In this document: positions 1 to 35,746 of the stretch, one piece after another
How positions within the stretch are numbered: the first letter of the stretch is position 1
Layout of the letters: each line of letters starts with the position of its first letter
Source of the DNA: a virus
Lineage: Duplodnaviria > Heunggongvirae > Uroviricota > Caudoviricetes
IMG/VR virus record: IMGVR_UViG_2563366879_000004
Coordinates: 1-35,746 of that record
Length of the DNA: 35,746 bases
Strand: one strand, 5' to 3'
Program-made: the position numbers and the translations under genes
Notes under the pieces: model-generated
Seen by the model: only the letters and a program-made list of their open reading frames with translations
Told to the model about the DNA's origin: nothing
The model's database searches: none

Positions 1-1362
1 ATGTTTAAACCGGAACTCCTTTCCCCGGCGGGAACGCTGAAAAATATGCGTTACGCTTTCGCTTATGGCGCAGATGCTGTTTATGCGGGCCAGCCGCGTT
101 ACTCCCTGCGTGTACGCAACAACGAATTCAACCACGAAAATCTTCAGCTCGGCATCAATGAAGCCCACGCGCTGGGGAAAAAGTTTTATGTCGTGGTCAA
201 CATTGCACCGCACAACGCCAAGCTGAAAACCTTTATCCGTGACCTGAAACCGGTGGTGGAAATGGGGCCGGATGCGCTGATTATGTCCGATCCAGGGCTG
301 ATTATGCTGGTGCGTGAGCACTTCCCGGAAATGCCAATCCACCTCTCGGTACAGGCTAACGCCGTAAACTGGGCGACGGTGAAATTCTGGCAGCAAATGG
401 GGCTGACCCGCGTGATCCTCTCTCGCGAACTGTCACTGGAAGAGATTGAAGAGATCCGCAATCAGGTGCCGGATATGGAGATCGAAATCTTCGTTCACGG
501 CGCGCTGTGCATGGCCTACTCCGGTCGCTGCCTGCTCTCTGGCTATATCAACAAGCGCGACCCGAACCAGGGTACCTGCACCAACGCCTGCCGCTGGGAG
601 TACAACGTCCAGGAAGGGAAAGAAGATGACGTCGGCAACATCGTACACAAGTACGAGCCGATTCCGGTGCAAAATGTTGAGCCGACGCTGGGTATCGGCG
701 CGCCAACCGACAAAGTGTTTATGATCGAAGAAGCCCAGCGTCCGGGCGAGTATATGACCGCGTTTGAAGATGAGCACGGCACTTACATCATGAACTCGAA
801 AGATCTGCGCGCCATCGCCCATGTTGAACGCCTGACCAAAATGGGCGTGCATTCGCTGAAAATCGAAGGCCGTACCAAATCTTTCTACTATTGCGCACGC
901 ACCGCGCAGGTTTACCGTAAAGCTATCGATGACGCCGCTGCGGGCAAACCGTTCGATACCAGCCTGCTGGAAACTCTGGAAGGTCTGGCGCATCGTGGCT
1001 ATACCGAAGGTTTCCTGCGTCGTCATACCCACGACGATTATCAGAACTACGAATACGGTTATTCGGTTTCTGACCGTCAGCAGTTTGTTGGTGAGTTTAC
1101 CGGTGAGCGCAAGGGGGAGCTCGCGGCGGTAGCGGTGAAAAATAAATTCTCCGTTGGCGACAGCCTTGAGCTGATGACGCCGCAAGGCAACATTAACTTT
1201 ACCCTTGAGCATATGGAAAACGCCAAAGGTGAAGCTATGCCGGTCGCACCAGGCGATGGTTATACTGTGTGGCTCCCGGTGCCGCAGGATCTTGAGCTAA
1301 ATTACGCGCTGCTGATGCGTAATTTCTCCGGGGAAACCACGCGTAACCCCCACGGTAAGTGA
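1..1362 (+). CDS. yegQ: Peptidase U32-family protein YegQ/TrhP (tRNA hydroxylation); host gene on the left flank
   Basis: 453-aa ORF from window base 1; translation recognised as E. coli YegQ (U32 peptidase family, Cys-rich CxxxC region); sits directly upstream of cyaR as in E. coli. Confidence 0.88.
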   Translation: MFKPELLSPAGTLKNMRYAFAYGADAVYAGQPRYSLRVRNNEFNHENLQLGINEAHALGKKFYVVVNIAPHNAKLKTFIRDLKPVVEMGPDALIMSDPGLIMLVREHFPEMPIHLSVQANAVNWATVKFWQQMGLTRVILSRELSLEEIEEIRNQVPDMEIEIFVHGALCMAYSGRCLLSGYINKRDPNQGTCTNACRWEYNVQEGKEDDVGNIVHKYEPIPVQNVEPTLGIGAPTDKVFMIEEAQRPGEYMTAFEDEHGTYIMNSKDLRAIAHVERLTKMGVHSLKIEGRTKSFYYCARTAQVYRKAIDDAAAGKPFDTSLLETLEGLAHRGYTEGFLRRHTHDDYQNYEYGYSVSDRQQFVGEFTGERKGELAAVAVKNKFSVGDSLELMTPQGNINFTLEHMENAKGEAMPVAPGDGYTVWLPVPQDLELNYALLMRNFSGETTRNPHGK

Positions 1363-1446
1363 TTAATTTCGATTATTTTTCCCGGATGGAAAATTCTTAG
1401 AAACCGATCACATACAGCTGCATTTATTAAGGTTATCATCCGTTTC

Positions 1447-1533
1447 GCTGAAAAACATAACCCATAAAATGCTAGCTGTACCAGGAACCACCTCCTTAGC
1501 CTGTGTAATCTCCCTTACACGGGCTTATTTTTT
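1447..1533 (+). ncRNA. cyaR: CyaR (RyeE) Hfq-dependent sRNA; its 3' terminator hairpin contains the prophage att core
   Basis: Sequence gctgaaaaacataacccataaaatgctagctgtaccaggaaccacctccttagcctgtgtaatctcccttacacgggcttatttttt matches the recalled CyaR sequence; 10-bp stem (gcctgtgtaa / ttacacgggc with one G-U) plus U-run at the 3' end; located between yegQ and ogr as in E. coli. Confidence 0.8.
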
Positions 1534-1534
1534 A
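1507..1534. repeat. attL core (28 bp, aatctcccttacacgggcttatttttta)
   Basis: Exact 28-bp direct repeat of 35232-35259; overlaps the cyaR terminator. Confidence 0.8.
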
Positions 1535-1597
1535 CGCGTAATACAATGAAATAAAAGGATTTATTTCTGGTCACGTCCACACATTGACCACATCGAC

Positions 1598-1621
1598 AAA
1601 AAAGCCCCTCGACTGAGGGGC
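1598..1621 (-). terminator. Rho-independent terminator downstream of ogr (minus strand)
   Basis: On minus strand: GC-rich hairpin gcccctc-agtc-gaggggc followed by a U-run (plus-strand A-run 1598-1603), immediately 3' of the ogr stop. Confidence 0.6.
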
Positions 1622-1634
1622 TTCCTGTTTGTAA

Positions 1635-1853
1635 TTACATCCACATAATTTGCTGCCCTGACGGCAACGGGTGCGGTCTTACGGCGTGGACTTCTCCCGG
1701 CTTCACGATGTATCGCTGTACCGACTCATAAGTGATGAACGTGGCGCTGCAATTCACGTTCTGACACTGGTGATAACGCTCTTTTGTCGTGTCAGTGATA
1801 TAGCGGCTTGTACGCGCATGTGCGGCATGCTGGCATAAAGGACAATGAAACAT
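1635..1853 (-). CDS. ogr: Ogr, zinc-finger late-gene transcriptional activator
   Basis: ORF 1635..1916; the internal start giving 72 aa (MFHCPLCQHAAHARTSRYITDTTKERYHQCQNVNC...) matches recalled P2 Ogr; Cys4 zinc-finger pattern. Confidence 0.9.
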   Translation of the reverse strand: MFHCPLCQHAAHARTSRYITDTTKERYHQCQNVNCSATFITYESVQRYIVKPGEVHAVRPHPLPSGQQIMWM

Positions 1854-1934
1854 CGCGAGCACCTCTTCCGGTTTTGTTGATGGTGCCATTTTAGTTAATT
1901 TATCCTTATAAAACAAACAGATAAAATAAAAACA

Positions 1935-3098
1935 TCACTCATCATCTTCTGTTTCGTACTCCACATCAGAAAGCCTGACCTCAAGCTCCAAGGACGTCGT
2001 GAAGCCGCTATTATTCAGAAAATGTGTCACCTTAGTGATTGTCCAGTCCTGCTCGTCTATGACGCGCTTAAAGCCTGACACTCTGACCGGTGTTTCCGTG
2101 TAAATATCTGCACGACCGGTAGCCAGGATGATGGAGAACTCCGCTACACCCCGTTGCAGCTTATCCCACTTCGCCTGAGCGGCACGCATGGCCTGTGCTT
2201 TCGTGGCATATACCGTGGTCAGGGCAAAAACATTGTCAGCCTCACCAGCCATGTATTCACCTTCGCGCGCTTCCGGTACTTTTGGCGCTTTCTTCTGCGT
2301 GACTGGTTTCGCTTTCGGGTGCTCCAGTGCGCGCAGGTGTTTCTCTTTCTTTTTGCGTTTCAGTTTTACCTTCTGCTTTTGCGGTTTCGGGTCTTTGGTG
2401 TGTAACCACTTTGCCGTTACGCCTGTATAGGCTCCGCGGTCAGCAATCGCAAAATGATGACGGTCGCCGTCGCTGCGGGTGATGGTAATCTGCGGGATTT
2501 TTTTACCGCTGGCCGTCACCCCCTGCCCCGCTTTGAGAAACAGCAGTTTTCCCATTTTTACCGACACCTCACCGCCGTTGCGTTCAGCAAGACGGGTCAG
2601 GAATTTCGCATCAGACTCCTGCGACTGGTCGATGTGCGGGATTTTAATTCCTGCCAGTGACGGCGCGACACTGGCTTCCAGCCTGTTACGGGAGGCTATC
2701 GCCTCAACAATCGCACCGAGCGTGGTGTCATGCCAGGAGCCTTCACGGCGGGAATTGAGCGTCCCGCGAAAATCTGCACTCCGGGCGCGGATGGTGACCA
2801 CATCCGGCGCGCCCCGGTGTTCAACCTCATCAACGGTAAATTTCCCTTTGCATACCAGGGCAAAACCTTTCCAGCCGATATACACCGTCAGGACAGCGCC
2901 ACGAACCGGCAGCCCGACCTGCCCGTCGGCATCGTTCAGTTCAATATCAAGCTGGTCAGCCTCAAAGCCCCGGTTATCCGTCAGGGTCATGCTCATCAGA
3001 CGGTCGCTGATATTGCCGGTAATATCCCTGCTGTCGAGCATCAGCATGTAATCCGGCGTCAGCGTACTGCCTGCATCAAATGTCAGCGCGTCCAGCAT
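1935..3098 (-). CDS. D: Tail protein gpD
   Basis: 387-aa ORF, same length and position as P2 gpD; start overlaps the U stop. Confidence 0.88.
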   Translation of the reverse strand: MLDALTFDAGSTLTPDYMLMLDSRDITGNISDRLMSMTLTDNRGFEADQLDIELNDADGQVGLPVRGAVLTVYIGWKGFALVCKGKFTVDEVEHRGAPDVVTIRARSADFRGTLNSRREGSWHDTTLGAIVEAIASRNRLEASVAPSLAGIKIPHIDQSQESDAKFLTRLAERNGGEVSVKMGKLLFLKAGQGVTASGKKIPQITITRSDGDRHHFAIADRGAYTGVTAKWLHTKDPKPQKQKVKLKRKKKEKHLRALEHPKAKPVTQKKAPKVPEAREGEYMAGEADNVFALTTVYATKAQAMRAAQAKWDKLQRGVAEFSIILATGRADIYTETPVRVSGFKRVIDEQDWTITKVTHFLNNSGFTTSLELEVRLSDVEYETEDDE

Positions 3099-3577
3099 TA
3101 TCCCGCCCCCGTCATACCTGTGAATCTGGTCGCCATACTGCCAGCCTTACCAATAAGCGACTCCGCCTGTTTACCGATATCGCCATAAAGCGCGGCCAGT
3201 GATTCATCAACGCGGGTGAGTGACAGCGTAAAATCAATTTTCCGGGGTGTGCCGTCTGCAAAGAAAATACTCCCTGTTTCACTCACCCTGCTGATGACAT
3301 ACATGCCATAAATCATGCCAGTGCCATCCAGCAACGGCCACGCCCGGCCTTCCTCTGCCATCAGCCTGAGCGTGGTCATCGTCAGCTTGCCGCCGGTCAG
3401 TTCGGGATAAAGCACGCCGGCAAGCGTAATGTTTTCCTCACCCACACCGAGAAACTGAAAGGCATCCCGTTTACCGATACGGGAATTTGACGGCCAGCGA
3501 TAATCTGATTCACGCTGCATGGTCTGGTGTGGCAGCGTCTGGCGCATAAAAACAAACATACCTAACGCGAGCATCAT
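3098..3577 (-). CDS. U: Tail protein gpU
   Basis: 159-aa ORF, P2 gpU length and synteny. Confidence 0.88.
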   Translation of the reverse strand: MMLALGMFVFMRQTLPHQTMQRESDYRWPSNSRIGKRDAFQFLGVGEENITLAGVLYPELTGGKLTMTTLRLMAEEGRAWPLLDGTGMIYGMYVISRVSETGSIFFADGTPRKIDFTLSLTRVDESLAALYGDIGKQAESLIGKAGSMATRFTGMTGAG

Positions 3578-3591
3578 TTTTCGTCACCTCC

Positions 3592-6039
3592 TTAACCGTC
3601 ATGCATCATGCTGGCACGGGCGCGCGCACGTTTATCCCGCTCGTATTTTTCGAGCGCATCCTGTAACTGGCGGTCAAGCTGTGTCCCCGGCGCAGTACCA
3701 CCCGTCAGGCTGATGTGATATTCGTTTTTACTCTGGTCCACATAAGAGCGGCCAGCCGGTGCCGTAACCGGATGATAAGCCTGATAACCTGCATAAGAGC
3801 TGGTCGCCGGAATATAACCACCGCTGTCATACGTGGCGGCTTGAGTTCTGGCGGCGGTCTGGTCAAGTGTGTCTGACTCTTTGTTGATAACACCGAGTTT
3901 TTCCAGTACCCAGTCAATTCCGCTGCGCAGTTTGTTGAACGCATTAAGCGGCAGCATCAGCGCGTCAGCCAGTGCCTGCCCGAACATGACGCCAGTATCA
4001 CGGCAACGGTTCAGGGTGTCCTGGGTGGCTTTGACCGGGGCAATCAGGTTTTTAAACCACTGCCACGCGGCCTGTAACTTTTCGCCCAGCCAGTCAAACA
4101 CCGGCTTAAGTGGCGTGAACAGTTCCCCCACCGGCGCAAATGCCGCTTTCAGCCCTTCCATCACACCGCCAAAGAATGCGCTGACAGGCTCCCAGTATTT
4201 ACGGATAAGCAACGCCCCGGCGACAATGGTGGCCACCACGGCCACAACCGGCCAGCTAATCGCCCCGATGGCGGTCATAACAGCACTGCCAACCGTCGTG
4301 AAGACTGCCCCCATTGCGCCTGCTGCCGCGATGATGGCATTGATGCCGGTGATAACCGGCCAGGCTACAAGACCAATTGCACCGATGATGCCAGTAAGCG
4401 CCAGTGCGCCACCGACAATGAGGCCGATGGTTGACGCCAGTGATTTGTTTTTCTGGATCCAGCCGTCGAGTTTTAACACATACTTTGTGGCCGTCTGAGT
4501 GAGCTTACGCAGCGCGCCTTCCTGCTGGTCAAACAGGTCAGTCCCCACCGCCTCATAAGCGGACTGAAACTCCTTAAAGTCACCGCCGAGGTTGTCCTGC
4601 ATGATATTTACCAGCTCGGCGGTCTTCCCGTCTGAGGCTTTAAACGCAGCGGTCAGTTTGTCCAGCTTTCCGGTTGAGGCGGCAGTCATCAGCACGGCGG
4701 CGGCTGAGCTGGCCTCCTCCCCGAAAATAGTTTTCATGTATTCAGCCTGCTGGGCAGTACCGAGCCGGTTTTTCTCAAAACTGGCCTGCATTTCTTTCAG
4801 AATGGTAAATACTGGTCGGGTGTTTCCCTTGCTGTCTGAGGTTTTCACTCCAAGCTCTTTGAGTGCATCCCATGCTTTTCCCGTCGGTGCCTGCAGGCGG
4901 CTTAACACGGCACGGCTTCCCGTCCCCGCCATTGAGCCTGTGATTTTTGCATCATGCAGCGCCCCGACCATTGCGGCGGTTTCTTCAATGCTGACACCGG
5001 CATTTTTTGCCACAGGTGCGGCATAGGTCAGCGCATCGCTCATGCCGTCAAAATCGGCGGCGGTTTTGTTCATCGTCATGGAGAGAACATCCCCGATATG
5101 AGCGACCTTATCGTTTGAAAGCTGAAAGGCGGATTTCATCCCCATCAACAGGGCGGCGTTTTCTTCCATCGTGCGACGGTTCGCCAGCGCCATATTCAGC
5201 GTGACCGGCGTTGCCGCCTGAATGGCATCAACATCCCCACCGGCTTTTGCAATGATAATCTGCGCACCGGCTGCATCATCCGCCGAGGCGGCGGTGTTGT
5301 CGCCGAGCTGGCGCGCCTGTTTGCGGAGCGCGGCCATTTCGGCGGAGTCTTTTACCACTCCGAGCACAGCCTGTAATTCTGAGTTTTTCTGCGCAAACTC
5401 ATAACCGGGCATCAGCAGCTTAACTCCGGCCATCGTTCCCGCCGCCGCAATCCCCACACCGGCAGCGCCCACTGAGGCCATATCTCCGGCCAGTTCCTTG
5501 CCGGCCTGATAACGCTGTTTGACTGCGTTAAGTTTTGCCTGTTGCGCACTGACACGCGCCAGTGCGTCACGCTGCCGGTTAAGCTGGGCAGTGGTTTCAC
5601 TGATACGGTTTTTCAGTCCCTGCTCATCATGTGCAAGATTGCGGGTATTAATTCCCACAGCGGCCAGTTCCCGCTGCTGGCGTTTAACGGAATCCGTCAG
5701 GCGGTTATATTTCGCCTGTAGGTCCTCCGCCGCTCGCTTTGCTGATTCCAGCACTTTCGCCTGAGCACGGGTCGGACGTTCGGTGTTTTTAAACTGTGTG
5801 GCAAGGGCTTCGGCTTCCTGCCGTGCCTTTTCAAGTGCATGACCAGTCACGGCAAGCTGTGCACTGGTCTTGCGGAATCCCTCAATACGGGATGCGTGAC
5901 CGTTCAGCTCGCGCAGTGATTTTTGTGTTTCCCGGATATCCCCCGACAGCGACTTACTCGCTGTGCGGATGGATTTAAACGGGCGGGATGCCTGGTCAAC
6001 AGCCCTGAGCAATACCTGTAATTTTACATTGTTACTCAT
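3592..6039 (-). CDS. T: Tail tape-measure protein gpT
   Basis: 815-aa ORF; Ala/Gly-rich coiled-coil and hydrophobic segments typical of tape-measure proteins; P2 gpT length and position. Confidence 0.9.
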   Translation of the reverse strand: MSNNVKLQVLLRAVDQASRPFKSIRTASKSLSGDIRETQKSLRELNGHASRIEGFRKTSAQLAVTGHALEKARQEAEALATQFKNTERPTRAQAKVLESAKRAAEDLQAKYNRLTDSVKRQQRELAAVGINTRNLAHDEQGLKNRISETTAQLNRQRDALARVSAQQAKLNAVKQRYQAGKELAGDMASVGAAGVGIAAAGTMAGVKLLMPGYEFAQKNSELQAVLGVVKDSAEMAALRKQARQLGDNTAASADDAAGAQIIIAKAGGDVDAIQAATPVTLNMALANRRTMEENAALLMGMKSAFQLSNDKVAHIGDVLSMTMNKTAADFDGMSDALTYAAPVAKNAGVSIEETAAMVGALHDAKITGSMAGTGSRAVLSRLQAPTGKAWDALKELGVKTSDSKGNTRPVFTILKEMQASFEKNRLGTAQQAEYMKTIFGEEASSAAAVLMTAASTGKLDKLTAAFKASDGKTAELVNIMQDNLGGDFKEFQSAYEAVGTDLFDQQEGALRKLTQTATKYVLKLDGWIQKNKSLASTIGLIVGGALALTGIIGAIGLVAWPVITGINAIIAAAGAMGAVFTTVGSAVMTAIGAISWPVVAVVATIVAGALLIRKYWEPVSAFFGGVMEGLKAAFAPVGELFTPLKPVFDWLGEKLQAAWQWFKNLIAPVKATQDTLNRCRDTGVMFGQALADALMLPLNAFNKLRSGIDWVLEKLGVINKESDTLDQTAARTQAATYDSGGYIPATSSYAGYQAYHPVTAPAGRSYVDQSKNEYHISLTGGTAPGTQLDRQLQDALEKYERDKRARARASMMHDG

Positions 6040-6459
6040 TCGTGTTTCCGCTTCGCCGGAGCGCCTTTTCGCGCCATGTGATGAGTTCGGTCAGGCTCAT
6101 GGGATACAGTTCTGATGGCGGCCAGTGAAATATCACTGCCACATCCGCCATCAGGTCATCGACCGAGAGATTTTTCGGGAACGTCACTGCACCGAGTTCG
6201 GCGACAAAAAACCGACCACCTTACCGGCCAGCGCCACAAGGTCAGGCAGTTCCAGCGCGGCGACTTCCTGCTCGGTCAGCATCGGTGCCGTCATGCGCGG
6301 CAGCACTTTAATCAGTGCATCGACTTCGGAGTTCGCGACTGCAGCCAGACTGACACCGCGCAGCGTCCCGGCATTGGGTTTCATCAGCGTGACCTGTTCG
6401 ATAACCTGCTCACCACGTTTGACCGGATTGTCCAGGGTAATGACGTTTTCTTTGTTCAT
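6032..6459 (-). CDS. E+E': gpE+E' tail assembly chaperone, made by programmed -1 frameshift at the slippery site around 6205-6212; about 142 aa
   Basis: Minus-strand GGTTTTTTG (T6G slippery heptamer) lies 7 codons before the E stop; manual translation of the -1 frame runs open for 57 codons to a TAA at 6032-6034, overlapping the T start; total 142 aa as in P2. Confidence 0.75.
6184..6459 (-). CDS. E: Tail assembly chaperone gpE (zero-frame product)
   Basis: 91-aa ORF ending ...GFLSPNSVQ; P2 gpE length; precedes T. Confidence 0.85.
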   Translation of the reverse strand: MNKENVITLDNPVKRGEQVIEQVTLMKPNAGTLRGVSLAAVANSEVDALIKVLPRMTAPMLTEQEVAALELPDLVALAGKVVGFLSPNSVQ

Positions 6460-6515
6460 GGTTTTCTCACTTCTGAATCGGGGTTAACCGGTCAGCCTGG
6501 CTGACCGGATGAAAA

Positions 6516-7034
6516 TCACAGGCCGATATTGCGGCGGTGTTGCTCCAGCCGGTCGACGCCGTTCACCTTCTCAATCATGTTGATGGTGTCAATTTCGACC
6601 AGCTCCTTACCGTCCATCGTCAGCCGGAAATAGGTGCAGACCACGGAGATTTTCGACTCAGTGTCTTCTCCCTGTTTACCCTCGCCGGTGTCGATTTCTT
6701 TCTGACGTCCACGCATGACCACTTCGACGGCCACCGTTTCGCCGGTATCGTCACGCTGGTAAGAACCAGCAAAACGAATCGGCACGGCATCCACACCGGT
6801 TGCGGCGTAAAGCTCCCAGATAACCGAATCCGGGAAGCCCCCGAGCGACCACTCCATTGACAGCGCATCGTCATCAAGGCCGAGGTCTACCGGTGCGCTG
6901 CCGTTCATCCCCGCACCGCGATAGTTTTCGAGCTTACGGGTCAGTTTTGGCAGCGTGACGGACTTTGCAACGCCCTGATAGCTGTAGCCGTTCAGAAAGA
7001 CGTTCATTAACTTGAGTTTGCGCGGCATTGCCAT
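6516..7034 (-). CDS. FII: Tail tube protein gpFII
   Basis: 172-aa ORF; P2 FII length and synteny. Confidence 0.88.
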   Translation of the reverse strand: MAMPRKLKLMNVFLNGYSYQGVAKSVTLPKLTRKLENYRGAGMNGSAPVDLGLDDDALSMEWSLGGFPDSVIWELYAATGVDAVPIRFAGSYQRDDTGETVAVEVVMRGRQKEIDTGEGKQGEDTESKISVVCTYFRLTMDGKELVEIDTINMIEKVNGVDRLEQHRRNIGL

Positions 7035-7046
7035 CGGTCAAGCTCC

Positions 7047-8237
7047 TTAATTGCTGTTAACCGAGGTGACCAGATTTGCCAGATATTTATCGGTGATACG
7101 CTGGCGCAGGGTCAGGTTTTCGAGAGGAGGCACCGGGGTATAGTCGTAGTCGATATACAGTTTTCCGGCCTTGAGGGTTTCCGCATCGTTGGATTCTTCG
7201 CTGAACCAGCAGGTCGCATCCACGATATAGCCGTTTGTTTTCAGCTCACGGAATTTGGCATTGATGCCGTCAACGATGTCGCGAATCAGCGTTGCGGTGA
7301 TAGGCTTGTCCACCGCCCACATATGCGCCTCAGCCATCGTGTCGGCCAGCACCTGCGCGGTGCGGGTGTAGTTTTCAAAGAGGAACAGCGGGTCATCAGA
7401 GCAGGTACGGTTACCCCAGAAGCGGAAACCGTCACGGCGAATCAGCGTTGTGACGCCTGCCTCGTTCAGCAGGTCAGCATCGGTGCCGGACTCCTGCAAA
7501 TCCCAGAATACAGAGGCGCTGATGCCGGTAACACCGTTTACCCCGACATTGGACAGCGTTTTATGCCAGCCCTGCTCCTGGTCGATTTTAGCGCGCAGAC
7601 CCAGCGCACGGGCGGTGGCATACGCGGTGGCGGTGGTGCTGCTGACCGTATCCCATGCGAGGAAATCCGGCCAGATGACCATCAGCTCACGCTGGCTGAA
7701 ATTCTGGCGGTAGGCTTTCACCTCGGAAATAGTCTTACAGCCCCATGCGCTGATATATCCGAAAGCGCGCAGCTTCTGACAGACGGATGCCAGTGCAACA
7801 GCCACCTCTTTGGTATCCAGTCCCGGCACACCGAGAATACGCGGTTTAACACCGGTTACCGACTCCGCCGCCAGCAGGGCTTTCAGTCCGGTGTACTGAC
7901 CGTTTTCATCGGTGGTGCCGATGATATTGGAAACGGTCTGCGCGAGTTTCGTTTCTTCGTCATCGCCGGTGCCGTCTTCCACGCGCACGACAACGGTGAC
8001 CGGTTTTGACTGGTCGGCGATGGCCTGCAACGATGCCGCCAGCGTGCCTTTTTTACCGGCCTTTGCAATTGCGCTCTGCACATTGGTAATCAGCACAGGT
8101 TTATTGAGGGGGAAGGTTTCCGCATCCGCATCGCTAGCCGTGCAGACCATGCCGACAATGGCAGTGGATACGGTGGAAATGACGCGGGTGCCGTCGTTAA
8201 TCTCCAGCACCTGCACGCCGTGATGATAGTCACTCAT
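7047..8237 (-). CDS. FI: Contractile tail sheath protein gpFI
   Basis: 396-aa ORF; P2 FI length and synteny. Confidence 0.9.
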   Translation of the reverse strand: MSDYHHGVQVLEINDGTRVISTVSTAIVGMVCTASDADAETFPLNKPVLITNVQSAIAKAGKKGTLAASLQAIADQSKPVTVVVRVEDGTGDDEETKLAQTVSNIIGTTDENGQYTGLKALLAAESVTGVKPRILGVPGLDTKEVAVALASVCQKLRAFGYISAWGCKTISEVKAYRQNFSQRELMVIWPDFLAWDTVSSTTATAYATARALGLRAKIDQEQGWHKTLSNVGVNGVTGISASVFWDLQESGTDADLLNEAGVTTLIRRDGFRFWGNRTCSDDPLFLFENYTRTAQVLADTMAEAHMWAVDKPITATLIRDIVDGINAKFRELKTNGYIVDATCWFSEESNDAETLKAGKLYIDYDYTPVPPLENLTLRQRITDKYLANLVTSVNSN

Positions 8238-8662
8238 CCGTTTAACTCCGTGGTTAATGGGTGCAACTATTTTCTGTTGGGCAGAGCATGAGACGCTATT
8301 TGACCTGGCTGGTCAGTGGATGAAACAACAGATAAAGAAAAGGCGGGCAATTCACCCGCCAGTCCTGATTTGTACTCACTCATTTTCCGACTGACAATTT
8401 ACTTAGCCCAAAAGCTTGTCGAATGTCTCAGGGCGTGAAGCGGACATTGCTAACAGCGTTTTATGTGAATTAACAGGGAGTAGGTCAACGTAGCGCTAGT
8501 GGCGTGTATTCTGGCTTAAAGTGTGGAGCAGTTGTCAGATTCAATGCTCATTGCAAAAAATTGTGTTCTAAAGAGGGCTGTTATATGTTATAGGTTGTTA
8601 AGCACCATCGGTGTAAAATACACTTAGAAGTGTCAAACAAGATCGTTCAAAAGGAAGACAAA

Positions 8663-8920
8663 ATGAATAACCAGCAGTTTAGGGATTTTTTGCGCAAAAA
8701 TGCACATATTGTGGATTCCAATTGGAATCCAACAGATGCACAGCTAGATGAAATCAGAGCAGCAATACAGAGAGAACTAGATCTAGGTAATAAGATAAAC
8801 TATAGCGGCCTTCAACATATCATTATTCGCATTACTGGCACTACTAGGGTAATGATATTTGATAGCGTTGATAATAGTGATTTAAACATGCTATTAGCTG
8901 CAGCAACAAAAAAGAGTTAA
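8663..8920 (+). CDS. Hypothetical 85-aa protein, first gene of the cargo module at the Z/fun position (ORF as supplied begins at 8630)
   Basis: ATG at 8663 preceded by AAGGA at 8651-8655; AT-rich; no recognised domain; opposite strand to flanking tail genes. Confidence 0.55.
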   Translation: MNNQQFRDFLRKNAHIVDSNWNPTDAQLDEIRAAIQRELDLGNKINYSGLQHIIIRITGTTRVMIFDSVDNSDLNMLLAAATKKS

Positions 8921-8923
8921 TAA

Positions 8924-9625
8924 ATGGATAATTTGGAAGAAAAGCTTTCTGCGAAGAAAGCTTTGTTTATTTCATCTGTAAGAAAATTTCTCTCGTCTAA
9001 AAACAGAGATAATTTCATAGATTGCATGATCAATGGTACCGCCTATTTCAATGAGGCAGAAAAAATGGTGGGTAATAGTAAGCTACAAGGTAAGCACAAC
9101 GATGGTTTATGGGTAACTGACTTAGCCGAGTCTTGTGAGGCAATACTTGAGTCTTATCTTCTGCATATTGAATTTATCAAGTCACACCATGAAGACATGA
9201 TGGGTGAAAGTTATAAGAAACCAAACCTGCATGCCCTTTCCAGTATGCAAAGAATGGTGAAGATGTATTGTCAGAAAGAATCATCCAGTCACCTGAGAGA
9301 AAGATTCTTAAAAGCTAACTTACCAACAAAGGGTTTTGACGTGGCTCACAGAGACGATATTGATACTGCAAATAAATATATAACATTAGGTATTGGGTCA
9401 GTATTAGTTATAATGTCATTTGCTTTTGCAATGTTCATGGATAATCCTTCGTATTTTAAAATCTTTATAATAAGATCAACTTTTGCTGTTGGCTGTGCAG
9501 CCTTGGCCTCATTTGTTCCTGGATGGATAAACGTTAACGTAAAAGGGTATGTAAAAGCAGGAGGAGCCATTGCCATTATTTTAATATTTTATTTCTTTAA
9601 CCCCCCTGCAATGCTGATTGGCTAA
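8924..9625 (+). CDS. Hypothetical 233-aa membrane protein (soluble N-terminal region of about 150 aa plus about three C-terminal transmembrane helices)
   Basis: ORF starts 4 nt after the upstream gene; C-terminal hydrophobic stretches (ITLGIGSVLVIMSFAFAMF, FAVGCAALASFVPGWI, GGAIAIILIFYFF); AT-rich. Confidence 0.6.
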   Translation: MDNLEEKLSAKKALFISSVRKFLSSKNRDNFIDCMINGTAYFNEAEKMVGNSKLQGKHNDGLWVTDLAESCEAILESYLLHIEFIKSHHEDMMGESYKKPNLHALSSMQRMVKMYCQKESSSHLRERFLKANLPTKGFDVAHRDDIDTANKYITLGIGSVLVIMSFAFAMFMDNPSYFKIFIIRSTFAVGCAALASFVPGWINVNVKGYVKAGGAIAIILIFYFFNPPAMLIG

Positions 9626-9667
9626 ATTCCCTCCTAAATATGTTCTCCTGCTTATTCCTAATTCAAT

Positions 9668-9709
9668 CCATGGAGAATTTAAATTCTGCCCTCCACCTCC
9701 ATGGTTTTT
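9668..9709 (+). terminator. Putative rho-independent terminator after the Z/fun-locus cargo operon
   Basis: 8-bp inverted repeat ccatggag / ctccatgg with a 21-nt loop, followed by ttttt. Confidence 0.45.
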
Positions 9710-10104
9710 CGTTCCCCTGTAAAATTGAATTTTTGAAGTATGTATTTTTCTGAGAAAATTAAAAAATCCAGCTCAACTGAAATTGTACATCATCTATTTG
9801 GATATAGTTTTTGTTATACCAAAATATTCCTTTTCATCGCGAGGTAAAGATAACTGCAAATTGTAAGCACTAGAACGTTCATAGCAGACTTCCAACCACT
9901 GCTCACTCTCAGTCCAGCCTTGATGGATCGCGCAATATGCCCACTTGCGTCTTTTCGAACGATGCGCAGTTGCGGCCCAATGCATACCAAGGGCTTGTGA
10001 CGAGCGTTAACGTTCAAACGTCTGCTCTTGGCACAGAGCGGACTGTCAGATTAGGCTTTACTCTGTGCCATAGATATGTAATCTCACACCAGAGCTTATA
10101 CAAC

Positions 10105-10632
10105 TTATTGCGGCATTTCCGGCCATTCAGGATTTGCAGGATCCACACGGCTGATCAGAACGCTGTAGCGTTCCCATGACTCCAGTCGTGCGCATTCCTC
10201 ATCCGTCGCCATATTCAGCCTGACAGCGCGTTCCAGTGGCTGAATAATGCTTTCCGCTTCGGAAAGTAACGCGGCCTTTTGTGATTCTGCCTGTTGTTGC
10301 TGTTCATCTGCCGTATAAATCCGTTTAACCACAGCACCATCCTTAAACATCCATTTACCTGAGTCGTCAGCACGTCGGTTGGAGGTAATATCAGGAACCT
10401 CAACAACGCTAAAACCTTCAGGATTAAGCGTTGAAGCATCTCTGGTGATAGCGACAATAATATTATTTTCATCGTAAACAATCTTTATTGTGTCTGGCTG
10501 AAAGTTCTTCACTTCCTCATACCAGTTTTTTCCGTCCTCAGAGTAAAGCCAGATAACTCCGTGTTTCTTTGTTAACTCATACTGTTCCAGTGTTTTAGCG
10601 TTACCCGCTTTTATGTTCTTTAAGTGCATCAT
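10105..10632 (-). CDS. G: Tail fiber assembly protein gpG
   Basis: 175-aa ORF; P2 gpG length; immediately downstream of H. Confidence 0.85.
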
Positions 10633-10633
10633 A

Positions 10634-12655
10634 TTAAACGCTCGCTACATTATACCAGGTGCCATTTATATACTTTTGAACGGGTCTGTAATAAACACCC
10701 GCTATATTATCGGCAGAGTTGGACCCTGTATCCTGAACATTAATACCAGACAATACATGACCTGATGGGCACTGGAAATTCCATGTTTGCCAGTTGTTCA
10801 CTCCATAATATTGCTGTGAACCAAGTCGAACATCTTTCACATATCTGGAATCAAAGTTGCCATAGTTGCCGGGAATAACTTGCGAGCCACAAAGCCAGTT
10901 ACCGTTATTATCCATGTACGCCTGACCATCGGTGCCATTGGCTGTCCTTGAGTTATTAATCATGTAGATGCCAAATTGCTTGTTCCCCAGTCCACCTATC
11001 ATGAACTTGCGGTCAGCGTGATTCTGGCGAAGCAACGCCTGAGCGCTATCAGTGTTAACTATATTTTTCCCAAAGATAGCGTTGTTATCGCGCATCTGAA
11101 TCCACATACCATTACTGCTGTTAATAGCAAAACGGTCTGAAAGTGTCTCCCCTGAAACATTAAGGCCACTCCCCATCGAAACAGCGCCAGTAGCGTTATT
11201 AATCCATAATGGCCTTAATCCGTTATAAGTCCCCATGTTGTCACCGGAGTTTGTCAACATGAAGTATGTATTTGAACCATCATTACGAATAAAGAATCCG
11301 TAATTACCATAAGCAATACGTAGGCCGTTTGCTGATTTTGATATTATTTCGCCATTTACAATGGCATTGACAAGAACATACAAAGCATCCCATTTAAGAT
11401 TCATCAGGTCTTTTGTTGTAGTACTCTGGCGGCTTCTCCATTTGAAATATTCATTGCCATTATCCCCCGTTTCAAACCACATGAATGAATCAGTGTCACC
11501 ATCGGCATCATTTTTAAATCCAATCTTCGCCCAGTCAGTATTTCGAATCCAGGCAAGGATTGAGTCGTTTTCAAAAGTAAGTCCACCGGACAAGGTATCG
11601 CCATTTTTTTGCACGGCGTTCCCGGCTCGGTTTACCGTTTCCTGTAAACCGAGATATTCGATAACGGCGGCAACGGTCGATTTAGCCAGAATATCCCGCC
11701 CGACTTTTGTCAGGGTTGCCAGGCTGGCAACATCATTCCCCGTAAAATACGGAAGCCTGTCTGCCGCAGTAGCAAGCCCCGCCAGCGCCGTCAGGGTTGC
11801 ATCTTTCGGTTGCTTACCCGCAAGCGCATTAGTCATGGTGGTAGCAAAATTCGGGTCATTGCCCAGCGCCGCCGCCAGCTCGTTCAGCGTATTCAGTGCG
11901 TCAGGCGACGAGTCTACAAGGGCGGCAATCGCGGCCATAACGAAAGCCGTGTTTGCGATCTGAGTATTATTCGTTCCCTGTCGCGCAGTTGGCGTCGTTG
12001 GCGTTCCGGTCAGTGCAGGGCTGTTTAATGGCGCTTTCTTGTTCGTTTCATCCATTACCGTCTTAACGGCTTTCGGCGTTGCGGCCAGTGTTTCAGACGT
12101 GCTGTTGGTCGCGCTGCTTAGCTGAGTAAAACCTTTTGCGGTCAGCGAGGCGTCCGGGTGACGTCGTGACTGTTCGTGCTCTGCAATTTTGTCATCAACG
12201 TAATCCTGCGTTGCCATCACCGTTGTGGTGTCAATGGTCAGCTCCACTGAGGCCACACTGCTGACGATGATGACCATGCGGCAGGTCTGCGAACGCCCTG
12301 AGCCTTCGGCAAGGGCAGGCTTATAACTTTCGGCCATGTTCGCCACGGCAATTAACGTTCCTGCATCATCGTACAGGCCAAGCTCACGCATCCAGAAACC
12401 GCCCACCTCCGGCGGAATAACCAGCTCTGCGATAATATAATTACTGTTTCGTTTGTCCTGCCTGATTTTGTTCAGCGCATGTCGCCAGACTTCGTGGATA
12501 AGCCCGGTCTGTCCGGCATCCGGGACAGGCAATTTACCACCGCCATCCCCGACGGCCATCGTGGTAATGTTGACCTTCCGCCCTCCCGGTGCGGTTGCCG
12601 CTGCCAGCTTTGCTGCACCGGCAGTGGTGATAACGGTTCTGAATTTTGTGCTCAT
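10634..12655 (-). CDS. H: Tail fiber protein gpH
   Basis: 673-aa ORF; Ala/Thr-rich repeats in the middle; P2 gpH position (length here slightly different from the recalled 669 aa). Confidence 0.85.
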
Positions 12656-12665
12656 TATTCCTCAC

Positions 12666-13196
12666 TTATCCGGGGTAAACCGTAATTACATCGCCGTCAT
12701 AAGCCACACCACCGACGAACAGGTCGCCGGGAATGTCCCGGGTAATGTTCAGACCAATAAGGTGGCGGCTTGCAGGTTTGGCATCAGCAATCAGCCGTTC
12801 CATTTCCTGATACATTGCCTCTGTGATACCGCTTTCCAGTACACCAATATCAAGCCGGAAGGTGCCGGGCGGGTCACTGTTTTCCCACCACTCCGTCACG
12901 TTGATGAGATAGCCGAGCGGCTCCACCACGCGTCGGATTGCGCCTATAGTGCCTTTATGACAGTGGATGAAATAGGCATCGCGGATAACGGCGCGTTTTG
13001 TCGCTTCCGGCCACTTTTCATCCCACCTGTCGACCGAAAACGCCCACGCCAGCCACGGCAGCAAATTTGCCGGGCAGGTGTCCGGGTTCCACAGCTCACG
13101 AATCCTGACCGGCGTTTTTTCAATTTCCGCACAGGCTTTTGCGGCAGCAACTTCAAGCGGTGATGAGCCGGTCGGCAGCAGTCGCGAATCACTCAT
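12666..13196 (-). CDS. I: Baseplate protein gpI
   Basis: 176-aa ORF; P2 gpI length and synteny. Confidence 0.85.
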   Translation of the reverse strand: MSDSRLLPTGSSPLEVAAAKACAEIEKTPVRIRELWNPDTCPANLLPWLAWAFSVDRWDEKWPEATKRAVIRDAYFIHCHKGTIGAIRRVVEPLGYLINVTEWWENSDPPGTFRLDIGVLESGITEAMYQEMERLIADAKPASRHLIGLNITRDIPGDLFVGGVAYDGDVITVYPG

Positions 13197-14097
13197 CCGA
13201 GCCTCCGGTCACGACGCGGTATTCGGTGCAGAAAGACGCCTGCGTACTGTTGAGCACGATGTCGGCCAGTGGTGCGGCCAGCTCGACACGCTGCACGCCT
13301 TCCACATGCAAAGCGGCATAAATGGCAGACAGACGGATGTCGCGCCCCAGCCGGTGCTGTGCCGTGATGTACGCTTCCAGTTTTTTCACGGCGGCAGCGC
13401 GTATGGGTTCGCTTTCGGGACCAGGGTAAAGGTAAAGCGTGGCGTTTATCTGGTATTCAACGATGGCGGCAGACTGCACGGTCACACGGTCGGCCACCGG
13501 CCTGACGTCCTCACCATTAAGGGCGTTGCGCACCACCGCCAGCAGGTCTTCGGATGCGACACCGTTATTTTCGCGGGACAGCACGGAGATAGTGACGCAG
13601 GCCGGAGACGGACTGGTGACAGAGATATCCGCGACACGCCCGTCGGCACTGCGACCATGATACTGATAAGCCCCCACCGACCCGGCGACGCTTAAACCTT
13701 CAAACGCCTGCTGAATACGCAGACGATAATCCGTGTCAGATTCCATCACGGCCGGTGTCGGCGGGAGGGTCGAATCATCTGCCGGGGTGATAATCAGGCG
13801 TGTGGTGTTGTAATTGGCACCAATCACATCAAGGTCATTACCGGCGGCACAGGCCAGCATCACCGCCCGTGCAGCCTCATTCACACGCTGACGCCAGATA
13901 AGCTCACGATAAGCATTTTCCTCCAGCAGTTTGACGAGAGGCTCGGATTCCAGCGTCAGGGTACGGGCGACCGCCTCCTGCTGGTCTTCCGGGTAAAGGG
14001 AAATCAGTGTCGCCTTGCGTTCAGCGAGAATGGTTTCAAAGTCCAGCTCCTCGACCACATCCGGTGCGGGTAGCTGGTTTAGGTCGATAATCGGCAT
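13189..14097 (-). CDS. J: Baseplate protein gpJ
   Basis: 302-aa ORF; P2 gpJ length and synteny. Confidence 0.85.
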   Translation of the reverse strand: MPIIDLNQLPAPDVVEELDFETILAERKATLISLYPEDQQEAVARTLTLESEPLVKLLEENAYRELIWRQRVNEAARAVMLACAAGNDLDVIGANYNTTRLIITPADDSTLPPTPAVMESDTDYRLRIQQAFEGLSVAGSVGAYQYHGRSADGRVADISVTSPSPACVTISVLSRENNGVASEDLLAVVRNALNGEDVRPVADRVTVQSAAIVEYQINATLYLYPGPESEPIRAAAVKKLEAYITAQHRLGRDIRLSAIYAALHVEGVQRVELAAPLADIVLNSTQASFCTEYRVVTGGSDE

Positions 14098-14101
14098 GGT
14101 T

Positions 14102-14449
14102 TCAACTCACAGGGATGGTTAATGAAAGTGGCTGGCCGGTGTCGTTGTGCTGGCCGGTTAACGTGACCGTCATTCGCCCGTCAAAGCTGCGCGCCGTAGT
14201 AACGGATGACAGGGTGACGCGGGGTTCCCATTTCAGCACCGCCATGTAACAGGCGACCTTAATCTGCAACTCAAGCGCCGGGGTCTGCGGCTGGTCAATC
14301 ATTGACGCCAGCAACGAGCCGTAATCACGACGCATCACCCGTGAGCCGACCGGCGTGCGCAGGATATCGCCGATACTCTGGCTGATATGCTCAAGGTCAG
14401 TGACAGTCAGGCCATCACTGCGATTCATTCCGAGATAACGTGCTGTCAT
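14102..14449 (-). CDS. W: Baseplate wedge protein gpW
   Basis: 115-aa ORF; P2 gpW length; ATGA overlap with the V stop. Confidence 0.85.
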   Translation of the reverse strand: MTARYLGMNRSDGLTVTDLEHISQSIGDILRTPVGSRVMRRDYGSLLASMIDQPQTPALELQIKVACYMAVLKWEPRVTLSSVTTARSFDGRMTVTLTGQHNDTGQPLSLTIPVS

Positions 14450-15081
14450 AGAGGACTCCCGGTTGTGCCGCCGCTGTCGCCGGGGTGTTTATGGGTATGC
14501 AGTACCTTACCGTTTGATGAGAGTTCACCGCCGGTGTGTTCAATGTTGCCGCGCATCGTCCCGCCCTTCTGTACTTCCAGCGTGCCGGTAATCAGCCTGT
14601 TGGTGCAGACCACCTCCGGTGTGTCCAGGGTGATGCGGGTTGACGCTTTCACCATGACCACCGGCACCGTGGCAGTAACAGAATCAGAAGCCGTCACGCT
14701 GGCCGTTTTAATTCCGCTTACCGTGAGCGCACTGGTTTCAGGTTCATACTCAATCACCGCCCCGTCAGGGAAACGGATATGCAGGGCATCCGCCGACGCA
14801 GACGGCGCGGGGTTATCGCCGGAATAAATCCCCGGCAGAACGAACGCCGTGTCGAGTTCACCGCCCACGGCCAGAATCAGCACCTGTTCCCCCACGGAAG
14901 GTGCCCACCATGTGCGCGAACGCCCGGCACGATGGGTCAGCCACTGAAGCCAGTCGGTGCACATGCCGCCGGTCTGCACACGGCAGCGACCGGCGTTAAG
15001 GTCGGTTTCGACGATAACGCCGGTGCGAATCATGTTGCGCAGTGCGCGCGCGAGTTCCTGAATATTTGCGAGAGTGTTCAT
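14446..15081 (-). CDS. V: Baseplate spike protein gpV
   Basis: ATG at 15081 gives 211 aa starting MNTLANIQELARAL, as recalled for P2 gpV; the supplied ORF extends to a TTG at 15117 with no SD. Confidence 0.8.
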   Translation of the reverse strand: MNTLANIQELARALRNMIRTGVIVETDLNAGRCRVQTGGMCTDWLQWLTHRAGRSRTWWAPSVGEQVLILAVGGELDTAFVLPGIYSGDNPAPSASADALHIRFPDGAVIEYEPETSALTVSGIKTASVTASDSVTATVPVVMVKASTRITLDTPEVVCTNRLITGTLEVQKGGTMRGNIEHTGGELSSNGKVLHTHKHPGDSGGTTGSPL

Positions 15082-15158
15082 AACGGGAAGGATGCCGCCG
15101 GACGATACCAGCAGCAATCATGGAGGACTCTGTCAGCCGTGACACAACATAATAAATA

Positions 15159-15914
15159 TTAGTTGTAACACTTCTCTATAATCTTCATACACTCCTCATG
15201 AGCTAAATCATGGCTGTCAAATTCTTTATTAAAAAAGAAGAAAAACGCCTTCTTAACCTGAGGCATTTCAATAAAAATAAATTCATCAACCTTATGAAAG
15301 AAATGAAAACTCTTGTTTGATGTTTCAAAAACCATCAAAGAATTATGTTTTTTATCCTTCCATTTCGACATCAGATTGCGTCGCGATTTTCTTATAATCC
15401 TGAAGACATCCTCCGGTGTCGTATCGACATTCCCCCAAAACATTGCAACCGGGAAGTTTGCAAGGAAAGGGATATAATCCCCCCCTTTATACCTGAGAAA
15501 GCGGGTCCGTAAATCCATTAATTGCAACTTAAAGCCCATGTATTGCAACCACCATATGATGCAATCATATTCATAATCTGTTAACTCATCGCCCCTCTTT
15601 TCCGTAAGAAATTTCTTCAGGTTATACTCAAACGCTCCCAGCAAATCAGAATTGCACACTCTGCATGCTGGTACAGTGGCTTTGATGTAATGAGTTGACT
15701 GATTATTCTTTTTATTAATTAAAAGTTTTTCAGCATTTGACTCAAAAGCCCACTGAGGAATAATGTGCTCACGAGTAATATCGCCAGAACTCCCGCATAA
15801 CACACATACATCAGCATTATGGTCAGCAATAATACAATCCATAACTTTCTTTTGAGAATGCTTTACTCTTTTTCTCAAAATGGAAAACTTTTTATCCACA
15901 AACACCCGTCTCAT
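15159..15914 (-). CDS. HNH-motif nuclease-domain protein (251 aa) at the orf30 variable position
   Basis: N-terminal CVLCG...REHIIP...N...CRVCN pattern (two CxxC pairs flanking an HNH-like core); ATGA overlap with the S stop; AT-rich relative to neighbours. Confidence 0.6.
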   Translation of the reverse strand: MRRVFVDKKFSILRKRVKHSQKKVMDCIIADHNADVCVLCGSSGDITREHIIPQWAFESNAEKLLINKKNNQSTHYIKATVPACRVCNSDLLGAFEYNLKKFLTEKRGDELTDYEYDCIIWWLQYMGFKLQLMDLRTRFLRYKGGDYIPFLANFPVAMFWGNVDTTPEDVFRIIRKSRRNLMSKWKDKKHNSLMVFETSNKSFHFFHKVDEFIFIEMPQVKKAFFFFFNKEFDSHDLAHEECMKIIEKCYN

Positions 15915-16369
15915 ATAACATCTTTCGATAGAATCACTAATAACTCCCTTTCTATCAATTGTATAGATTCCTTGTCAAAACCAAATAACTCACGAACAGG
16001 ATATTCCACCACAGCACTATTACGCCCCGGCTTATCCCTAAGCCCTAATTGATGTACCCGCGCAATTCGTTGTACTCCGCTGGCAAACGCCACCACCGCC
16101 GCACTCTCGCTACCTGTTGCTTTCATAAACCGGTTAGTGCGTAATTTCACAAACATTTCCCGCTTTATCCGGCCTTTCTTATTTCGCACTGGCTGGTTTT
16201 TTCTCGGTACATACGGCGTACCATCCGGGGCTTTTTGTAATTTAATTCGCTGCTGCTGGCGCTGGCGCAGTTTCTTCGCAATATCTACCGCCAGTCGCCG
16301 ACGCCCTGACGGTGACAGTGACTCAGTCAGTCCGGTCAGCCGGTCTTCAAAACGCTTAAACTCATTCAT
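15911..16369 (-). CDS. S: Tail completion protein gpS
   Basis: 152-aa ORF in P2 gpS position (recalled P2 length 150 aa). Confidence 0.8.
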   Translation of the reverse strand: MNEFKRFEDRLTGLTESLSPSGRRRLAVDIAKKLRQRQQQRIKLQKAPDGTPYVPRKNQPVRNKKGRIKREMFVKLRTNRFMKATGSESAAVVAFASGVQRIARVHQLGLRDKPGRNSAVVEYPVRELFGFDKESIQLIERELLVILSKDVI

Positions 16370-16838
16370 CCCACTTGCTCACCAGTTCGCCATTGATATA
16401 AAGCTCCATCGGGCGGGTGACCGGCTCCGGCGGCGTGGGTTCCGGGATATTCTTCACATGCAGCGCGCCGTCCACCTCACTGACCAGCGTGCGCTCGGTC
16501 AACATCAGGCTGATGCTGATATCAAAGCTGCTGTCATTGTTGATGTCTGCATAAAACGTGAAGCCCTTTTTCTGGCCTTCGTCGGTGGTCATGATGTCGG
16601 GCTGATTTTCCCGCAGCCACGCCAGCACCGGCACAATAAGCAGGTCAAAATCACCGGTAAAGTCGGTCACAATCACATTGAGCGTGTAACGCTTTTCGAA
16701 TGACAACGACGTCGCCAGTGTGGAGGCAATACTCCCGTTATCCACGAATATCCGCAGCATCTCGGGACTGGTTTTCAGCACCGTGACGGCATCAGTCAGC
16801 GCCCTGCGCAGGCTGTCGGGTTTGAGCATCGTTTTCAT
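16362..16838 (-). CDS. R: Tail completion protein gpR (true start may be the internal ATG at 16829, giving 155 aa)
   Basis: 158-aa ORF in P2 gpR position between lysis genes and S. Confidence 0.8.
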   Translation of the reverse strand: MKTMLKPDSLRRALTDAVTVLKTSPEMLRIFVDNGSIASTLATSLSFEKRYTLNVIVTDFTGDFDLLIVPVLAWLRENQPDIMTTDEGQKKGFTFYADINNDSSFDISISLMLTERTLVSEVDGALHVKNIPEPTPPEPVTRPMELYINGELVSKWDE

Positions 16839-17082
16839 CCTGACAGTGTTTAATCATTTTTACCTGGCTGGCACAGCGTGCCAGCGCGTTCTCAAGCTGC
16901 CGGATATCGGCACTTAAATCGCCGTTCGTCTGCGGGTCACTGCCCGGCATCGGGCAAAGGCTCACTTTCGGGCAGGCGTTGTGGACAATCACTGGCGTCT
17001 GCACAGGCTGTGCGCTGGTGCAACCGGCGCACAGCATCAGGCAGGTCAGCGCCGTACCAGCGGCGAAAATCTTCGTTTTCAT
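16792..17082 (-). CDS. lysC: LysC, Rz1-like outer-membrane lipoprotein, embedded out of frame in lysB
   Basis: ATG at 17082 with GAGG 8 nt upstream; 96 aa beginning MKTKIFAAGTALTCLMLCAGC (signal peptide plus lipobox); P2 LysC length. Confidence 0.75.
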   Translation of the reverse strand: MKTKIFAAGTALTCLMLCAGCTSAQPVQTPVIVHNACPKVSLCPMPGSDPQTNGDLSADIRQLENALARCASQVKMIKHCQDENDAQTRQPAQGAD

Positions 17083-17362
17083 TAAGTAACCTCGTGATGG
17101 TTTTCTCGCGCTGTGCTTCACGCTTCGCGGCGTTTTCCAGTTCCTGACGCAGTGCCACCTGCGCCAGCTCGTTTTTGTCTGCCCTGGTGAGGGCAACATG
17201 AAGCTGATTTTTCAGCATGGTGATGGTCGTCTGCTGCCCGCTGGCGACGCTGTTCGCCCTGTCCAGTGAGGTGCGCAGTCTGGCGTTTTCATGCTTCACC
17301 AGAAACAGCCCCGCCACCGCCAGCGATAACAACACGACCAGTGCAATCATCAGCTTTGACAT
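16937..17362 (-). CDS. lysB: LysB, Rz-like spanin component
   Basis: 141-aa ORF with N-terminal TM helix and charged coiled-coil; P2 LysB length and position. Confidence 0.8.
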   Translation of the reverse strand: MSKLMIALVVLLSLAVAGLFLVKHENARLRTSLDRANSVASGQQTTITMLKNQLHVALTRADKNELAQVALRQELENAAKREAQREKTITRLLNENEDFRRWYGADLPDAVRRLHQRTACADASDCPQRLPESEPLPDAGQ

Positions 17363-17775
17363 AGTTCCCGCCCCTCAAGACGCTGACGGCAGGCCGTACG
17401 TATCAGCCGGAAGAACACCGATGCCACGAGATAAATCAGCGCGGTAAAAATCCACCCGGCAGCGACCAGCGAGATAAATGTCGCCACCATCACCACCAGA
17501 GCTACTGCCCGTCTGCGCCACGGCACCGGCTGCAAAAACAGCGCCGTGACAATCTTCACGGCCAGCGATTCCGGTGGCAGCTCCCGCCCGTAGCGTTCCA
17601 GTACATACTCTGTGGCATACACGCCGACACCACCGGCAACCACACAGATAACCGTCGCCAGAATCGCCCAGGCGGCGACAAAACTGACGGCCACGCTCTG
17701 CGGGTAAATCAGGGACAGTGCCAGCATCAGCGCCAGCGACACGTTCAGCATCAGTGAAAGGGATAATTTCTTCAT
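17350..17775 (-). CDS. lysA: LysA, lysis-timing membrane protein
   Basis: 141-aa ORF, multiple hydrophobic helices; P2 LysA length and position. Confidence 0.8.
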   Translation of the reverse strand: MKKLSLSLMLNVSLALMLALSLIYPQSVAVSFVAAWAILATVICVVAGGVGVYATEYVLERYGRELPPESLAVKIVTALFLQPVPWRRRAVALVVMVATFISLVAAGWIFTALIYLVASVFFRLIRTACRQRLEGRELCQS

Positions 17776-17789
17776 GGTGTTTACTCCGT

Positions 17790-18287
17790 TTAAGCCGGTA
17801 CGCCGCCAGCGGTACGCCAGACGGTGACCAGTTTTTCCAGTGAATGCTCACGCTGACCGTAACCGGCACCCGGCAGGGACGCCCAGATATTGCGACAGCG
17901 TGAAATGGCGCGCTCAATGCGTCCCGCCCGGATGTCATCCAGTGCACCGCGTTCGCGGATCAACTGAATGGCGAGTCTGTCCTGTGACAACGGACTGAAA
18001 TCCGGCAGGGCAAGCTGTTTGCGGTAGTGCGGCCAGAACAGGTAAAGCTGCTGATAGCGACCGGAGGCCGTGGATTTTTCACCACGACGGTTAAACACCT
18101 TCGCCGGTCGGCCATGTGCGAACGGGTGGTCACTGTAGTCGGTGAAGATTTCCGGCTTCCCGTCCAGTCCGGTGACTATCACGTCATAGCCCCGGTTTTT
18201 CGTCAGCGGGTGATTCGCCGTCCCTTCGGACACGGCCAGCATGTCGAGAAAGGCAGCGATATTCTGATGCGTGTTAATTACCGGCAT
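17790..18287 (-). CDS. K: Endolysin gpK (lysozyme)
   Basis: 165-aa ORF; P2 gpK length; downstream of the holin. Confidence 0.85.
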   Translation of the reverse strand: MPVINTHQNIAAFLDMLAVSEGTANHPLTKNRGYDVIVTGLDGKPEIFTDYSDHPFAHGRPAKVFNRRGEKSTASGRYQQLYLFWPHYRKQLALPDFSPLSQDRLAIQLIRERGALDDIRAGRIERAISRCRNIWASLPGAGYGQREHSLEKLVTVWRTAGGVPA

Positions 18288-18568
18288 TACTGTTTCCCCC
18301 TGCCCTTAAAGCGGCGCTGAATGGCAATCTCAATCACCTGATAACCGGCGATACCCAGCATGGAGCCGATGCCGCACACCGCAGGCAGTGACAGGTCAGG
18401 AAACTGCACCAGAACAACACCGGCAACCATCGAGACAAAACCACCGAGCAACATGCGCCCGATAAACAGACGCGGGGTGATGGGTTCACCACCGGCAAGC
18501 ACCTTGCCGACAACAATCAGCACCCCAATCATGAAAAGCGACAGGACGCTTTTTTCTTCTGCTGTCAT
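18287..18568 (-). CDS. Y: Holin gpY
   Basis: 93-aa ORF with hydrophobic helices and charged C-terminus; P2 gpY length. Confidence 0.85.
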   Translation of the reverse strand: MTAEEKSVLSLFMIGVLIVVGKVLAGGEPITPRLFIGRMLLGGFVSMVAGVVLVQFPDLSLPAVCGIGSMLGIAGYQVIEIAIQRRFKGRGKQ

Positions 18569-18571
18569 GCG

Positions 18572-18775
18572 TTACTCCCACAGATTGACAGTTTCAGCCA
18601 CGGGCGCGGTCTGAACGTCGGGCAGTTCGACGGCGGTGCCGTGTGGCAGCACCGCGCCCAGTTCAGCCAGTCCCGGATTTGCGGCGAGCACGGTCTCAAC
18701 CACGCCCTCAGTGCGCCCGTAATACCGGACACAAATGGCGTCGAGCGTGTCGCCCTGTAGCGCAAAGGTCTTCAT
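18572..18775 (-). CDS. X: Tail protein gpX
   Basis: Internal ATG at 18775 gives 67 aa (MKTFALQGDTLD...), P2 gpX length; TGATG overlap with the L stop. Confidence 0.8.
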   Translation of the reverse strand: MKTFALQGDTLDAICVRYYGRTEGVVETVLAANPGLAELGAVLPHGTAVELPDVQTAPVAETVNLWE

Positions 18776-19284
18776 CAGATTTGACTCACGATGCAGCGCG
18801 GCTTGTCCTGGATACGCGCCACCGCCCAGCGCATATCCCGCCACAGTTCATCAATGGTGCTGTCAATGCTGTCGGCCTTCTTGTCGCCTTTCGCACTGGC
18901 ATCCACGCCGCGGTAACGCTCATAAAGCGACGCGGTCGCCATCGCACACACGGCGCGCTCGTAGTAAAAAACTTTGATGCTTTCACCGTCGATGTCGTCC
19001 GCCGGAACGTCCGCCAGACGCGTAAAACCGGCGGCAATTTTCTGTTCGCGGTACTCGTACAGCTCCGCATTCGTCTCCGCCATGCCTGACTTGATGGCCT
19101 CACGCAGACGGGCGGGGGCGACGGTCTGCTCAAGGCGCATACGTTCCCGGACGCGCTTCGGGTCGATATCGGGAAAAAAGAACGTGTTTTTAATCACCGG
19201 CTCGTCGCCTGCCGGTTGCGGGATGACCACCGTCCCCTCACCGGACACGGGAGCCTCCTTTCGCGGAATAATCAGCGTCATCAT
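18775..19284 (-). CDS. L: Capsid completion protein gpL
   Basis: ATG at 19284 with GAGG 8 nt upstream gives 169 aa (MMTLIIPRKE...), P2 gpL length; the supplied ORF is longer. Confidence 0.8.
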   Translation of the reverse strand: MMTLIIPRKEAPVSGEGTVVIPQPAGDEPVIKNTFFFPDIDPKRVRERMRLEQTVAPARLREAIKSGMAETNAELYEYREQKIAAGFTRLADVPADDIDGESIKVFYYERAVCAMATASLYERYRGVDASAKGDKKADSIDSTIDELWRDMRWAVARIQDKPRCIVSQI

Positions 19285-19383
19285 GACTACCTCTGAAAAG
19301 TCGGGCGGTGGACGCCGGTGCAGTGTCAGGTGATTCACCCTCACTGACCGGCGTGCCGCCCTGGCGCGGGGCGCATTCGGTTG

Positions 19384-20127
19384 TTAACTGGCTTTCTTTT
19401 TCGGGCGTCCACGTTTTGCCGGTGTCACGCTCCGGGTCTTACGCGGGGCGCGGGTGACCGCTTTTGGCTGCGGCTCCGGCTTCGGTTTCAGCTCCCGCTC
19501 CAGTCGTTCAATCTCTTTTTTGACGCCTGCCTGACAGTCGAGCTGTGTCGCACGTTGCAGGTGAGCCAGCGCACCGGCGGCATCACCAGCGTCACGCAGA
19601 AACAGACCGGTGATTTTGTGCAGCTTTGCGCGCACTTCATCAGGCATGTCAGCCGTGGCGGTCAGTTCAAGGGTGTCCGTCAGCAGGCGGGTATCCACAG
19701 ACTCACCGGCAGCGTGGGCACGCATGGCCGCAAGCGCCACCTCCTCGGTGAACATGTACGGCGGGGTGCGGCGGTGTTTACCCGGCATGGTCAGACCGTA
19801 CTTCAGGGCATAACGGGCAATCTCCAGCGCACCGGCAATATCGCCGGTATCCAGACGCCACAGCATGACCGTCATCAGAATGTCATCCTGTGCACCTTTG
19901 CCCTGCTCCAGCACGCCGTTCACCCACGGCAACCAGAACGGCAGCAGTTCGCGCTTTTTCGCGGCCTTCAGCTCTTTTGAATAAATCGCTTTCAGTGTGC
20001 GCTGGTCTGCGGCCAGCTTGACCAGCATCTGCTCATAGACAGTTGCATGTCGCAGCGGGGCGGCTTCCCGCTGCGCGGTCATCGCTGCCGAGACCCGCAT
20101 CATGTGGCGCTGTGCGGGACTCGTCAT
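19384..20127 (-). CDS. M: Terminase small subunit / endonuclease gpM
   Basis: 247-aa ORF; P2 gpM length and position. Confidence 0.85.
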   Translation of the reverse strand: MTSPAQRHMMRVSAAMTAQREAAPLRHATVYEQMLVKLAADQRTLKAIYSKELKAAKKRELLPFWLPWVNGVLEQGKGAQDDILMTVMLWRLDTGDIAGALEIARYALKYGLTMPGKHRRTPPYMFTEEVALAAMRAHAAGESVDTRLLTDTLELTATADMPDEVRAKLHKITGLFLRDAGDAAGALAHLQRATQLDCQAGVKKEIERLERELKPKPEPQPKAVTRAPRKTRSVTPAKRGRPKKKAS

Positions 20128-20130
20128 CGG

Positions 20131-21204
20131 TTACGCTCCCGGCTCTGCGGTCGCTTTAGCCGGTGTGGAGAAATCACCGACCTTAATTTTTTCCACCAGA
20201 CAACCGGCGGCGTAGTCTTCCACCACGTAATCAATGTTCATTGACTCGTAGTTCTCCACGCGGTCGAGTTTCGGGTTTTCCACAATCACGCGGCGATGGC
20301 TGTCATCCATGTAGTAGATGGACAGATTTTCCAGCTTCGTGATGAGCATCGCATCCGCCGGGAAGTACGGAACGCGTACCGCCGGCAGGTTACCGATGCG
20401 TTTCTGGCTGATGATGACGTCAGCGGCCAGCATTTCGCTGTTGTCCTGCTCCTTGTTGATGATGGGGAAATACTTGTCCGCCAGTAGCTGGCGACCCACA
20501 ATCACCACAAGGTCAGGGTCTTCCTGATACCACGGTTCAATCAGGTTGTTGGTCGCATCCATCACCAGCGCGTCAAGGCTGGCATAATCACCGCCCTTAC
20601 CCACGCGGATGACCTCAGAGGTGGTGCGGCCTTCCTCGTCAGTGACCTTGCTCATCACGCGCGCCGGGGCTTCATTGCGGTATTTCTGCAGCCAGCCGAC
20701 GGCCACATCCTGCAGCATCGGATTGCTGCTGCGGTCAGAGGTTTCGGCACGCTTCACGCCGTTAAAACCGGCCATGATGAAATCAAGGGACTGGCGTTTG
20801 ATAATGGCGTTACGGATACGGAGCTGGAAATCCTGATAACGCGCCCACAGGTCCAGCGTTTTGTAGCGGATATAAAAATCGAAGTTAATCTGGTCGCATT
20901 CGTACTTACTGGACGCCAGCTTCGAGAAGTCCTTCGGCTGACGCTCGGTGCCACCGGCGGTGTCGGTGGTGCTGGCGATGGAGCCGGTGACACCGATGCC
21001 AATTTTTTCCCCTTTCATTTCGCTGACCGGCACAATATTGATGCGGGTCAGAAAGTCAGAGGACTCCTGCATGGTGTTCATCAGGGTCTGGGTGACCGAC
21101 GGTTCAACGGTGAATTTTTTCGACACATCACCGGCGTCGATGCCGTTCAGTTCGGCAACACGGGACAGGTAGGCATTAAATTTAAAGCGGGTTTCCTGGC
21201 GCAT
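20131..21204 (-). CDS. N: Major capsid protein gpN
   Basis: 357-aa ORF; P2 gpN length and position. Confidence 0.9.
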   Translation of the reverse strand: MRQETRFKFNAYLSRVAELNGIDAGDVSKKFTVEPSVTQTLMNTMQESSDFLTRINIVPVSEMKGEKIGIGVTGSIASTTDTAGGTERQPKDFSKLASSKYECDQINFDFYIRYKTLDLWARYQDFQLRIRNAIIKRQSLDFIMAGFNGVKRAETSDRSSNPMLQDVAVGWLQKYRNEAPARVMSKVTDEEGRTTSEVIRVGKGGDYASLDALVMDATNNLIEPWYQEDPDLVVIVGRQLLADKYFPIINKEQDNSEMLAADVIISQKRIGNLPAVRVPYFPADAMLITKLENLSIYYMDDSHRRVIVENPKLDRVENYESMNIDYVVEDYAAGCLVEKIKVGDFSTPAKATAEPGA

Positions 21205-21262
21205 AGTTTTTCCTGAAATTAAGGGTTAATCGTGAAGGTTTTCCCGGACTGACTGACGTCGG

Positions 21263-22117
21263 TCAGCAGTTCGTCATCAGGGCATCACCGCCACCGCCGG
21301 TGGCCTTGCTGCGGCGCTGCTGGGTCAGACTTTCGGTGCTGTCGAGACTGTTTTTCAGGCGGGTGAATGCCTGGCTGGTTTCATCCGCCCTGTCAGTCAC
21401 CTCCTGCTTAAGTGCGGAAAAAGCGGTTTCCATCTCAGCGAGGCGCTGCTCAGTGGCGCTCAGTTTTTCCTGCACATGTTCAGCAACAGCGGTCACCGCC
21501 TCATGCACGTCATTCAGACGGGCGTCATCGCTGGCCTGTTTGCGGCCAAAAATGGATTTCACCTTTTCGGTCAGGGCGGTGAACACGGTTTCAGGCAGGT
21601 CTTCAAATTCCAGCTCAACAGGCGTTGCCACTGAAATCAGGTTTTCAGGGCTTAATTTGAAGCGGTTCAGGGGGTTGTGTTTTGCCGTGCGGCAGAATTC
21701 CAGATATTCCGTGCCGAGGCTTGCCGGGTCATCGGTGACGGCCAGCCCCACCAGATAACATTTGCCGGTGTTGGCAAAGTTCGGCTGAATTTCCATTGAG
21801 GTATAGACCTTCTGCGCGGCCTTGTTCATCGCGATAAGGTCATCGGTCGGGGTGATTTTCGCAAACAGCGCCCATTTGCCTTTCAGCGCCGAATCATCGT
21901 CAATCTTTTCGGCCTTCAGTTCGACCACATCGCCATAACGTTTAAAAATACCGTCAGGCAGGATGCCGCGCAGATGTTCCAGGTTAATGCGGCAACCATA
22001 GACTCGCGGGTCAAAGGTTTCGGCCATTTCCTGAATATCCTGCGCACTGATGACACGCCCGTCACAGGTGTCACCCTCAACGCCGATACGAAAGAATTTT
22101 GAGACTTTTTTTGCCAT
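21263..22117 (-). CDS. O: Capsid scaffolding protein gpO
   Basis: ATG at 22117 gives 284 aa (MAKKVSKFFRIGVEG...), P2 gpO length; the supplied ORF is longer. Confidence 0.85.
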   Translation of the reverse strand: MAKKVSKFFRIGVEGDTCDGRVISAQDIQEMAETFDPRVYGCRINLEHLRGILPDGIFKRYGDVVELKAEKIDDDSALKGKWALFAKITPTDDLIAMNKAAQKVYTSMEIQPNFANTGKCYLVGLAVTDDPASLGTEYLEFCRTAKHNPLNRFKLSPENLISVATPVELEFEDLPETVFTALTEKVKSIFGRKQASDDARLNDVHEAVTAVAEHVQEKLSATEQRLAEMETAFSALKQEVTDRADETSQAFTRLKNSLDSTESLTQQRRSKATGGGGDALMTNC

Positions 22118-22290
22118 TGTCAGGAGTCCTGAATAGTGATTAGAGGAGTCACATGTCGGCATCAGTTTCCCGACGATGCGCATCCTCCGCCATCAGTCCC
22201 GGATGGCTTATCACTGACACAACAGCACCTTAGCGAATCGCAGGGCGCGACTCAGTAGCCTTGCCGTGTATTCATCACGGCGAGGTATTC
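22118..22290. promoter_or_regulatory. Divergent late-promoter region between O (minus) and P (plus); Ogr-dependent promoters expected
   Basis: Only intergenic space between divergently oriented late operons; individual -10/-35 or Ogr dyad elements could not be pinpointed by eye. Confidence 0.4.
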
Positions 22291-24063
22291 ATGACCATCA
22301 CCACAGACACCACTCTTTTACACGACCCGCGTCGTCAGGCGGCGCTGCTGTACTGGCAGGGGTTTTCCGTGCCGCAGATTGCCGCCATGTTGCAGATGAA
22401 ACGCCCGACGGTGCAGAGCTGGAAACAGCGCGACGGCTGGGACAGCGTTGCCCCCATCAGCCGTGTCGAAATGAGTCTGGAAGCGCGGCTGACCCAGCTC
22501 ATCATCAAACCGCAGAAAACCGGCGGTGACTTCAAGGAAATTGACCTGCTGGGACGCCAGATTGAACGACTGGCACGGGTCAACCGCTACAGCCAGACCG
22601 GCAACGAGGCAGACCTTAATCCGAACGTCGCTAACCGCAACAAAGGCGGGCGTCGCAAACCGAAAAAGAATTTTTTCAGTGACGAGGCCATCGAAAAGCT
22701 GGAGCAGATTTTCTTTGAGCAGTCTTTCGACTATCAGTTGCACTGGTATCGTGCCGGGCTTGAGCACCGCATCCGCGATATCCTGAAATCCCGCCAGATT
22801 GGCGCGACGTTTTATTTTTCCCGCGAGGCGCTGCTGCGCGCCCTGAAAACCGGCCATAACCAGATTTTTCTGTCGGCCAGTAAAACGCAGGCGTATGTGT
22901 TCCGTGAATACATCATCGCCTTTGCCCGGCTGGTTGACGTTGACCTGACCGGTGACCCGATTGTCCTGGGCAATAACGGCGCAAAACTGATTTTTCTCGG
23001 CACCAACTCCAACACCGCACAGAGCCATAACGGCGACCTGTACGTCGACGAGATTTTCTGGATCCCGAATTTTCAGGTACTGCGTAAGGTGGCATCTGGT
23101 ATGGCCTCACAGAGTCACCTGCGCTCGACCTATTTCTCCACCCCGTCCACGCTGGCGCACGACGCCTACCCGTTCTGGTCGGGTGAACTGTTTAACCGGG
23201 GACGCGCCAGCGCCGCCGAACGCGTGGAAATCGACGTCAGTCATAACGCCCTTGCCGGTGGGCTTCTCTGTGCGGACGGCCAGTGGCGACAGATTGTCAC
23301 CATTGAGGACGCCCTGAAAGGCGGCTGCACGCTGTTCGACATTGAGCAGCTCAAACGCGAAAACAGCGCCGACGATTTTAAAAACCTGTTCATGTGTGAA
23401 TTTGTTGACGACAAGGCATCGGTGTTCCCGTTCGAGGAGCTGCAACGCTGCATGGTCGACACGCTGGAAGAATGGGAAGACTATGCGCCGTTTGCCGCCA
23501 ATCCGTTCGGCTCCCGCCCGGTATGGATTGGTTACGACCCGTCACACCGTGGCGACAGCGCCGGATGCGTGGTACTGGCACCGCCGGTGGTGGCCGGTGG
23601 CAAATTCAGGATACTTGAGCGTCACCAGTGGAAAGGCATGGACTTTGCCACCCAGGCTGAATCCATCCGCAAACTCACCGAAAAATACAACGTCGAATAC
23701 ATCGGAATTGATGCCACCGGCCTCGGTGTCGGCGTGTTCCAGCTCGTGCGCTCGTTCTATCCCGCCGCGCGTGATATCCGCTACACGCCGGAAATGAAAA
23801 CCGCAATGGTGCTCAAGGCAAAAGACGTTATCCGCCGTGGCTGTCTGGAATACGACGTCAGCGCCACCGACATCACCAGCTCGTTTATGGCTATCCGCAA
23901 GACCATGACCAGCAGCGGACGCAGCGCCACGTATGAGGCCAGCCGCAGCGAGGAAGCCAGCCACGCCGACCTCGCCTGGGCGACCATGCACGCCCTGTTA
24001 AATGAGCCACTCACCGCCGGTATCAGCACCCCGCTGACATCCACCATTCTGGAGTTTTACTGA
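22291..24063 (+). CDS. P: Terminase large subunit (ATPase) gpP
   Basis: ATG at 22291 with GAGGT 5 nt upstream gives 590 aa (MTITTDTTLLHD...), P2 gpP length. Confidence 0.9.
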   Translation: MTITTDTTLLHDPRRQAALLYWQGFSVPQIAAMLQMKRPTVQSWKQRDGWDSVAPISRVEMSLEARLTQLIIKPQKTGGDFKEIDLLGRQIERLARVNRYSQTGNEADLNPNVANRNKGGRRKPKKNFFSDEAIEKLEQIFFEQSFDYQLHWYRAGLEHRIRDILKSRQIGATFYFSREALLRALKTGHNQIFLSASKTQAYVFREYIIAFARLVDVDLTGDPIVLGNNGAKLIFLGTNSNTAQSHNGDLYVDEIFWIPNFQVLRKVASGMASQSHLRSTYFSTPSTLAHDAYPFWSGELFNRGRASAAERVEIDVSHNALAGGLLCADGQWRQIVTIEDALKGGCTLFDIEQLKRENSADDFKNLFMCEFVDDKASVFPFEELQRCMVDTLEEWEDYAPFAANPFGSRPVWIGYDPSHRGDSAGCVVLAPPVVAGGKFRILERHQWKGMDFATQAESIRKLTEKYNVEYIGIDATGLGVGVFQLVRSFYPAARDIRYTPEMKTAMVLKAKDVIRRGCLEYDVSATDITSSFMAIRKTMTSSGRSATYEASRSEEASHADLAWATMHALLNEPLTAGISTPLTSTILEFY

Positions 24064-25097
24064 TGAGCAAGAAAAAAGGGAAAACACAGCAACCTGCGGC
24101 AAAAAAAATGACCGCCAGCGCCCCGAAAATGGAGGCATTCACCTTTGGTGAGCCAGTGCCGGTACTCGACCGCCGTGACATTCTGGATTACGTCGAATGC
24201 ATCAGTAACGGCAGATGGTATGAGCCACCGGTCAGCTTTACCGGTCTGGCAAAAAGCCTGCGTGCTGCCGTGCATCACAGCTCACCGATTTACGTCAAAC
24301 GTAATATTCTGGCTTCAACGTTTATCCCGCACCCGTGGCTTTCCCAGCAGGATTTCAGCCGCTTTGTGCTGGATTTTCTGGTGTTCGGTAATGCGTTTCT
24401 GGAAAAGCGTTACAGCCCCACCGGTAAGGTCATCAGACTGGAAACCTCACCGGCAAAATATACCCGCCGTGGCGTGGAGGAGGATGTTTACTGGTGGGTG
24501 CCGTCCTTCAACGAGCCGACAGCCTTCGCGCCCGGTTCCGTGTTTCACCTGCTGGAGCCCGATATTAATCAGGAGCTGTACGGCCTGCCGGAATATCTCA
24601 GCGCCCTTAACTCTGCCTGGCTGAATGAGTCGGCCACGCTGTTCCGCCGCAAGTATTACGAAAACGGCGCACATGCCGGATACATCATGTACGTTACCGA
24701 TGCCGTGCAGGATCGCAACGATATCGAAATGCTTCGCGAAAACATGGTTAAGTCGAAAGGCCGCAATAACTTTAAAAATCTGTTTCTCTATGCCCCGCAG
24801 GGGAAAGCCGACGGCATTAAAATTATCCCCCTCAGTGAAGTGGCAACGAAGGACGATTTTTTTAATATCAAAAAATCCAGCGCCGCTGACCTGCTGGACG
24901 CGCACCGCATCCCCTTTCAGTTGATGGGCGGCAAGCCGGAGAACGTCGGGTCGCTGGGTGATATTGAGAAAGTGGCAAAGGTCTTTGTCCGCAATGAGCT
25001 TATCCCGTTACAGGACAGGATTCGGGAAATAAACGGCTGGCTCGGTCAGGAGGTCATCCGCTTTAAAAACTACTCACTGGACACAGACAACGGCTGA
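24063..25097 (+). CDS. Q: Portal protein gpQ
   Basis: 344-aa ORF; TGATG overlap with the P stop; P2 gpQ length. Confidence 0.9.
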   Translation: MSKKKGKTQQPAAKKMTASAPKMEAFTFGEPVPVLDRRDILDYVECISNGRWYEPPVSFTGLAKSLRAAVHHSSPIYVKRNILASTFIPHPWLSQQDFSRFVLDFLVFGNAFLEKRYSPTGKVIRLETSPAKYTRRGVEEDVYWWVPSFNEPTAFAPGSVFHLLEPDINQELYGLPEYLSALNSAWLNESATLFRRKYYENGAHAGYIMYVTDAVQDRNDIEMLRENMVKSKGRNNFKNLFLYAPQGKADGIKIIPLSEVATKDDFFNIKKSSAADLLDAHRIPFQLMGGKPENVGSLGDIEKVAKVFVRNELIPLQDRIREINGWLGQEVIRFKNYSLDTDNG

Positions 25098-25102
25098 ACA
25101 TC

Positions 25103-25124
25103 GCCGCCTGCGGGCGGCTTTTTT
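25103..25124 (+). terminator. Rho-independent terminator after Q
   Basis: gccgcc-tgcg-ggcggc hairpin followed by tttttt, 6 nt after the Q stop. Confidence 0.7.
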
Positions 25125-25265
25125 ACAGCCCGTCATCACGCCCTCACACGCTCACCACCGCACAAAACAGCCCGCAGACACACCAACGCCCCGGCTAACA
25201 ATCTAAACGCCATCACGACGCGCTCAGACGCTGAAAAAATAAAATCAGCACCACCGCCAGCGCGC

Positions 25266-25284
25266 AGTGCTTTCCCCGCCTCGC
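25266..25284 (-). other. cos: cos cohesive-end site (19 nt, GGCGAGGCGGGGAAAGCAC on minus strand)
   Basis: Plus strand gtgctttccccgcctcgcc is the reverse complement of the recalled P2 19-nt cohesive end; located just beyond Q as in P2. Confidence 0.8.
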
Positions 25285-25434
25285 CCGCCCGCTTAATGGG
25301 GCGGTTTTGATGCAGTTGTATAACGACGCAGACTTCCTGACAGTTCTATCAACTCATAACAAAAAAAAGCATTACAGATGAATGCAAAATCATGCAACTA
25401 ATGATGGCGTACAGGCTAGGTGAGAAAATAAATG

Positions 25435-26235
25435 CTATTTCATCAGTCCTATAAAAGCTGCTGTCATGCTACCCAATGCACCAATAGCAGCAAATAACGT
25501 TGCCCAAAACATGCTTTTTTGGCTACGAATATTCTCATTATATCGTTGTTTTTCATTATTGAAGTGATTTAACGTATTAATTGCTTTTCCGGTGGGCTTA
25601 TAACCATCTCGAGTCTTTGAAATGTCCCCACTCTCTACAAGGGAATCCAGACATAAGCGAAGTTCTTTTATGAGTCGAGAATAATCATCATGGTAGATCC
25701 ATAAACGTCCTGCCACATCATTCATAATTAGAGTCTCACTGAATGGTTTTTCCCCTTGTTGCTCTCGATAAATTCTGACAATTGCAGCCAATACCGTCAT
25801 TACATCAGTTATCTCCTGCTTGCGTTGTCGATACAAATACTTCTCACGACTTAGCTTTTTATTTTGACGATCCGCTATTCTTCTAAATCTAAGTACATTA
25901 AAATAAGATAAATCATCCAATGAGTCAAACTTCAATTCATGCGCATGATAATAATAAATTCCAGAAAAGGAATTTGATGTAAGTCGTTCTGGTTTAAGAA
26001 TTGTATCAATATTGAAAGTTTTATTCTGATGATTCCACTTCTTAACCTTTATAATTCCGTTTGAATAACTATCAAAAAGATAGTCATTACCCTCGTCATC
26101 CTTAATGTAAACGGAATACATATCGTAATGAATGGCACTCTCATACATTAAACTAATTTTGCCATTTTCAGGGATCTTCTTTGACTCAAAAACTTTCAGA
26201 AACTTTACAACATCAACTTTATTTTTATGCCTCAT
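25435..26235 (-). CDS. Hypothetical 266-aa protein with a single C-terminal transmembrane anchor; candidate effector of the adjacent RT system
   Basis: AT-rich ORF 165 nt downstream of the RT gene on the same strand; C-terminus MFWATLFAAIGALGSMTAAFIGLMK is strongly hydrophobic; no recognised catalytic motif. Confidence 0.6.
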   Translation of the reverse strand: MRHKNKVDVVKFLKVFESKKIPENGKISLMYESAIHYDMYSVYIKDDEGNDYLFDSYSNGIIKVKKWNHQNKTFNIDTILKPERLTSNSFSGIYYYHAHELKFDSLDDLSYFNVLRFRRIADRQNKKLSREKYLYRQRKQEITDVMTVLAAIVRIYREQQGEKPFSETLIMNDVAGRLWIYHDDYSRLIKELRLCLDSLVESGDISKTRDGYKPTGKAINTLNHFNNEKQRYNENIRSQKSMFWATLFAAIGALGSMTAAFIGLMK

Positions 26236-26400
26236 ACATTCAGCCTTGACTGTAAACCACCATATTAAATGATTGCACTAACGACTCGTACTACTTATTG
26301 TTCAACCCAGTCAGAACTGAAAGCAAACTTTTGCACTAACTGGGTTTCCATCATAATATATCGATACTAATAAAATCCGATATTATTATATTTTAGTGTA

Positions 26401-27351
26401 TTAAACCGATGTATTTGCTTTCAACGTCAATACCTTCGATCTATAACGTTTTTCAATAACCCCCATTGAATATAAACGACCAAATAATTTCTTTGCTGTT
26501 CTTGTATCTTTAGCTTGTTCTACATCTTTTATTATTTTCCAAAGCTCTATTTCTCTAGCCATAAGATAATGCTGTTCGTTCCTAACCTTTAAGCTATCCC
26601 CAAATACTATCACTCCTGTCACTAGTTTAGGCTTATCCCCAGCATATAATTTCGTTTTAGTTGGATGCATAACGTGTCCATGCTTATTAATAATCTTACG
26701 AATCACGCTGCAAAACAATCGATTTACATTATCTCCAGAAAAAGTAAGATCATCGACATAAACTGTCATTTTCACACGAAACTTCTCACAAAGTTGATTC
26801 ATTTCATCAAACATTCTGGAATTTGCAAAATATGCTAATGGCATACTAATCCGACTACCCGTTGGCAATCGTTCATGACAGGTACATATATGAGATAAAA
26901 TATCAGCCACATCTGGCGACATTTTCATTATTGAGAAAAAGAAAGAAAATATCATTTCTCTTGTTGTTGACGGAAAAAAAGATCTAATATCTGTAGTCAT
27001 CAACTTCTGATGATTGAGATGTGCTTTAGCATTTGTTATGTTAGAGCAACTTTTTTTACCAGAGTGTAAATATTCGGGCATAGCTATACGCAATAATAGA
27101 CTCGCAATACGTGTATGCACTACATCTAATTTTTCTAAAGGCTTTTGTATTTTCCGTATTTTATTTTTTTTAGAAAGCTGTTCAAAAATAGAGTAATTAC
27201 CCTCATCCCTTTTCAAAACTGATAGGTCATTGATACTAACGCAGAGCAAGCTAGCCAACTTTTTTTTACTTTTAAGTTTATAAAGTGGCGAATCCGTAAT
27301 AGGATAAGATTTATTTTTAGTTGAAACCTTCAGCTTAATCCTTTTTTTCAT
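26401..27351 (-). CDS. Retron-type reverse transcriptase (316 aa)
   Basis: RT motifs in order: NAKAH (retron NAxxH), DIRSFFPS, LPTGSRISMPLAYF (LPxG...SxP), YVDD catalytic box (VYVDDLTFS), and KLVTGVIV (retron VTG motif); size typical of retron RTs; very AT-rich. Confidence 0.8.
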   Translation of the reverse strand: MKKRIKLKVSTKNKSYPITDSPLYKLKSKKKLASLLCVSINDLSVLKRDEGNYSIFEQLSKKNKIRKIQKPLEKLDVVHTRIASLLLRIAMPEYLHSGKKSCSNITNAKAHLNHQKLMTTDIRSFFPSTTREMIFSFFFSIMKMSPDVADILSHICTCHERLPTGSRISMPLAYFANSRMFDEMNQLCEKFRVKMTVYVDDLTFSGDNVNRLFCSVIRKIINKHGHVMHPTKTKLYAGDKPKLVTGVIVFGDSLKVRNEQHYLMAREIELWKIIKDVEQAKDTRTAKKLFGRLYSMGVIEKRYRSKVLTLKANTSV

Positions 27352-27637
27352 TTCTTTTACTTACCCACTCTAGTATATCCAGAACTTTCCCTGCCAGTTT
27401 TAAACGTAAACTTTTGGATAATCGTCCTTGTGTCCCTAATGATTCTGAAAAAAAGACCAAAGAGGATACTGGCATGTCGAAATGGGAAGCATAACGCTGC
27501 AAAATATCAATCGACGGCACCCATAGTCCGCTTTCAATCTCTACTATTCTGCTTTTTGGAATACCTAAAGATGATGATAAGTCAACTATTGATTCTTTAT
27601 GGTATTGCCTTATTAAACGAAGGGCTTTATGCAACAT
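27335..27637 (-). CDS. XRE-family helix-turn-helix protein (about 100 aa) overlapping the RT start
   Basis: HTH-like segment IVDLSSSLGIPKSRIVEIESG; preferred ATG at 27637 has GGAG 6 nt upstream (the supplied ORF starts at 27649); 3' end overlaps the RT start by 17 nt, suggesting translational coupling. Confidence 0.65.
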   Translation of the reverse strand: MLHKALRLIRQYHKESIVDLSSSLGIPKSRIVEIESGLWVPSIDILQRYASHFDMPVSSLVFFSESLGTQGRLSKSLRLKLAGKVLDILEWVSKRNEKKD

Positions 27638-27673
27638 AGGCAACTCCATCTTGTTGAAACTAGGGAGGACGCA

Positions 27674-27829
27674 TTACTCATCTCCCCCTTCAAAGAAGTC
27701 AACTGCGCGAGTGATCCAATAAAGTAGTCTAATAAGCCACTTAATTACACCCCAAGCGTTAGGAGTCTTCTTTTTCCGGTTTAACTTGTTTTGCGCCTGC
27801 TGTTCGTTGGTTACTTTATCATTTTTCAT
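27674..27829 (-). CDS. Possible 51-aa peptide with basic N-terminus and one hydrophobic helix (MKNDKV...WGVIKWLIRLLYWITRAV...)
   Basis: ATG at 27829 preceded by AAGGAG at 6-nt spacing; lies within the supplied 97-aa ORF 27674..27967; could instead be non-coding leader or ncRNA sequence. Confidence 0.35.
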   Translation of the reverse strand: MKNDKVTNEQQAQNKLNRKKKTPNAWGVIKWLIRLLYWITRAVDFFEGGDE

Positions 27830-28100
27830 GATCTGCTCCTTATGTCCACGGTGTGCAAACGATATGTCTGCTCCAGCACCATGGCTCGCCCTCATAAGGA
27901 TGAGATTGAACAGCACCAGCTCCCTGCTCCACGAACCCTTTGTCGCCCAAAGGGTTCGAATACCCATACGCTATGCCGCGTGAATCAGAGACTCCTGTCG
28001 CTGACAGAGGCGTTGCGCGGGGTAAATGTTAGAAAGCATTAGCTTTCCACGGGCAATAAATACCCAATTGATGGCGATTTATCTCACTAACTAACCAATG
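27830..28100 (-). ncRNA. Candidate structured leader or retron msr/msd-like ncRNA upstream of the RT operon (boundaries uncertain)
   Basis: Perfect 11-bp stem cgaaccctttg/caaagggttcg (27932-27958), 8-bp stem 28030-28049, imperfect stem 27992-28010, direct repeats of cgtgga; retron ncRNAs are normally encoded just upstream of the RT operon. The a1/a2 repeats could not be confirmed by eye. Confidence 0.3.
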
Positions 28101-28271
28101 ATTGAATCATACCAAGTAAACCGTTGTATTTGATCTCTCCTTATATAATTTTTTGTTATTAATAAATATAATTAAATAACAAAATGAAATAAAACTAATC
28201 TTCAACCGTCTCATCACAAGAAATATCAACAAATCAAGAATATCGTTTGATTATCTAGTCTTTCCAATTCA

Positions 28272-30566
28272 TTAAAATAAAAACAATGCTTCATCTTCAA
28301 TTCCCGGCCAAACATCAGCAACCGGATACGTGAATTTTTTCCCGTCATAATTTACAGTTGCTCCACGCGCCAGCGCCTCAAGTTCCCATCGCTGCGGCCT
28401 GATACCGTTCTGAGCAAGGTCAACGCGGATACGGGTAATTTGCATTCGTTCTGACCGGGTCAGTCTGGCCGATGGCGCTATTTCATGTGGTTTTAACGGT
28501 TTTCCGTTTCTTTGCTGGCGGTTTGGTCTTCTCAGTCCGTGTTTTAATGCCCCCCTGAGCGCCCTCACGACCTCCGGGTCACTCCATTCGATGACACCGT
28601 CATCAACCAGATTAAGCACTGCTGCGGCGTTCTCAGTAGGTGTGGGAGCCGGTAACGAAGTATCACCACCGGTGAGCTTTCCACAGTTATTGACAGGACT
28701 CCGAGGCGCGGCGATGCCGCTTTTTAAAGTCAAAGGCTCAACGACCGGAACTTTCGGAACAATGCGCCAGTCCGTCGTTCTGGTGATATGAATATGACGC
28801 GCGCCGAGATGCGGTGCGTAAATGCCGACCACTCTCTCGACCTCTTCCTCGTACTCGTTAACGTCATCCGACGGGCTACGGGCGACTCTGACAGTCTGAC
28901 AATCGCGCGGAACATTTGCCCCACCCTGCGCGCTGATATACAACGCAAAATCACCTCTGTCTGCGGCGGCGCGTGCAGCCTCGACGCGCTCGTCAAACTC
29001 ATCAGCAATGCTGACGCCGCGAGGCAATTTGCGTAGTTCACGGTAAGCCCCCATTGTCGGCAGACCAACCGTTTTAAATTGCGGAATGCGCCACGTTGAC
29101 GCCCATGCGGTAACAGCCGCAGCAGTATCTTTCAGCGGCCTGCCGGTATCGTTATCGAGCTGACCATCCAGTGCATAGCCATCGATGTTTTTTGAGATGT
29201 ATTTCGCGATATATCCCGCAGCACCGCCCCGGTTAAGGTGTTTTGCCTGAAAACGGTTTCGCGCGGCTCCTCTTTCGTCGCCATCCTCTTTGAGCGCATA
29301 GCGACGCATGATTTCGATAATCTGGTTACGCTGGCGTGGATTACAAAAAAGCATCATATGCCAGTGCGGCGTTCCGTCGTGGTGTGGCTCGACGACACGC
29401 AAACCGTAGACCTGTAAATCATTATCCTTGAATGCCGTGCGCATCAGGCTCCAGATGCGGCAGAGATAACGCTGCGCATCCTTTGGATTAAATGCCTCAT
29501 CGTTCCAGCCGTGATTAAGCTGAACGGTTTTACTTTCGCCTTTTCTGACCTGACGAGTCGGGTGATACTTTGACGGCGCGGTCAGCGTGATAAACATCCC
29601 CACATCACCCTCTGCGGCGGCGTAACGCTCAATACCGGCAATGGTGTTCATCAGCTCCATCCGGCGAATTTCAGGATTAGAAATACTGCCCATCACCTTA
29701 CTGATAAGGTCGATGCGCTCGCCGGTTTCCCTGTTTTCAAGGTCACACGATTTAAGAAATTCCAGATTTGCCTGGCGGCGCGCACGCACATCACGAATGG
29801 CGTGTTTACTGGCATAAGGAGAACGGTCTTTATTGACCTCCCCGACAGCTATCAGTAACGCTTCATGCCAGCGCATACGCTGGCCTTTAAGCTGATGAGT
29901 CCACCACTCATCGTTAAACAGACGGGCAATGGCAGAATATGCCTGCCTCGTGGTTATCTGTCCTTTACGGTATTTTTTCCAGTAGAGCGGGGAAATATTG
30001 AAAGCACGTGCAGCGCCAGCAACATGACCATACAGGTGAGCCTGCGCCTCATCCGTAAACAGTGATTCTTTTTCGCCATGCGCATCCACCCAGGCATCGC
30101 TGAGTTCCTCATACATCATGAAAAGCTGCGATGAGATACGGGCAGCAAACTTTTTCAGCTCCTTGTCATTCATTCCAGGCAGGCGCGCATAGTGGTCACG
30201 CTCTGCCAGAAACAGCAACGACGCGTCGGTGTTCATTTCATTGCGCTGATTAACGCGCTCAATGCGCGGCCATAAACGACGCTGAAAAGTGGATGTGAGG
30301 AAATAAAACCCGTGCAACGGGCTTTTATTGCGCCGGATGTAGTCATAGCGTGAAGTAAACAGCGAGCGCAAAAAGTAAGGCAGGCGGTTAATCGTGGATA
30401 AAACACCTTGCACCTGACGCATCTCGTCACGTGTAAGGGGTCTTTCGCGCCCGACAGCCTCGCGTGGCGCATTCCATGCATAAGCACCGGTAAACGCCTT
30501 ACCGGTGCCTGCGGCAAACGCAGACGGAGGTACGCAGGTGTATTGCTCCTGGAAAGAATGACTCAT
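28272..30566 (-). CDS. A: Replication initiation protein gpA (rolling-circle nickase)
   Basis: 764-aa ORF (recalled P2 gpA about 761 aa); N-terminal region resembles the recalled gpA sequence; position between orf83-side genes and the cos-proximal hotspot. Confidence 0.88.
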   Translation of the reverse strand: MSHSFQEQYTCVPPSAFAAGTGKAFTGAYAWNAPREAVGRERPLTRDEMRQVQGVLSTINRLPYFLRSLFTSRYDYIRRNKSPLHGFYFLTSTFQRRLWPRIERVNQRNEMNTDASLLFLAERDHYARLPGMNDKELKKFAARISSQLFMMYEELSDAWVDAHGEKESLFTDEAQAHLYGHVAGAARAFNISPLYWKKYRKGQITTRQAYSAIARLFNDEWWTHQLKGQRMRWHEALLIAVGEVNKDRSPYASKHAIRDVRARRQANLEFLKSCDLENRETGERIDLISKVMGSISNPEIRRMELMNTIAGIERYAAAEGDVGMFITLTAPSKYHPTRQVRKGESKTVQLNHGWNDEAFNPKDAQRYLCRIWSLMRTAFKDNDLQVYGLRVVEPHHDGTPHWHMMLFCNPRQRNQIIEIMRRYALKEDGDERGAARNRFQAKHLNRGGAAGYIAKYISKNIDGYALDGQLDNDTGRPLKDTAAAVTAWASTWRIPQFKTVGLPTMGAYRELRKLPRGVSIADEFDERVEAARAAADRGDFALYISAQGGANVPRDCQTVRVARSPSDDVNEYEEEVERVVGIYAPHLGARHIHITRTTDWRIVPKVPVVEPLTLKSGIAAPRSPVNNCGKLTGGDTSLPAPTPTENAAAVLNLVDDGVIEWSDPEVVRALRGALKHGLRRPNRQQRNGKPLKPHEIAPSARLTRSERMQITRIRVDLAQNGIRPQRWELEALARGATVNYDGKKFTYPVADVWPGIEDEALFLF

Positions 30567-31570
30567 TCACATACACCGGCATAGACACTACTGCAAACGG
30601 CTTTATCATTCGCCGAAGCCAGTAAATCAAACTGAGTACCCCCACGCGTTGTCATTGTCCAGTCATGGTAGGTTTCTATTCCGTATGCCTCGACTGTTAC
30701 AATCTCAATACGACGTTCTGCGCGTAACGGATCATGTGTGGATGGGAAAAAAGTGGAATTTCCCCGACGGGAGCACGACGCAACCAGTCGTTCCCATTCA
30801 GCAACCCGCTTTATTTCCTCCGGCCACCGGCGAAAAATTTCTGCCAGTTCAGATTTACGGACATGAATACATGGCATACAACCAACACGGCCACACCCCT
30901 GCTGATATAACGGATTTGGCTTAATGTCATGTCTTCTGGCTATTGCAAATACATCTTCATGCTTCCAGTGCAAAATCGGGCGATATACATGCAATCCGGG
31001 GGTGTTGTCTGCATCCTCTTCCCAGACAGGTAAAGCTGCGCGTGATGGCGATTCCTGAGCACGCACTCCCTGCCAGCTAATCACTTCCTCAAATTCATTG
31101 AGTAAAGGCAGGATTACCTGAGAACGCACGGGTTCATGTTTCAGTTCAAATGTGCAAAATCTGGCTTTGGTTGATGGGAAACGCCCCTTCCACAGACACA
31201 AATCAAGAAACGGGATACCCGTTGGTTTGAGAATTTCCAGCGCACAACTGATGCGCTGGTGCGCTTCTTCTTCCGACATTCCACAATCGTTAACCAACAA
31301 ATCAGGCCATTTGGTCTGGATAAACTTGCGCTTTGATTCAATCCGGCAGGAAAAATCAGCCCTGACCCTTTGAATTGGGCCAAGCCGTTTTTCCAGATAA
31401 TCCAGATATTTCATTGTCTGTGGATGTTCATGTCCCGTATCAGCAAAAACCGGCAATATGGGTACATTTTCTTCAATAGCGACAAGCCACTGAGCAAGGC
31501 TGTCCTTTCCACCTGAAACAAAAATAACATTGATGGTATTTTCAGTATGGCAACGAGCATCAGTAATCAT
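30563..31570 (-). CDS. PAPS-reductase-family PP-loop protein (335 aa), accessory gene between orf83 and A
   Basis: N-terminal SGGKDS PP-loop motif; C-terminal cysteine cluster CGRVGCMPC; ATGA-type overlaps with both neighbours; absent from the recalled P2 map. Confidence 0.65.
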   Translation of the reverse strand: MITDARCHTENTINVIFVSGGKDSLAQWLVAIEENVPILPVFADTGHEHPQTMKYLDYLEKRLGPIQRVRADFSCRIESKRKFIQTKWPDLLVNDCGMSEEEAHQRISCALEILKPTGIPFLDLCLWKGRFPSTKARFCTFELKHEPVRSQVILPLLNEFEEVISWQGVRAQESPSRAALPVWEEDADNTPGLHVYRPILHWKHEDVFAIARRHDIKPNPLYQQGCGRVGCMPCIHVRKSELAEIFRRWPEEIKRVAEWERLVASCSRRGNSTFFPSTHDPLRAERRIEIVTVEAYGIETYHDWTMTTRGGTQFDLLASANDKAVCSSVYAGVCE

Positions 31571-31845
31571 TCAGACGCTCCTCTGGAGAACGCCTCTGAA
31601 CAACGCTTGCTGAGCTGCTCAACCTGCGTGTTTAAATCGGCAAAAGATTTTGCGCTTCCGGTCAGAATATCGTGATGCATCAGGCCGGAAACGAGCTGGC
31701 TTAATTTCGGATAATAACCAACCACCGCCAGCCATTCCTGACCGGCGTTTTTACCGCTTTCCGCTCTCTTTTTCTCGTGGAGAATAAACTGAAAGCTGTC
31801 ACTGGTAACGACATAACGTTCGCCAATTTCAATACGAATACTCAT
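31567..31845 (-). CDS. Hypothetical early protein (P2 orf83 position)
   Basis: 92-aa ORF in the early operon, synteny with P2 orf83. Confidence 0.6.
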   Translation of the reverse strand: MSIRIEIGERYVVTSDSFQFILHEKKRAESGKNAGQEWLAVVGYYPKLSQLVSGLMHHDILTGSAKSFADLNTQVEQLSKRCSEAFSRGASE

Positions 31846-32066
31846 GCCGTTCTCCGGTAATGCTTGTTTTTTGCTTCAAAGACTGACTGGCAGGAAACAC
31901 AACGCGTGGCTGACGGATAAGCCGCACGACGGGCAGCAGGTATTGGCGCGTCACACTCTTCGCAAACCAGCGCAGAAACACCGCAATGTTTTACCCTTGC
32001 CGCGTTAATCTGGCGCTCCAGTAATTCAGCCTGTTGTTCCTGAATAAAATCTACGTTGTCCGGCAT
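31842..32066 (-). CDS. TraR/DksA-family C4 zinc-finger protein (P2 orf82 position)
   Basis: 74-aa ORF with CEEC...CVSC zinc-finger pattern; overlapping stop/start with neighbours. Confidence 0.65.
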   Translation of the reverse strand: MPDNVDFIQEQQAELLERQINAARVKHCGVSALVCEECDAPIPAARRAAYPSATRCVSCQSVFEAKNKHYRRTA

Positions 32067-32371
32067 TACCAGCTCCTTTTGTCGTTCAGCTTCTTAAATT
32101 CATCAGCACAATAACTGGCGATTTCTGTCGTTAATTTCGTCAGTTCATCCACGGCGGAGATTTGCTTGTGAAATACAGCGCGTTTAACAAGTAAATTGAC
32201 CACATCAGACAGGAGGTTTAATTCGTTCTGATAAATCGCGATAACAGACTCAGTTATTTCGCGTTTTTCTTTATCAAGACAAAGTTGAATAAGAGACAAA
32301 TCACCATTTTTCATAACGGCGATTTTTAAGGCGTTATTCAGTAATACAACTGAATGAGAACAGGACATCAA
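32066..32371 (-). CDS. Hypothetical early protein (P2 orf81 position)
   Basis: 101-aa ORF, translationally coupled within the early operon. Confidence 0.6.
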
Positions 32372-32592
32372 AGCACCTCCCCGCGAGACAATCCGATATT
32401 GTGAAATTTTTCCGACTCCTGACTGATCAGCTCGACTATCTCCACGCGGGATAACTCCGCCTTTGTGATGTGGCGAATCATGGCGTCAAGATGAGAAGAA
32501 AAGCGCGTCGCAGCGTCGGCCTGTGCTTCGGTTCTGGACTGTTGCAGCAGTAATGCGTATTTACCGCACTGATTTTCAGAAACTGTATGCAT
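32368..32592 (-). CDS. Hypothetical early protein (P2 orf80 position)
   Basis: 74-aa ORF, synteny. Confidence 0.55.
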
Positions 32593-32655
32593 GACTTTCT
32601 CCAGGCAAAAAGAAGCCCCGCACGATTAAGTGCGTTAAAAACTCTGGTTAATTAT

Positions 32656-33156
32656 TTAATGCAGATATTGCTCTGGTTTTACCGACGTCAGAATTGTCGG
32701 TGCATACTCAAACAGGCTGAATAATTCACGTAATGCACGGAATAAAGCATCACGCCAGTAACATGACTCTTCATTAATTCGCCAGTATGGCTGGTTGAAT
32801 TCTTTTTCAGTCAATCCGGCATGCATAAATAAAGTACGGCGCTGACTGACAGTTAAAAAGCTAATATATGCATACTCACTTGCACCGACCTGACGGCGTT
32901 TTGAGAATGCCCCACGCAATTCATCAATTGCACAAACCAGCCGTTCACGTTCGACGTCGTTCATTTCTTCAAAACGCATCGTTGCGTGACGTTGTTTTAA
33001 CTGCGCATGAAAGCAAACTGTTAGCCGTTCGCGCTCCATCATCTGATTATAATAATCACATGTATCCTGCCAGCGAGGAACGGCAAGATGCTTACCAATT
33101 ATCCGGCGCATGGTTGCTGGCTGTTTTTCAACGAGATTGAGCGTCATCACTGTCAT
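32656..33156 (-). CDS. B: Replication protein gpB (helicase-loader-like)
   Basis: ATG at 33156 with GGAGG 8 nt upstream gives 166 aa, P2 gpB length; the supplied ORF starts 2 codons earlier. Confidence 0.8.
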   Translation of the reverse strand: MTVMTLNLVEKQPATMRRIIGKHLAVPRWQDTCDYYNQMMERERLTVCFHAQLKQRHATMRFEEMNDVERERLVCAIDELRGAFSKRRQVGASEYAYISFLTVSQRRTLFMHAGLTEKEFNQPYWRINEESCYWRDALFRALRELFSLFEYAPTILTSVKPEQYLH

Positions 33157-33323
33157 TTCCATACCCTCCGGCTTTTCAGAAAGGTCAGAGCCTTTTTTAA
33201 CGGACTCTGTTTTTTGGTGCGGATAATGATTCCCTTACGCCCCTTACCGTGGGTGATGGTGAAGTCAATCGCCCTGGGGCTTTCGTTACGCAGTAACTGA
33301 GCAATACAACGAGGCTCATTCAT
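33153..33323 (-). CDS. Hypothetical small early protein (P2 orf78 position)
   Basis: ATG at 33323 preceded by AAGGAG at 7-nt spacing; 56 aa; the supplied ORF starts at an upstream GTG. Confidence 0.6.
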   Translation of the reverse strand: MNEPRCIAQLLRNESPRAIDFTITHGKGRKGIIIRTKKQSPLKKALTFLKSRRVWK

Positions 33324-33333
33324 ACGGTTCTCC

Positions 33334-33609
33334 TTAACGTGGTTCACCGAGACCTAACCACATCAACCAGCCGTCACGAATCTCTTTAGGGCGGCTTTCA
33401 TAAGCCAGTTTTAGTCCGTTATTCCATGCCGGAAGGTATACCCAATATTCACCTGCACGACCTGAAGCTGATTGTGGATCGGTCATATCAATTACAGGCA
33501 GCTTTCCTTTATCGATCATCCGACGAACCGCTCCTGTCGATTTTCCTATTAGTTTTGCGAACTCCTGATAAGGAATCGCATCAGTCATGAGTGTTACTTG
33601 CTTGCTCAT
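33334..33609 (-). CDS. cox: Cox, excisionase and repressor of Pc
   Basis: 91-aa ORF, first gene of the early operon facing C; P2 Cox length. Confidence 0.85.
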   Translation of the reverse strand: MSKQVTLMTDAIPYQEFAKLIGKSTGAVRRMIDKGKLPVIDMTDPQSASGRAGEYWVYLPAWNNGLKLAYESRPKEIRDGWLMWLGLGEPR

Positions 33610-33690
33610 GTCGTCCCCCAGCCCTCATGAATTGCGTTTAATGCCTTATAATGCCTTTTAGTGCCCACATCCAAGCACTAAACAATCTAC

Positions 33691-33730
33691 ATCTAAACTA
33701 AATACTATTGAGATCTAAACACTATGTCAA
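33691..33730 (-). promoter_or_regulatory. Early promoter Pe (-35 TTGACA, 17-bp spacer, -10 TAGTAT on minus strand) flanked by two 8-bp direct-repeat operator half-sites (atctaaac)
   Basis: rc of 33725-33730 is TTGACA; rc of 33702-33707 is TAGTAT; exact 17-bp spacer; atctaaac at 33691-33698 and 33713-33720 (22 bp apart) flank the -10, the arrangement known for the P2 C operator. Confidence 0.6.
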
Positions 33731-34023
33731 ACACGATAAGCGAGAAGATAGTCTTAATGCGAAAATCAGAGTATTTGAGCAGACAACAACTTGCTGATTT
33801 AACAGGGGTTCCGTATGGCACGCTGAGTTACTATGAAAGTGGTCGTTCAACACCTCCAACAGATGTCATGATGAACATCCTGCAGACCCCACAATTCACC
33901 AAATACACTTTATGGTTCATGACCAATCAGGTCGCTCCTGAGTCCGGGCAAATTGCGCCCGCTCTCGCACACTTTGGGCAAAACGAAACAACGTCGCCCC
34001 ACTCCGGTCAAAAGACTGGTTAA
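33724..34023 (+). CDS. C: Immunity repressor C
   Basis: 99-aa ORF with HTH segment SRQQLADLTGVPYGTLSYYESG; P2 C length; divergent from cox. Confidence 0.88.
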   Translation: MSNTISEKIVLMRKSEYLSRQQLADLTGVPYGTLSYYESGRSTPPTDVMMNILQTPQFTKYTLWFMTNQVAPESGQIAPALAHFGQNETTSPHSGQKTG

Positions 34024-34138
34024 CAATTCATCGTGAATATATTCATCACAAGTGCCTACTATTGGTGGCTAAATTTCAGCCACCACGAAAAAAGCGATTA
34101 GTAGTCGCAAAAAAACACACCACTCGGAGGGTTTTCTG

Positions 34139-35152
34139 ATGGCAATCAAAAAACTCGATGATGGTCGATATGAAGTGGACATCCGCCCTACTGGACGTAA
34201 TGGAAAACGCATCCGTAGGAAGTTTGATAAGAAAAGCGAAGCTGTCGCTTTCGAGAAATACACGTTGTACAACCACCACAATAAAGAATGGCTATCAAAA
34301 CCAACAGACAAGCGACGTCTGTCGGAGCTGACACAGATCTGGTGGGATTTAAAGGGTAAACACGAAGAGCATGGGAAATCTAATCTTGGAAAAATTGAAA
34401 TCTTCACAAAAATAACGAATGACCCATGCGCATTTCAAATTACGAAATCGCTTATCAGCCAGTACTGCGCCACCCGAAGAAGTCAGGGTATTAAACCTTC
34501 GAGTATCAATCGTGATTTAACATGTATTAGCGGCATGTTTACAGCCCTGATTGAAGCGGAGTTATTCTTTGGTGAGCACCCTATCAGAGGGACAAAAAGG
34601 CTTAAGGAGGAAAAACCAGACACAGGCTATCTCACGCAGGAAGAAATTGCCTTACTGCTTGCTGCTCTTGACGGCGACAACAAAAAGATTGCGATTCTTT
34701 GCCTGAGCACTGGAGCACGTTGGGGAGAAGCAGCTCGTTTGAAAGCAGAAAATATCATCCATAACCGCGTCACGTTTGTTAAAACGAAAACAAACAAACC
34801 ACGCACCGTCCCGATCTCAGAGGCTGTTGCCAAAATGATCGCGGATAACAAACGAGGTTTTTTATTCCCTGATGCTGATTACCCTCGCTTCAGACGAACA
34901 ATGAAAGCAATAAAACCGGATTTGCCAATGGGGCAAGCCACACATGCACTAAGGCACAGCTTTGCCACTCATTTCATGATTAATGGAGGAAGTATTATCA
35001 CGCTACAACGGATACTAGGTCACACGCGGATTGAGCAAACTATGGTTTACGCTCATTTTGCGCCAGAGTACCTTCAGGACGCCATTTCTCTTAATCCGCT
35101 AAGAGGTGGTACTGAGGCCGAGAGTGTCCACACAGTGTCCACAGTAGAGTAA
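34139..35152 (+). CDS. int: Tyrosine integrase
   Basis: 337-aa ORF with C-terminal catalytic signature (HALRHSFATH... and Y in MVYAHFAPEY); ends 80 nt from the attR core. Confidence 0.9.
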   Translation: MAIKKLDDGRYEVDIRPTGRNGKRIRRKFDKKSEAVAFEKYTLYNHHNKEWLSKPTDKRRLSELTQIWWDLKGKHEEHGKSNLGKIEIFTKITNDPCAFQITKSLISQYCATRRSQGIKPSSINRDLTCISGMFTALIEAELFFGEHPIRGTKRLKEEKPDTGYLTQEEIALLLAALDGDNKKIAILCLSTGARWGEAARLKAENIIHNRVTFVKTKTNKPRTVPISEAVAKMIADNKRGFLFPDADYPRFRRTMKAIKPDLPMGQATHALRHSFATHFMINGGSIITLQRILGHTRIEQTMVYAHFAPEYLQDAISLNPLRGGTEAESVHTVSTVE

Positions 35153-35231
35153 CGTTTAAGGGCTTTCAGTGGTAATTTATGCCGCTCAAACCCGCATTGT
35201 ACCGTTGAAAGCCCCTACTGGTGACACCCTA

Positions 35232-35259
35232 AATCTCCCTTACACGGGCTTATTTTTTA
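35232..35259. repeat. attR core (28 bp), identical to 1507-1534
   Basis: Exact direct repeat aatctcccttacacgggcttatttttta next to int. Confidence 0.8.
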
Positions 35260-35428
35260 TGCATAAGCTGTAAATACGGATTGATCCCTGGTCACCGTCT
35301 TCCATTGACCACATCGATAGAATCCTCCTTCATAGCACGATGCCTTTCACTTATCGACATCGTACTCGCACAGGTTCCAGTTACGCACAGCCAGAACGCG
35401 CATGTTTGACGCTTACCAAAAAATATTC

Positions 35429-35746
35429 TCACTCTCCACATTTGAATGTCAGACGAGCGACGCCATGTAATCCTGCACCTTCTGTCTTCAGGTCAACTAT
35501 CTGCATTTTTTTGCCCTGAGTAACACAGAAATGAGTTGCATCATTTTTTACTATATTTTCTGCACCAGATATTCTACCCCTGGCTAAAGAAGCTTCGGCT
35601 TCGGTGTAGTATTGGTTATCGAGTTTACGCTGAATATTACTTTTATATGCAAGGCCAAATTTACCGATACTTGTCTCATCATTATGCACAGCACAACCAG
35701 ACATAAGAAAAACACTAATTAATGATATAGCAGCTATCTTTTTCAC
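35429..35746 (-). CDS. yegR: Predicted lipoprotein YegR (host gene on the right flank); GTG start at the last window base
   Basis: 105-aa ORF with signal peptide and lipobox (LMSGC); matches the recalled size and context of E. coli yegR near the cyaR/ogrK locus. Confidence 0.7.
   Translation of the reverse strand: MKKIAAISLISVFLMSGCAVHNDETSIGKFGLAYKSNIQRKLDNQYYTEAEASLARGRISGAENIVKNDATHFCVTQGKKMQIVDLKTEGAGLHGVARLTFKCGE

Follow-up and report, generated by a model that had tools for sequence, protein, structure and literature searches.

The window analyzed in this study, a single stretch of 35,746 nucleotides, almost certainly carries a P2-type prophage (genus Peduovirus) that was inserted at the classical primary site of P2, the 3' end of the sRNA gene cyaR, by Int-mediated recombination between the attP and attB cores. 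The 33.7 kb between the two copies of a direct repeat are colinear with bacteriophage P2 (AF063097) at 96–98% identity, as found by blastn and a phage database search. We met no evidence contradicting attP × attB integration. The correct annotation places the bounds of the prophage at the 27-bp core copies (1507–1533 and 35232–35258) and keeps cyaR as an intact gene. The features of the window are listed in Table 1.

Table 1 Features of the cyaR-integrated P2-type prophage and its host flanks.
Feature	Position	Strand	Basis
yegQ (trhP), host left flank	1-1362	+	ORF; RefSeq annotation of matching genomes
cyaR (ryeE) sRNA	1447-1533	+	Rfam RF00112 CyaR_RyeE match at 1445-1530; same as cyaR of 23AR0806 and K-12
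cyaR intrinsic terminator	1498-1533	+	stem 1498-1508/1515-1525, loop 1509-1514, T tract from 1526; terminator scan and RNA fold
attL core	1507-1534	+	27-bp P2 core (1507-1533) plus one matching A; exact repeat; same as AF063097 attP core
IHF site of P arm (putative, by homology)	1532-1565		P2 24324-24357 carried over by colinear alignment
P2-type prophage body	1535-35231		about 33.7 kb; blastn map against AF063097 and phage database search
Int arm-type sites of P arm, GGTCACGTCCACACATTGACCACATCGA	1569-1596		same as P2 'Int P arm' feature, 24293-24320
Terminator of ogr and F operon	1601-1624		P2 annotation; scan 1602-1623; + strand also reads as hairpin with T-rich tail
ogr, late-gene activator	1635-1853	-	first gene inside prophage; colinear with P2 ogr, 24036-24254
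ORF in fun(Z) locus	8630-8920	+	phrog_31842
ORF in fun(Z) locus	8924-9625	+	phrog_5814
251-aa ORF, replacement of orf30 locus (15082-16144)	15159-15914	-	phrog_10503; sub-threshold Endonuclease_1 match only
cos, 19-nt cohesive-end sequence	25267-25285		alignments to both ends of linear P2 record overlap there
ORF beside retron	25435-26235	-	phrog_7611
Retron reverse transcriptase	26401-27351	-	PADLOC RT_VI, 1.8e-105
Retron HTH protein	27335-27649	-	PADLOC HTH_VI, 2.5e-31
ORF beside retron	27674-27967	-	phrog_5826
PAPS-reductase-like protein, 335 aa	30563-31570	-	Pfam PF01507, 5e-35; PADLOC SspD-, BrxP-, DndC-like; phrog_424
cox, excision directionality factor and Pc repressor	33334-33609	-	91-aa ORF colinear with P2 cox, in block of 97.8% nucleotide identity
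C immunity repressor	33724-34023	+	99-aa ORF colinear with P2 C
int, tyrosine integrase	34139-35152	+	336/337 aa identical to P2 Int; Pfam Int_N, Phage_integrase
Int arm-type sites of P' arm, two GTGTCCACA repeats	35118-35144		P2 24470-24496 carried over; sequence identical
Cox binding region (putative, by homology)	35142-35215		carried over from P2 24399-24472
attR core	35232-35259	+	27 bp (35232-35258) plus one matching A; exact repeat
Decayed P arm of older P2-like phage	35260-35322		host flank; repeats with left side; blastn to P2 through core to 35317
yegR, host right flank	35429-35746	-	ORF; RefSeq annotation of matching genomes

The 28-nt sequence AATCTCCCTTACACGGGCTTATTTTTTA forms the attL and attR copies. 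The original prediction had described an identical repeat at these two places, and it proved to be exact and unique: no third copy was found in the window, even at three mismatches, and the chance expectation is 0 (no match in 100 dinucleotide-preserving shuffles). The GenBank record of P2 (AF063097) annotates the attP core at 24356–24382, and these 27 nt equal the repeat minus its last A. A 27-bp core shared by attP and attB is present twice, as attL and attR. The description of a 28-bp att core holds for the length of the repeat in the window, but canonically the core has 27 bp, and position 28 matches only because the host attB here reads TTTTTTA. A weaker likeness continues beyond the 28 nt, with 33 of 35 positions identical between 1507–1541 and 35232–35266, and a further 76% identity between 1557–1601 and 35278–35322.

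CyaR is a CRP-dependent and Hfq-dependent sRNA, and Hfq binds its U-tract 3' end. The Rfam model RF00112 (CyaR_RyeE) matched the gene in full length (model 1–85 of 85), scoring 100.7 bits where the gathering threshold is 47. The region upstream of cyaR is the same as in other E. coli, and a simple sigma-70 scan found no sigma-70 site for the gene. According to a terminator scan and RNA folding, the gene ends in a hairpin with an 11-bp stem and a 6-nt loop, followed by the U-rich tail TATTTTTTA; the scan placed the stem at 1498–1525 and the T tail at 1526–1535, and the minimum free energy fold is the same hairpin. The left repeat copy had been claimed to form the 3' arm and U tract of this terminator. 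It spans both in full and also takes in the whole loop and the final 2 nt of the 5' arm. From the beginning of cyaR through TTTTTTA, the window matches the unoccupied strain 23AR0806 base for base, and the first differing base is 1535. The further claim that integration regenerates an intact sRNA gene agrees with this identity to the unoccupied strain through the U tract; as phage and host share the same core, cyaR is rebuilt unchanged.

The prophage is apparently complete as judged from its gene content. The essential set of P2 (Q, P, O, N, M, L, X, Y, K, R, S, V, W, J, I, H, G, FI, FII, E, T, U, D, ogr, int, C, cox, B, and A) is present together with cos, colinear with P2 and with the expected ORF lengths. 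Int contains the Pfam domains Int_N (1.3e-24) and Phage_integrase (8.7e-22), and the gene of this P2-type tyrosine integrase lies beside the attachment site, with 80 bp between its end and the attR core. The predicted Int arm-type, IHF, and Cox sites are kept in sequence at the places equivalent to those in P2. An attP reconstructed from the left side of attR and the right side of attL is identical to P2 at 392 of 400 positions, and the reconstructed attB is identical to the empty site of 23AR0806 across the junction at 460 of 463 positions.

The integration pathway can be read from these sites. The phage tyrosine integrase almost certainly exchanged the attP core with the same 27 bp in the cyaR terminator, a stretch made up of loop, 3' arm, and U tract, and IHF would have assisted the reaction by analogy with P2. 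The two products are an attL composed of the 5' part of cyaR, the core, the P arm, and ogr, and an attR composed of int, the P' arm, the core, the host flank, and yegR. The core shared by the two partners restored cyaR without change.

The host flanks of the window were joined and searched in 5426 complete E. coli genomes, and they are located at most about 1 kb apart in 4565 of them. The unoccupied 23AR0806 has a single core followed by exactly the right (attR-side) flank of the window, and the empty site of BL21 likewise has one core, with a 7-T run, between the same host flanks. The core, whose absence from the empty site would have spoken against the original prediction, is thus present in the unoccupied strains examined. 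The junction of the int 3' end, core, and yegR flank occurs in 808 of the 5426 genomes (about 15%), and 812 genomes were found with the 7-T version of the query. These counts and published insertion-site lists support the recurrent P2-family attachment site that had been supposed. The exact 27-mer is rare elsewhere: only 21 stretches were found among one-genome-per-species representatives, all of them in Escherichia/Shigella, Kluyvera, or Enterobacter hormaechei, and each corresponds either to a cyaR terminator or to the attR end of a P2-type prophage.

P2-like remnants had also been described at the cyaR/ogrK/yegZ locus of K-12, and ogrK and a D' remnant are indeed located there. The K-12 locus reads core, P arm, ogrK, D' fragment, a partial second core (TACACGGGCTTATTTTTTT), and the usual flank. 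The partial second core, which contains 7 T, is fused to the D' remnant (1445–1463 of the K-12 locus sequence), and the deletion ends where gene D and the core share the short microhomology CTACAC/TTACAC.

The host flank that follows the attR core is itself related to P2. It aligns with the P2 P arm and retains the Int arm-site segment CATTGACCACATCGA. The decayed arm is also present in BL21, in 23AR0806, and in the species representatives of E. coli and Shigella that were examined (ECMA0423 and S. flexneri), and CATTGACCACATCGA is kept in all empty E. coli sites examined. A fuller fossil arm, which retains the region of the IHF site, is found in Escherichia sp. MOD1-EC7003, and the fossil arm is absent from the flank of E. 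ruysiae. The attB of E. coli is therefore the attL of a long-deleted P2-like prophage, and the fossil arm in sites that appear empty shows that use of the site predates the diversification of E. coli.

Natural variants narrow down the position of strand exchange within the core. EL361 harbors a distinct P2-family phage at the same cyaR site (9127–42300 of its locus sequence). The Int of this phage shares 86% identity with that of P2, its structural genes differ, it carries a Dam methylase, a gene for AbiH lies adjacent, and its attL and attR are identical over only 22 nt. The attL of EL361 reads AATCT-CCCTTACACGGGCTTATTTTTT and its attR reads AAACG-CCCTTACACGGGCTTATTTTTT; because the two differ to the left of the shared 22 nt, the exchange is placed to the right of 1511. 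The T run of the core is polymorphic in E. coli (6, 7, or 8 T), and it is unequal between attL and attR in five loci: H6, RM12761, A23, the K-12 remnant, and E. ruysiae. At each of these loci, attL has the phage-type 6T+A and attR has 7T or 8T like related unoccupied hosts, which puts the right-hand limit of the exchange at the end of the T run. Strand exchange thus presumably occurs within CCCTTACACGGGCTTATTTTTT (1512–1533), a position that is based on a handful of natural variants and on T-run differences that replication slippage could mimic. The Int overlap is predicted to lie near TTACAC, which is flanked by the imperfect inverted repeats AATCTCCC and GGGCTTAT. HCM-28C-2 was left out of the comparison of attL and attR, as its ogr side abuts pflB in an apparent rearrangement.

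It follows from these positions that at least the end of the CyaR U tract at attL would physically be phage DNA. The overwriting of the U tract itself is well supported at the sequence level by the five informative loci. Lysogeny of a 7T host would accordingly shorten the CyaR U tract by one U. The U tract of CyaR in lysogens and in K-12 is probably phage-derived and can differ by one or two U from that of non-lysogens. We consider a wider proposal unlikely as a whole. In it, integration of P2-family phages physically remodels the cyaR 3' end: 7T and 8T hosts, among them the ancestor of K-12, are reset to 6 U followed by A, and nearly all unoccupied E. coli sites keep a fossil P arm in which an Int arm-type site is intact. 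Termination of CyaR or its loading with Hfq might then be measurably altered by these phage-derived bases, or the bases might contribute to the preference of P2 for the site.

Other explanations of the locus were weighed against this evidence. The original prediction regarded the 3' end of the sRNA, and with it termination and Hfq binding, as supplied by the phage. As to physical origin, this part is supported for the U tract by the T-run variants, and the DNA downstream of 1534 is the phage P arm instead of the host flank; however, no base of the sRNA was changed here. Both core copies of the window carry 6T+A, the same as the closest empty site, the first difference from 23AR0806 lies past the U tract, and a change of one or two U would arise only in hosts with a 7T or 8T attB. 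Since no base of CyaR changes in the window, termination and Hfq binding are not expected to be affected in this case. A functional change of CyaR in this strain by a phage-supplied 3' end is very unlikely, and it was rejected on the identity of the sequence through the U tract.

Entry of the prophage without Int appears less probable still. A P2-like phage could have recombined in a RecA-dependent manner with the older P2 remnant beside cyaR, and the host flank after the core, as a decayed P arm, does provide some homology to incoming P2-like DNA. However, at approximately 76–80% over approximately 60–90 nt, this homology is too weak for RecA to recombine it efficiently, and perfect identity extends only across the core. 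Both junctions are exactly as predicted for attP × attB and are common to hundreds of genomes. Homologous recombination was rejected as the main route on its poor homology and the exactness of the junctions at the core, and we regard it as highly improbable. A direct repeat flanking a mobile element could also be a target-site duplication from a transposition-like insertion, or a repeat that arose by chance. The same 27 nt, however, already exist in the attP of the free phage and once in empty host sites, and the repeat is not expected by chance. Moreover, the integrase of the element is of the tyrosine type, and no ORF resembling a transposase stood out in the list of ORFs or in the alignment with P2. 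Duplication of a target site or chance was rejected on the pre-existing core and the chance expectation, and its probability is negligible.

The closest known system is bacteriophage P2 at locI, its preferred site in E. coli, with Int, IHF, Cox, and a 27-bp core. The window has the identical core, an Int of 99.7% identity, the same Int sites in the arms, the IHF and Cox regions, and the same gene order (ogr-attP-int-C-cox). It differs from P2 only in cargo: other genes take the place of the old/tin, fun(Z), and orf30 loci, and a gene for a PAPS-reductase-like protein is extra. In addition, identity between the copies reaches 28 nt here because of the TTTTTTA of the host attB. The K-12 remnant (cyaR-ogrK-D'/yegZ-yegR) occupies the same site with the same attL of core, P arm, and ogr; approximately 640 bp are left in K-12, whereas the window contains a whole prophage.

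The arrangement as such is already known, as cyaR/ryeE is a published P2 integration site that is common in E. coli. Archer et al. 2011 listed 'cyaR RNA' as the insertion site of Wphi2 (P2; strain W), ogr-D' (K-12), and P2*B (strain B) in their Table 2 (PMC3032704), and Bobay et al. 2013, citing Wassarman et al. 2001, noted that ryeE in E. coli was previously known as a phage target (PMC3603311). The att system of P2 (Int, IHF, Cox, core, and arms) is summarized in PMC3448106 and also annotated in the GenBank record. The present analysis makes modest additions, namely the variant-based bound on strand exchange, the probable reset of the U tract from 7T or 8T to 6T in lysogens and also in the K-12 lineage, and the fossil P arm. 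Other phages use the 3' ends of RNA genes: 186 in tRNA-Ile, Fels-2/SopE-phi in ssrA, P2-type elements at rybB, and phages at sdsR/ryeB (PMC3448106, PMC3603311, PMC3032704, PMC3333887). As at these tRNA, tmRNA, and other sRNA sites, the phage carries the 3' part of a structured RNA gene and thereby rebuilds the gene on integration, and the target holds a hairpin. Unlike the tRNA and tmRNA sites, the target here is the terminator of an Hfq-dependent sRNA without a tRNA-like fold, and only the loop, 3' arm, and U tract are duplicated.

The cargo of the prophage is probably more interesting than its attachment site, as it includes a type VI retron and several hotspot genes. Comparison with P2 by blastn showed swapped cargo at 8417–10016, 10679–11350, 15082–16144, 25315–28301, and 30534–31588. 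The old/tin locus of P2 is replaced by the type VI retron (window 25315–28301), and an Rfam search found no retron msr RNA near the reverse transcriptase gene. The gene for the PAPS-reductase-like protein is located between the gpA and orf83 homologs and has no counterpart in P2. The fun(Z) locus (8417–10016) is replaced by two ORFs. PADLOC gave no matches for these two ORFs (8630–8920 and 8924–9625) or for the ORF at 15159–15914.

Several occupied sites in other genomes show further variation. The P2-type prophage in HCM-28C-2 has yegR on its int side and pflB/focA on its ogr side, suggesting a chromosomal inversion or a recombination between two P2-like prophages at different sites. The P arm of the prophage in RM12761 (O145:H28) starts with ATGCATAA, which is similar to the host flank (approximately 6065–6130 of its locus sequence), and the identity of its attL and attR runs past the 27-bp core because of this resemblance; its int is split by the IS66-family element ISEc8. 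The cyaR gene of Kluyvera sichuanensis has the 5' arm GCCCGCGTAA against the P2-type 3' arm TTACACGGGC (approximately 2083–2170 of its locus sequence), and the terminator stem therefore contains a C-A mismatch, which could be a simple SNP or a phage-type 3' arm placed on a diverged host 5' arm.

Follow-up and report, generated by a model that had tools for sequence, protein, structure and literature searches.

In the window analysed here, a stretch of 35,746 nucleotides that is a P2-like (Peduovirus) prophage, a slot between two tail genes carries a pair of genes, A and B, which by sequence comparison represents an intact, mobile and deeply conserved operon of unannotated protein families, A(n)+B, in a bona fide cargo hotspot. 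The pair makes a strong candidate for a defence or conflict system that is new, though of a familiar general type, namely a small partner together with a membrane effector. We tentatively favour a reading that appears plausible, if far from secure, in which A/B is a mobile conflict or defence module, most likely directed against phages, and A regulates a membrane-disrupting effector, B.

The Z/fun slot and the cargo cassette

Genes A and B lie on the plus strand. The tail genes on either side of them, FI for the tail sheath (7047-8237) and G for tail-fibre assembly (10105-10632), are both encoded on the minus strand. The GC content is 0.34-0.40 across the A/B region versus 0.53-0.59 in the flanking tail genes, which bears out an earlier note on this DNA, where an AT-rich module had been described between FI and G on the opposite strand. 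Homology to the P2 backbone, as judged against reference P2 and other E. coli P2-like prophages, stops at 8416 and restarts at 10017, and the sequence in between is therefore taken as the cargo (Table 1). In reference P2, the gene between G and FI, likewise on the opposite strand, is fun(Z), annotated as 'cloned gene blocks growth of T5; nonessential'. The same slot in other E. coli P2-like prophages is empty, or filled with a 175-aa ORF, a 447-aa ORF, or a DNA invertase together with an IS66 element. These differing occupants confirm that the slot is a variable hotspot, and the note was right to identify it with the variable Z/fun position. The FI-side junction is common to about 1705 out of 5426 complete E. 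coli genomes, and the A/B cargo is found in just one of them (TOK-001). The A/B proteins are also encoded on several hundred E. coli draft contigs, where they are named 'hypothetical' save for a few stray 'MFS transporter' labels. The old/tin hotspot of P2-like phages is a reservoir of defence systems (Rousset et al., PMC9122126) and the Z/fun locus has been listed as a further P2 defence locus (PMC13586616), so that both have been described as defence loci (PMC9122126, PMC13586616).

Table 1. Features of the A/B cargo and its surroundings in the window
Feature	Positions	Strand	Basis and remarks
Cargo insert in the FI-G (Z/fun) hotspot	8417-10016	.	Ends of backbone homology; low GC
Cassette common to the window and a rearranged Klebsiella P2 remnant	8496-10102	+	blastn, 84% DNA identity
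Promoter-like region: TTGTCA (8532-8537) and CTGTTATATGTTATAG (8578-8593)	8532-8593	+	Alignment of cassette copies
Shine-Dalgarno sequence AAGGAAG of gene A	8651-8657	+	Sequence; conserved in cassette alignment
Gene A, 85-aa soluble four-helix protein (predicted)	8663-8920	+	ORF, homologue starts, AlphaFold2, PHROG 31842
Gene B, 233 aa, helical N-domain and 3 TM helices (predicted)	8924-9625	+	ORF, Kyte-Doolittle, AlphaFold2
B, N-terminal cytoplasmic all-helical domain (about aa 1-149; predicted)	8924-9370	+	AlphaFold2; motifs YFN..E, W..AE.C, MQRMV, LP..GF
B, C-terminal 3-TM module (about aa 150-233; predicted)	9371-9625	+	Hydropathy, AlphaFold2; motifs P.PT..Q..FR, PGF/W, AGGA, NPP
Conserved non-coding 3' tail of the cassette	9626-10016	.	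About 80% identical to the Klebsiella copy
Terminator-like hairpin: 8-bp stem (9668-9675/9697-9704), 21-nt loop, UUUUU	9668-9709	+	Folding

The cassette extends beyond the two genes. It recurs in the rearranged Klebsiella P2 remnant, where it lies between gpS and gpV, and the extent of the DNA identity there implies that the mobile unit takes in about 170 bp of upstream sequence and about 390 bp of 3' sequence. Two upstream blocks, TTGTCA and CTGyTATATGaTrTAG, are kept in four cassette copies from three genomic contexts. A scan for consensus promoters returned just a weak TTGTCA-18-AAAAAT site, and the conservation of the two blocks would fit a promoter carried along by the cassette. In the 3' tail, no ORF is preserved between the window and the Klebsiella copy that could represent a third gene, and no Rfam match to a structured RNA was found. 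The hairpin that the earlier note had described as terminator-like is present in this tail, followed by UUUUU. It has a folding energy of -11.3 kcal/mol (z = -2.5). A role as a terminator is weakly supported, because the consensus terminator scan did not call it and 3 out of 200 shuffled sequences folded equally well.

Genes A and B and the operon they form

The start of A is placed at the ATG at 8663 rather than at the GTG at 8630, because all homologues begin with MNN and a Shine-Dalgarno sequence precedes the ATG, as the earlier note had proposed for its 85-aa ORF. The protein is predicted to be soluble and to fold into four helices (model pLDDT 83), and the family is marked by the motifs W.PT..QL..I and an invariant acidic G.DNSDL..LL.LA. 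The A stop codon is followed by a second TAA and then by the ATG of B, so that the spacer is 3 nt instead of the 4 nt given in the note; this short spacer suggests that A and B might be translationally coupled. B carries three hydrophobic segments in Kyte-Doolittle profiles, and its AlphaFold2 model (mean pLDDT 79.5) places the predicted TM helices at aa 148-171, 177-195 and 209-224, corresponding to nucleotides 9365-9436, 9452-9508 and 9548-9595. The arrangement of a soluble N-terminal domain and about three C-terminal TM helices, as described in the note, thus holds in both predictions. The 3-TM module is rich in small residues (GIGS, AVGCAALAS, AGGAIA) and has two conserved polar residues, Q179 and R184.

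Both proteins belong clearly to known phage protein groups, A to PHROG 31842 (E = 6.5e-59, residues 1-85) and B to PHROG 5814 (E = 5.6e-112, residues 1-230). Both groups are annotated as of 'unknown function', so that the membership is functionally uninformative. Against the family profiles built here, the E values are 7.5e-35 for A and 4.2e-83 for B. Neither protein has a match in Pfam or NCBIfam, nor in PADLOC-DB 2.0.0 (5027 component models) at E ≤ 1, and profile searches with the alignment of each family against PDB sequences returned nothing meaningful, in line with the earlier note, which had recognised no family for either protein. A was also considered as a relative of some part of B, and this was rejected (hhalign probability 0.6%). 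The homology searches that had been proposed for both proteins did bring out their relatives, though none from a functional family or the PDB. A word-indexed search of 5.8 billion sequences gave just 13 clusters for A and 17 for B. An exhaustive profile search gave a B superfamily of 2066 representatives at E ≤ 1e-3, of which 623 were at E ≤ 1e-10 and 49 at E ≤ 1e-30; its members are mostly full-length proteins of 245-270 aa with common motifs.

Pfam scans of 149 B relatives detected only accessory domains, in a few fusion proteins. The B-type TM module is found alone or joined to caspase, COR-A/COR-B or FGE-sulfatase domains. The B-type N-domain is joined elsewhere to alpha/beta hydrolases of the PGAP1/DUF676 type or to Lcl_C, which replace the TM module. 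The two halves of B, as these sequences present them, are evidently separate evolutionary modules.

Both A and B are real genes under purifying selection, because their dN/dS values relative to the Klebsiella copy are 0.29 and 0.13, respectively, and no copy examined has a disrupted A or B. Given this conservation and the dN/dS values of 0.13-0.29, the pair cannot be non-functional. Two signs had been named in advance that would speak against a defence module, pseudogenisation of the pair in related prophages and clear homology to a non-defence function. The first was not seen, and with regard to the second no transporter family matched either protein.

To describe the operon, A and B family profiles built here were run on all ORFs of the loci retrieved. 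In 48 out of 50 loci scanned, an A-family ORF of 81-99 aa lies immediately 5' of B on the same strand; of the two loci that have no upstream A, one is at a contig edge and the other encodes a partial fusion protein. Loci added later (L051-L057 and L064-L067) have the same arrangement, bringing the sample to about 60 loci overall. They come from Gamma-, Beta- and Zetaproteobacteria, Campylobacterota, an actinomycete, an Acidobacteriaceae genome and others. The window fits the resulting picture of the family, in which one or more A-family genes stand directly in front of a B-family gene in the same orientation. The number of A copies per locus varies from one to three. The enterobacterial mobile-element clade, to which the window belongs, has a single A. 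Among distant lineages, an A-A-B layout with two tandem A paralogues prevails; three A genes occur in one locus, and two complete systems in another. In one locus, a natural fusion produces a 175-aa protein with two A domains, which suggests that A paralogues may act together. A and B stay paired even where identity has fallen to about 28% and in mobile elements of many types, and the claim that the two form a two-component module is well founded on this evidence. The note had not picked up the B superfamily, the two tandem A copies of most relatives or the non-coding 3' sequence that forms part of the cassette.

Genomic contexts and neighbouring genes

Seven unrelated contexts harbour close relatives of the A/B pair (46-90% identity in B), namely the P2 Z/fun slot (the window, TOK-001 and phage record OU784750); the rearranged Klebsiella P2 remnant, near a pair of a reverse transcriptase (RT) and an AAA-ATPase; a Dickeya conjugative plasmid, adjoining CcdAB, ArdC and a TerB/BrxC-like/DEAD cluster; an IncFII plasmid; an integrase/relaxase island with Beta_protein, an M78 peptidase and P4 cII; an island with AbiTii and AbiJ/Abi_C; and small Rep3 plasmids, adjoining CdiA-CT and its immunity gene. 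ParA/ParG and CcdAB are among the maintenance genes that adjoin plasmid-borne pairs, and a B-like gene is found on a 6.6-kb plasmid carrying a DUF1778-GNAT toxin-antitoxin pair. On another P2-like phage contig, the old/tin hotspot, flanked by gpA and the portal/terminase genes, is occupied by a divergent A-A-B operon. These locations show the pair travelling as one block among P2 prophages, plasmids, mobilisable islands and islands of the Abi/Gabija type. On an Acinetobacter plasmid, a B-like gene has a 171-aa partner that by eye resembled a reverse-transcriptase fragment; this reading was dropped, as Pfam gave no confirmation.

Among 274 neighbouring ORFs from 32 genome loci, we found integrases, resolvases, transposases, defence genes and ordinary housekeeping flanks. 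Defence neighbours of distant copies include GajA of Gabija (E = 3e-206), gop-beta-cII components, retron/DRT reverse transcriptases and HEPN-Toprim, and a copy on a Pseudomonas plasmid adjoins Hachiman HamA/HamB. Defence genes are a minority of the neighbours, and the three strongest cases are related Pseudomonas loci. The A/B family as a whole is rare on catalogued phages and plasmids; it is mostly found on chromosomes or on non-phage elements, in several phyla.

Possible function and relation to known systems

We tentatively propose that A/B works as a membrane-directed defence module. During lysogeny, A and B would be expressed by the prophage from a promoter belonging to the cassette, much as fun(Z) is expressed by P2. 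B would be anchored in the inner membrane by its 3-TM module, with the helical domain of about 150 aa facing the cytoplasm and receiving the signal, and A would be a small cytosolic partner that binds this cytoplasmic domain and sets its state. A cue from infection might then cause the control by A to be lost or reversed, allowing the TM modules of B to associate; once associated, they could depolarise or permeabilise the membrane, and the infection would be aborted or its progress blocked. Binding between A and B, the direction of regulation, the trigger, the membrane damage and the phage phenotype are all things that we infer. The reading as defence or conflict draws its support from the occurrence of the pair in both P2 hotspots, from the neighbouring defence genes and from the domain fusions of the B modules. 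That the N-domain is also joined to membrane-attacking, lipase-like hydrolases fits a division of labour in which the N-domain is the regulator and the C-terminal part the effector. Caspase, alpha/beta hydrolase and FGE domains, to which B modules are fused, are typical of the conflict-system repertoire (PMC7159879; PMC12642450). It would be tempting to go further and to see in A-B the compact, single-A member of a widespread and undescribed anti-phage system. Small helical A proteins, usually as a heterodimer of two paralogues, would in that case gate a new 3-TM membrane-disrupting effector domain. Evolution would have connected this domain to sensor or regulator modules of the caspase, COR-type and FGE-sulfatase kinds as well, and lipase-like hydrolases would be able to take its place on the same N-domain, which regulates. 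This wider idea is possible, but decidedly speculative.

The same operon could be read as a toxin-antitoxin or addiction module, with B as a membrane toxin and A as a labile protein antitoxin, in which case the pair would stabilise its host element and any effect on phages would be secondary. Its order is the classical one, with the small gene first, a larger second gene and the spacer of 3 nt, and a small upstream gene tightly coupled to a downstream gene on the same strand is also what is expected of type II systems. Carriage on plasmids beside the maintenance genes CcdAB and ParA/ParG, on the small Rep3 plasmids and on the 6.6-kb plasmid with its DUF1778-GNAT pair points in the same direction. 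However, Pfam scans of A and 10 diverse relatives detected no DNA-binding (RHH, HTH) or known antitoxin domain, and neither such a domain nor a toxin family emerged from Pfam, NCBIfam or PDB sequences. The two or three tandem A paralogues of most lineages would be unusual for an antitoxin, and the large conserved cytoplasmic domain of B, together with the caspase, COR and FGE fusions, points to regulated conflict effectors. We regard an addiction module as unlikely. The earlier note had offered a defence module and a toxin-antitoxin pair side by side; hotspot location, defence neighbours and B-module fusions lend that reading support, and do not separate defence from addiction. Toxin-antitoxin and abortive-infection roles are not mutually exclusive.

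Another way to protect a lysogen is superinfection exclusion without abortive infection, whereby B, aided by A, would act like Sie or Imm-type proteins and stop incoming DNA from entering or arrest an early step at the membrane, and the cell would survive. This would suit a slot that in P2 is taken by fun(Z), a gene blocking the growth of T5, as well as a predicted inner-membrane protein with a cytoplasmic domain and a gene pair whose orientation and own promoter-like region suggest lysogenic conversion by prophage expression. Nevertheless, Fun(Z) is an unrelated soluble P-loop protein of 528 aa, the family resides mostly on chromosomes or non-phage elements of several phyla, and both the swap of the TM module for lipase-like hydrolases and the caspase and COR fusions suggest a damaging effector over a passive blocker, so that we consider exclusion of this kind quite improbable. 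Least of all do we expect a non-defence accessory function, such as a pair concerned with membrane signalling, stress or transport that mobile elements happen to carry. Housekeeping genes do flank many chromosomal copies, defence databases gave no matches, and a few records call B an 'MFS transporter'. Those labels, however, are isolated among dozens of 'hypothetical' ones and have no counterpart in matches to a transporter family. Three TM helices with a cytoplasmic domain of 150 aa are not the architecture of a transporter, and the repeated capture of the pair in cargo hotspots of phages, plasmids and islands, both P2 hotspots included, would be hard to explain.

With P2 fun(Z), A/B shares the G-FI slot, the orientation opposite to the tail genes, the same backbone junctions and the character of a non-essential cargo that is replaced as a block. 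Fun(Z), in contrast, is a single protein that lacks TM segments and has a P-loop-like motif, GEKGTGKT; the best blastp match of A/B to it (NP_046777) has E = 0.089 over 35 residues, and the A and B profiles give negative bit scores. Lambda RexAB is likewise a prophage pair of a soluble partner and a polytopic inner-membrane effector, the same logic that we propose for A/B. RexB spans the membrane with four helices and lacks a large soluble domain, and RexA has about 280 aa, whereas in A/B it is the membrane protein B that bears the large soluble domain, and the partner A has 85 aa; the RexA/RexB family was not among the Pfam or PADLOC matches of A and B. Small constant components paired with membrane-damaging effectors also characterise the protease-gated pore formers EACC1 and Pepco. 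Of these, EACC1 is an alpha+beta protein of about 13 kDa with one TM helix and Pepco a beta-barrel former, and their partners are caspases or trypsins (PMC7159879; PMC12642450). By their descriptions, A/B is set apart from them, since A is soluble and all-helical, B is a 3-TM helical protein, and no protease is present in the A-B operon.

Closest in niche are the TM-effector systems of P2/P4 hotspots (Rousset 2022, PMC9122126), namely HAD-hydrolase with TM, RT-nitrilase with TM, and the TIR/TM system of phage AC1. Like A/B, they occupy cargo hotspots of P2-like phages and their satellites, and a TM protein is the presumed effector. In A/B, however, the partner is a small helical protein that has no enzymatic domain, and no PADLOC model was matched. 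PADLOC is believed to include these hotspot systems. B and its 149 relatives had no Pfam or PADLOC match to SLATT or other catalogued TM effectors of nucleotide-signalling systems, and the operon contains no cyclase. None of the newly named systems in the 2026 NAR paper on P2/P4 fits the A+B architecture, and the accessions WP_016233337 and WP_016233338 are not mentioned in the searchable full-text literature or in the supplements of Vassallo 2022 and DefensePredictor. By analogy, A/B would be like RexAB and the P2/P4-hotspot TM-effector systems in its working, yet appears to be a member of none of them.

New defence candidates encoded in hotspots are now common. A/B should be straightforward to test, because it is small, has its own promoter-like region and originates from E. 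coli. If it turned out to be an addiction module, it would be an unusual toxin-antitoxin family with a membrane toxin and multi-copy antitoxins. If it proved protective, it would be a new and very compact defence system of about 1.2 kb, which would define two unannotated families as well as a new mobile TM effector domain, represented by over 2000 diverged sequences in several phyla. The less-studied Z/fun slot could in that case be mined for new systems, as the old/tin hotspot has been.

Transcription and sequence features of the cargo slot

In P2, the annotated V-operon terminator that follows G (P2 15639-15666) is inside the segment that this cargo replaces. Late transcripts from G might therefore pass antisense through B (the gene for the 233-aa three-TM protein) and then through A (the gene for the 85-aa predicted soluble four-helix protein), and end at a hairpin that lies within the conserved backbone, immediately upstream of the late promoter region of FI (see table). 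A stretch of 40-45 bp at the cargo's left junction is 93-100% identical to sequence within transposase genes annotated as IS110-family/ISEsa2 on numerous E. coli plasmids and chromosomes; judged by this similarity, it could have been left at the boundary of the hotspot by an IS110-type element. G and the 3' portion of H, the tail-fibre gene, are also low in GC (0.39-0.45) as compared with the remaining tail operon, consistent with a swapped host-range module adjoining the cargo slot.

Within B itself, a perfect palindrome near the start of the gene could influence its translation. The ~390 bp 3' of B are ~80% conserved relative to the copy of the cassette in a Klebsiella P2 remnant. No ORF is kept in both copies of this region, and it has no Rfam match; it could represent regulatory sequence, an RNA that has not been annotated or a gene that has decayed.

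Features of the prophage and of other loci with B-family genes
Feature	Position	Details
CyaR/RyeE sRNA gene	window 1445-1530	100.7 bits; adjoins prophage end, after 453-aa ORF at 1-1362
Strong terminator-like hairpin	window 8342-8360	minus strand; GGCGGG...CCCGCC and T-run
Left cargo junction	window 8410-8455	
10-bp perfect palindrome	window 8941-8964	AAAGCTTTCT GCGA AGAAAGCTTT; B codons 6-14
Region 3' of B	window 9626-10016	
Low-GC part of G and H	window 10400-11600	
Second hotspot, portal Q to replication gene A	window 25100-28270	
Distant A-B pair with proteases	L012:1366-4695	
B with two downstream paralogues	L017:2533-4053	one metagenomic lineage
Three A genes in tandem	L047:5156-5988	
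Two complete A/B systems, adjacent	L049:2744-6714	
Natural A-A fusion protein	L049:5462-5989	175 aa
B-like gene on 6.6-kb plasmid	L062:4804-5966	Acinetobacter ursingii

Variants of the A-B operon at other loci

Besides the fused and repeated forms of A listed in the table, B-family genes were found in other company. On the A. ursingii plasmid, a B-like gene shortened to 214 aa follows the gene for a 171-aa protein, which does not resemble A and matches no Pfam family, and is adjoined by a DUF1778-GNAT toxin-antitoxin pair; the 171-aa protein may be an alternative partner of the B effector. In the metagenomic lineage, B is followed by genes for two paralogous proteins of 245 and 255 aa with hydrophobic, signal-peptide-like N-termini, neither of which is related to A or B. 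The distant A-B pair adjoins a Trypsin_2 protease gene, an 82-aa ORF and a Peptidase_S8 gene, a neighbourhood similar to protease-effector conflict modules, although no Pfam family matches the 82-aa ORF.

The prophage end and the second hotspot

The Klebsiella P2 remnant lies next to Peptidase_U32 and Ogr genes, and this may be the chromosomal site equivalent to the prophage end next to CyaR/RyeE. The second hotspot of the prophage contains a reverse-transcriptase family gene, two hypothetical genes and an HTH gene, in a layout that is retron-like according to the annotation of near-identical E. coli records; no msr RNA was matched in Rfam at the gathering threshold. A complete E. coli genome with the same A-B cargo (TOK-001) has a DUF4238 gene in the Q-A hotspot in place of the reverse-transcriptase set, which indicates that the two hotspots assort independently.

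What the first reader, a model, noticed from the sequence alone, without database searches (positions are those of the whole stretch)
15159..15914. HNH-motif nuclease-domain gene at the orf30 slot, translationally coupled to tail gene S
Seen in sequence: a 251-aa ORF whose ATG overlaps the S stop (ATGA), with an N-terminal CVLCG...REHIIP...N...CRVCN arrangement typical of HNH/His-Me finger nucleases, and a C-terminal region of about 170 aa of unknown function; AT-rich compared with S and V. Established: orf30 is one of the variable positions of P2-like genomes. Inference: it could be an anti-phage nuclease, a homing endonuclease or a packaging-associated HNH; the late-operon coupling means it is expressed during lytic growth.
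Basis: partly seen in the sequence, partly recalled or inferred. Interest (0 to 1): 0.5.

Follow-up and report, generated by a model that had tools for sequence, protein, structure and literature searches.

The report
Uncharacterised HNH nuclease in P2 prophage
A P2-like prophage of E. coli carries, between two tail genes, a conserved gene for an HNH-type DNA-cutting enzyme of an undescribed family; it most likely protects the host against other phages, but nothing here tests that.

Summary
ORF 15159-15914 (-) is real, AT-rich (GC 0.365 against 0.54-0.60 in the flanks) and abuts tail gene S. Its C-x2-C...E-H...N...C-x2-C-N motif is invariant in homologues down to about 25% identity. It reaches no curated family threshold (Pfam HNH_5 14.9 bits against 27.5; no significant PADLOC hit) and has no significant PDB or BFVD fold match. 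Residues 32-220 are homologous to a large unannotated superfamily (hhalign E 6e-25).

The gene is in 77 of 5426 complete E. coli genomes, about 4.5% of those with a P2-like tail region, always in the S-V slot. Among 50,697 phage records only phage R18C has it, published as a hypothetical protein. P2's own Orf30 is unrelated and lies on the opposite strand.

In sister prophages the same slot holds a Pycsar system or a PADLOC candidate ATPase. Distant relatives sit in integrase-bearing islands, some next to defence genes. The best reading is therefore a prophage-borne defence nuclease (confidence 0.45).

Three facts keep a lytic-phase role open. No promoter of its own is detectable, it is wired to the late O operon, and it co-diverges with the tail genes (dN/dS 0.17). 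Packaging-associated HNH is rejected and homing endonuclease is unlikely. Interest is moderate.

The parts
15159..15914 (-). ORF for a 251-aa HNH-like protein (246 aa if translation starts at GTG 15899). It is the last co-oriented gene after tail gene S.
   Evidence: ORF list. PHROG 10503 full-length match, 598 bits, function unknown. 96% identical to the R18C hypothetical protein. 44 homologue clusters. dN/dS 0.17.
15651..15806 (-). HNH (His-Me finger) core, residues 37-88: CxxC, E49-H50, N70, CxxC-N88. It has about 22 more residues between the catalytic His and the second CxxC than the solved HNH 4H9D.
   Evidence: Invariant columns. Motif census 147/192. Pfam HNH_5 sub-threshold in this protein (14.9 bits) and in 9 of 10 distant full-length relatives. 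Collinear two-piece match to PDB 4H9D, E 0.09. AF2 strands 46-50 and 80-84 followed by helix 85-105.
15162..15650 (-). C-terminal helical plus four-stranded beta module (residues 89-251) with no known fold match. It includes a conserved basic stretch (R175, K184, K186, K189).
15911..16369 (-). Tail completion gene S, mosaic. The first ~105 nt are P2-like. The rest is a divergent allele, and its last ~135 nt (15914-16050, GC 0.38) travel with the HNH gene.
   Evidence: DNA alignment A2. The 348-nt divergent 3' segment of S occurs at >=80% coverage in 79 E. coli genomes, against 77 with the HNH gene; the overlap of the two sets was not checked genome by genome. The last 45 aa of gpS are 64% identical to the Klebsiella HNH-type but 32-40% to the P2, Pycsar and PDC-S59 types.
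15131..15150 (-). Sequence resembling P2's annotated pV activator-binding site (ATGTTGT...ACA). It starts 9 nt after the HNH stop codon, upstream of V.
   Evidence: Compared with the annotated site in NC_001895 and with the L-413C S-V junction. There is no exact TGT-N12-ACA here.
14446..15081 (-). Baseplate spike gene V (ATG at 15081), the downstream boundary of the variable slot.
   Evidence: Annotated V in R18C and L-413C aligns here.

Best explanation
The gene encodes a catalytically competent, zinc-stabilised HNH (His-Me finger) DNA nuclease. It is fused to a conserved helical/beta module of unknown fold. It is accessory cargo of the S-V variable slot of P2-like phages.

The most likely role is a single-gene anti-phage or anti-mobile-element effector carried by the prophage. 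In this model the non-HNH module holds the nuclease inactive or gives it target specificity. Foreign DNA, or in an abortive mode the cell's own DNA, is cut when a competing element infects.

Shown: the motif, its conservation, purifying selection, slot variability, and defence cargo in the same slot elsewhere. Inferred: nuclease activity, the defence role, and the way it is switched on.
For: 1. Intact and invariant catalytic and zinc ligands across the family. There is a weak collinear match to the solved HNH 4H9D.
2. dN/dS is 0.17 against R18C and against an E. coli prophage copy, similar to R (0.08-0.15) and V (0.20) and below S (0.31-0.42).
3. The slot is variable in E. coli. The HNH gene is in 77 genomes, 4.5% of the 1696 genomes matching the tail region. 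In an evenly spaced sample of those genomes, about two thirds of slots are empty by record span and about a fifth hold a P2-orf30-sized insert.
4. The same slot carries a complete Pycsar pair in strain ST2747 (PycC 1.5e-128, PycTM 8.5e-29). That pair is co-oriented and starts 15 nt after S, as here. Strain GB089 carries a PADLOC candidate ATPase, PDC-S59, at 1.5e-31.
5. P2-like variable loci are established defence hotspots (PMC9122126). PMC13586616 reports 16% of P2 defence systems 'downstream of GpL', within the tail genes.
6. The ~40%-identity clade is not phage-tail linked. It lies in variable regions where integrase is the commonest neighbouring family. One copy is immediately next to a type IV restriction enzyme and another next to a helicase-like protein matching Mokosh/PDC-S37 models. 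One is 4.5 kb from a CBASS operon.
7. The family is absent from 50,697 phage records except R18C and from 72,556 plasmids. It is essentially a gene of chromosomal prophages and islands.
8. HNH_5 (PF14279) is one of the two HNH accessions used to annotate ATPase-associated defence proteins in PMC11464382.
Against: - No significant hit to any PADLOC v2 model for this protein or for ten 300-600-aa relatives.
- No sigma-70 consensus promoter upstream on the coding strand. The gene abuts S with no terminator, and the pV promoter lies downstream. Expression in the lysogen is therefore unproven.
- Pairwise identity of the HNH protein tracks that of R, S, V and W across eight P2-like phages (r 0.89-0.94). 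That indicates long residence rather than the rapid turnover typical of defence cargo.
- The gene is also carried by the virulent phage R18C (PMC6823313).
- The defence association of distant relatives rests on a few loci and on isolated HMM hits.
Confidence: 0.45

Rival explanations
1. It is a late-expressed phage nuclease that serves the P2-like phage during lytic growth. It would be made from the Ogr/Delta-dependent O operon together with the tail proteins. It could act on competing DNA such as a P4-type satellite or a co-infecting phage, or on host DNA.
For: - It is the last co-oriented cistron after S, with a 12-nt gap or an overlap and no terminator. The pV activator-like site is immediately downstream.
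- It co-diverges with the neighbouring tail genes and is under purifying selection.
- It is retained in the viable, virulent phage R18C.
- AT-richness persists in all lineages even though dS is saturated.
Against: - About 95% of E. coli P2-like prophages lack it, so it is dispensable.
- The ~40% clade and the 300-360-aa relatives are chromosomal and not phage-linked.
- A Pycsar system sits in the same place and orientation. That layout is therefore compatible with a defence role.
- No satellite or host target can be named from sequence.
Confidence: 0.22
2. It is a free-standing homing endonuclease (or marker-exclusion nuclease). It would cut the S-V region of P2-like genomes that lack it and spread by recombinational repair, carrying its own cleavage-resistant S 3' end with it.
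For: - Presence/absence polymorphism at one precise site between conserved genes.
- Same orientation as the flanks and start codon at the upstream stop, as I recall for T4 mob and seg genes (not checked here).
- AT-rich.
- The divergent S 3' segment occurs in almost the same number of E. coli genomes as the gene (79 against 77).
- HNH_5 falls in group 1 of the His-Me classification, which also holds the T4 Mob homing endonucleases (PMC5714182).
Against: - tblastn finds it in only one isolated phage among 50,697 records.
- No NUMOD, IENR1, AP2 or HNH_3 domains.
- The middle part of the divergent S allele is shared with Pycsar and PDC-S59 cargo, and every cargo type has its own gpS tail. The linkage therefore reflects cassette exchange in general.
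- The gpS tail is 33% identical to P2's, far more diverged than a co-conversion tract would be.
- It co-diverges with the flanking genes and has dN/dS 0.17, not an invasion-and-decay cycle.
- Relatives are single genes in bacterial islands.
Confidence: 0.12
3. It is a non-catalytic or structural protein: a zinc-finger DNA- or protein-binding factor, or a tail-associated component, that keeps an HNH-like scaffold.
For: - It lies between tail genes S and V.
- It is below every curated HNH threshold.
- There is no significant structural match.
Against: - The catalytic E-H, the Asn and the terminal Asn are invariant, not only the zinc cysteines.
- Most P2-like virions assemble without it.
- Relatives occur outside phages.
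Confidence: 0.05

Closest known systems
HNH_5 (PF14279) / group 1 His-Me finger nucleases, e.g. Geobacter metallireducens HNH endonuclease (PDB 4H9D)
   Same: The order of motifs is the same: CxxC, then (D/E)-H, then CxxC-N. Both halves align collinearly with 4H9D. Sub-threshold HNH_5 hits are consistent across the family.
   Different: Scores are 14-24 bits against a gathering threshold of 27.5. About 22 extra residues lie between the catalytic His and the second CxxC. There is an N-terminal helix and a ~160-aa C-terminal module with no known fold.
Bacteriophage R18C ORF16 (YP_009883387.1, PHROG 10503)
   Same: 96% identical, same slot, same flanks. This is the same gene.
   Different: It was published only as a hypothetical protein for which PSI-BLAST gave no information (PMC6823313). 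R18C is virulent, whereas the window holds an integrated prophage.
Other cargo of the P2 S-V slot: P2 Orf30, Pycsar (E. coli ST2747), PDC-S59 ATPase (E. coli GB089)
   Same: Same insertion point between the S stop and the pV promoter. Pycsar has the same orientation and starts 15 nt after S.
   Different: There is no sequence relationship. P2 Orf30 and the PDC-S59 ATPase lie on the opposite strand, and P2 has an O-operon terminator before orf30.
HNH effectors of defence systems such as Septu PtuB and retron-associated HNH
   Same: PF14279 (HNH_5) is one of the two HNH accessions used to annotate ATPase-associated defence proteins in PMC11464382. That these proteins are Septu PtuB and retron HNH effectors is my own identification, not checked here.
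   Different: By my recollection those effectors work with a partner ATPase. Here no partner gene is adjacent, and no PADLOC model matches significantly.
Free-standing phage HNH homing endonucleases (T4 MobA-E, I-HmuI)
   Same: An HNH gene inserted between conserved phage genes, co-oriented, AT-rich, and patchily distributed.
   Different: No NUMOD or HNH_3 modules. It is almost absent from isolated phages, stable and co-diverging with its host phage lineage, and its relatives are in bacterial islands.

Membership tests
His-Me finger / HNH nucleases (Pfam HNH_5, PF14279) | Two CxxC pairs forming a Cys4 zinc site around the beta-beta-alpha core | tested here: met
   C37, C40, C84 and C87 are invariant in 18 homologues and in 48 diverse relatives. 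The pattern is present in 147/192 relatives.
His-Me finger / HNH nucleases (Pfam HNH_5, PF14279) | Catalytic His preceded by an acidic residue, an intervening Asn, and a terminal Asn/His metal ligand | tested here: met
   E49, H50 and N88 are invariant in both alignments. N70 is invariant in the close family and is the consensus residue in the wide alignment.
His-Me finger / HNH nucleases (Pfam HNH_5, PF14279) | Score at or above the curated gathering threshold | tested here: not met
   14.9 bits against 27.5 for this protein. Relatives score 14-24 bits.
His-Me finger / HNH nucleases (Pfam HNH_5, PF14279) | Beta-beta-alpha-metal fold | tested here: inconclusive
   AF2 gives strands 46-50 and 80-84 followed by helix 85-105. 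No significant structural match to an HNH structure was found, and model coordinates could not be inspected.
His-Me finger / HNH nucleases (Pfam HNH_5, PF14279) | Metal-dependent nuclease activity | not testable with these tools
   Needs purified protein.
Known anti-phage defence systems (PADLOC-DB v2) | Match to a defence-protein model | tested here: not met
   Only PDC-M01B at E 0.025. None for ten 300-600-aa relatives.
Known anti-phage defence systems (PADLOC-DB v2) | Location in a hotspot or island that carries validated defence systems | tested here: met
   Pycsar and PDC-S59 occupy the same S-V slot. This prophage also has a type VI retron at the tin/old locus. Distant relatives lie next to a type IV REase, a Mokosh-like helicase and CBASS.
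Known anti-phage defence systems (PADLOC-DB v2) | Expression in the lysogen | tested here: inconclusive
   No consensus promoter upstream on the minus strand. There is only a TTGACA in the S 3' end with a poor -10.
Known anti-phage defence systems (PADLOC-DB v2) | Protection against phage infection | not testable with these tools
   Needs plaque or liquid infection assays.
Free-standing homing endonuclease | Presence/absence polymorphism at one site between conserved genes in close relatives | tested here: met
   97% identical flanks with and without the gene.
Free-standing homing endonuclease | DNA-binding modules typical of phage homing endonucleases (NUMOD, IENR1, AP2, HNH_3) | tested here: not met
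   No such Pfam hit, even at E 10.
Free-standing homing endonuclease | A co-conversion tract or resistant target specific to the endonuclease-bearing allele | tested here: inconclusive
   A divergent S 3' end accompanies the gene, but Pycsar and PDC-S59 cargo also have their own S ends and share the middle of the allele.
Free-standing homing endonuclease | Horizontal spread with decay rather than co-divergence with the host genome | tested here: not met
   Pairwise identity tracks R, S, V and W (r 0.89-0.94). dN/dS is 0.17.
Terminase-associated HNH (HK97 gp74 type) | Adjacent to terminase or portal genes and present throughout the phage group | tested here: not met
   It lies between tail genes S and V, about 6 kb from the nearest terminase-size ORFs (19384-24063). 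It is present in 77 of 1696 E. coli genomes with a P2-like tail region.
P2 Orf30 | Sequence similarity and gene orientation | tested here: not met
   BLASTP E 2.8. P2 Orf30 is on the opposite strand, behind a terminator.

The most novel reading that the evidence does not exclude
The nuclease is gated by transcription rather than by a sensor domain. It is the last cistron of the Ogr/Delta-dependent O operon of a repressed prophage. It would therefore be made only when an incoming P4-type satellite (Delta) or a heteroimmune P2-like phage (Ogr) transactivates the prophage's late promoters. It would then destroy the intruder's DNA or abort the cell. That would make it a helper-phage-encoded defence against satellites and superinfection. 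It would also explain why the gene is wired to the tail genes and co-diverges with them.
Probability: 0.08. Interest if true: 0.75.

Novelty: new variant of a known kind. Interest (0 to 1): 0.42.

Why it matters
P2-like prophages occur in about a third of complete E. coli genomes. Two of their variable loci (tin/old and Z/fun) have already yielded many defence systems.

This work shows that the third classical variable position, between S and V, carries Pycsar and a PADLOC candidate in some prophages. In about 4.5% of E. coli P2-like prophages it carries an HNH-type nuclease that belongs to a large unannotated superfamily (886 representatives at E <= 0.001).

If the nuclease is defensive, it adds a compact single-gene system and a handle on that whole superfamily. 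If it instead acts in the late lytic phase, it would be a rare accessory nuclease integrated into a tail operon. Either outcome can be tested directly with the viable phage R18C.

Tried and rejected
- **Curated libraries.** Pfam, NCBIfam, PHROGs and PADLOC gave no functional assignment above threshold.
- **PDB by sequence.** The full-length profile found nothing. The HNH-only profile gave only weak collinear HNH hits.
- **Names of distant relatives.** Only 'hypothetical protein' or 'HNH endonuclease'.
- **Literature.** The R18C paper notes the ORF as hypothetical. The P2 hotspot papers do not mention an HNH gene or dissect the S-V slot.
- **P2 Orf30 homology.** Rejected.
- **Packaging HNH.** Rejected on position, size and rarity.
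- **Promoter of its own.** Not found with the consensus scan.
- **Exact TGT-N12-ACA late-promoter site.** Absent from the slot. The site was identified only by resemblance to P2's annotated pV activator site.
- **Plasmids.** No homologue.
- **Look-up of P0122.** Failed.
- **Rfam and tRNA scans.** Nothing in the slot.

Full report
**Observation**

The minus-strand ORF 15159..15914 (251 aa) is present. Its ATG overlaps the TGA of the upstream S-like ORF 15911..16369.

GC drops to 0.33-0.40 over 15150-16050, against 0.55-0.62 in the flanks. The gene is 0.365, V is 0.60 and the 5' end of S is 0.54.

The start codon is ambiguous. In 16 of 18 aligned homologues the protein begins at a Met aligned with V6. 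R18C has ATG at that position, and R18C and RefSeq E. coli annotate a 741-nt CDS from it. In this window the codon is GTG (15899). The gene therefore starts either in the ATGA overlap or 12 nt after the S stop, and close coupling to S is plausible in both cases.

**Genomic setting**

The window is an E. coli chromosomal segment carrying a complete P2-like prophage beside the CyaR sRNA gene.

**What the protein is**

- No curated family is reached. Pfam gives only sub-threshold Endonuclease_1 (E 0.0086) and HNH_5 (14.9 bits against 27.5). NCBIfam has nothing relevant, and PADLOC only PDC-M01B at E 0.025. PHROG 10503 (unknown function) matches full length.
- The motif is genuine. C37, C40, E49, H50, N70, C84, C87 and N88 are invariant in 18 homologues down to 41% identity. 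C, C, E, H, C, C and N stay invariant in 48 relatives down to 23% identity.
- The pattern C-x2-C-x(7-11)-EH-x(33-34)-C-x2-C-N occurs in 147 of 192 retrieved proteins.
- Nine of ten distant full-length relatives, and seven of ten 300-600-aa relatives, give sub-threshold HNH_5 hits at the same place.
- An HNH-only profile matches both halves of the motif collinearly in the solved HNH endonuclease 4H9D (E 0.09). It also matches three other PDB sequences deposited as 'HNH nuclease domain-containing protein'.
- Compared with 4H9D there are about 22 more residues between the catalytic His and the second CxxC.
- The AlphaFold2 model (pLDDT 77, pTM 0.81) has an N-terminal helix, then strands 46-50 and 80-84 followed by helix 85-105. 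After that come further helices, a four-stranded sheet (193-227) and a C-terminal helix.
- The non-HNH part is not an orphan. hhalign aligns residues 32-220 with a family of 300-360-aa proteins at 99.6% probability, E 6e-25.
- A profile search of 1.84 billion representatives finds 886 proteins at E <= 0.001. Named members are 'hypothetical protein' or 'HNH endonuclease'.

**Distribution**

- The gene is in 77 of 5426 complete E. coli genomes, always chromosomal.
- 1696 genomes match the surrounding P2-like tail region, so about 4.5% of them carry the gene.
- Among 50,697 phage records only R18C has it (96% aa identity). No plasmid has it.
- The R18C paper describes it as a 741-bp hypothetical ORF replacing P2 orf30, with no PSI-BLAST information (PMC6823313).
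- Homologues of 54-74% identity sit in the same S-V slot of P2-like prophages of Klebsiella and Kluyvera, of a soil-metagenome phage, and of two contigs labelled with unlikely hosts. They start 11-16 nt after S. Clusters in the same identity range are named from Yersinia, Enterobacter, Kosakonia and Erwinia, but their contexts were not examined.
- A clade of 36-41% identity occurs in Vibrio, Photobacterium, Shewanella, Psychromonas, Halomonas, Bacteroidota and others. It is not next to P2 tail genes.

**The slot**

In P2 itself, the O-operon terminator, a 261-aa Orf30 on the opposite strand and the pV activator site lie between S and V. Orf30 is unrelated to the HNH protein.

In this window there is no terminator between S and the gene. 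A sequence resembling the pV activator site (15131-15150) begins 9 nt after its stop. By inference, the gene is the last cistron of the late O operon. No consensus sigma-70 promoter lies upstream on the coding strand.

In an evenly spaced sample of E. coli P2-like regions, about two thirds of slots are empty by record span. About a fifth carry an insert of P2-orf30 size, and the rest carry other cargo or IS elements.

Two alternative cargoes were identified:
- A complete Pycsar pair in strain ST2747 (PycC 1.5e-128, PycTM 8.5e-29), co-oriented and starting 15 nt after S.
- A 414-aa ATPase in strain GB089 matching PADLOC candidate PDC-S59 (1.5e-31), on the opposite strand.

The S-V position therefore behaves as a defence-cargo hotspot. 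This fits the literature on P2 hotspots (PMC9122126; PMC13586616), which does not resolve this slot.

**Mosaic S gene**

- The S gene is identical in type to P2 and L-413C for about 105 nt and then diverges to its end.
- gpS residues 36-152 are 46% identical to P2 gpS but 70% identical to gpS of the Klebsiella HNH-bearing phage.
- The last 45 residues are specific to the cargo type. Identity is 32-40% between the HNH, Pycsar, PDC-S59 and P2 types, but 64% between the E. coli and Klebsiella HNH types.
- In E. coli the 348-nt divergent 3' segment of S is found at >=80% coverage in 79 genomes, against 77 with the gene. A partial match (the middle of the allele only) occurs in a further 18; the three such prophages inspected or tabulated carry Pycsar (ST2747) or the PDC-S59 ATPase (GB089).
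- The last 135 nt of S are AT-rich (0.38-0.41) in all three HNH lineages examined.
- The mobile unit is thus 'S 3' end plus cargo', exchanged by recombination inside S and at pV.

**Evolution**

dN/dS is 0.17 against R18C and against a RefSeq prophage copy. This is similar to R (0.08-0.15) and V (0.20) and below S (0.31-0.42). Across eight P2-like phages, pairwise identity of the HNH protein tracks that of R, S, V and W (r 0.89-0.94). The gene is therefore a long-term resident of one P2-like sub-lineage and not a recent arrival. It has kept a GC of 0.33-0.365 throughout.

**Context of distant relatives**

- Integrase is the commonest Pfam family among 119 neighbouring ORFs of 21 loci.
- PADLOC hits among the neighbours include PDC-S31 (two ORFs), PDC-M02A/B, a type IV methyl-directed restriction enzyme, Mokosh-like helicase models and PDC-S37.
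- The type IV enzyme and the helicase-like protein are the immediate neighbours of the HNH homologue in Labilibaculum and in Shewanella.
- One metagenomic relative lies between integrases, 4.5 kb from a CBASS operon and near a BrnT/BrnA pair.
- Other loci are uninformative.

**Interpretation**

The best-supported reading (0.45) is a prophage-borne single-gene defence nuclease. It has a catalytically intact HNH domain and an uncharacterised regulatory or specificity module. It sits in a slot that carries validated defence systems in sister prophages. Its family lives in prophages and islands rather than in isolated phages or plasmids.

The main tensions are three: no detectable promoter of its own, wiring to the late operon, and stable co-divergence with the tail genes. 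These support the rival that it acts late in lytic growth for the phage (0.22). That rival includes the speculative variant in which satellite or superinfecting activators switch it on in a lysogen (0.08, counted within the 0.22).

A homing endonuclease (0.12) fits the precise, polymorphic, co-oriented insertion and the linked S allele. It is disfavoured for four reasons:
- the family is almost absent from isolated phages;
- typical homing DNA-binding modules are missing;
- the same S-allele behaviour is seen with other cargo;
- the gene is under purifying selection and co-diverges with its flanks.

A terminase-associated HNH is rejected on position, size and rarity. A non-catalytic role (0.05) is unlikely because the catalytic residues are invariant.

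**Verdict**

The feature is real, and the gene has already been noticed in print, but only as hypothetical. It is a divergent new family within the His-Me finger superfamily with a novel accessory module. Its function is unproven, and interest is moderate.

Noticed in passing
window 26401-27649 (-): The tin/old hotspot of this prophage carries a type VI retron. The reverse transcriptase (26401-27351) matches PADLOC RT_VI at 1.8e-105 and the HTH protein (27335-27649) matches HTH_VI at 2.5e-31. Rfam found no msr/msd RNA at gathering threshold.
   Followed up: partly
window 25435-26235 (-) and 8924-9625 (+): A 266-aa ORF beside the retron and a 233-aa ORF at the Z/fun position have no Pfam or PADLOC hit. 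Both are further unknown cargo in known P2 hotspots.
   Followed up: partly
window 1445-1530 (+): CyaR/RyeE sRNA gene (Rfam 100.7 bits) lies just outside the prophage end, so the prophage sits at the cyaR locus of E. coli.
   Followed up: no
window 15914-16262 (-); L005, L010, L011: gpS is mosaic and its last ~45 residues are specific to the cargo type. Identity is 32-40% between the HNH, Pycsar, PDC-S59 and P2 types, but 64% between the E. coli and Klebsiella HNH types. These S 3' ends are AT-rich (0.38-0.41) and might hold cargo promoters.
   Followed up: partly
L011 441-2343 (E. coli ST2747); L010 991-2235 (E. coli GB089): Other E. coli P2-like prophages carry a complete Pycsar system, or a PDC-S59-like ATPase, in the same S-V slot. 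This position does not seem to be singled out as a defence hotspot in the papers read.
   Followed up: yes
L005 6926-7576 (-): In Klebsiella the HNH homologue is followed by an additional 216-aa ORF on the opposite strand, before V. It has no Pfam or PADLOC hit.
   Followed up: partly
window 15737-15764 (+): A sigma-70-like site (TTGACT, 16 nt, AATAAT; 10 of 12 matches) lies antisense inside the HNH gene. It may be a chance match in AT-rich DNA.
   Followed up: no
L009 1440-2225 (P2 NC_001895): The R18C paper calls P2 ORF30 '261-bp-long'. The P2 record annotates a 786-nt, 261-aa CDS on the strand opposite to the late genes.
   Followed up: yes
L019, L020: Contigs labelled 'Sporobacter termitidis' MAG and 'Chryseobacterium sp.' carry P2-like tail genes 59-82% identical to those of this E. 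coli prophage, together with the HNH gene. They are probably mis-binned or contaminant contigs.
   Followed up: no
E. coli hits H107 and H141: In two sampled genomes the record span is about 1.8 kb longer than the query and ISEc12 (IS21 family) genes are annotated within the matched P2-like tail region; the insertion point was not located.
   Followed up: no
E. coli hits H57, H59-H61; P0038, P0039: Some E. coli copies of the HNH gene are split or truncated: an 11-nt shorter match annotated as two hypothetical proteins, and clusters of 170-181 aa. These indicate occasional decay.
   Followed up: no

Follow-up and report, generated by a model that had tools for sequence, protein, structure and literature searches.

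Known since 2004, the lysB/lysC pair of phage P2 is the textbook case of an 'overlapped' spanin. The two genes, when co-expressed, reportedly complement Rz/Rz1 null mutants of phage lambda, a result said to go back to Markov and colleagues in that year. The mature lambda Rz1 itself is about 40 aa long and contains one Cys. P2 lysB/lysC defines the 'overlapped' class (PMC3556154; PMC6139136, with the SpaninDB entry 'ovl') and is listed, with LCAG given as the lipobox, as a paradigm of the two-component spanin (PMC6139136 with the SpaninDB supplement). Other overlapped spanins of the P2 group show far lower identity, between 36 and 48% (PMC3091744).

The window analyzed here is a stretch of 35,746 nucleotides from a member of the Caudoviricetes (IMG/VR record IMGVR_UViG_2563366879_000004). 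It almost certainly carries the overlapped lysB/lysC genes of a P2-like (Peduovirus) prophage, which encode a P2-type two-component spanin. The pair is already known from P2 and is an ordinary find that leaves the biology unchanged. All genes and signals described below lie on the minus strand. The i-spanin gene lysB (16937-17362) encodes 141 aa and was assigned by TIGR03495, phrog_89 and its identity to P2 LysB. The o-spanin precursor gene lysC (16792-17082; 96 aa plus stop) was assigned by PF23793, NF038368, phrog_456 and its identity to P2 LysC (NP_757382). The lysC gene starts 280 nt into lysB and is therefore read in the +1 frame relative to it. Both genes share a dual-coding stretch of 146 nt including the lysB stop (16937-17082), after which lysC continues until 16792, 145 nt past the lysB stop at 16937. 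This extension comprises a 107-nt stretch that encodes lysC alone and reaches from the lysB stop to the start of the R gene (16830-16936), and a 38-nt overlap with R that encodes the variable C-terminal tail of LysC (16792-16829). The latter figure takes 16829, the P2-equivalent start, as the beginning of R; with a window-specific ATG at 16838 the overlap amounts to 47 nt. The initial annotation had described a gene in another frame within and beyond lysB that also overlaps the start of R, which agrees with this layout. Its term 'embedded', with lysC inside lysB, had to be abandoned: an embedded o-spanin gene lies wholly within the i-spanin gene, while lysC, read in the +1 frame, begins inside lysB and ends outside it, and none of the 232 distinct relative loci that form our comparative set has an embedded arrangement.

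The P2 genes (LysB/LysC, NP_046767 / NP_757382; NC_001895 7922-8347 and 8202-8492) are alike in gene order, frames and protein lengths (141 and 96 aa), and the 146-nt lysB/lysC and 38-nt lysC/R overlaps are identical in P2 and the window. Both share a GAGGT Shine-Dalgarno sequence, a lipobox LCAG followed by Cys, four periplasmic Cys in LysC and two in LysB. LysC is 94% identical to P2 LysC NP_757382, in line with the P2 assignment of the initial annotation, and six residues change from the window to P2 (K2R, A11V, Q25P, V27A, Q28P, H34P). The first linker proline of P2 LysC is a Gln in the window; this site holds Pro in 147, Arg in 68, Gln in 16 and Ser in one of the 232 relatives, which makes the Gln a minority natural allele. 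LysB is likewise 94% identical to P2 LysB, with nine differing residues.

Lambda Rz/Rz1 likewise close their lysis cassette and have periplasmic Cys, but Rz1 is wholly contained in Rz, whereas lysC of the window continues for 145 nt after the lysB stop and enters the next gene. Mature LysC is unlike lambda Rz1 in its length of 76 aa, its four periplasmic Cys and its predicted long C-terminal helix. Neither LysB nor LysC matched the Pfam families of lambda Rz/Rz1 in a scan at E ≤ 0.01; for LysC the scan gave the LysC family alone, and for LysB no Pfam family at all reached threshold, the single sub-threshold match being DUF5937, which is unrelated to Rz. BLASTP of LysB against a lambdoid Rz (phage 21) gave E = 0.31, which is no significant similarity. 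The initial annotation had called the pair Rz/Rz1-type. By these comparisons that likeness appears to be functional and not sequence-based: the assignment to a two-component spanin, presumably functionally equivalent to Rz/Rz1, was retained, and a similarity in sequence was not. Closer in layout are LysBC of the Burkholderia phages KS14 and KL3 and the spanins of Fels-2 and HP1/HP2, which are also overlapped in the +1 frame and have four-Cys o-spanins. An NGDL-type motif is common to LysC of the window, Fels-2 and HP2. The lipoboxes of these P2-group relatives are canonical, unlike that of the window (TLSG in Fels-2 and MLLA in HP2, each followed by Cys), and lysC of KS14 and KL3 reaches just 8 bp into R, compared with 38 nt in the window.

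LysB matches the equivalog model TIGR03495 (phage_LysB) with an E-value of 5.8e-49 and 165.8 bits, above the cut-off of 92.75, and phrog_89 (Rz-like spanin) with 2.7e-58. The highest 19-residue Kyte-Doolittle mean, 2.99, starts at residue 4, and the remainder of the protein is hydrophilic. Codons 4-22 (17297-17353; LMIALVVLLSLAVAGLFLV) thus encode a membrane anchor predicted from hydropathy, and LysB would have the topology of an i-spanin, with one transmembrane segment at the N-terminus and a periplasmic domain behind it. P2 LysB is listed in SpaninDB with this topology and an N-terminal membrane segment of 22 residues (PMC6139136 supplement). The periplasmic domain contains two Cys, C120 and C126, both invariant among the relatives.

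LysC matches Pfam PF23793 (1.2e-17, 64 bits; cut-off 27), the NCBIfam equivalog NF038368 P2_Rz1 (9e-37, 125.1 bits; cut-off 27) and phrog_456 (3.4e-31). Among complete E. coli genomes, DNA homologous to the lysB/lysC pair is found in 1609 of 5426. All 232 loci have lysC in the +1 frame, with a lysB overlap of 104-191 nt, and 229 keep the 38-nt lysC/R overlap. LysC relatives with as little as 59% identity retain five invariant Cys and the NGDLSADIR motif. The initial annotation had made the gene stand or fall with a conserved frame and lipobox-containing homologues, and both the lysC frame and the lipobox Cys (Cys21) are kept in the 232 relatives.

An open frame on its own says little in this DNA. 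In the window, 65 ORFs reach 100 aa or more, and many of them are alternative-frame artefacts; a scan of 983 candidate starts with a PROSITE-like lipobox pattern returned 12 matches at five distinct places, none of them at a gene identified here. The lipobox motif by itself is neither specific nor sufficient, and an ORF with such a pattern alone does not go beyond chance; homology and selection lift lysC above it. These counts, and the lack of a lysC annotation in several phage records, are what could be said for the view that the +1 ORF is no gene and stays open in this GC-rich DNA by chance. The comparative data refute that reading, whose probability we consider negligible. In the 107-nt stretch where lysC is the only candidate, dN/dS is 0.16 in the lysC frame versus 1.50 and 1.92 in the other two, and diversity is highest at third codon positions (0.37, versus 0.18 at first and 0.13 at second positions). 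The lysC frame has no stops here in any of the 232 loci, whereas the other two frames contain stops in 204 and 232 of them, and the strong matches to curated HMMs and the Cys and motif conservation described above argue in the same direction.

Within the dual-coding stretch, the part encoding the signal peptide has a dN/dS of 0.34 in lysB and 0.90 in lysC, while the part encoding mature LysC has 0.27 in lysC and 0.64 in lysB. Selective constraint thus passes from lysB to lysC inside the dual-coding stretch, and purifying selection acts on both frames. In the lysC/R overlap, constraint acts on the R frame (0.23) but not on the lysC frame (1.18). The locus may serve as a worked example of how constraint is shared between two overlapping frames.

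The start of lysC lies in an open frame of 135 codons (16792-17199), which contains the ATG at 17082. Translation from this ATG gives the 96-aa product, beginning with MKTKIFAAGTALTCLMLCAGC followed by TSAQ. A Shine-Dalgarno sequence GAGG is located 7 nt before the ATG (17090-17093), inside lysB codons T90-R91, and GAGG or GGAG precedes the equivalent start in 211 of the 232 relatives. SpaninDB marks GAGGT as the Shine-Dalgarno sequence of P2 lysC (PMC6139136 supplement). All 232 relatives have a start codon 20 codons before Cys21. Residues 1-20 (17023-17082) form a signal peptide, predicted from charge and hydropathy, with an n-region MKTK of charge +2, a 13-residue h-region IFAAGTALTCLML with a mean hydropathy of 2.05, and predicted cleavage after G20. 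The initial annotation had proposed a 96-aa lipoprotein with a supported start at 17082, a signal peptide and an LCAGC lipobox, and each of these elements was recovered.

Sequence records often give a different picture. Among eight records sampled (the P2 reference, six non-P2 phage records and one RefSeq E. coli genome), only the P2 reference has the full 96-aa lysC (1/8). Three of the six non-P2 phage records lack lysC and the other three have just a 52-aa fragment, without signal peptide and lipobox. The statement in the initial annotation that such genes are routinely missed is borne out by these phage records, but applies only in part to current RefSeq bacterial genomes: in the single E. 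coli genome whose coordinates were compared, PGAP does name lysC, with a start 15 codons late at Met16, and the export signal is therefore lost from the annotated LysC. The practical value of the analysis is the correction of such annotations.

The late start deserves consideration as a biological alternative, in which lysC would start at the internal ATG (Met16, 17037) and yield an 81-aa protein beginning MLCAGC, with no signal peptide and not a lipoprotein. The RefSeq annotation just mentioned is that of the closest E. coli genome, many LysC proteins at NCBI are 81 aa long and begin in this way, and the Met16 ATG is present in 224 of the 232 relatives. However, no Shine-Dalgarno-like motif precedes it in 229 of the 232, compared with GAGG or GGAG before the upstream start in 211, and the ATG is replaced by ACG, ACA or ATC in eight relatives, all of which keep the upstream start. 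Its bases belong to the Asp-Ala codons of the LysB motif LPDAVRRLH, which explains its conservation without a start function. In addition, the 15 residues before Met16 retain the character of a signal peptide (basic n-region, hydrophobic core) at 59-95% identity, and the 96-aa form is the one used by the P2 reference record and SpaninDB. We therefore regard a start at Met16 as highly unlikely and place the start of LysC at 17082.

The lipobox of this 96-aa LysC is L17-C18-A19-G20-C21 (17020-17034), with C21 as the putative lipid-accepting Cys based on conservation. Cys21 is invariant in the 232 relatives and always followed by Thr at the +2 position. Position -1 is restricted to Gly or Ala in the 232 loci (also Ser in database proteins), and position -2 is only Ala, Val or Thr. 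LysC thus carries the predicted signals of an o-spanin, with its basic n-region and hydrophobic core, a Cys at the end of the lipobox and a +2 residue other than Asp. It fails a strict PROSITE-like lipobox pattern, having Cys at -3 (Cys or Ser in the relatives) and not Leu, Val or Ile. For P2 LysC, SpaninDB likewise reports 'No hit by Prosite', with LipoP sites after residues 17 and 20 (PMC6139136 supplement). The lipobox bases also encode part of the near-invariant LPDAVRRLH motif of LysB, and dual coding of lysB and lysC would explain the non-canonical -3 Cys as its by-product.

The second LipoP site raises the question of whether Cys18, after cleavage behind Leu17, is the lipid-accepting residue instead of Cys21, or whether both are used. 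Cys18 is present in 88% of the relatives, but is replaced by Ser in 27 of the 232 (the LSAGC clade), all of which keep Cys21. With Cys18 as +1, Leu would stand at -1, outside the G/A/S rule, whereas with Cys21 as +1 the residues at -1 (G/A/S) and -2 (A/V/T) are exactly the allowed sets. The C18S change is a TGC to TCC substitution that is silent in lysB (GTG to GTC), so that residue 18 seems to be carried along by the lysB frame. Lipidation at Cys18 is very unlikely in our view, and the C18S clade identifies Cys21 as the probable lipidated residue.

Combining these alternatives, lysC could yield two products, either from starts at Met1 and Met16 or from processing at Cys18 and Cys21, although we give this only a slim chance. 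If true, a full lipoprotein and a shorter or differently anchored form could tune lysis timing, comparable to the dual starts of holin and antiholin, and could be linked to the effect on timing published for lysC alleles. The conserved Met16 ATG and Cys18 would be explained more simply as passengers of the LysB codons for LPDAVRRLH.

Mature LysC (76 aa; 16795-17022) begins with an extended, proline-rich part that contains C37 and C43, followed by a long predicted helix of about residues 56-89 with C70 and C80. Six Pro occur among its first 30 residues, and the four periplasmic Cys are invariant in the 232 relatives. In an AlphaFold2 model of LysC, an extended linker rich in proline joins a signal helix to the long C-terminal helix (56-89); the confidence of the model is only moderate (mean pLDDT 68; block means of 75-89 over residues 51-90). 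This layout agrees with the published description of LysC (PMC3556154). Searches of the PDB with the LysB and LysC sequences returned nothing meaningful. The Cys residues in LysB and LysC would be compatible with disulfide-linked complexes.

In the proposed lysis function, lysB would be translated from 17362 into an inner-membrane protein with one N-terminal transmembrane helix and a largely helical periplasmic domain, while a second ribosome would start at 17082, guided by the GAGG inside lysB, and produce the 96-aa lipoprotein precursor in the +1 frame. The precursor would be exported, lipidated at Cys21 and cleaved after Gly20 by signal peptidase II. LysC would then be sent to the outer membrane because its +2 residue is Thr and not Asp. 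The periplasmic parts of LysB and LysC would bind each other and span the periplasm through the cell-wall meshwork, and fusion of the inner and outer membranes, or disruption of the outer membrane, would be the final lysis step. We infer localization, complex formation and membrane fusion by analogy from the lambda Rz/Rz1 model and published P2 work; the membrane-fusion model is summarized in PMC6116005. Since LysB and LysC have no detectable sequence similarity to lambda-type Rz/Rz1, this transfer of mechanism rests on topology and complementation, not on homology.

An alternative role would be that of lysis-timing regulators acting on the holin and not disrupting the outer membrane. This was the original reading, and the P2 reference annotation retains it as 'nonessential; affects timing of lysis'. 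Missense alleles of lysC that affect the first two prolines have a timing phenotype, and a possible functional interaction with the holin was suggested (PMC3556154). Nevertheless, the predicted combination of an inner-membrane anchor and an outer-membrane lipoprotein is spanin topology, and lambda Rz/Rz1 were likewise deemed auxiliary before experiments in which shear was avoided or Mg2+ was added (PMC6116005). The literature takes P2 LysB/LysC as paradigm spanins (PMC6139136, PMC3556154), and a timing effect can coexist with a spanin role. A purely regulatory function thus seems most improbable, and we retain the spanin assignment.

The genomic position of the pair is that of a spanin next to a holin-endolysin cassette. 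The genes are ordered Y (holin), K (endolysin), lysA, lysB and lysC, contiguous between 16792 and 18568, with the spanin pair last. The holin gene Y (18287-18568) matches PF04550 (Phage_holin_3_2; 2.6e-42), and the endolysin gene K (17790-18287) was assigned by phrog_17029, phrog_90 and the P2 annotation. Immediately upstream of lysB, lysA (17350-17775) encodes a hydrophobic accessory lysis protein (phrog_162, 3.9e-68), which the P2 reference annotates as 'nonessential; affects timing of lysis'. On the other side, the tail completion/terminator gene R (16362-16829) was assigned by PF06891 (6.6e-45, over residues 4-134 of the longer ORF) and the P2 annotation; its additional in-frame ATG at 16838 was created by a C-to-T change relative to P2. 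A PADLOC scan of a neighboring low-GC ORF found no defence system. The P2 record lists a putative attenuator corresponding to a hairpin in lysC (16867-16885). We rejected this hairpin as a conserved feature: its folding energy is -18 kcal/mol, but the z-score is -1.2 and it has no U-tract. All eight pairs are kept in 105 of the 232 relatives, which form the close P2 clade, while 122 of the 127 others keep one to four pairs.

The lysB/lysC pair belongs to a complete P2-like prophage and is encoded on the minus strand. ORF listing and family scans show that on this strand the Y holin gene (18287-18568; PF04550, 2.6e-42) is followed by K (17790-18287), lysA (17350-17775, from ORF listing and family scans), lysB (16937-17362, 141 aa), the open frame of 135 codons that holds lysC (16792-17199), R (16362-16838/16829; PF06891) and S (15911-16369, from the ORF listing). 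K is the true endolysin, with matches in PHROGs only and none in Pfam or NCBIfam at the thresholds used. The label 'endolysin' is given to lysA in PHROGs and RefSeq phage records; its product is 141 aa long and very hydrophobic, matches no enzyme domain and has only 'DNZ54_00345 family' as its NCBIfam match.

Megablast with the region 16300-18600 matched 97 phage records at 97% identity, and almost all of these are Peduovirus. The P2 genes lysB, lysC and R (7922-8347, 8202-8492 and 8455-8922 in reference record NC_001895) map exactly onto 16937-17362, 16792-17082 and 16362-16829 of the window, and LysB and LysC are each 94% identical to their P2 counterparts without gaps, which bears out the P2 identity claimed in the initial annotation. 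LysC matches PF23793 LysC (1.2e-17) and NF038368 P2_Rz1 (9e-37) and LysB matches TIGR03495 (5.8e-49); since the curated models recognize both proteins, the pair belongs to the P2 LysB and LysC families. A protein search gave 179 relatives with identities down to 59%, while PDB sequence searches found no solved structure for either family. This gene pair has been described before and is very common. Of 5426 complete E. coli genomes, 1609 contain DNA homologous to the lysB-lysC stretch (16792-17362), at a maximum of three copies per genome, which shows the breadth of P2-like prophage spread.

The lysC gene starts 280 nt into lysB in the +1 frame, has 146 nt in common with it, then covers 107 nt on its own and shares its last 38 nt with R. 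The pair had been described as an embedded spanin pair; the substance of this reading is right but the label is not, as lysC extends beyond lysB. The architecture is that of the overlapped class, which was defined by P2 lysB/lysC itself (PMC3556154) and under which ('ovl') P2 is entered in SpaninDB. LysB has no sequence relationship to lambda-type Rz (BLASTP E = 0.31), and neither LysB nor LysC has a Pfam Rz or Rz1 match. The likeness to lambda Rz/Rz1 lies in topology, gene arrangement and function, not in sequence. A C-to-T difference from P2 at 16827-16838 on the minus strand (GGACGAAAACGATG to GGATGAAAACGATG) gives R a further in-frame ATG at 16838, which lies three codons upstream of the start equivalent to that of P2. 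ORF finders therefore assign R a length of 158 aa and not 155 aa; the overlap with lysC would be 47 nt if this ATG is used.

Chance alone could give an open frame of this kind or a string that resembles a lipobox. The window contains 65 ORFs that are 100 aa or longer, of which many are artefacts, and a PROSITE-like lipobox pattern matched 12 candidate starts at five separate places, none of which is at an identified gene. The pattern misses LysC because position -3 (counted from Cys21 as +1) is a cysteine; the curators of SpaninDB remark 'No hit by Prosite' for P2 LysC. For comparison, 313 related loci from viral contigs, together with P2, pro147 and the window, gave 232 distinct lysB-lysC-R junctions. 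The lysC frame is +1 relative to lysB and extends past it in all 232, with a lysB/lysC overlap of 104-191 nt, and the lysC/R overlap is 38 nt in 229. In the stretch that belongs to lysC only (16830-16936), Nei-Gojobori estimates over 4000 random pairs gave a dN/dS of 0.16 in the lysC frame versus 1.50 and 1.92 in the other two, and nucleotide diversity was highest at lysC third positions (0.37 versus 0.18 and 0.13). No stop interrupts the lysC frame in any of the 232, while stops are present in the other two frames in 204 and 232 of them. Lipobox-containing homologues thus exist and the frame is conserved, the opposite of what was named initially as a refutation, and the lysB/lysC pair is confirmed.

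The frame read from the ATG at 17082 encodes a 96-aa product that begins with MKTKIFAAGTALTCLMLCAGC and continues with TSAQ. GAGG (17090-17093) stands 7 nt upstream, and the n-region MKTK (charge +2) precedes a 13-residue core with a mean hydropathy of 2.05; the start with its Shine-Dalgarno support, the signal peptide, the lipobox and the R overlap listed initially are all present. The alternative is a start at the internal Met16, which yields an 81-aa protein (MLCAGC...). The NCBI pipeline uses this start for lysC in the closest E. coli genome, and the form is common to many NCBI proteins, but the product would have no signal peptide. The start codon at 17082 corresponds to one exactly 20 codons before the lipobox cysteine in all 232 relatives (230 ATG, two GTG), preceded by GAGG or GGAG in 211. 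The Met16 ATG has no Shine-Dalgarno-like motif in 229/232, is lost in eight and is made of LysB's conserved Asp-Ala codons, which makes 17082 the better start.

We sampled the annotation of E. coli EC21 and of seven phages, eight records in all, among which only the P2 reference NC_001895 carries the 96-aa lysC. In RefSeq, EC21 has the 81-aa version from Met16 (626-871 of retrieved locus L316). Phages pro147, PhiR44_1 and HQ103 have a 52-aa fragment whose start is close to the lysB stop and which lacks the signal peptide and lipobox (2151-2309 in locus L001, 1651-1809 in L319 and L321), and P37, fiAA91-ss and L-413C (L317, L318, L320) have no lysC. The initial remark that such genes are often missed agrees with these six phage records and with the report that o-spanin genes in embedded or overlapped arrangements are usually uncalled or given wrong starts (PMC6139136). 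The systematic mis-annotation of the lysC start is a modest new point. Three database proteins (P0010, P0023 and P0117; 141, 168 and 166 aa) have N-terminal parts of LysB fused into the lysC frame. Frameshifts or deletions within the overlap appear to be the cause, and the products, which may be sequencing errors, pseudogenes or genuine fusions, would carry both a transmembrane anchor and a lipobox on one chain.

The motif LMLCAGC holds two cysteines, C18 and C21, and SpaninDB lists two LipoP cleavage sites for P2 LysC, 17/18 and 20/21. Cys21 is the predicted lipidation site over C18, and it is the comparative data that decide. C21 is invariant in the 232 sequences, while C18 is replaced by Ser in 27 (the LSAGC clade). 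Counted from C21 as +1, the loci have only G or A at position -1 (S is also seen in database proteins) and only A, V or T at -2, in agreement with the consensus [LVI][ASTVI][GAS]C (PMC6139136). Position +2 is always Thr. Such a non-Asp residue agrees with the outer-membrane sorting rule. The bases for LysC L15-T22 also encode the almost invariant LysB L107-H115 (LPDAVRRLH), with LysC codon 18 formed by positions 2 and 3 of Val111 and position 1 of Arg112. Keeping LysB Val-Arg limits LysC residue 18 to Cys, Ser, Phe or Tyr, and the C18-to-Ser change (TGC to TCC) leaves the LysB residue unaltered (GTG to GTC). The non-canonical -3 residue is probably a by-product of dual coding. Both this account of the odd lipobox and the comparative assignment of Cys21 are modest new points, as is the hand-over of constraint between frames. 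Over the LysC signal-peptide stretch the lysB frame is constrained (dN/dS 0.34 versus 0.90 for lysC), while in the first part of mature LysC it is the lysC frame that is under the stronger constraint (0.27 versus 0.64 for lysB); constraint thus passes from lysB to lysC within their overlap. Where lysC and R overlap, constraint acts on R (0.23) but not on the LysC tail (1.18), so the overlap most likely reflects a variable C-terminal tail that rides along freely, rather than a functional coupling.

The N-terminal part of LysB contains a single hydrophobic segment (residues 4-22, hydropathy 2.99), and its periplasmic domain has two invariant cysteines, C120 and C126. Mature LysC (76 aa) has a proline-rich stretch after Cys21 (6 Pro in 30 residues, with invariant C37 and C43), followed by the conserved motif NGDLSADIR. 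An AlphaFold2 model (mean pLDDT 68; block means 75-89 over residues 51-90) predicts a helix at ~56-89 with invariant C70 and C80, a layout that agrees with the published description of a proline-rich N-terminal and a helical C-terminal part (PMC3556154). By analogy with the lambda Rz/Rz1 membrane-fusion model (PMC6116005), the LysB/LysC complex would span the periplasm and fuse the inner membrane with the outer one after the endolysin has removed the wall. Residue 25 of LysC (17008-17010, minus strand) is Gln in the window and the first linker proline in P2; among the 232 it is P in 147, R in 68, Q in 16 and S in one, with Pro26 kept in 208. P2 lysB plus lysC reportedly complement lambda Rz/Rz1 nulls, a result attributed to Markov et al. 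in 2004.

Codons 66-72 of lysC contain an 8-bp hairpin (16867-16885, minus strand; GCUGGCAC-GCU-GUGCCAGC), annotated in the P2 reference record as 'putative transcription attenuator; O operon'. It has a folding energy of -18 kcal/mol with a z-score of only -1.2, and no U-tract follows it. All eight pairs are present in 105/232 relatives (the close P2 clade), and 122 of the remaining 127 have only 1-4. Between tail genes S and V, at the orf30 site of P2, lies a 251-aa ORF (15159-15914) on the same strand as S, whose stop it overlaps by 4 nt. Its GC content is 0.33-0.40 versus ~0.57 in the flanks, and it carries an HNH-like motif (CxxC...H...CxxC). There is no PADLOC match; phrog_10503 matches over the full length (2e-180), and among 50,697 phage records only phage R18C has this ORF as well. 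It is probably a horizontally acquired, putative cargo gene.

Follow-up and report, generated by a model that had tools for sequence, protein, structure and literature searches.

Type VI retrons were defined as a class by Mestre et al. in 2020 (PMC7736814) and are covered by dedicated PADLOC models. Relatives studied experimentally include Retron-Vpa2 and Retron-Eco12 (bioRxiv 10.1101/2025.10.22.683967) and Retron-Sen3 (bioRxiv 10.64898/2026.04.27.721009). In Vpa2, the hybrid RNA (hyRNA) is ~470 nt long, and the HTH protein restrains reverse transcription and binds both the reverse transcriptase (RT) and the hyRNA (bioRxiv 10.1101/2025.10.22.683967). Retron-Eco12 defends against lambda-vir from its native promoter (bioRxiv 10.1101/2025.10.22.683967). 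Sen3 produces ssDNA and the small toxin SP constitutively, is controlled post-translationally, and requires Gam/RecBCD inhibition (bioRxiv 10.64898/2026.04.27.721009). SP is the demonstrated toxin in both Vpa2 (bioRxiv 10.1101/2025.10.22.683967) and Sen3 (bioRxiv 10.64898/2026.04.27.721009). In P2-like phages, the gpA-gpQ hotspot is known to house ~169 systems, retrons among them (Rousset et al. 2022, PMC9122126).

The DNA analyzed here (the window) is a stretch of 35,746 nt from a tailed-phage genome. We consider it probable, at roughly 85%, that its minus strand from 26401 to ~28114 holds an entire Type VI retron, which belongs to the Vpa2/Eco12-like lineage, uses a Vpa2-type mechanism, and is cargo of a P2-like prophage at the gpA-gpQ hotspot. 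All four components—hyRNA, SP, HTH, and RT—were identified and are intact, and the RNA architecture is conserved and covarying. The protein-coding features are as follows.

27674..27829, minus strand: SP, 51 aa, predicted toxin (MKNDKVTNEQQAQNKLNRKKKTPNAWGVIKWLIRLLYWITRAVDFFEGGDE); from phrog_15287, BLASTP to the Vpa2-like SP, and position
27335..27637, minus strand: HTH protein, 100 aa, Cro/C1 or XRE type, predicted repressor/antitoxin; from PADLOC HTH_VI and the HTH of the Vpa2-like locus
26401..27351, minus strand: retron RT, 316 aa, intact YVDD; from PADLOC RT_VI, Pfam RVT_1, and PDB sequence matches
25435-26235, minus strand: 266-aa protein with a C-terminal hydrophobic helix, cargo; starts 165 nt past the RT stop

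The block is flanked by replication gene A (28272-30566) on one side and by the portal gene (24063-25097) on the other, and the P2 cos 19-mer is at 25267-25285. GC content is 0.31 to 0.36 over 25500-27500, compared with 0.50 to 0.60 in the flanking phage genes. An earlier note on this DNA had proposed an AT-rich, retron-type RT operon between cos and gene A, in the old/tin (gpA-gpQ) hotspot of a P2-like prophage, and the flanking genes, the cos site, the base composition, and the retron RT matches all bear this out. The same note held that the composition could not be assigned to a characterized retron and might be an undescribed variant; that view is superseded by full-length matches to PADLOC RT_VI and HTH_VI, which assign the locus to Type VI. 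The locus has the RT group, the RT motifs, an HTH gene upstream of and overlapping the RT gene, and an SP gene upstream of the HTH gene by which Type VI membership is recognized.

The RT matched PADLOC RT_VI over profile positions 1-278 of 279 (E 1.8e-105, 350 bits), followed by RT_III-A (150 bits), with RT_V at 74 bits; placement in Type VI is by these profile scores, not by a tree. The score against Pfam RVT_1 exceeded the cutoff, 10 of 10 PDB sequence matches were retron RTs, and strong NCBIfam matches were to retrons only. A search of Rfam gave no match. Five motifs are present in order—NAKAH (107-111), DIRSFFPS (121-128), LPTGSRISMP (162-171), YVDD (198-201), and VTG (244-246)—and the key motif positions were invariant in 13 relatives. 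Close relatives include Vibrio RTs at 52 to 61% identity.

The HTH protein matched PADLOC HTH_VI over positions 1-91 of 92 (E 2.5e-31) and Pfam HTH_3 weakly. The ATG at 27637 (100 aa) is a more probable start than 27649, since it has a GGAG 6 nt upstream, is used by RefSeq PGAP, and places a conserved Arg at position 7. At 100 to 104 aa, the protein falls within the 91 to 110 aa expected of a Type VI HTH encoded directly upstream of or overlapping the RT. The ORF ends at 27335 and the RT starts at 27351, so the two overlap by 17 nt. The SP ORF, annotated in RefSeq as WP_016233353.1, is preceded by AAGGAG, is separated from the downstream HTH start by 36 nt, and matched phrog_15287 over its full length (E 1.1e-34). 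A similar small ORF lies 16 to 79 nt upstream of the HTH gene in 64 of 65 related loci examined. A longer, 97-aa reading of the SP frame was rejected, as it is not conserved in relatives.

These results uphold what the earlier note had read from the ORFs: a 316-aa RT at 26401-27351 with the ordered retron motifs, all five of which were located; an XRE-type HTH gene overlapping it by 17 nt; and a possible 51-aa peptide with a strong AAGGAG site, now recognizable as the SP of Type VI retrons. The profile-HMM search that it had suggested returned PADLOC RT_VI as the best match with Pfam RVT_1 above cutoff, and the RT went with retron RTs rather than with those of group II introns, DGRs, Abi, or DRT systems. 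The effector had been left unproven, with the 51-aa peptide listed as merely possible; the peptide stands, and SP is now most likely the retron effector, judging from its counterparts in Vpa2 and Sen3.

A Vibrio parahaemolyticus locus (L012) provides the link to an experimentally dissected system. The residues mutated in Retron-Vpa2 are K15, I39, F43, and F45 of SP and R7 of the HTH, and L012, whose SP is 55 aa long, has every one of them. On these residue identities, rather than via accession WP_069548583.1, L012 would be Vpa2; the Vpa2 preprint writes YADD where L012 reads YVDD. Identity of the proteins here to those of L012 was 52% for the RT (E 1e-122), 47% for the HTH (E 4e-34, with Arg7 conserved), and 27% for SP (BLASTP E 5e-7). 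We infer placement with Vpa2 in the 'Large' lineage.

The RNA features, all on the minus strand, are as follows.

28106..28114, minus strand: putative extended -10 promoter of the retron operon (TGGTATGAT), read from the sequence
27650..28100, minus strand: hyRNA, ~450 nt, template plus SP coding sequence, ends approximate; from fold z-score and consensus structure
28031..28066, minus strand: two small conserved 5' hairpins (28066-28050 and 28048-28031; helices 2 and 3), msr-like part of the first arm
27963..28022, minus strand: long stem with a variable, indel-rich tip (helices 4-6), candidate msd core (ssDNA template)
27932..27958, minus strand: hairpin with GGGCGA in its loop (27943-27948), predicted template 3' end, equivalent to the msDNA 5' stem-loop; from covariation, role by analogy to Vpa2
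27920..27931, minus strand: helix 8 strand, 12 pairs, 99.1% paired; from conservation
27886..27900, minus strand: anti-RBS strand (27900-27893, TCCTTATG), then a second GGGCGA (27891-27886) in the adjoining loop; from covariation
27837..27844, minus strand: SP ribosome-binding site (CATAAGGA), masked through pairing with the anti-RBS strand; from inverted repeat, consensus structure, and covariation
27798..27816, minus strand: SP codons 5-11, also RNA pairing strands; from covariation
27655..27667, minus strand: IR2 (CTCCCTAGTTTCA), directly after the SP stop codon, pairs with IR1 and encloses the SP gene; from consensus structure

A TGnTATGAT-like motif occupies the promoter position in five of the seven rows of alignment A2; in L013 and L014, which diverge most, it is weaker. 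Similarity to Klebsiella prophage retrons begins at ~28116, about at the putative promoter, and the operon transcript may start at ~28100. A promoter consensus scan did not list the -10 site at 28106..28114, because its -35 is poor.

The leader folded at -163.7 kcal/mol compared with -136.3 ± 6.0 for shuffled sequences (z = -4.6), and 0 of 100 shuffles were as stable. In a 120-pair consensus across 18 distinct relatives, 97.5% of cells were paired and 26 pairs showed compensatory change, compared with 15.5 ± 2.1 in shuffles (0 of 500) and 4 to 10 when partners were slid. A covariance model of the hairpin-riboregulator segment gave full-length matches in 28 loci, of which 9 were not used in building it; in the resulting alignment 42 of 45 pairs were compensatory (24.4 ± 2.3 when shuffled, 17 to 25 when slid). 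The highly structured leader described in the earlier note is thus confirmed, and the hyRNA, at ~27650..28100, lies within the stretch (27650-28270, minus) for which that note had proposed a covariance-model search and folding.

Individual elements differ in how they are supported. The two 5' hairpins were 99 to 100% paired, with compensatory change in 4 of 13 pairs. The basal helices of the long stem are conserved and covarying, and its tip varies in sequence and length among relatives; Vpa2 msDNA maps to the long stem-loop in the corresponding arm (bioRxiv 10.1101/2025.10.22.683967). All 10 pairs of the hairpin at 27932..27958 showed compensatory change across the 28 loci. Helix 8 is a matter of conservation, not covariation, since nine of its pairs are invariant and the other three have changes in just one partner. 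The helix between the anti-RBS strand and the SP ribosome-binding site was 94.1% paired, with compensatory change in 8 of 8 pairs across the 28 loci, although the covariation of this helix and of IR1:IR2 comes solely from distant loci aligned by the structure-fitted model, because both are invariant among close relatives. Pairing of 27805-27798 with 27915-27908 covaried in 8 of 8 pairs and was 99.6% paired. The two loop motifs vary together among loci (GGGCGA twice here, GGACGAA twice in the Vpa2-like locus, and TGGCGAC twice or AGCGAAG twice elsewhere), matching the "7-nt direct repeats" of the Vpa2 preprint (bioRxiv 10.1101/2025.10.22.683967). The predicted RNA thus has the elements of a Vpa2-type hyRNA: an msr-msd-like arm joined to the SP coding sequence, stem-loops that hold the ribosome-binding site and start codon, inverted repeats at the ends, and a pair of loops carrying direct repeats.

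From homology, we suggest how ssDNA, triggers, toxicity, and defense may be connected in this retron, with steps taken from the Vpa2 experiments (bioRxiv 10.1101/2025.10.22.683967). A single promoter would drive the ~450-nt hyRNA and, after it, the HTH and RT genes. Within the hyRNA would be the msr-msd-like arm, a riboregulator locking the start codon and ribosome-binding site of SP, and the SP coding sequence, which long-range inverted repeats enclose. At rest, the RNA fold and the HTH protein would either keep SP from being made or neutralize it. A phage expressing recombination or RecBCD-inhibiting functions (of the lambda Red Beta/Exo/Gam type) would cause RT-copied ssDNA from the long stem (~28022-27932) to accumulate. 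The msDNA 5' stem-loop would carry the complement of the GGGCGA loop motif and could release the ribosome-binding site by hybridizing to the second GGGCGA, next to the anti-RBS strand. Translation of SP would then stop growth of the infected cell (abortive infection).

Because Type VI is mechanistically split, with Sen3 under constitutive, post-translational control, the Vpa2-type switch may not apply here. It is possible, though unlikely, that the locus instead works like Sen3 (Type VI, cl2075, Salmonella; Garcia-Rodriguez et al., bioRxiv 10.64898/2026.04.27.721009), with ssDNA and SP made constitutively, the HTH protein neutralizing SP directly as in a toxin-antitoxin pair, and loss of RecBCD activity upon infection, rather than a rise in ssDNA, freeing the toxin. 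The two loci share the SP-HTH-RT order, an SP embedded in a long-range-paired RNA scaffold, and an enterobacterial host, and the strong conservation of the HTH and its overlap with the RT gene would suit such a role. However, the 51-aa SP resembles that of Vpa2 (55 aa), not the 79-aa SP of Sen3, and leaves no room for the ~25-residue N-terminal extension and long, amphipathic C-terminal helix of the latter. Compared by length with the cl2075 SPs generally (~75 to 79 aa with both of these elements), the SP here did not fit. Further arguing against a Sen3-like mode, the riboregulator, the sequestered ribosome-binding site, and the paired loop repeats on which the proposed ssDNA switch depends are common to the Vpa2-like locus, and Retron-Eco12, an E. 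coli relative of Vpa2, has no detectable msDNA at rest (bioRxiv 10.1101/2025.10.22.683967).

A second long-range pairing joins SP codons to the 5' end of the RNA. Positions 27816-27804 pair with 28101-28089 (84% paired in 16 relatives, compared with 13 to 48% when slid; three covarying positions), and this pairing crosses that of 27805-27798, implying a pseudoknot or two alternative folds. A speculative and rather improbable extension is that the 5' pairing, which crosses two supported helices, is an alternative conformer or pseudoknot toggled by ssDNA, a new layer of Type VI riboregulation, and jointly that the 266-aa protein (phrog_7611) is a phage-exclusion factor of the P2 hotspot that acts from a single gene, is not yet described, and perhaps works together with the retron in this lineage.

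It is very unlikely that the 266-aa protein is the effector of a classical tripartite retron, with RT, ncRNA, and a membrane-anchored effector, and the 51-aa ORF incidental. The protein has a C-terminal membrane helix, its gene lies on the same strand 165 nt downstream in equally AT-rich DNA, and 10 of 10 E. coli genomes with the exact retron allele also carry it. However, of 100 E. coli genomes with a match to the block, 90 did not cover it in full; in those of them that were listed, the match spans only 26411-28170, the retron minus the 266-aa gene. Downstream neighbors vary among relatives: Serratia has none, Yersinia has an unrelated 246-aa protein, and the O157-type and P2_2H1 prophages have other genes. 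The gene was absent from Klebsiella, Serratia, Yersinia, Dickeya, and Vibrio retron loci and is thus not co-inherited with the retron across them, while phrog_7611 homologues occupy the same hotspot in Enterobacter and Cronobacter prophages without any RT. The protein had no PADLOC match, its model (a beta domain plus a winged helix) shows no known toxin fold, and the toxin of both Vpa2 and Sen3 is SP. The spacing and C-terminal membrane anchor given in the earlier note were correct, but its inclusion of the protein in the retron block was not, as most relatives with the retron lack the gene, and it turns up elsewhere where there is no retron. Judging from this distribution, the 266-aa protein is separate cargo, neither a retron component nor its effector. 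In a Serratia prophage, SP-HTH-RT is all that separates gpA from the portal gene, and in Dickeya it lies outside any phage, indicating a self-sufficient module.

There is likewise very little probability that the locus is a decayed or silent remnant hitchhiking in the prophage. The long stem, at 60 nt, is shorter than in several relatives, yet all three ORFs are intact, the catalytic YVDD and HTH Arg7 are retained, 126 contigs carry the identical RT sequence and 424 the identical SP, and RNA pairs are maintained through compensatory change. A defense RT of another kind (Abi or DRT/UG) or a group II intron or DGR RT has a negligible chance of being correct, since the weak NCBIfam Drt3a match (21.9 bits) falls far short of the 200-bit cutoff, all strong matches were retron RTs, and the vicinity contained neither an intron RNA or maturase domain nor a DGR template/variable repeat.

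The Type VI reading thus adds little new biology: the class has been known since 2020, retrons were already reported from the P2 hotspot, and relatives were dissected in two 2025-2026 preprints. The locus is an intact, ordinary example of a known anti-phage system. It does carry a warning for annotation, in that the predicted toxin is a 51-aa ORF within an RNA and the big adjacent gene is not the effector. It also provides base-level coordinates for this lineage—template, riboregulator, co-varying loop repeats, and the crossing long-range pairing—with which the proposed switch from ssDNA to translation can be tested directly in E. coli using native parts.

Among described systems, Retron-Vpa2 (Zhang et al., bioRxiv 10.1101/2025.10.22.683967) has the same order of hyRNA, SP, HTH, and RT. 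The RNA of the Vpa2-like locus is homologous, with the loop-repeat hairpin, IR1/IR2 (IR2 being the counterpart of the a1/a2-like inverted repeats of the Vpa2 hyRNA), the helix into SP codons 9-11, the sequestered ribosome-binding site, and the second loop repeat. In comparison with Vpa2, the retron here occupies an E. coli P2-like prophage hotspot, has an SP of 51 rather than 55 aa, a repeat of GGGCGA rather than GGACGAA, and a long stem of ~60 nt, and is read from sequence. Retron-Eco12, also of Type VI and a relative of Vpa2, comes from E. coli (bioRxiv 10.1101/2025.10.22.683967), and either the locus here or the commoner E. coli allele (RT 81% identical, ~82% at the DNA level) could be Eco12 or only a relative of it. 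Type IV (Retron-Eco6) and Type V (Retron-Sen1) are sister groups in RT clade 3 with related RTs, but they make abundant msDNA that acts as an antitoxin, use separate 2TM or cold-shock/ART effectors, and have no SP in the ncRNA; the best PADLOC score of either for the RT here was 74 bits (RT_V), compared with 350 bits for RT_VI.

P2 old/tin occupies the same slot next to cos as the retron here, and the two are related neither in sequence nor in mechanism: Old is an ATPase-Toprim nuclease and Tin targets the T-even ssDNA-binding protein. Old excludes wild-type lambda and spares red gam (Spi-) mutants, and the same phage functions trigger Type VI retrons. A Vpa2/Eco12-type Type VI retron seen in a natural carrier, a P2-like prophage, exactly at the old/tin position suggests that this slot is repeatedly filled by systems sensing lambda-type recombination or RecBCD-inhibiting functions.

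The window carries a Type VI retron whose four components are intact. This class pairs a clade-3 reverse transcriptase (RT) with a small Cro/C1-type helix-turn-helix (HTH) protein and often includes a small helical accessory protein (Mestre et al. 2020, PMC7736814). The genes of the block and its flanks are as follows.

28272-30566: P2-type replication gene A, one flank of the block
27674-27829, minus strand: 51-aa reading frame of the small protein (SP), a predicted toxin, preceded by AAGGAG
End at 27335, minus strand: HTH ORF, overlapping the RT start by 17 nt
26401-27351, minus strand: RT ORF, 316 aa
25435-26235, minus strand: 266-aa ORF, starting 165 nt past the RT stop
24063-25097: portal gene, other flank of the block
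22261-24063: terminase gene, same flank

The PADLOC model RT_VI matched the RT over its full length (E = 1.8e-105; 350 bits, against 150 bits for the runner-up model), and HTH_VI matched the HTH protein, also at full length (E = 2.5e-31). The earlier note had held the composition of the module to be unassignable, a view that these full-length Type VI matches overturn, while its description of the ORFs, their overlap and spacing, and the AAGGAG site was accurate, as was its reading of the RT as retron-type. All 10 PDB sequence matches of the RT are retron RTs, and NCBIfam returned only retron families below threshold and a negligible Drt3a match; since the strong matches are all to retrons, a nonretron RT was rejected. 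The RT carries NAKAH, DIRSFFPS, LPTGSRISMP, YVDD, and VTG, in line with the motif set of that note, and the key motif residues are invariant across 13 relatives; a decayed remnant was likewise rejected as an explanation. The 470 relatives of the RT at E ≤ 1e-20 extend from E. coli (81% identity) through Serratia, Yersinia, and Dickeya to Vibrio (52 to 61%), and the identical RT sequence occurs on 126 public contigs under generic annotation.

RefSeq annotation of a 99.7% identical E. coli locus gives the same flanking genes (gene A, portal, and terminase). GC content is 0.31 to 0.36 over 25500-27500, versus 0.50 to 0.60 in the phage genes on either side, which bears out the AT-rich block seen earlier by eye. 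A 19-mer that we take to be the P2 cos sequence has a single exact match, at 25267-25285. The flanking genes and the cos 19-mer together identify the block as the gpA-gpQ hotspot of P2-like phages, in agreement with the proposed old/tin position. P2 itself has old and tin here, and retrons are among the known cargo of the hotspot (PMC9122126).

At its left edge the window includes a host gene for a peptidase U32 (1-1362, plus strand), and close to its right edge a 337-aa ORF (34139-35152) stands where P2 has its integrase, so the window probably spans the entire integrated prophage. Elsewhere in the prophage, a 335-aa protein (30563-31570, minus strand) carries a PAPS-reductase domain (E = 5e-35), with weaker matches of the SspD/DndC/BrxP-like kind, and the end of its ORF shares 4 nt with the start of gene A. 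An AT-rich pair of ORFs (96 and 233 aa; GC about 0.35) between tail genes (8630-9625, plus strand) had no Pfam or PADLOC match; it occupies what we take to be the Z/fun place on the P2 map and may be a second cargo locus. An AT-rich 251-aa ORF (15159-15914, minus strand; GC 0.37 to 0.41) amid tail and lysis genes, presumably at the orf30 place, had no significant family match.

The 266-aa gene was considered as the retron effector and rejected, as most retron-bearing relatives lack it and homologues of it occur where no RT match was found. Among 5,426 complete E. coli genomes searched with the 3-kb block, the whole block was present at ≥98% identity in 10, and 90 others matched part of it at 60 to 90% identity. 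Among the matches listed, the partial match corresponds to the retron module (window 26411-28170; about 82% identity), situated in the same hotspot with different neighbors. A Serratia prophage has nothing but the SP-HTH-RT module between gpA and the portal gene; in Dickeya, the module adjoins Qat genes and lies outside any phage. The 29 homologues of the 266-aa protein found (phrog_7611) are from Enterobacteriaceae; in Enterobacter and Cronobacter prophages they occupy the same hotspot, beside DinI and a 243-aa protein whose N terminus has a hydrophobic segment, and no RT or HTH match was found beside them there. The 266-aa gene is thus not part of the retron but independent hotspot cargo. 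Its product had no match above threshold in Pfam, NCBIfam, or PADLOC; its structural model combines a winged helix with a beta domain at the N terminus and a membrane helix at the C terminus, and the gene may be an undescribed exclusion gene. The 165-nt spacer between RT and this gene had no similarity to relatives, indicating a lineage-specific junction. Other genes next to related retrons include one for a 454-aa protein in Peduovirus P2_2H1 (locus L104, 320-1684), one for an unrelated 246-aa protein that has a membrane helix at its C terminus, after the module in Yersinia (locus L125, 4364-5104), and three small ORFs in E. coli (locus L002, 3936-4866). Such varied neighbors would be expected if cargo modules shuffle independently within the hotspot.

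Of the 65 related loci examined, all but one have an SP-like ORF of 32 to 77 aa, with its own Shine-Dalgarno sequence and a stop 16 to 79 nt upstream of the HTH gene. The design of this ORF combines a polar N terminus, a lysine-rich stretch, and a Trp-containing hydrophobic helix, with a FEGGDE tail in the lineage of the window. The window SP (RefSeq WP_016233353.1) is matched at full length by phrog_15287 (E = 1.1e-34). A 97-aa extended reading of the frame was ruled out because its upstream part shifts frame or is missing in relatives and because it overlaps conserved RNA helices; the 97-aa ORF had no match above threshold in Pfam, NCBIfam, or PADLOC.

The sequence ahead of the HTH gene encodes a conserved RNA whose ribosome-binding site is locked and whose loop repeats come as a pair. 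Its fold (-163.7 kcal/mol, versus -136.3 ± 6.0 for shuffles; z = -4.6) upholds the highly structured leader claimed in the earlier note. Alignment of 18 distinct close relatives (RT 63 to 100% identical) over window 27635-28107 (minus strand) gave an RNAalifold consensus of 120 pairs with 97.5% of cells paired. Compensatory pairs numbered 26, versus 15.5 ± 2.1 in shuffled alignments (0 of 500 reached 26) and 4 to 10 with slid partners. The elements, all on the minus strand, are as follows.

28114-28106: putative promoter, a TGnTATGAT-like extended -10 kept in closer relatives
28066-28050 and 28048-28031: two small hairpins
28022-27963: long stem, its tip variable and rich in indels
27958-27932: hairpin with a GGGCGA loop
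27931-27920 with 27667-27655: inverted repeats IR1 and IR2, the latter just beyond the SP stop codon
27915-27908 with 27805-27798: helix with SP codons 9-11
27900-27893 with 27844-27837: anti-RBS strand with the SP ribosome-binding site
27891-27886: second GGGCGA copy, in a loop adjoining the anti-RBS helix
Over the SP start codon: small stem-loop

Since several helices are invariant among close relatives, a covariance model was built of the 170-nt hairpin-riboregulator segment. It matched at full length, and where expected, in 28 loci, 9 of which were absent from model building. In the resulting alignment, which favors the structure as it was fitted to the model, 94.6% of cells are paired and 42 of 45 pairs are compensatory, versus 24.4 ± 2.3 in shuffled and 17 to 25 in slid controls, a large margin; all eight pairs of the anti-RBS helix and all eight of the SP-codon helix are compensatory. 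An Rfam scan of 24000-30000 (E up to 5) returned only chance-level matches and no retron msr family; Rfam evidently lacks the Type VI hybrid RNA (hyRNA).

The two loop motifs change in step across loci: GGGCGA twice in the window, GGACGAA twice in a Vibrio parahaemolyticus locus resembling Retron-Vpa2, and TGGCGAC, AGCGAAG, or TGGTGAC twice in others. The hexamer itself is not rare in the window (21 sites versus 20.6 expected), and its weight comes from being invariant, loop-placed, and present in two covarying copies. The loop motifs correspond to the conserved direct repeats of Vpa2, which its authors proposed let msDNA hybridize to the riboregulator; they described msDNA of 63 nt (truncated) and 86 nt (full length) and an essential 5′ stem-loop (bioRxiv 10.1101/2025.10.22.683967). 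By analogy, the template is predicted at about 28022-27932. The transcript would start near 28100; the promoter call relies on the conserved extended -10, since a scan for consensus promoters and terminators gave counts around chance level and yielded no useful candidate ahead of the hyRNA.

The hyRNA 5′ end (28101-28089) is complementary to SP codons 5-9 (27816-27804; both minus strand). Over 16 relatives, 84% of this pairing is retained, versus 13 to 48% when slid, and it has three covarying positions in close relatives. Many distant loci show analogous 5′ complementarity at the same distance; tested against shuffles locus by locus, contiguous complementarity is mostly not significant alone, and support comes from the positional consistency and the three covarying columns. 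Because the pairing crosses both the 27915-27908:27805-27798 helix and IR1:IR2, it implies a pseudoknot or an alternative fold. The first SP codons (27798-27829, minus strand) are under the double constraint of pairing and coding; the peptide motif varies by lineage (NEQQAQ, RDQQVN, or FWQAL) and the base pairs are kept (SP alignment A7).

Retron-Vpa2 and Retron-Eco12 have the operon order ncRNA, SP, HTH, and RT (bioRxiv 10.1101/2025.10.22.683967). The V. parahaemolyticus locus (L012), also among the 28 covariance-model loci, encodes a 55-aa SP with K15, I39, F43, and F45 and an HTH protein with R7, the residues mutated in Retron-Vpa2 in the same preprint. The window proteins match those of L012 at 52% identity for RT (E = 1e-122), 47% for HTH (E = 4e-34), and 27% for SP (E = 5e-7), and R7 is present in the window HTH too, given the PGAP start at 27637. 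The L012 RT (L012 3001-3960) reads YVDD and the preprint writes YADD; either YADD is a generic motif name there, or L012 is a close relative of Vpa2 and not Vpa2 itself. The link of L012 to Vpa2 is by residue identities; the Vpa2 accession was absent from the cluster members listed.

By analogy with Retron-Vpa2, the HTH protein and the RNA fold would silence SP and hold reverse transcription at a low level. With phage SSAP/exonuclease and RecBCD-inhibiting functions at work, ssDNA would build up and open the riboregulator, after which SP would arrest the cell. A different arrangement is known from Retron-Sen3, in which ssDNA and SP are constitutive, the HTH protein is the antitoxin, and the trigger is RecBCD inhibition (bioRxiv 10.64898/2026.04.27.721009). 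That the window retron works in this way is less likely, given the length of its SP and the RNA features common to the window and the Vpa2-like locus. P2 Old excludes wild-type lambda and not red gam (Spi-) mutants, and if that holds, the retron would be expected to give a similar phenotype from the same slot.

Earlier publications already cover the Type VI class, its occurrence in P2 hotspots, and the mechanism in relatives. The additions made here are small, namely, the pairing of the 5′ end with SP codons 5-9 and the neighboring uncharacterized membrane protein with its predicted winged helix. The window locus is a further member of the class or possibly Retron-Eco12 itself, already cloned, and its hyRNA agrees, element by element, with the published description of the Retron-Vpa2 hyRNA.

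Follow-up and report, generated by a model that had tools for sequence, protein, structure and literature searches.

A predicted tail-anchored protein encoded beside a type VI retron forms a separable single-gene cassette in the cos-proximal hotspot of a P2-like prophage

Introduction

Type VI retrons have been defined in two preprints (one of them 10.64898/2026.04.27.721009) as systems with the order ncRNA-SP-HTH-RT. In Retron-Sen3, SP is a toxin that is neutralised by the HTH antitoxin (10.64898/2026.04.27.721009), and SP is also the toxin of Retron-Vpa2; the described operons of both stop at the RT gene. The cloned operons of Vpa2, Eco12 and Sen3 defend by themselves, and neither preprint describes a gene located 3' of RT.

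A second point of reference is the variable region between the gpA and Q genes of P2-like prophages, which has been validated as a hotspot of defence genes (Rousset et al. 2022, PMC9122126). Table S5B of the same study (PMC9122126) lists a 260-aa E. coli protein as the single-gene 'system 68', with no domain, '1 TM' and 62 occurrences; system 68 was not found among the systems tested there.

Here, we describe a homologue of this protein, referred to as T266, that is encoded in a 35,746-nt stretch of viral DNA (IMG/VR record IMGVR_UViG_2563366879_000004; hereafter, the window) representing a P2-like prophage of E. coli, with terminase, portal and capsid genes at 19-25 kb. In the window, T266 stands beside a canonical SP-HTH-RT retron of type VI, the type to which Retron-Vpa2, Retron-Eco12 and Retron-Sen3 belong. 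Although already listed as PHROG 7611 and as Rousset system 68, the T266 family is uncharacterised: no phenotype is recorded in the literature for any of its members, no paper testing the family was found, and a literature search by accession number revealed no paper that mentions it.

Results

T266 is a real gene located next to cos

The gpA replication endonuclease gene (28272-30566) and the portal gene Q (24063-25097) of the window enclose an AT-rich island of four genes, all on the minus strand, which encode a 51-aa ORF, an HTH protein, an RT and T266 (cf. Table 1). A preliminary description of the window had reported the last of these as an AT-rich, 266-aa open reading frame, positioned on the same strand as RT and separated from it by 165 nt. 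All these statements held, as the GC content of T266 is 34% versus about 55% in the flanking phage genes, and the gap (26236-26400) extends up to the RT stop codon. The frame corresponds to a real gene that is under purifying selection: the probability that a frame of 266 codons stays open by chance at the composition of T266 is about 1.4e-10, while dN/dS amounts to 0.08-0.15 against homologues and to 0.15 within the window lineage. The length of the protein is unchanged across 29 homologue clusters of 48-98% identity, and leaders related to that of T266 were found in loci devoid of a retron.

On its other side, T266 is followed by a sequence that we take to be a P2-type cos core, and this makes T266 the final gene ahead of cos. 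The consensus was assembled in part from P4 sequences in Table S2 of Rousset et al. (PMC9122126). The site between gpA and Q, beside cos, matches the location of PHROG 7611 and system 68. The terminator-like hairpin between T266 and cos was not reported by a consensus terminator scan, probably because its stem holds too few G-C pairs. Three other islands of the window, at 8000-11500, 15000-16000 and 31000-35000, are likewise AT-rich (GC 0.36-0.46 versus about 0.56 elsewhere), and they may be further cargo slots, e.g., a Z/fun-type slot or the tail-fibre region.

Table 1. Coordinates of T266, its predicted domains and the neighbouring features in the window.
Feature	Position	Strand	Basis
P2-type cos core (reverse complement of GGCGAGGCGGGGAAAGCAC)	25267-25285	.	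pattern match
Intrinsic-terminator-like hairpin GCATT..AATGC + T8, 50 nt past T266 stop	25361-25385	-	read from sequence
T266 (266-aa ORF, PHROG 7611)	25435-26235	-	ORF, phrog_7611 match, homologues, dN/dS
Predicted C-terminal transmembrane helix (tail anchor), residues 242-265	25441-25512	-	hydropathy and family conservation
Winged helix (three helices and beta-hairpin wing, conserved TGKA wing motif), residues 145-214	25594-25803	-	predicted
Six-stranded small beta-barrel, SH3/KOW/Tudor-like, residues 38-103	25927-26124	-	predicted
T266 leader, cassette-specific, purine-rich ribosome-binding region (AAGG) before ATG	26236-26277	-	sequence
Junction box GTTGAACAAtaAG-N-CGAGtCGTTAG	26278-26306	-	alignments A1, A3
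19-pair hairpin, 5-nt loop	26304-26347	-	covariation and recurrence
Type VI retron RT, neighbour outside T266 cassette	26401-27351	-	PADLOC RT_VI 1.8e-105; Pfam RVT_1
Type VI retron HTH protein	27335-27649	-	PADLOC HTH_VI 2.5e-31; literature
SP, 51 aa, expected retron toxin	27674-27829	-	RefSeq 156-nt CDS in identical loci; phrog_15287 (SP-sized proteins) 6.3e-34

T266 is predicted to combine a small barrel and a winged helix with a tail anchor

The phrog_7611 profile matched T266 over residues 7-266 (E=4.5e-146), and a profile search against 1.84 billion representatives returned 678 relatives at E<=0.001 (family representatives clustered at 50% identity) and 264 at E<=1e-10, nearly all of them 245-300 aa long. 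The protein had been described as a soluble, charged region ending in one strongly hydrophobic helix, and both features were recovered. There are 42 K+R and 33 D+E in the first 240 aa, and the only hydrophobic segment (Kyte-Doolittle, 19-residue window, maximum 1.9) spans residues 242-265, with a single Lys after it; there is no signal peptide. Since a hydrophobic segment ending <=25 residues from the C-terminus was present in 122 of 130 full-length representatives (only eight had one elsewhere), the tail anchor is a hallmark of the family; it is also kept in plasmid homologues at 25-42% identity. From these sequence features, we infer that T266 is a tail-anchored inner-membrane protein, the N-terminus of which would reside in the cytoplasm.

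A remote-homology search, with structure prediction as one route, had been proposed as a check on T266. Structure prediction yielded a fold, and a BFVD fold search gave no match at E<=0.001. In the AlphaFold model (pLDDT 79 for the whole protein and 84 for the N-terminal 140 residues; whole-protein pTM 0.52), the barrel (38-103) is followed by a long helix (111-137), the winged helix (145-214), which comprises both the three-helix bundle and the beta-hairpin wing, and a continuous helix (216-265) that ends as the membrane segment. As modelled, T266 would thus place its barrel and winged helix ahead of a tail anchor, and the pairing of a winged helix with such an anchor is an unusual architecture for bacteria. 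DNA binding is not to be assumed, because winged helices also mediate protein contacts.

That the soluble region contains no recognised motif, as first stated, was confirmed in that no Pfam, NCBIfam or PADLOC family fits T266. Sequence searches of Pfam, NCBIfam, PADLOC and PDB sequences, as well as a tblastn search of INPHARED phages, gave nothing usable. The PADLOC-DB 2.0 models produced zero matches for T266 or most of its homologues, and marginal ones for distant homologues only (WH_III-A, E=0.0034; PDC-M35B, E=0.002). We found no catalytic motif in T266 and no sign of an enzyme. A conserved YYYHAHE stretch was considered as a metal-binding or catalytic motif and rejected as probably not being one, because homologues at 25-43% identity lack it. 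Distant homologues have lost HAHE but retain the TGKA wing, the LW.YH motif and the basic SR.K..YR helix.

T266 is a sporadic cargo gene of prophages, plasmids and islands

System 68 represents the same family, as its 260-aa type protein is 55% identical to T266, occupies the same locus, the last before cos, and bears the same single C-terminal transmembrane helix; the window allele differs in being a divergent lineage that stands behind a retron and not behind orf97. Homologues of 54-71% identity were found at this very place, with no retron, in prophages of Enterobacter, Klebsiella, Cronobacter, Pantoea and E. coli, always as the final gene ahead of cos and the portal gene. About half of the loci have a 243-aa membrane protein as the 5' neighbour, six have gpA itself, and the rest have Tum/DinI or another protein. 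This 243-aa neighbour is Orf97 of phage 186 (PHROG 3403; 5138-5869 in L004 and 3105-3836 in L167, which is phage 186), the annotation of which reads 'expression from plasmid blocks 186 infection'. Plasmids and islands encode homologues of lower identity (22-42%), which lie among TA genes, beside HEPN, DUF2971 and Mrr-type REase genes, or near a Shedu gene.

On Klebsiella plasmids, one distant subfamily (about 28% identity; L021 4088-5804, L168/L169 4121-5837) belongs to a conserved block of five genes, in which it lies 17-65 nt 3' of a restriction-endonuclease-like gene of the Mrr_cat type. A Shedu SduA_C gene is nearby in L168, and the subfamily may be a nuclease-linked variant of T266.

The T266 cassette is separable from both the retron and orf97, and it resides in a known defence hotspot. 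In our reading, to which we assign a probability of roughly 0.55, T266 is an autonomous single-gene cargo cassette of the cos-proximal gpA-Q variable region, and most likely an exclusion or abortive-infection protein; for an anti-phage role as such, we consider the odds about even. Location in the hotspot is weak evidence for defence, because about one-fourth of the P2 hotspot loci hold non-defence cargo, e.g., partition systems (PMC9122126). Such cargo is also in keeping with a different view, namely that T266 is a non-immune, membrane-tethered regulator or helper of the prophage itself, which could act in induction as a distal member of an SOS operon, in packaging near cos, or in interference with P4-type satellites. 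This view is further favoured by the following observations: (i) the LexA-controlled tum-orf97 transcription unit of 186-like prophages has T266 inserted in it, 5' of the terminator t95b, so that T266 may be SOS-induced there, (ii) T266 is always the prophage gene nearest cos, and (iii) its predicted fold includes a winged helix. However, T266 is sporadic, being present in 16 of 5426 complete E. coli genomes and at 3 of 121 sampled junctions (see below), and its occurrence on plasmids and islands among TA, nuclease and Shedu genes involves no P2 biology. Such a distribution is more in line with portable conflict cargo than with a housekeeping function in the phage, and we regard a helper function as unlikely.

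The neighbouring type VI retron is complete without T266

The preliminary description had put T266 forward as the prime effector candidate of the adjacent RT. This proposal did not survive, as the retron has an SP of its own, the expected toxin, and is mostly found without T266, and T266 is mostly found without the retron. The clade-VI RT, with a catalytic site that reads YVDD, and the Cro/C1-type HTH protein speak to the type of the retron, not to T266. The type VI effector position, between the ncRNA and HTH, is taken by SP, which is kept in every related retron locus; T266 lies 3' of RT and is unrelated to SP. The neighbouring retron is complete as SP-HTH-RT. A 97-aa ORF at the SP position turned out to be an over-extension, since RefSeq annotates there a 156-nt CDS (51 aa). 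About 440 nt between gpA and SP (within 27674-28271, minus strand) are non-coding and are expected to contain the promoter and the msr-msd/hyRNA.

The retron was detected in 100 of 5426 complete E. coli genomes, and only 10 of these 100 also contained T266; those 10 represent one lineage, as they share >=98% nucleotide identity. The other roughly 90 genomes harbour the same retron in the same hotspot with no T266. In them, homology ends with the stop codon of RT, beyond which there are small unrelated ORFs, and O157-type loci likewise contain other ORFs. A T266-family ORF was also absent from seven further viral contigs with an RT at 78-81% identity, and none of nine loci in this identity range contained one. 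Conversely, among more than 70 T266 loci, the retron stood beside T266 in the window lineage and in L019 alone, so that no conserved co-occurrence of T266 with RT was seen. T266 is probably independent of the retron, and the fallback reading of the preliminary description, an independent gene of putative Abi type, fits the evidence better than the effector reading does.

The exceptional locus L019 (Acerihabitans arboris, NZ_WUBS01000011.1, 4119-7778) comprises SP-HTH-RT, with an RT 74% identical to that of the window, then a 257-aa T266 homologue about 460 nt 3' of the retron and a DUF2971-like gene. Its flanks encode VirB4/6/8/9/10-like type IV secretion proteins and are not of P2 type, which makes it the only non-P2 instance of the retron and T266 side by side. 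Both modules are typical defence-island cargo.

We also considered that the type VI retron uses T266, in the window lineage, as a second or accessory effector that is co-transcribed with RT and activated by msDNA, RT or HTH, with membrane damage that would add to SP toxicity or replace it. The window displays no canonical terminator between RT and T266, so co-transcription, and hence functional coupling in this lineage, is possible, and in Acerihabitans a distant homologue (36% identity) is again found 3' of a type VI retron, in a non-P2 setting. Yet the retron is complete without T266, with SP being the toxin in the literature, about 90% of the related retron loci lack T266, and almost every member of the T266 family lacks a retron. 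Moreover, the hairpin and box between RT and T266 are a generic cassette junction, which in L079 also follows the RT, that of another retron locus, with different cargo next to it. In Acerihabitans, the spacer is an unrelated sequence, and the identity of 36% for the T266 homologue versus 74% for RT argues against co-inheritance as one unit. Taken together with the fact that T266 is no described component of type VI retrons, shows no homology to SP and does not co-vary in its presence with the retron, these data render a role as retron effector quite improbable, even if SP and T266 have in common that they are small, non-enzymatic and hydrophobic in their C-terminal part.

T266 and orf97 are not an obligate pair

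As 64 of 78 orf97 loci are devoid of T266, the pairing of the two genes is not obligate. The T266 homologue of APEC O78 is separated from orf97 by a canonical terminator and by a site resembling a promoter (TTGACT-17-GAGATT). In two loci, L018 and L034, orf97 has been lost precisely: about 60 nt 5' of the T266 start, the orf97 start codon and ribosome-binding site, together with a t95a-type terminator, have become joined almost directly to T266, which has therefore been retained there without orf97. That T266 and the 243-aa Orf97 constitute a two-gene module, the window copy of which was orphaned once the retron replaced its partner, is highly improbable. In favour of such a module, Orf97 is encoded directly 5' in about half of the sampled T266 loci, each of the two is a membrane protein, and the annotation of Orf97 mentions a block of 186 infection. 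Against it, most orf97 loci lack T266, and T266 is found with no orf97 on plasmids, in the L018/L034 deletions, directly behind gpA, and behind Tum/DinI. Moreover, the pair is split by a terminator in APEC O78, Rousset 2022 counts the T266 homologue as a single-gene system, and the supposedly orphaned window copy is still under purifying selection in its lineage.

A covarying hairpin and a conserved box mark a general cassette junction

The preliminary description had pointed to an 8-bp inverted repeat (aacccagt/actgggtt) in the gap between RT and T266. The repeat is present at 26304-26311 and 26339-26346, where it forms the core of a 19-pair stem with a 5-nt loop (cf. Table 1), but it proved not to be a retron-linked feature, belonging instead to a general junction element of the hotspot. 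The hairpin is abutted by a box with the consensus GTTGAACAACGAG-N3-5-CGAGGCGTTAG, exact matches to which were found in at least 120 viral contigs. Of the 19 pairs, 14 change on both sides among 16 distinct sequences, and pairing is preserved in 87.7% of cells versus 31-50% in slid controls, with 0 of 500 shuffles reaching the observed value. When elements were sampled by the exact box pattern alone, a hairpin with an MFE <= -15 kcal/mol was found just 5' of 120 of the 121 independently sampled boxes. Among these 121 elements, 24 follow gpA, 9 follow orf97 and 3 precede a T266-family gene.

The possibility that the hairpin and box are a private 5' UTR of T266 was rejected, since 52 of the 64 T266-less orf97 loci carry both right after orf97. 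In phage 186, the element is positioned between orf97 and the terminator t95b, about 210 nt from cos (3840-3914 in L167); it maps to about 5990-6069 in L079, to 3815 and 4220 in L117, and to 2842 and 3815 in L153. It follows a 68-aa gene in APEC O78 and Tum/DinI in L031. L117, L133 and L153 contain true second copies between successive cassettes; in L032 and L093, what looked like another copy of the box lay within coding sequence and was a false positive.

Similarity between loci stops at the 3' edge of the box. The filled slot past the box measures 450-2430 nt, and its cargo varies among loci, including T266, a 242-aa membrane protein family, an HNH protein, a DUF2971/PDC-S31 protein and several proteins without a match. 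The recurrence of the element with varied neighbours and cargo therefore identifies it as a general junction of the P2/186 cos-proximal hotspot, and the hairpin and box belong to neither RT nor T266.

As to the individual occupants of the slot, the 242-aa membrane protein family was observed past the box in 22 distinct contexts, the slots of L133, L097, L121, L160, L144 and L127 hold uncharacterised single-gene cassettes, and slot proteins of 311, 313, 429, 297 and 182 aa had no Pfam or PADLOC match.

Several other interpretations of the element were examined and dismissed. The hairpin is not an intrinsic terminator, as there is no U-tract on the sense strand and t95b of phage 186 lies 3' of it. 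A second stem inside the box (AACAACG/CGTTaGTT) is unsupported, its substitutions not being compensatory (alignment A3), and an alternative GCGGGG/CCCCGC pairing displays no covariation. The box makes a poor sigma-70 promoter (TTGAAC-17 nt-GTTAGT, in which the second base of the -10 hexamer is not A), and no similarity was visible between it and the annotated replication origin of phage 186. A search of Rfam with the segment 25000-28400 (E<=1) gave no match, and the 165-nt spacer is thus neither a known RNA family nor an msr-msd.

The attC sites of integrons are imperfect inverted repeats at cassette boundaries with a GTTRRRY core. The GTTGAAC of the box fits this core, and a match of seven nucleotides may be due to chance. 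No dedicated IntI-type integrase turned up in the loci inspected, which do encode the P2 integrase and the HUH nuclease gpA. A 2026 survey of the hotspot states that the mechanism of cassette exchange is unknown and mentions no such element, nor did we find a hairpin-and-box element described in the hotspot literature.

Discussion

The present analysis indicates that T266 is a cargo gene in its own right. If it acts against phages, as we favour, its barrel and winged helix would be tethered at the inner membrane on the cytoplasmic side, where they would bind a component of the incoming or replicating phage, either DNA or protein. T266 might then (a) hold the bound component at the membrane or (b) oligomerise via its stalk and transmembrane helices, leading to membrane damage, and in both cases it would execute phage exclusion or abortive infection alone. 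The membrane-damage step is the more doubtful part of this proposal, and we consider it less likely than not. Expression by read-through from an upstream unit is plausible, the unit being the retron operon in the window and the LexA-controlled tum-orf97 operon in 186-like prophages; this reading is based solely on the lack of a U-tract terminator 5' of the gene.

Prophages are known to encode superinfection-exclusion membrane proteins, such as P22 SieA, lambda RexB and P4 gop, and membrane-linked DNA-sensing defences include Kiwa (KwaA/KwaB) and Zorya (ZorAB with ZorC/D). T266 would resemble Kiwa and Zorya, by analogy only, in placing a nucleic-acid-binding module at the inner membrane, the point of phage DNA entry, but those systems are composed of several proteins with unrelated folds, whereas T266 is a single protein of 266 aa with no PADLOC match. 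Phage 186 Orf97 and T266 are both accessory membrane proteins of prophages, encoded next to cos in adjacent cassette positions. There is no sequence relationship between them, and Orf97 has an extracytoplasmic domain and carries its transmembrane helices at the N-terminus, in contrast to the tail-anchored T266, with its winged helix and a soluble part that is predicted to be wholly cytoplasmic.

Two practical points follow for work on such loci. A membrane protein encoded beside a defence RT is not automatically its effector, and as type VI retrons carry their own toxin, T266 should not be included by default in studies of this retron. At the same time, T266 stands for a large uncharacterised family, with 678 representatives at 50% identity, that is distributed over defence hotspots and plasmid islands, and it offers a cheap single-gene target for phage-challenge screens.

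The junction element is a less expected result than T266 itself. A broader proposal, that T266 is the first representative of a new immune family whose members act as single proteins (tail-anchored sensors with SH3-like and winged-helix domains) and is linked with the junction element as a site of cassette exchange, is speculative and, in our estimation, rather unlikely in its entirety. If it is true, members of the T266 family would sense phage DNA or protein at the inner membrane and themselves execute exclusion or abortive infection, and the covarying hairpin with its GTTGAACAACGAG..CGAGGCGTTAG box would be the site or anchor for the swapping of P2/186-like cargo, i.e., an undescribed cassette-exchange element. 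The junction element provides a testable handle on how the cassettes of the P2/186 hotspot are delimited, expressed or exchanged.

What the first reader, a model, noticed from the sequence alone, without database searches (positions are those of the whole stretch)
27830..28100. Highly structured leader upstream of the RT operon: candidate msr/msd
Seen in sequence (minus-strand RNA): a perfect 11-bp stem with a 5-nt loop (27932-27958); an 8-bp stem with one G-U pair (28030-28049); an imperfect stem at 27992-28010; and three direct copies of cgtgga. None is followed by a U-run, so they are unlikely to be intrinsic terminators. Established: retron ncRNAs lie immediately upstream of the RT operon and contain a long msd stem-loop flanked by inverted repeats a1/a2. 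Inference: this leader may encode the msr/msd template; I could not identify a1/a2 by eye, so the call is tentative.
Basis: partly seen in the sequence, partly recalled or inferred. Interest (0 to 1): 0.6.

Follow-up and report, generated by a model that had tools for sequence, protein, structure and literature searches.

The report
Type VI retron template-and-switch RNA leader
The structured leader is the non-coding front half of a Type VI retron "hybrid RNA": it most likely holds the reverse-transcription template and a translational switch for a small toxin gene, in a P2-like prophage of E. coli, and it belongs to a kind of system described in 2025-2026 preprints.

Summary
The stems are at the stated coordinates, and the region folds far better than shuffled sequence (z -3.7; z -4.7 with flanks). 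The genes downstream on the minus strand are a 51-aa small protein (SP, 27829-27674), an HTH protein and a reverse transcriptase. These match the PADLOC models HTH_VI and RT_VI, so this is a Type VI retron lying between gpA and the portal gene of a P2-like prophage.

A nucleotide profile of the leader plus SP gene finds the same RNA in 64 loci. One of them matches every published landmark of Retron-Vpa2. Across 34 non-redundant homologues the proposed helices covary strongly.

A conserved anti-SD sequesters the SP ribosome site. A direct repeat, GGGCGA, sits in the hairpin loop and in the switch bulge, and it covaries between the two sites.

The "candidate msr/msd" reading is supported, but in the Type VI hybrid-RNA form.

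This is a new member of a known kind. Two additions may be new: a 5' element complementary to both repeats, and a pseudoknotted closing helix.

The parts
28106..28114 (-). Predicted extended -10 promoter element (TGgTATGAT); the transcript would start near 28099
   Evidence: TGnTATGAT is kept in all close relatives. The T-A-n-n-n-T columns are at least 90% conserved in the 34-sequence alignment (cols 8, 9, 13). Sequence conservation begins just downstream. The simple -35/-10 scan does not call it. Inferred, not mapped.
28081..28087 (-). 5' strand of closing helix H0 (GUGAGAU); pairs with 27906-27900
   Evidence: 80.3% of cells paired against 32-62% when the partner is slid. U-A<->G-C occurs 17/16 and A-U<->G-C 20/9. 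Covariation score 0.369 against at most 0.13. H0 crosses H9 and IR1/IR2, so it is a pseudoknot or an alternative conformer.
28073..28077 (-). 5' element UCGCC, complementary to both GGCGA repeats
   Evidence: It covaries with the repeats: UCACC<->GGUGA, UCGUC<->GACGA in the Vpa2-like locus, UUCGCU<->AGCGAA. Own-sequence complementarity exceeds permuted pairings (0/5000 for repeat 1, 9/5000 for repeat 2). 75.5% paired against 23-50% slid.
28051..28065 (-). Stem-loop SLa (GGGUA/UGCCC)
   Evidence: helix 3: 97.6% paired, 4 of 5 pairs changed on both sides. Independently predicted by RNAalifold.
28030..28049 (-).
   Evidence: helix 4: 88.8% paired, 5 pairs with double changes, outermost pair not conserved. 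Predicted by RNAalifold.
27961..28024 (-). Long stem-loop with conserved base and variable interior; predicted main body of the msd template.
   Evidence: Base helices are 77% and 64% paired. It folds as one closed stem-loop in 33 of 34 homologues although its length ranges from 43 to 115 nt and its sequence varies. It corresponds by position to the Vpa2 long stem-loop covered by the 63-nt msDNA.
27932..27958 (-). Perfect 11-bp hairpin with loop GGCGA; predicted 3' end of the template, equal to the 5' stem-loop of the msDNA. Repeat 1 (GGGCGA) is at 27948-27943.
   Evidence: helix 7: 91.6% paired, 9 of 9 pairs with double changes. In Vpa2 the repeat-bearing 5' stem-loop of the msDNA is required to switch on SP translation.
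27920..27931 (-). IR1 (UGGAGCAGGGAG); pairs with IR2 at 27667-27655
   Evidence: MFE. helix 9: 82.7% paired, 9 of 12 pairs with double changes. The GGGG/CCCC core is also predicted by RNAalifold.
27908..27915 (-). 5' strand of H9 (UGCUGUUC); pairs with codons 9-11 of SP at 27805-27798
   Evidence: helix 10: 98.9% paired, 8 of 8 pairs with double changes. Predicted by RNAalifold.
27900..27906 (-). 3' strand of H0 (AUCUCAU)
27893..27900 (-). Anti-SD (UCCUUAUG); pairs with CAUAAGGA at 27844-27837
   Evidence: helix 12: 75.8% paired, 7 of 7 pairs with double changes. In single-sequence MFE folds of this arm, 30 of 34 homologues pair the SD window with this segment. In the window the paired state is 0.3 kcal/mol above the MFE, with pair probability about 0.5.
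27886..27891 (-). Repeat 2 (GGGCGA), in an 8-nt bulge between the anti-SD helix and the next hairpin
   Evidence: It is identical to repeat 1 within each genome while differing between lineages: GGACGAA, GAGGCGA, UGGUGAC/U, AGCGAAG.
27846..27884 (-). Switch hairpin (CCAUGGUG...CACCGUGG with an inner GCAGAC/GUUUGC helix)
   Evidence: Compensatory changes in close relatives. helices 13-14: 79% and 75% paired.
27836..27841 (-). Shine-Dalgarno AAGGAG of the SP gene
   Evidence: It lies 6 nt before the ATG and is conserved.
27674..27829 (-). SP gene, 51 aa, predicted toxic effector (stop codon included)
   Evidence: An ORF of 47-55 aa sits at the aligned ATG in all 34 homologues, and the in-frame upstream extension is not conserved. 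BLASTP to the Vpa2-like SP gives E 5e-7 with a shared W..R...YW...F(E/D)GGD tail. Matches phrog_15287 at 1e-34.
27668..27673 (-). 3' strand of H11 (UGCGUC); pairs with 27797-27792 and closes the SP coding arm
   Evidence: helix 16: 96% paired, 6 of 6 pairs with double changes. Predicted by RNAalifold.
27655..27667 (-). IR2 (CUCCCUAGUUUCA), non-coding, just after the SP stop codon
   Evidence: Nearly invariant in relatives although non-coding. Pairing statistics.
27335..27649 (-). HTH gene. The probable true start is ATG 27637 (M5), with SD GGAG at 27647-27644.
   Evidence: PADLOC HTH_VI 2.5e-31, aligned from residue 5. The Vpa2-like HTH aligns from M5 at 47% identity.
26401..27351 (-). Retron reverse transcriptase, 316 aa
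   Evidence: PADLOC RT_VI 1.8e-105 over 1-278/279, next best RT_III-A at 1.9e-44. Pfam RVT_1. YVDD, NAKAH and LVTG motifs are read in the translation.

Best explanation
The interval 27830-28100 (minus strand) is the non-coding 5' portion of the hybrid RNA (hyRNA) of a Type VI retron. The retron is carried as cargo between gene A and the portal gene of a P2-like prophage.

Anatomy (steps 1 and 2 are shown here by sequence, homology and covariation):

1. One transcript is predicted to start near 28099 and run to about 27640. In order it contains two small conserved stem-loops, then a long stem-loop of variable sequence, then the perfect 11-bp hairpin. After these come a densely paired junction strand, a switch that hides the ribosome-binding site of a 51-aa protein (SP), the SP coding sequence, and a 3' inverted repeat that folds back onto the junction.
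2. The long stem-loop plus the 11-bp hairpin (28024-27932) are the counterpart of the template that Retron-Vpa2 copies into an 86-nt msDNA.

Mechanism (steps 3 and 4 are inferred by homology to the Vpa2 experiments):

3. [quoted passage not shown] HTH holds reverse transcription down, host nucleases remove the little msDNA that is made, and the anti-SD (27900-27893) pairs with the SD, so SP is not translated.
4. Phage recombination proteins or RecBCD inhibition let msDNA accumulate. The loop of its 5' hairpin (dTCGCC, the copy of repeat 1) pairs with repeat 2 (GGGCGA, 27891-27886) next to the anti-SD. This frees the SD. SP is made and stops growth of the infected cell.
For: - Gene content: RT_VI 1.8e-105 and HTH_VI 2.5e-31. 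The SP ORF is conserved in all 34 homologues.
- Context: the cassette 28170-26411 recurs at about 82% identity in other P2-like prophages with different neighbouring cargo and in deposited Peduovirus genomes.
- Fold: z -3.7 and -4.7.
- Homology: a nucleotide profile of the close relatives hits the V. parahaemolyticus locus L120 over its full length (E 1.8e-18). L120 matches the published Vpa2 landmarks: a 55-aa SP with K15, I39, F43 and F45, and HTH R7. Iterated searching finds 64 loci.
- Covariation on an unbiased MAFFT alignment of 34 sequences: 82.1% of cells paired against 42-46% for slid partners, 480 doubly changed cells against 99-179, and 0 of 500 shuffles as high. RNAalifold independently recovers SLa, SLb, the 11-bp hairpin, H9, H11 and the IR core.
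- SD sequestration: predicted in 30 of 34 single-sequence folds and near-isoenergetic in the window.
- The direct repeat covaries between its two sites.
- The variable long hairpin is closed in 33 of 34 homologues.
- Published mechanism and anatomy.
Against: - Nothing has been measured for this locus: no transcript ends, no msDNA, no toxicity, no defence.
- The priming nucleotide cannot be assigned. No conserved G follows either candidate a1-like strand.
- The related Type VI retron Sen3 works differently, with constitutive ssDNA and SP and a post-translational HTH antitoxin, so the mechanism is not uniform across the type.
- In the window's own MFE the SD is not sequestered. The sequestered fold is 0.3 kcal/mol higher.
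- The shuffle controls do not remove phylogenetic relatedness.
- I could not verify that L120 encodes exactly WP_069548583.1.
Confidence: 0.8

Rival explanations
1. Same Type VI retron RNA, but operating like Retron-Sen3. ssDNA and SP are made constitutively, HTH neutralises SP as a protein antitoxin, loss of RecBCD activity triggers toxicity, and the RNA structures serve templating and stability rather than msDNA-gated translation.
For: Toro-lab preprint 10.64898/2026.04.27.721009. Sen3 also has an ncRNA, an SP gene embedded in structure, and an IR1-IR2 pair flanking SP, all of which are found here. In Vpa2 too, loss of HTH is toxic.
Against: - The SP here is 51 aa and aligns with the 55-aa Vpa2 SP, not with the 79-aa cl2075 type.
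- The variable stem-loop is 64 nt, not about 166 nt.
- The anti-SD and the paired repeats of the Vpa2-type switch are conserved and covary.
- The E. coli Type VI retron tested by Zhang et al. (Eco12) gave no basal msDNA.
Confidence: 0.13
2. A canonical retron msr/msd: a1/a2 flank a compact ncRNA, a branching G primes an abundant 2'-5' branched msDNA, and that msDNA acts as antitoxin.
For: A covarying short helix (28087-28081 / 27906-27900) does enclose the stem-loops, in the manner of a1/a2. An invariant G (28083) lies about 17 nt from the predicted 5' end.
Against: - SP and HTH genes separate the RNA from the RT.
- The strongest inverted repeat wraps around the SP ORF.
- There is no Rfam hit even at E up to 10.
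- No Type VI retron of this lineage tested gave abundant basal msDNA, and in Vpa2 the msDNA activates rather than neutralises the toxin.
- If synthesis started next to 27906, the product would be about 25 nt longer at its 5' end than the Vpa2 product implies.
Confidence: 0.04
3. The leader is only a cis-regulatory 5' UTR of a small toxin mRNA, similar to a type I toxin-antitoxin or hok-like mRNA with 5'-3' fold-back. It is never reverse transcribed, and the neighbouring RT is functionally unrelated.
For: SD sequestration, long-range 5'-3' pairing and a small hydrophobic ORF are all typical of type I toxin mRNAs.
Against: The RNA, SP, HTH and RT co-occur in every homologous locus examined. The homologous hairpins are the mapped template in Vpa2, and RT activity is required there for both defence and SP translation. 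The hypervariable closed stem-loop is typical of an msd.
Confidence: 0.03

Closest known systems
Retron-Vpa2 hybrid RNA (Type VI retron, 'Large' lineage; Zhang et al., bioRxiv 10.1101/2025.10.22.683967)
   Same: - Operon order is ncRNA-SP-HTH-RT.
- The RNA is about 460 nt, against about 470 nt in Vpa2.
- There is full-length nucleotide-profile homology.
- The helices are shared and covary.
- A long stem-loop is followed by a short repeat-bearing hairpin.
- The SD is sequestered.
- Direct repeats sit in the hairpin loop and in the switch bulge.
- A 3' inverted repeat folds back onto the first arm.
- The SP has the conserved hydrophobic tail and the F(E/D)GGD end.
   Different: - RT identity is 52%, HTH 47% and SP 27%.
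- The repeat is GGGCGA rather than GGACGAA.
- The host is E. coli and the carrier a P2-like prophage.
- No experiments exist for this locus.
Retron-Eco12 (E. coli Type VI retron tested as a full operon by Zhang et al.)
   Same: Same host species, same retron type, and described as phylogenetically related to Vpa2. It defends against lambda-vir and gives no detectable basal msDNA.
   Different: No sequence or accession for it is held in the paper or its supplements that I could read. Identity with this locus, or with its 82%-identical E. coli relative (L001), cannot be decided.
Retron-Sen3 and the cl2075 Type VI lineage (Garcia-Rodriguez et al., bioRxiv 10.64898/2026.04.27.721009)
   Same: SP-HTH-RT module, a structured ncRNA within about 280 nt of the SP start, SP RBS sequestration, an IR1-IR2 pair flanking SP, and structure within the SP coding region.
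   Different: Sen3 has a 79-aa SP, an internal stem-loop of about 166 nt, constitutive 112- and 145-nt ssDNA, and post-translational control. The loci at about 45% RT identity (L010, L107-L116) lack a tblastn-detectable homologue of this SP; their lineage was not determined here.
Canonical retron msr-msd (for example Ec86/Eco1)
   Same: An RT-templating structured RNA with a hypervariable msd stem-loop and inverted repeats next to the template start.
   Different: In the canonical form the ncRNA is a separate short RNA next to the RT with a defined branching G, and its abundant msDNA acts as an antitoxin. Here the template is fused to a toxin mRNA, and the msDNA is inferred to be an activator.
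Type I toxin mRNAs with fold-back control (hok/sok-type)
   Same: A small hydrophobic toxin ORF, an occluded SD, and long-range 5'-3' pairing within the mRNA.
   Different: No antisense RNA is evident. The proposed releasing nucleic acid is a cDNA made by a linked RT.

Membership tests
Type VI retron (Mestre et al. 2020 classification; PADLOC models) | RT belonging to the Type VI retron clade | tested here: met
   PADLOC RT_VI 1.8e-105, 350 bits, profile 1-278/279; next best RT_III-A 1.9e-44. YVDD, NAxxH (NAKAH) and VTG motifs are read in the translation.
Type VI retron (Mestre et al. 2020 classification; PADLOC models) | Cro/C1-type HTH gene directly upstream of, or overlapping, the RT gene | tested here: met
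   HTH_VI 2.5e-31. HTH ends at 27335 and RT starts at 27351, an overlap of 17 nt.
Type VI retron (Mestre et al. 2020 classification; PADLOC models) | Small accessory protein (SP) gene upstream of the HTH gene | tested here: met
   51-aa ORF with SD, conserved as a 47-55-aa ORF in 34 of 34 homologues. BLASTP to the Vpa2-like SP gives E 5e-7.
Type VI retron (Mestre et al. 2020 classification; PADLOC models) | RT-dependent ssDNA (msDNA) and anti-phage defence | not testable with these tools
   This needs wet-lab assays. Published only for Vpa2, Sen3 and Eco12.
Type VI hybrid RNA (hyRNA) with msDNA-gated switch (Zhang et al. 2025) | Structured RNA homologous to the Vpa2 hyRNA, spanning the ncRNA and the SP coding sequence | tested here: met
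   nhmmer full-length hit to L120. Covariation: 82.1% paired against 42-46% slid, 0 of 500 shuffles. RNAalifold agrees.
Type VI hybrid RNA (hyRNA) with msDNA-gated switch (Zhang et al. 2025) | SP ribosome-binding site and start codon held in stem-loops | tested here: met
   The anti-SD:SD helix covaries, is present in 30 of 34 MFE folds, and has probability about 0.5 in the window. The AUG lies in the small AUCAU/AUGAU hairpin.
Type VI hybrid RNA (hyRNA) with msDNA-gated switch (Zhang et al. 2025) | Direct repeats of about 7 nt, one in an msd loop and one in a switch loop | tested here: met
   GGGCGA at 27948-27943 and 27891-27886. The two sites covary across the family.
Type VI hybrid RNA (hyRNA) with msDNA-gated switch (Zhang et al. 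2025) | 3' end anneals back to the first arm through inverted repeats | tested here: met
   IR1 27931-27920 / IR2 27667-27655: in the MFE, 82.7% paired, 9 of 12 pairs with double changes.
Type VI hybrid RNA (hyRNA) with msDNA-gated switch (Zhang et al. 2025) | One contiguous, abundant transcript covering the ncRNA and SP | not testable with these tools
   Only indirect support: a single conserved -10 element upstream and no terminator-like site.
Canonical retron msr-msd | a1/a2 inverted repeats flanking the ncRNA | tested here: inconclusive
   Two candidates exist. H0 is a short helix that encloses the stem-loops. IR1/IR2 abuts the predicted template start but encloses the SP ORF. Neither has the canonical layout.
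Canonical retron msr-msd | Conserved branching G immediately 3' of a1 | tested here: inconclusive
   No conserved G follows IR2 or H0. An invariant G (28083) lies inside H0. No assignment is possible from sequence.
Canonical retron msr-msd | ncRNA directly adjacent to the RT gene | tested here: not met
   The SP and HTH genes intervene, about 480 nt.
Canonical retron msr-msd | Match to a curated RNA family | tested here: not met
   No Rfam 15 match at gathering score or at E up to 10. Rfam appears to hold no Type VI model.

The most novel reading that the evidence does not exclude
Beyond the published two-repeat model, the hyRNA carries a third partner. This is a single-stranded 5' element (UCGCC, 28077-28073) that has the same sequence as the msDNA loop and is complementary to both repeats. 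It covaries with them across lineages: UCACC with GGUGA, UCGUC with GACGA in the Vpa2-like locus, and UUCGCU with AGCGAA.

Together with a covarying helix H0 (28087-28081 / 27906-27900) that is pseudoknotted with H9 and IR1/IR2 and abuts the anti-SD, this suggests a three-way competition. The RNA's own 5' element would occupy repeat 1 or repeat 2 at rest, and msDNA (or consumption of the template) would redistribute these pairings to open the ribosome site.

I found no mention of this element in the text of either preprint. I could not see their figures, so it may already be drawn there.
Probability: 0.3. Interest if true: 0.55.

Novelty: new member of a known kind. Interest (0 to 1): 0.35.

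Why it matters
Type VI retrons were the one retron type with no recognised ncRNA and no detectable msDNA until preprints of 2025-2026. This locus shows that the same hybrid template-plus-toxin RNA rides in P2-like prophages of E. coli and Klebsiella. There it sits in the variable cargo site between gene A and the portal gene, so a temperate phage supplies its host with this defence.

For annotation, the practical points are these:
- The leader is non-coding.
- The 97-aa ORF call is an artefact.
- The 51-aa SP gene is real.
- The HTH gene probably starts at M5.

For mechanism, the family-wide covariation of the two repeats supports a sequence-specific interaction centred on those repeats. The possible third, complementary element adds to this. 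Together they give concrete compensatory-mutation experiments.

Tried and rejected
1. Rfam at gathering score and at E up to 10 returned nothing relevant.
2. A 5'-3' pairing CCAUC 28074-28070 / GAUGG 27650-27646 appears in the MFE but is poorly supported (67.7% and 39.7% paired). The conserved UCGCCA there is better explained by complementarity to the repeats.
3. RNAalifold paired GAGAU (28085-28081) with GUUUC after the SP stop. I prefer H0, because its covariation is Watson-Crick (U-A<->G-C) rather than U.G<->G.U.
4. The CGTGGA triple repeat is not above chance and its third copy is not conserved. The same holds for the GGAGCAG triple.
5. The leader is not coding sequence. The 97-aa ORF from 27967 is in frame with SP, and phrog_5826 reflects such annotations, but the extension is closed by stop codons in most homologues.
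6. There are no intrinsic terminators or attenuators.
7. An early impression that the window SP shares K15/I39/F45 with Vpa2 was a numbering coincidence. The BLASTP alignment is offset by 4 residues.
8. I looked for the Retron-Eco12 sequence in the papers and supplements and found none. Cluster names are generic and do not show WP_069548583.1.
9. The 266-aa gene downstream of the RT is not part of the cassette. Relatives carry other genes there.
10. Searches failed because of a one-base coordinate slip of mine. This was corrected.
Full report
**Setting.**
The window is a P2-like prophage next to cyaR (Rfam CyaR at 1445-1530). On the minus strand the gene A replication endonuclease (28272-30566; phrog_91) is followed by the leader under study. 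After the leader come four ORFs and then the portal gene.
- A 51-aa ORF with a strong SD (27829-27674).
- A 104-aa HTH protein (27649-27335).
- A 316-aa reverse transcriptase (27351-26401).
- An unrelated 266-aa ORF.
- The portal gene, on the plus strand (24063-25097).

PADLOC assigns the RT to RT_VI (1.8e-105, full profile) and the HTH to HTH_VI (2.5e-31). Pfam sees only RVT_1 and weak HTH families. This is therefore a Type VI retron.

The segment 28170-26411 recurs at about 82% identity in other E. coli P2-like prophages, at the same site but with different neighbouring cargo. It also recurs at 79-81% in deposited Peduovirus and Klebsiella phage genomes. That delimits the mobile unit as leader + SP + HTH + RT.

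**The observation.**
The 11-bp hairpin is the longest perfect close inverted repeat in the 35.7-kb window. The interval folds at -100 kcal/mol against -82.6 +/- 4.7 for dinucleotide shuffles (z -3.68). With flanks, z is -4.73. There is no terminator-like site and no Rfam match even at E up to 10. The three CGTGGA copies are real but not unusual: 14% of shuffles carry some hexamer three times, and the third copy is absent from close relatives.

**Literature.**
Two preprints describe this kind of RNA.

Zhang et al. (10.1101/2025.10.22.683967) studied Retron-Vpa2 and reported the following.
- A hybrid RNA of about 470 nt contains the msr-msd and the SP coding sequence.
- It has three arms around a central node, a 3' end that anneals back through inverted repeats, and the SP RBS and AUG in stem-loops.
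- A 63-nt msDNA comes from a long stem-loop. It extends to 86 nt by a 23-nt 5' stem-loop when RecBCD is inhibited.
- HTH represses reverse transcription.
- msDNA is needed, and is sufficient in trans, to switch on SP translation.
- A 7-nt direct repeat lies in an msd loop and in a switch loop.

They also tested an E. coli system, Retron-Eco12. It gave no basal msDNA but defended against lambda-vir.

Garcia-Rodriguez et al. (10.64898/2026.04.27.721009) describe Retron-Sen3 of the cl2075 lineage. It has constitutive ssDNA, a 79-aa SP, a stem-loop of about 166 nt, an IR1-IR2 pair flanking SP, and post-translational control. They note that the original classification found no ncRNA for Type VI.

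**Homologues.**
A protein search found RT relatives from 82% identity down to about 47%, in Enterobacterales, Vibrio and other Gammaproteobacteria. I fetched 80 genome loci, 35 viral loci and 4 Vibrio loci. tblastn shows SP-HTH-RT synteny in the close group.

Locus L120 from V. parahaemolyticus has an RT 52% identical to the window's. It matches every published landmark of Vpa2: a 55-aa SP with K15, I39, F43 and F45, and HTH R7. I could not confirm the accession.

A nucleotide profile built from the close relatives' leader + SP region hits L120 over its full length (E 1.8e-18). After iteration, 64 loci are detected. The window's RNA is thus homologous to the Vpa2 hyRNA. Its 51-aa SP aligns with the Vpa2-like SP (E 5e-7) and its HTH aligns at 47% identity. 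This places it with Vpa2 rather than with Sen3.

**Anatomy and covariation.**
In the alignment of 21 close relatives, conservation starts at an extended -10 element (TGnTATGAT, 28114-28106). Conservation then alternates between covarying stems and an invariant block at 27931-27885.

I aligned 34 sequences, all under 94% identical to one another and including the window and L120, with MAFFT and no structural guidance (A2). I then counted pairs for a structure projected from the window.
- 82.1% of cells are paired, against 42-46% when partners are slid by 1-3 columns.
- There are 480 doubly changed cells, against 99-179 for the slid partners.
- The covariation score is 0.43, against 0.10-0.14.
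- None of 500 shuffles reaches any of the five observed measures.

Per-helix results:

| Helix | Coordinates | Cells paired | Pairs changed on both sides |
|---|---|---|---|
| SLa | 28065-28051 | 97.6% | 4 of 5 |
| 11-bp hairpin | 27958-27932 | 91.6% | 9 of 9 |
| H9 (junction to SP codons 9-11) | 27915-27908 with 27805-27798 | 98.9% | 8 of 8 |
| H11 (closes the SP arm) | 27797-27792 with 27673-27668 | 96% | 6 of 6 |
| IR1/IR2 | 27931-27920 with 27667-27655 | 82.7% | 9 of 12 |
| anti-SD:SD | 27900-27893 with 27844-27837 | 75.8% | 7 of 7 |

RNAalifold independently predicts SLa, SLb, the hairpin, H9, H11 and the IR core.

The segment between SLb and the hairpin (28024-27961) varies in sequence and in length (43-115 nt). 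It still folds as one closed stem-loop in 33 of 34 homologues, which is the behaviour of an msd stem.

The SP ORF (47-55 aa) is present at the aligned ATG in all 34. The in-frame 97-aa extension seen in the window is not conserved, so the leader is non-coding.

**The switch.**
I folded each homologue's arm between the H9 strands on its own. In 30 of 34, the SD window pairs with the segment just 5' of repeat 2, leaving that repeat in a 7-8-nt bulge. In the window this state is 0.3 kcal/mol above the MFE, with pair probability about 0.5.

The repeat is GGGCGA at 27948-27943 (closing pair plus loop of the 11-bp hairpin) and at 27891-27886. Across the family the two copies change together: GGACGAA in the Vpa2-like locus, and elsewhere GAGGCGA, UGGUGAC/U and AGCGAAG. 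The own-sequence longest common word averages 6.15 nt, against 4.89 +/- 0.16 for permuted pairings (0 of 5000).

By position, the long stem-loop plus the hairpin (28024-27932, 93 nt) correspond to the 63 + 23-nt Vpa2 msDNA. The predicted cDNA folds into two DNA hairpins, the 5' one presenting TCGCC in its loop.

**Two additions.**
First, GUGAGAU (28087-28081) pairs with AUCUCAU (27906-27900). This helix, H0, is 80.3% paired against 32-62% for slid partners. It shows U-A<->G-C in 17/16 sequences and A-U<->G-C in 20/9. It encloses the stem-loops in the manner of a1/a2 and abuts the anti-SD. It crosses H9 and IR1/IR2, so it is either a pseudoknot or an alternative conformer.

Second, UCGCC (28077-28073), 3 nt after H0, is complementary to both repeats and covaries with them. 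The tests gave 0 of 5000 and 9 of 5000 permutations, and 75.5% paired against 23-50% slid, though with few independent events.

This explains the invariance of 27931-27885: nearly every base is committed to some long-range partner. I do not know whether the preprints' figures already show these two elements. Their text does not mention them.

**Open points.**
- The priming nucleotide cannot be assigned.
- The 5' and 3' ends are predictions.
- The shuffle controls do not remove relatedness.
- Whether this locus or its 82%-identical E. coli relative is Retron-Eco12 cannot be decided, because no sequence is held.

**Verdict.**
The msr/msd inference is supported in the Type VI hybrid-RNA form. The element is a new, or possibly already tested, member of a recently described kind. 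It has moderate specialist interest and offers two testable structural additions.

Noticed in passing
window 25435-26235 (-): A 266-aa ORF directly downstream of the RT, with a hydrophobic C-terminal segment. It has no Pfam, NCBIfam or PADLOC hit but a full-length match to phrog_7611, a family of unknown function. Relatives of the retron carry different genes here, so it is separate cargo in the same P2 variable site, and possibly another defence gene.
   Followed up: partly
window 27674-27967 (-): A 97-aa ORF in frame with SP runs through the structured leader. phrog_5826 (97 positions) matches only through the SP part. The extension is interrupted by stop codons in most homologues, so such annotations are probably over-extended gene calls.
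   Followed up: yes
window 27635-27649 (-): The HTH ORF as listed starts at ATG 27649. Both the HTH_VI profile and the Vpa2-like HTH align from residue 5, and GGAG (27647-27644) sits 6 nt before ATG 27637. The true start is therefore probably M5.
   Followed up: partly
window 1445-1530 (+): CyaR sRNA, 100.7 bits, lies next to the prophage.
   Followed up: no
window 27931-27924, 27875-27868, 27840-27833 (-): GGAGCAG occurs three times: in IR1, in the switch hairpin, and overlapping the SD. It is only partly kept in close relatives and is not above chance.
   Followed up: partly
window 28151-28184: A perfect 10-nt inverted repeat (TTTTGTTATT / AATAACAAAA, 14 nt apart) lies in the AT-rich spacer upstream of the predicted promoter. 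It is not conserved in relatives.
   Followed up: partly
L010, L107-L116: Loci with about 45% RT identity keep HTH-RT synteny and a detectable hyRNA-profile match (about 77-80 bits) but no tblastn-detectable homologue of this SP. They may represent another SP lineage of Type VI retrons carried on prophages.
   Followed up: no
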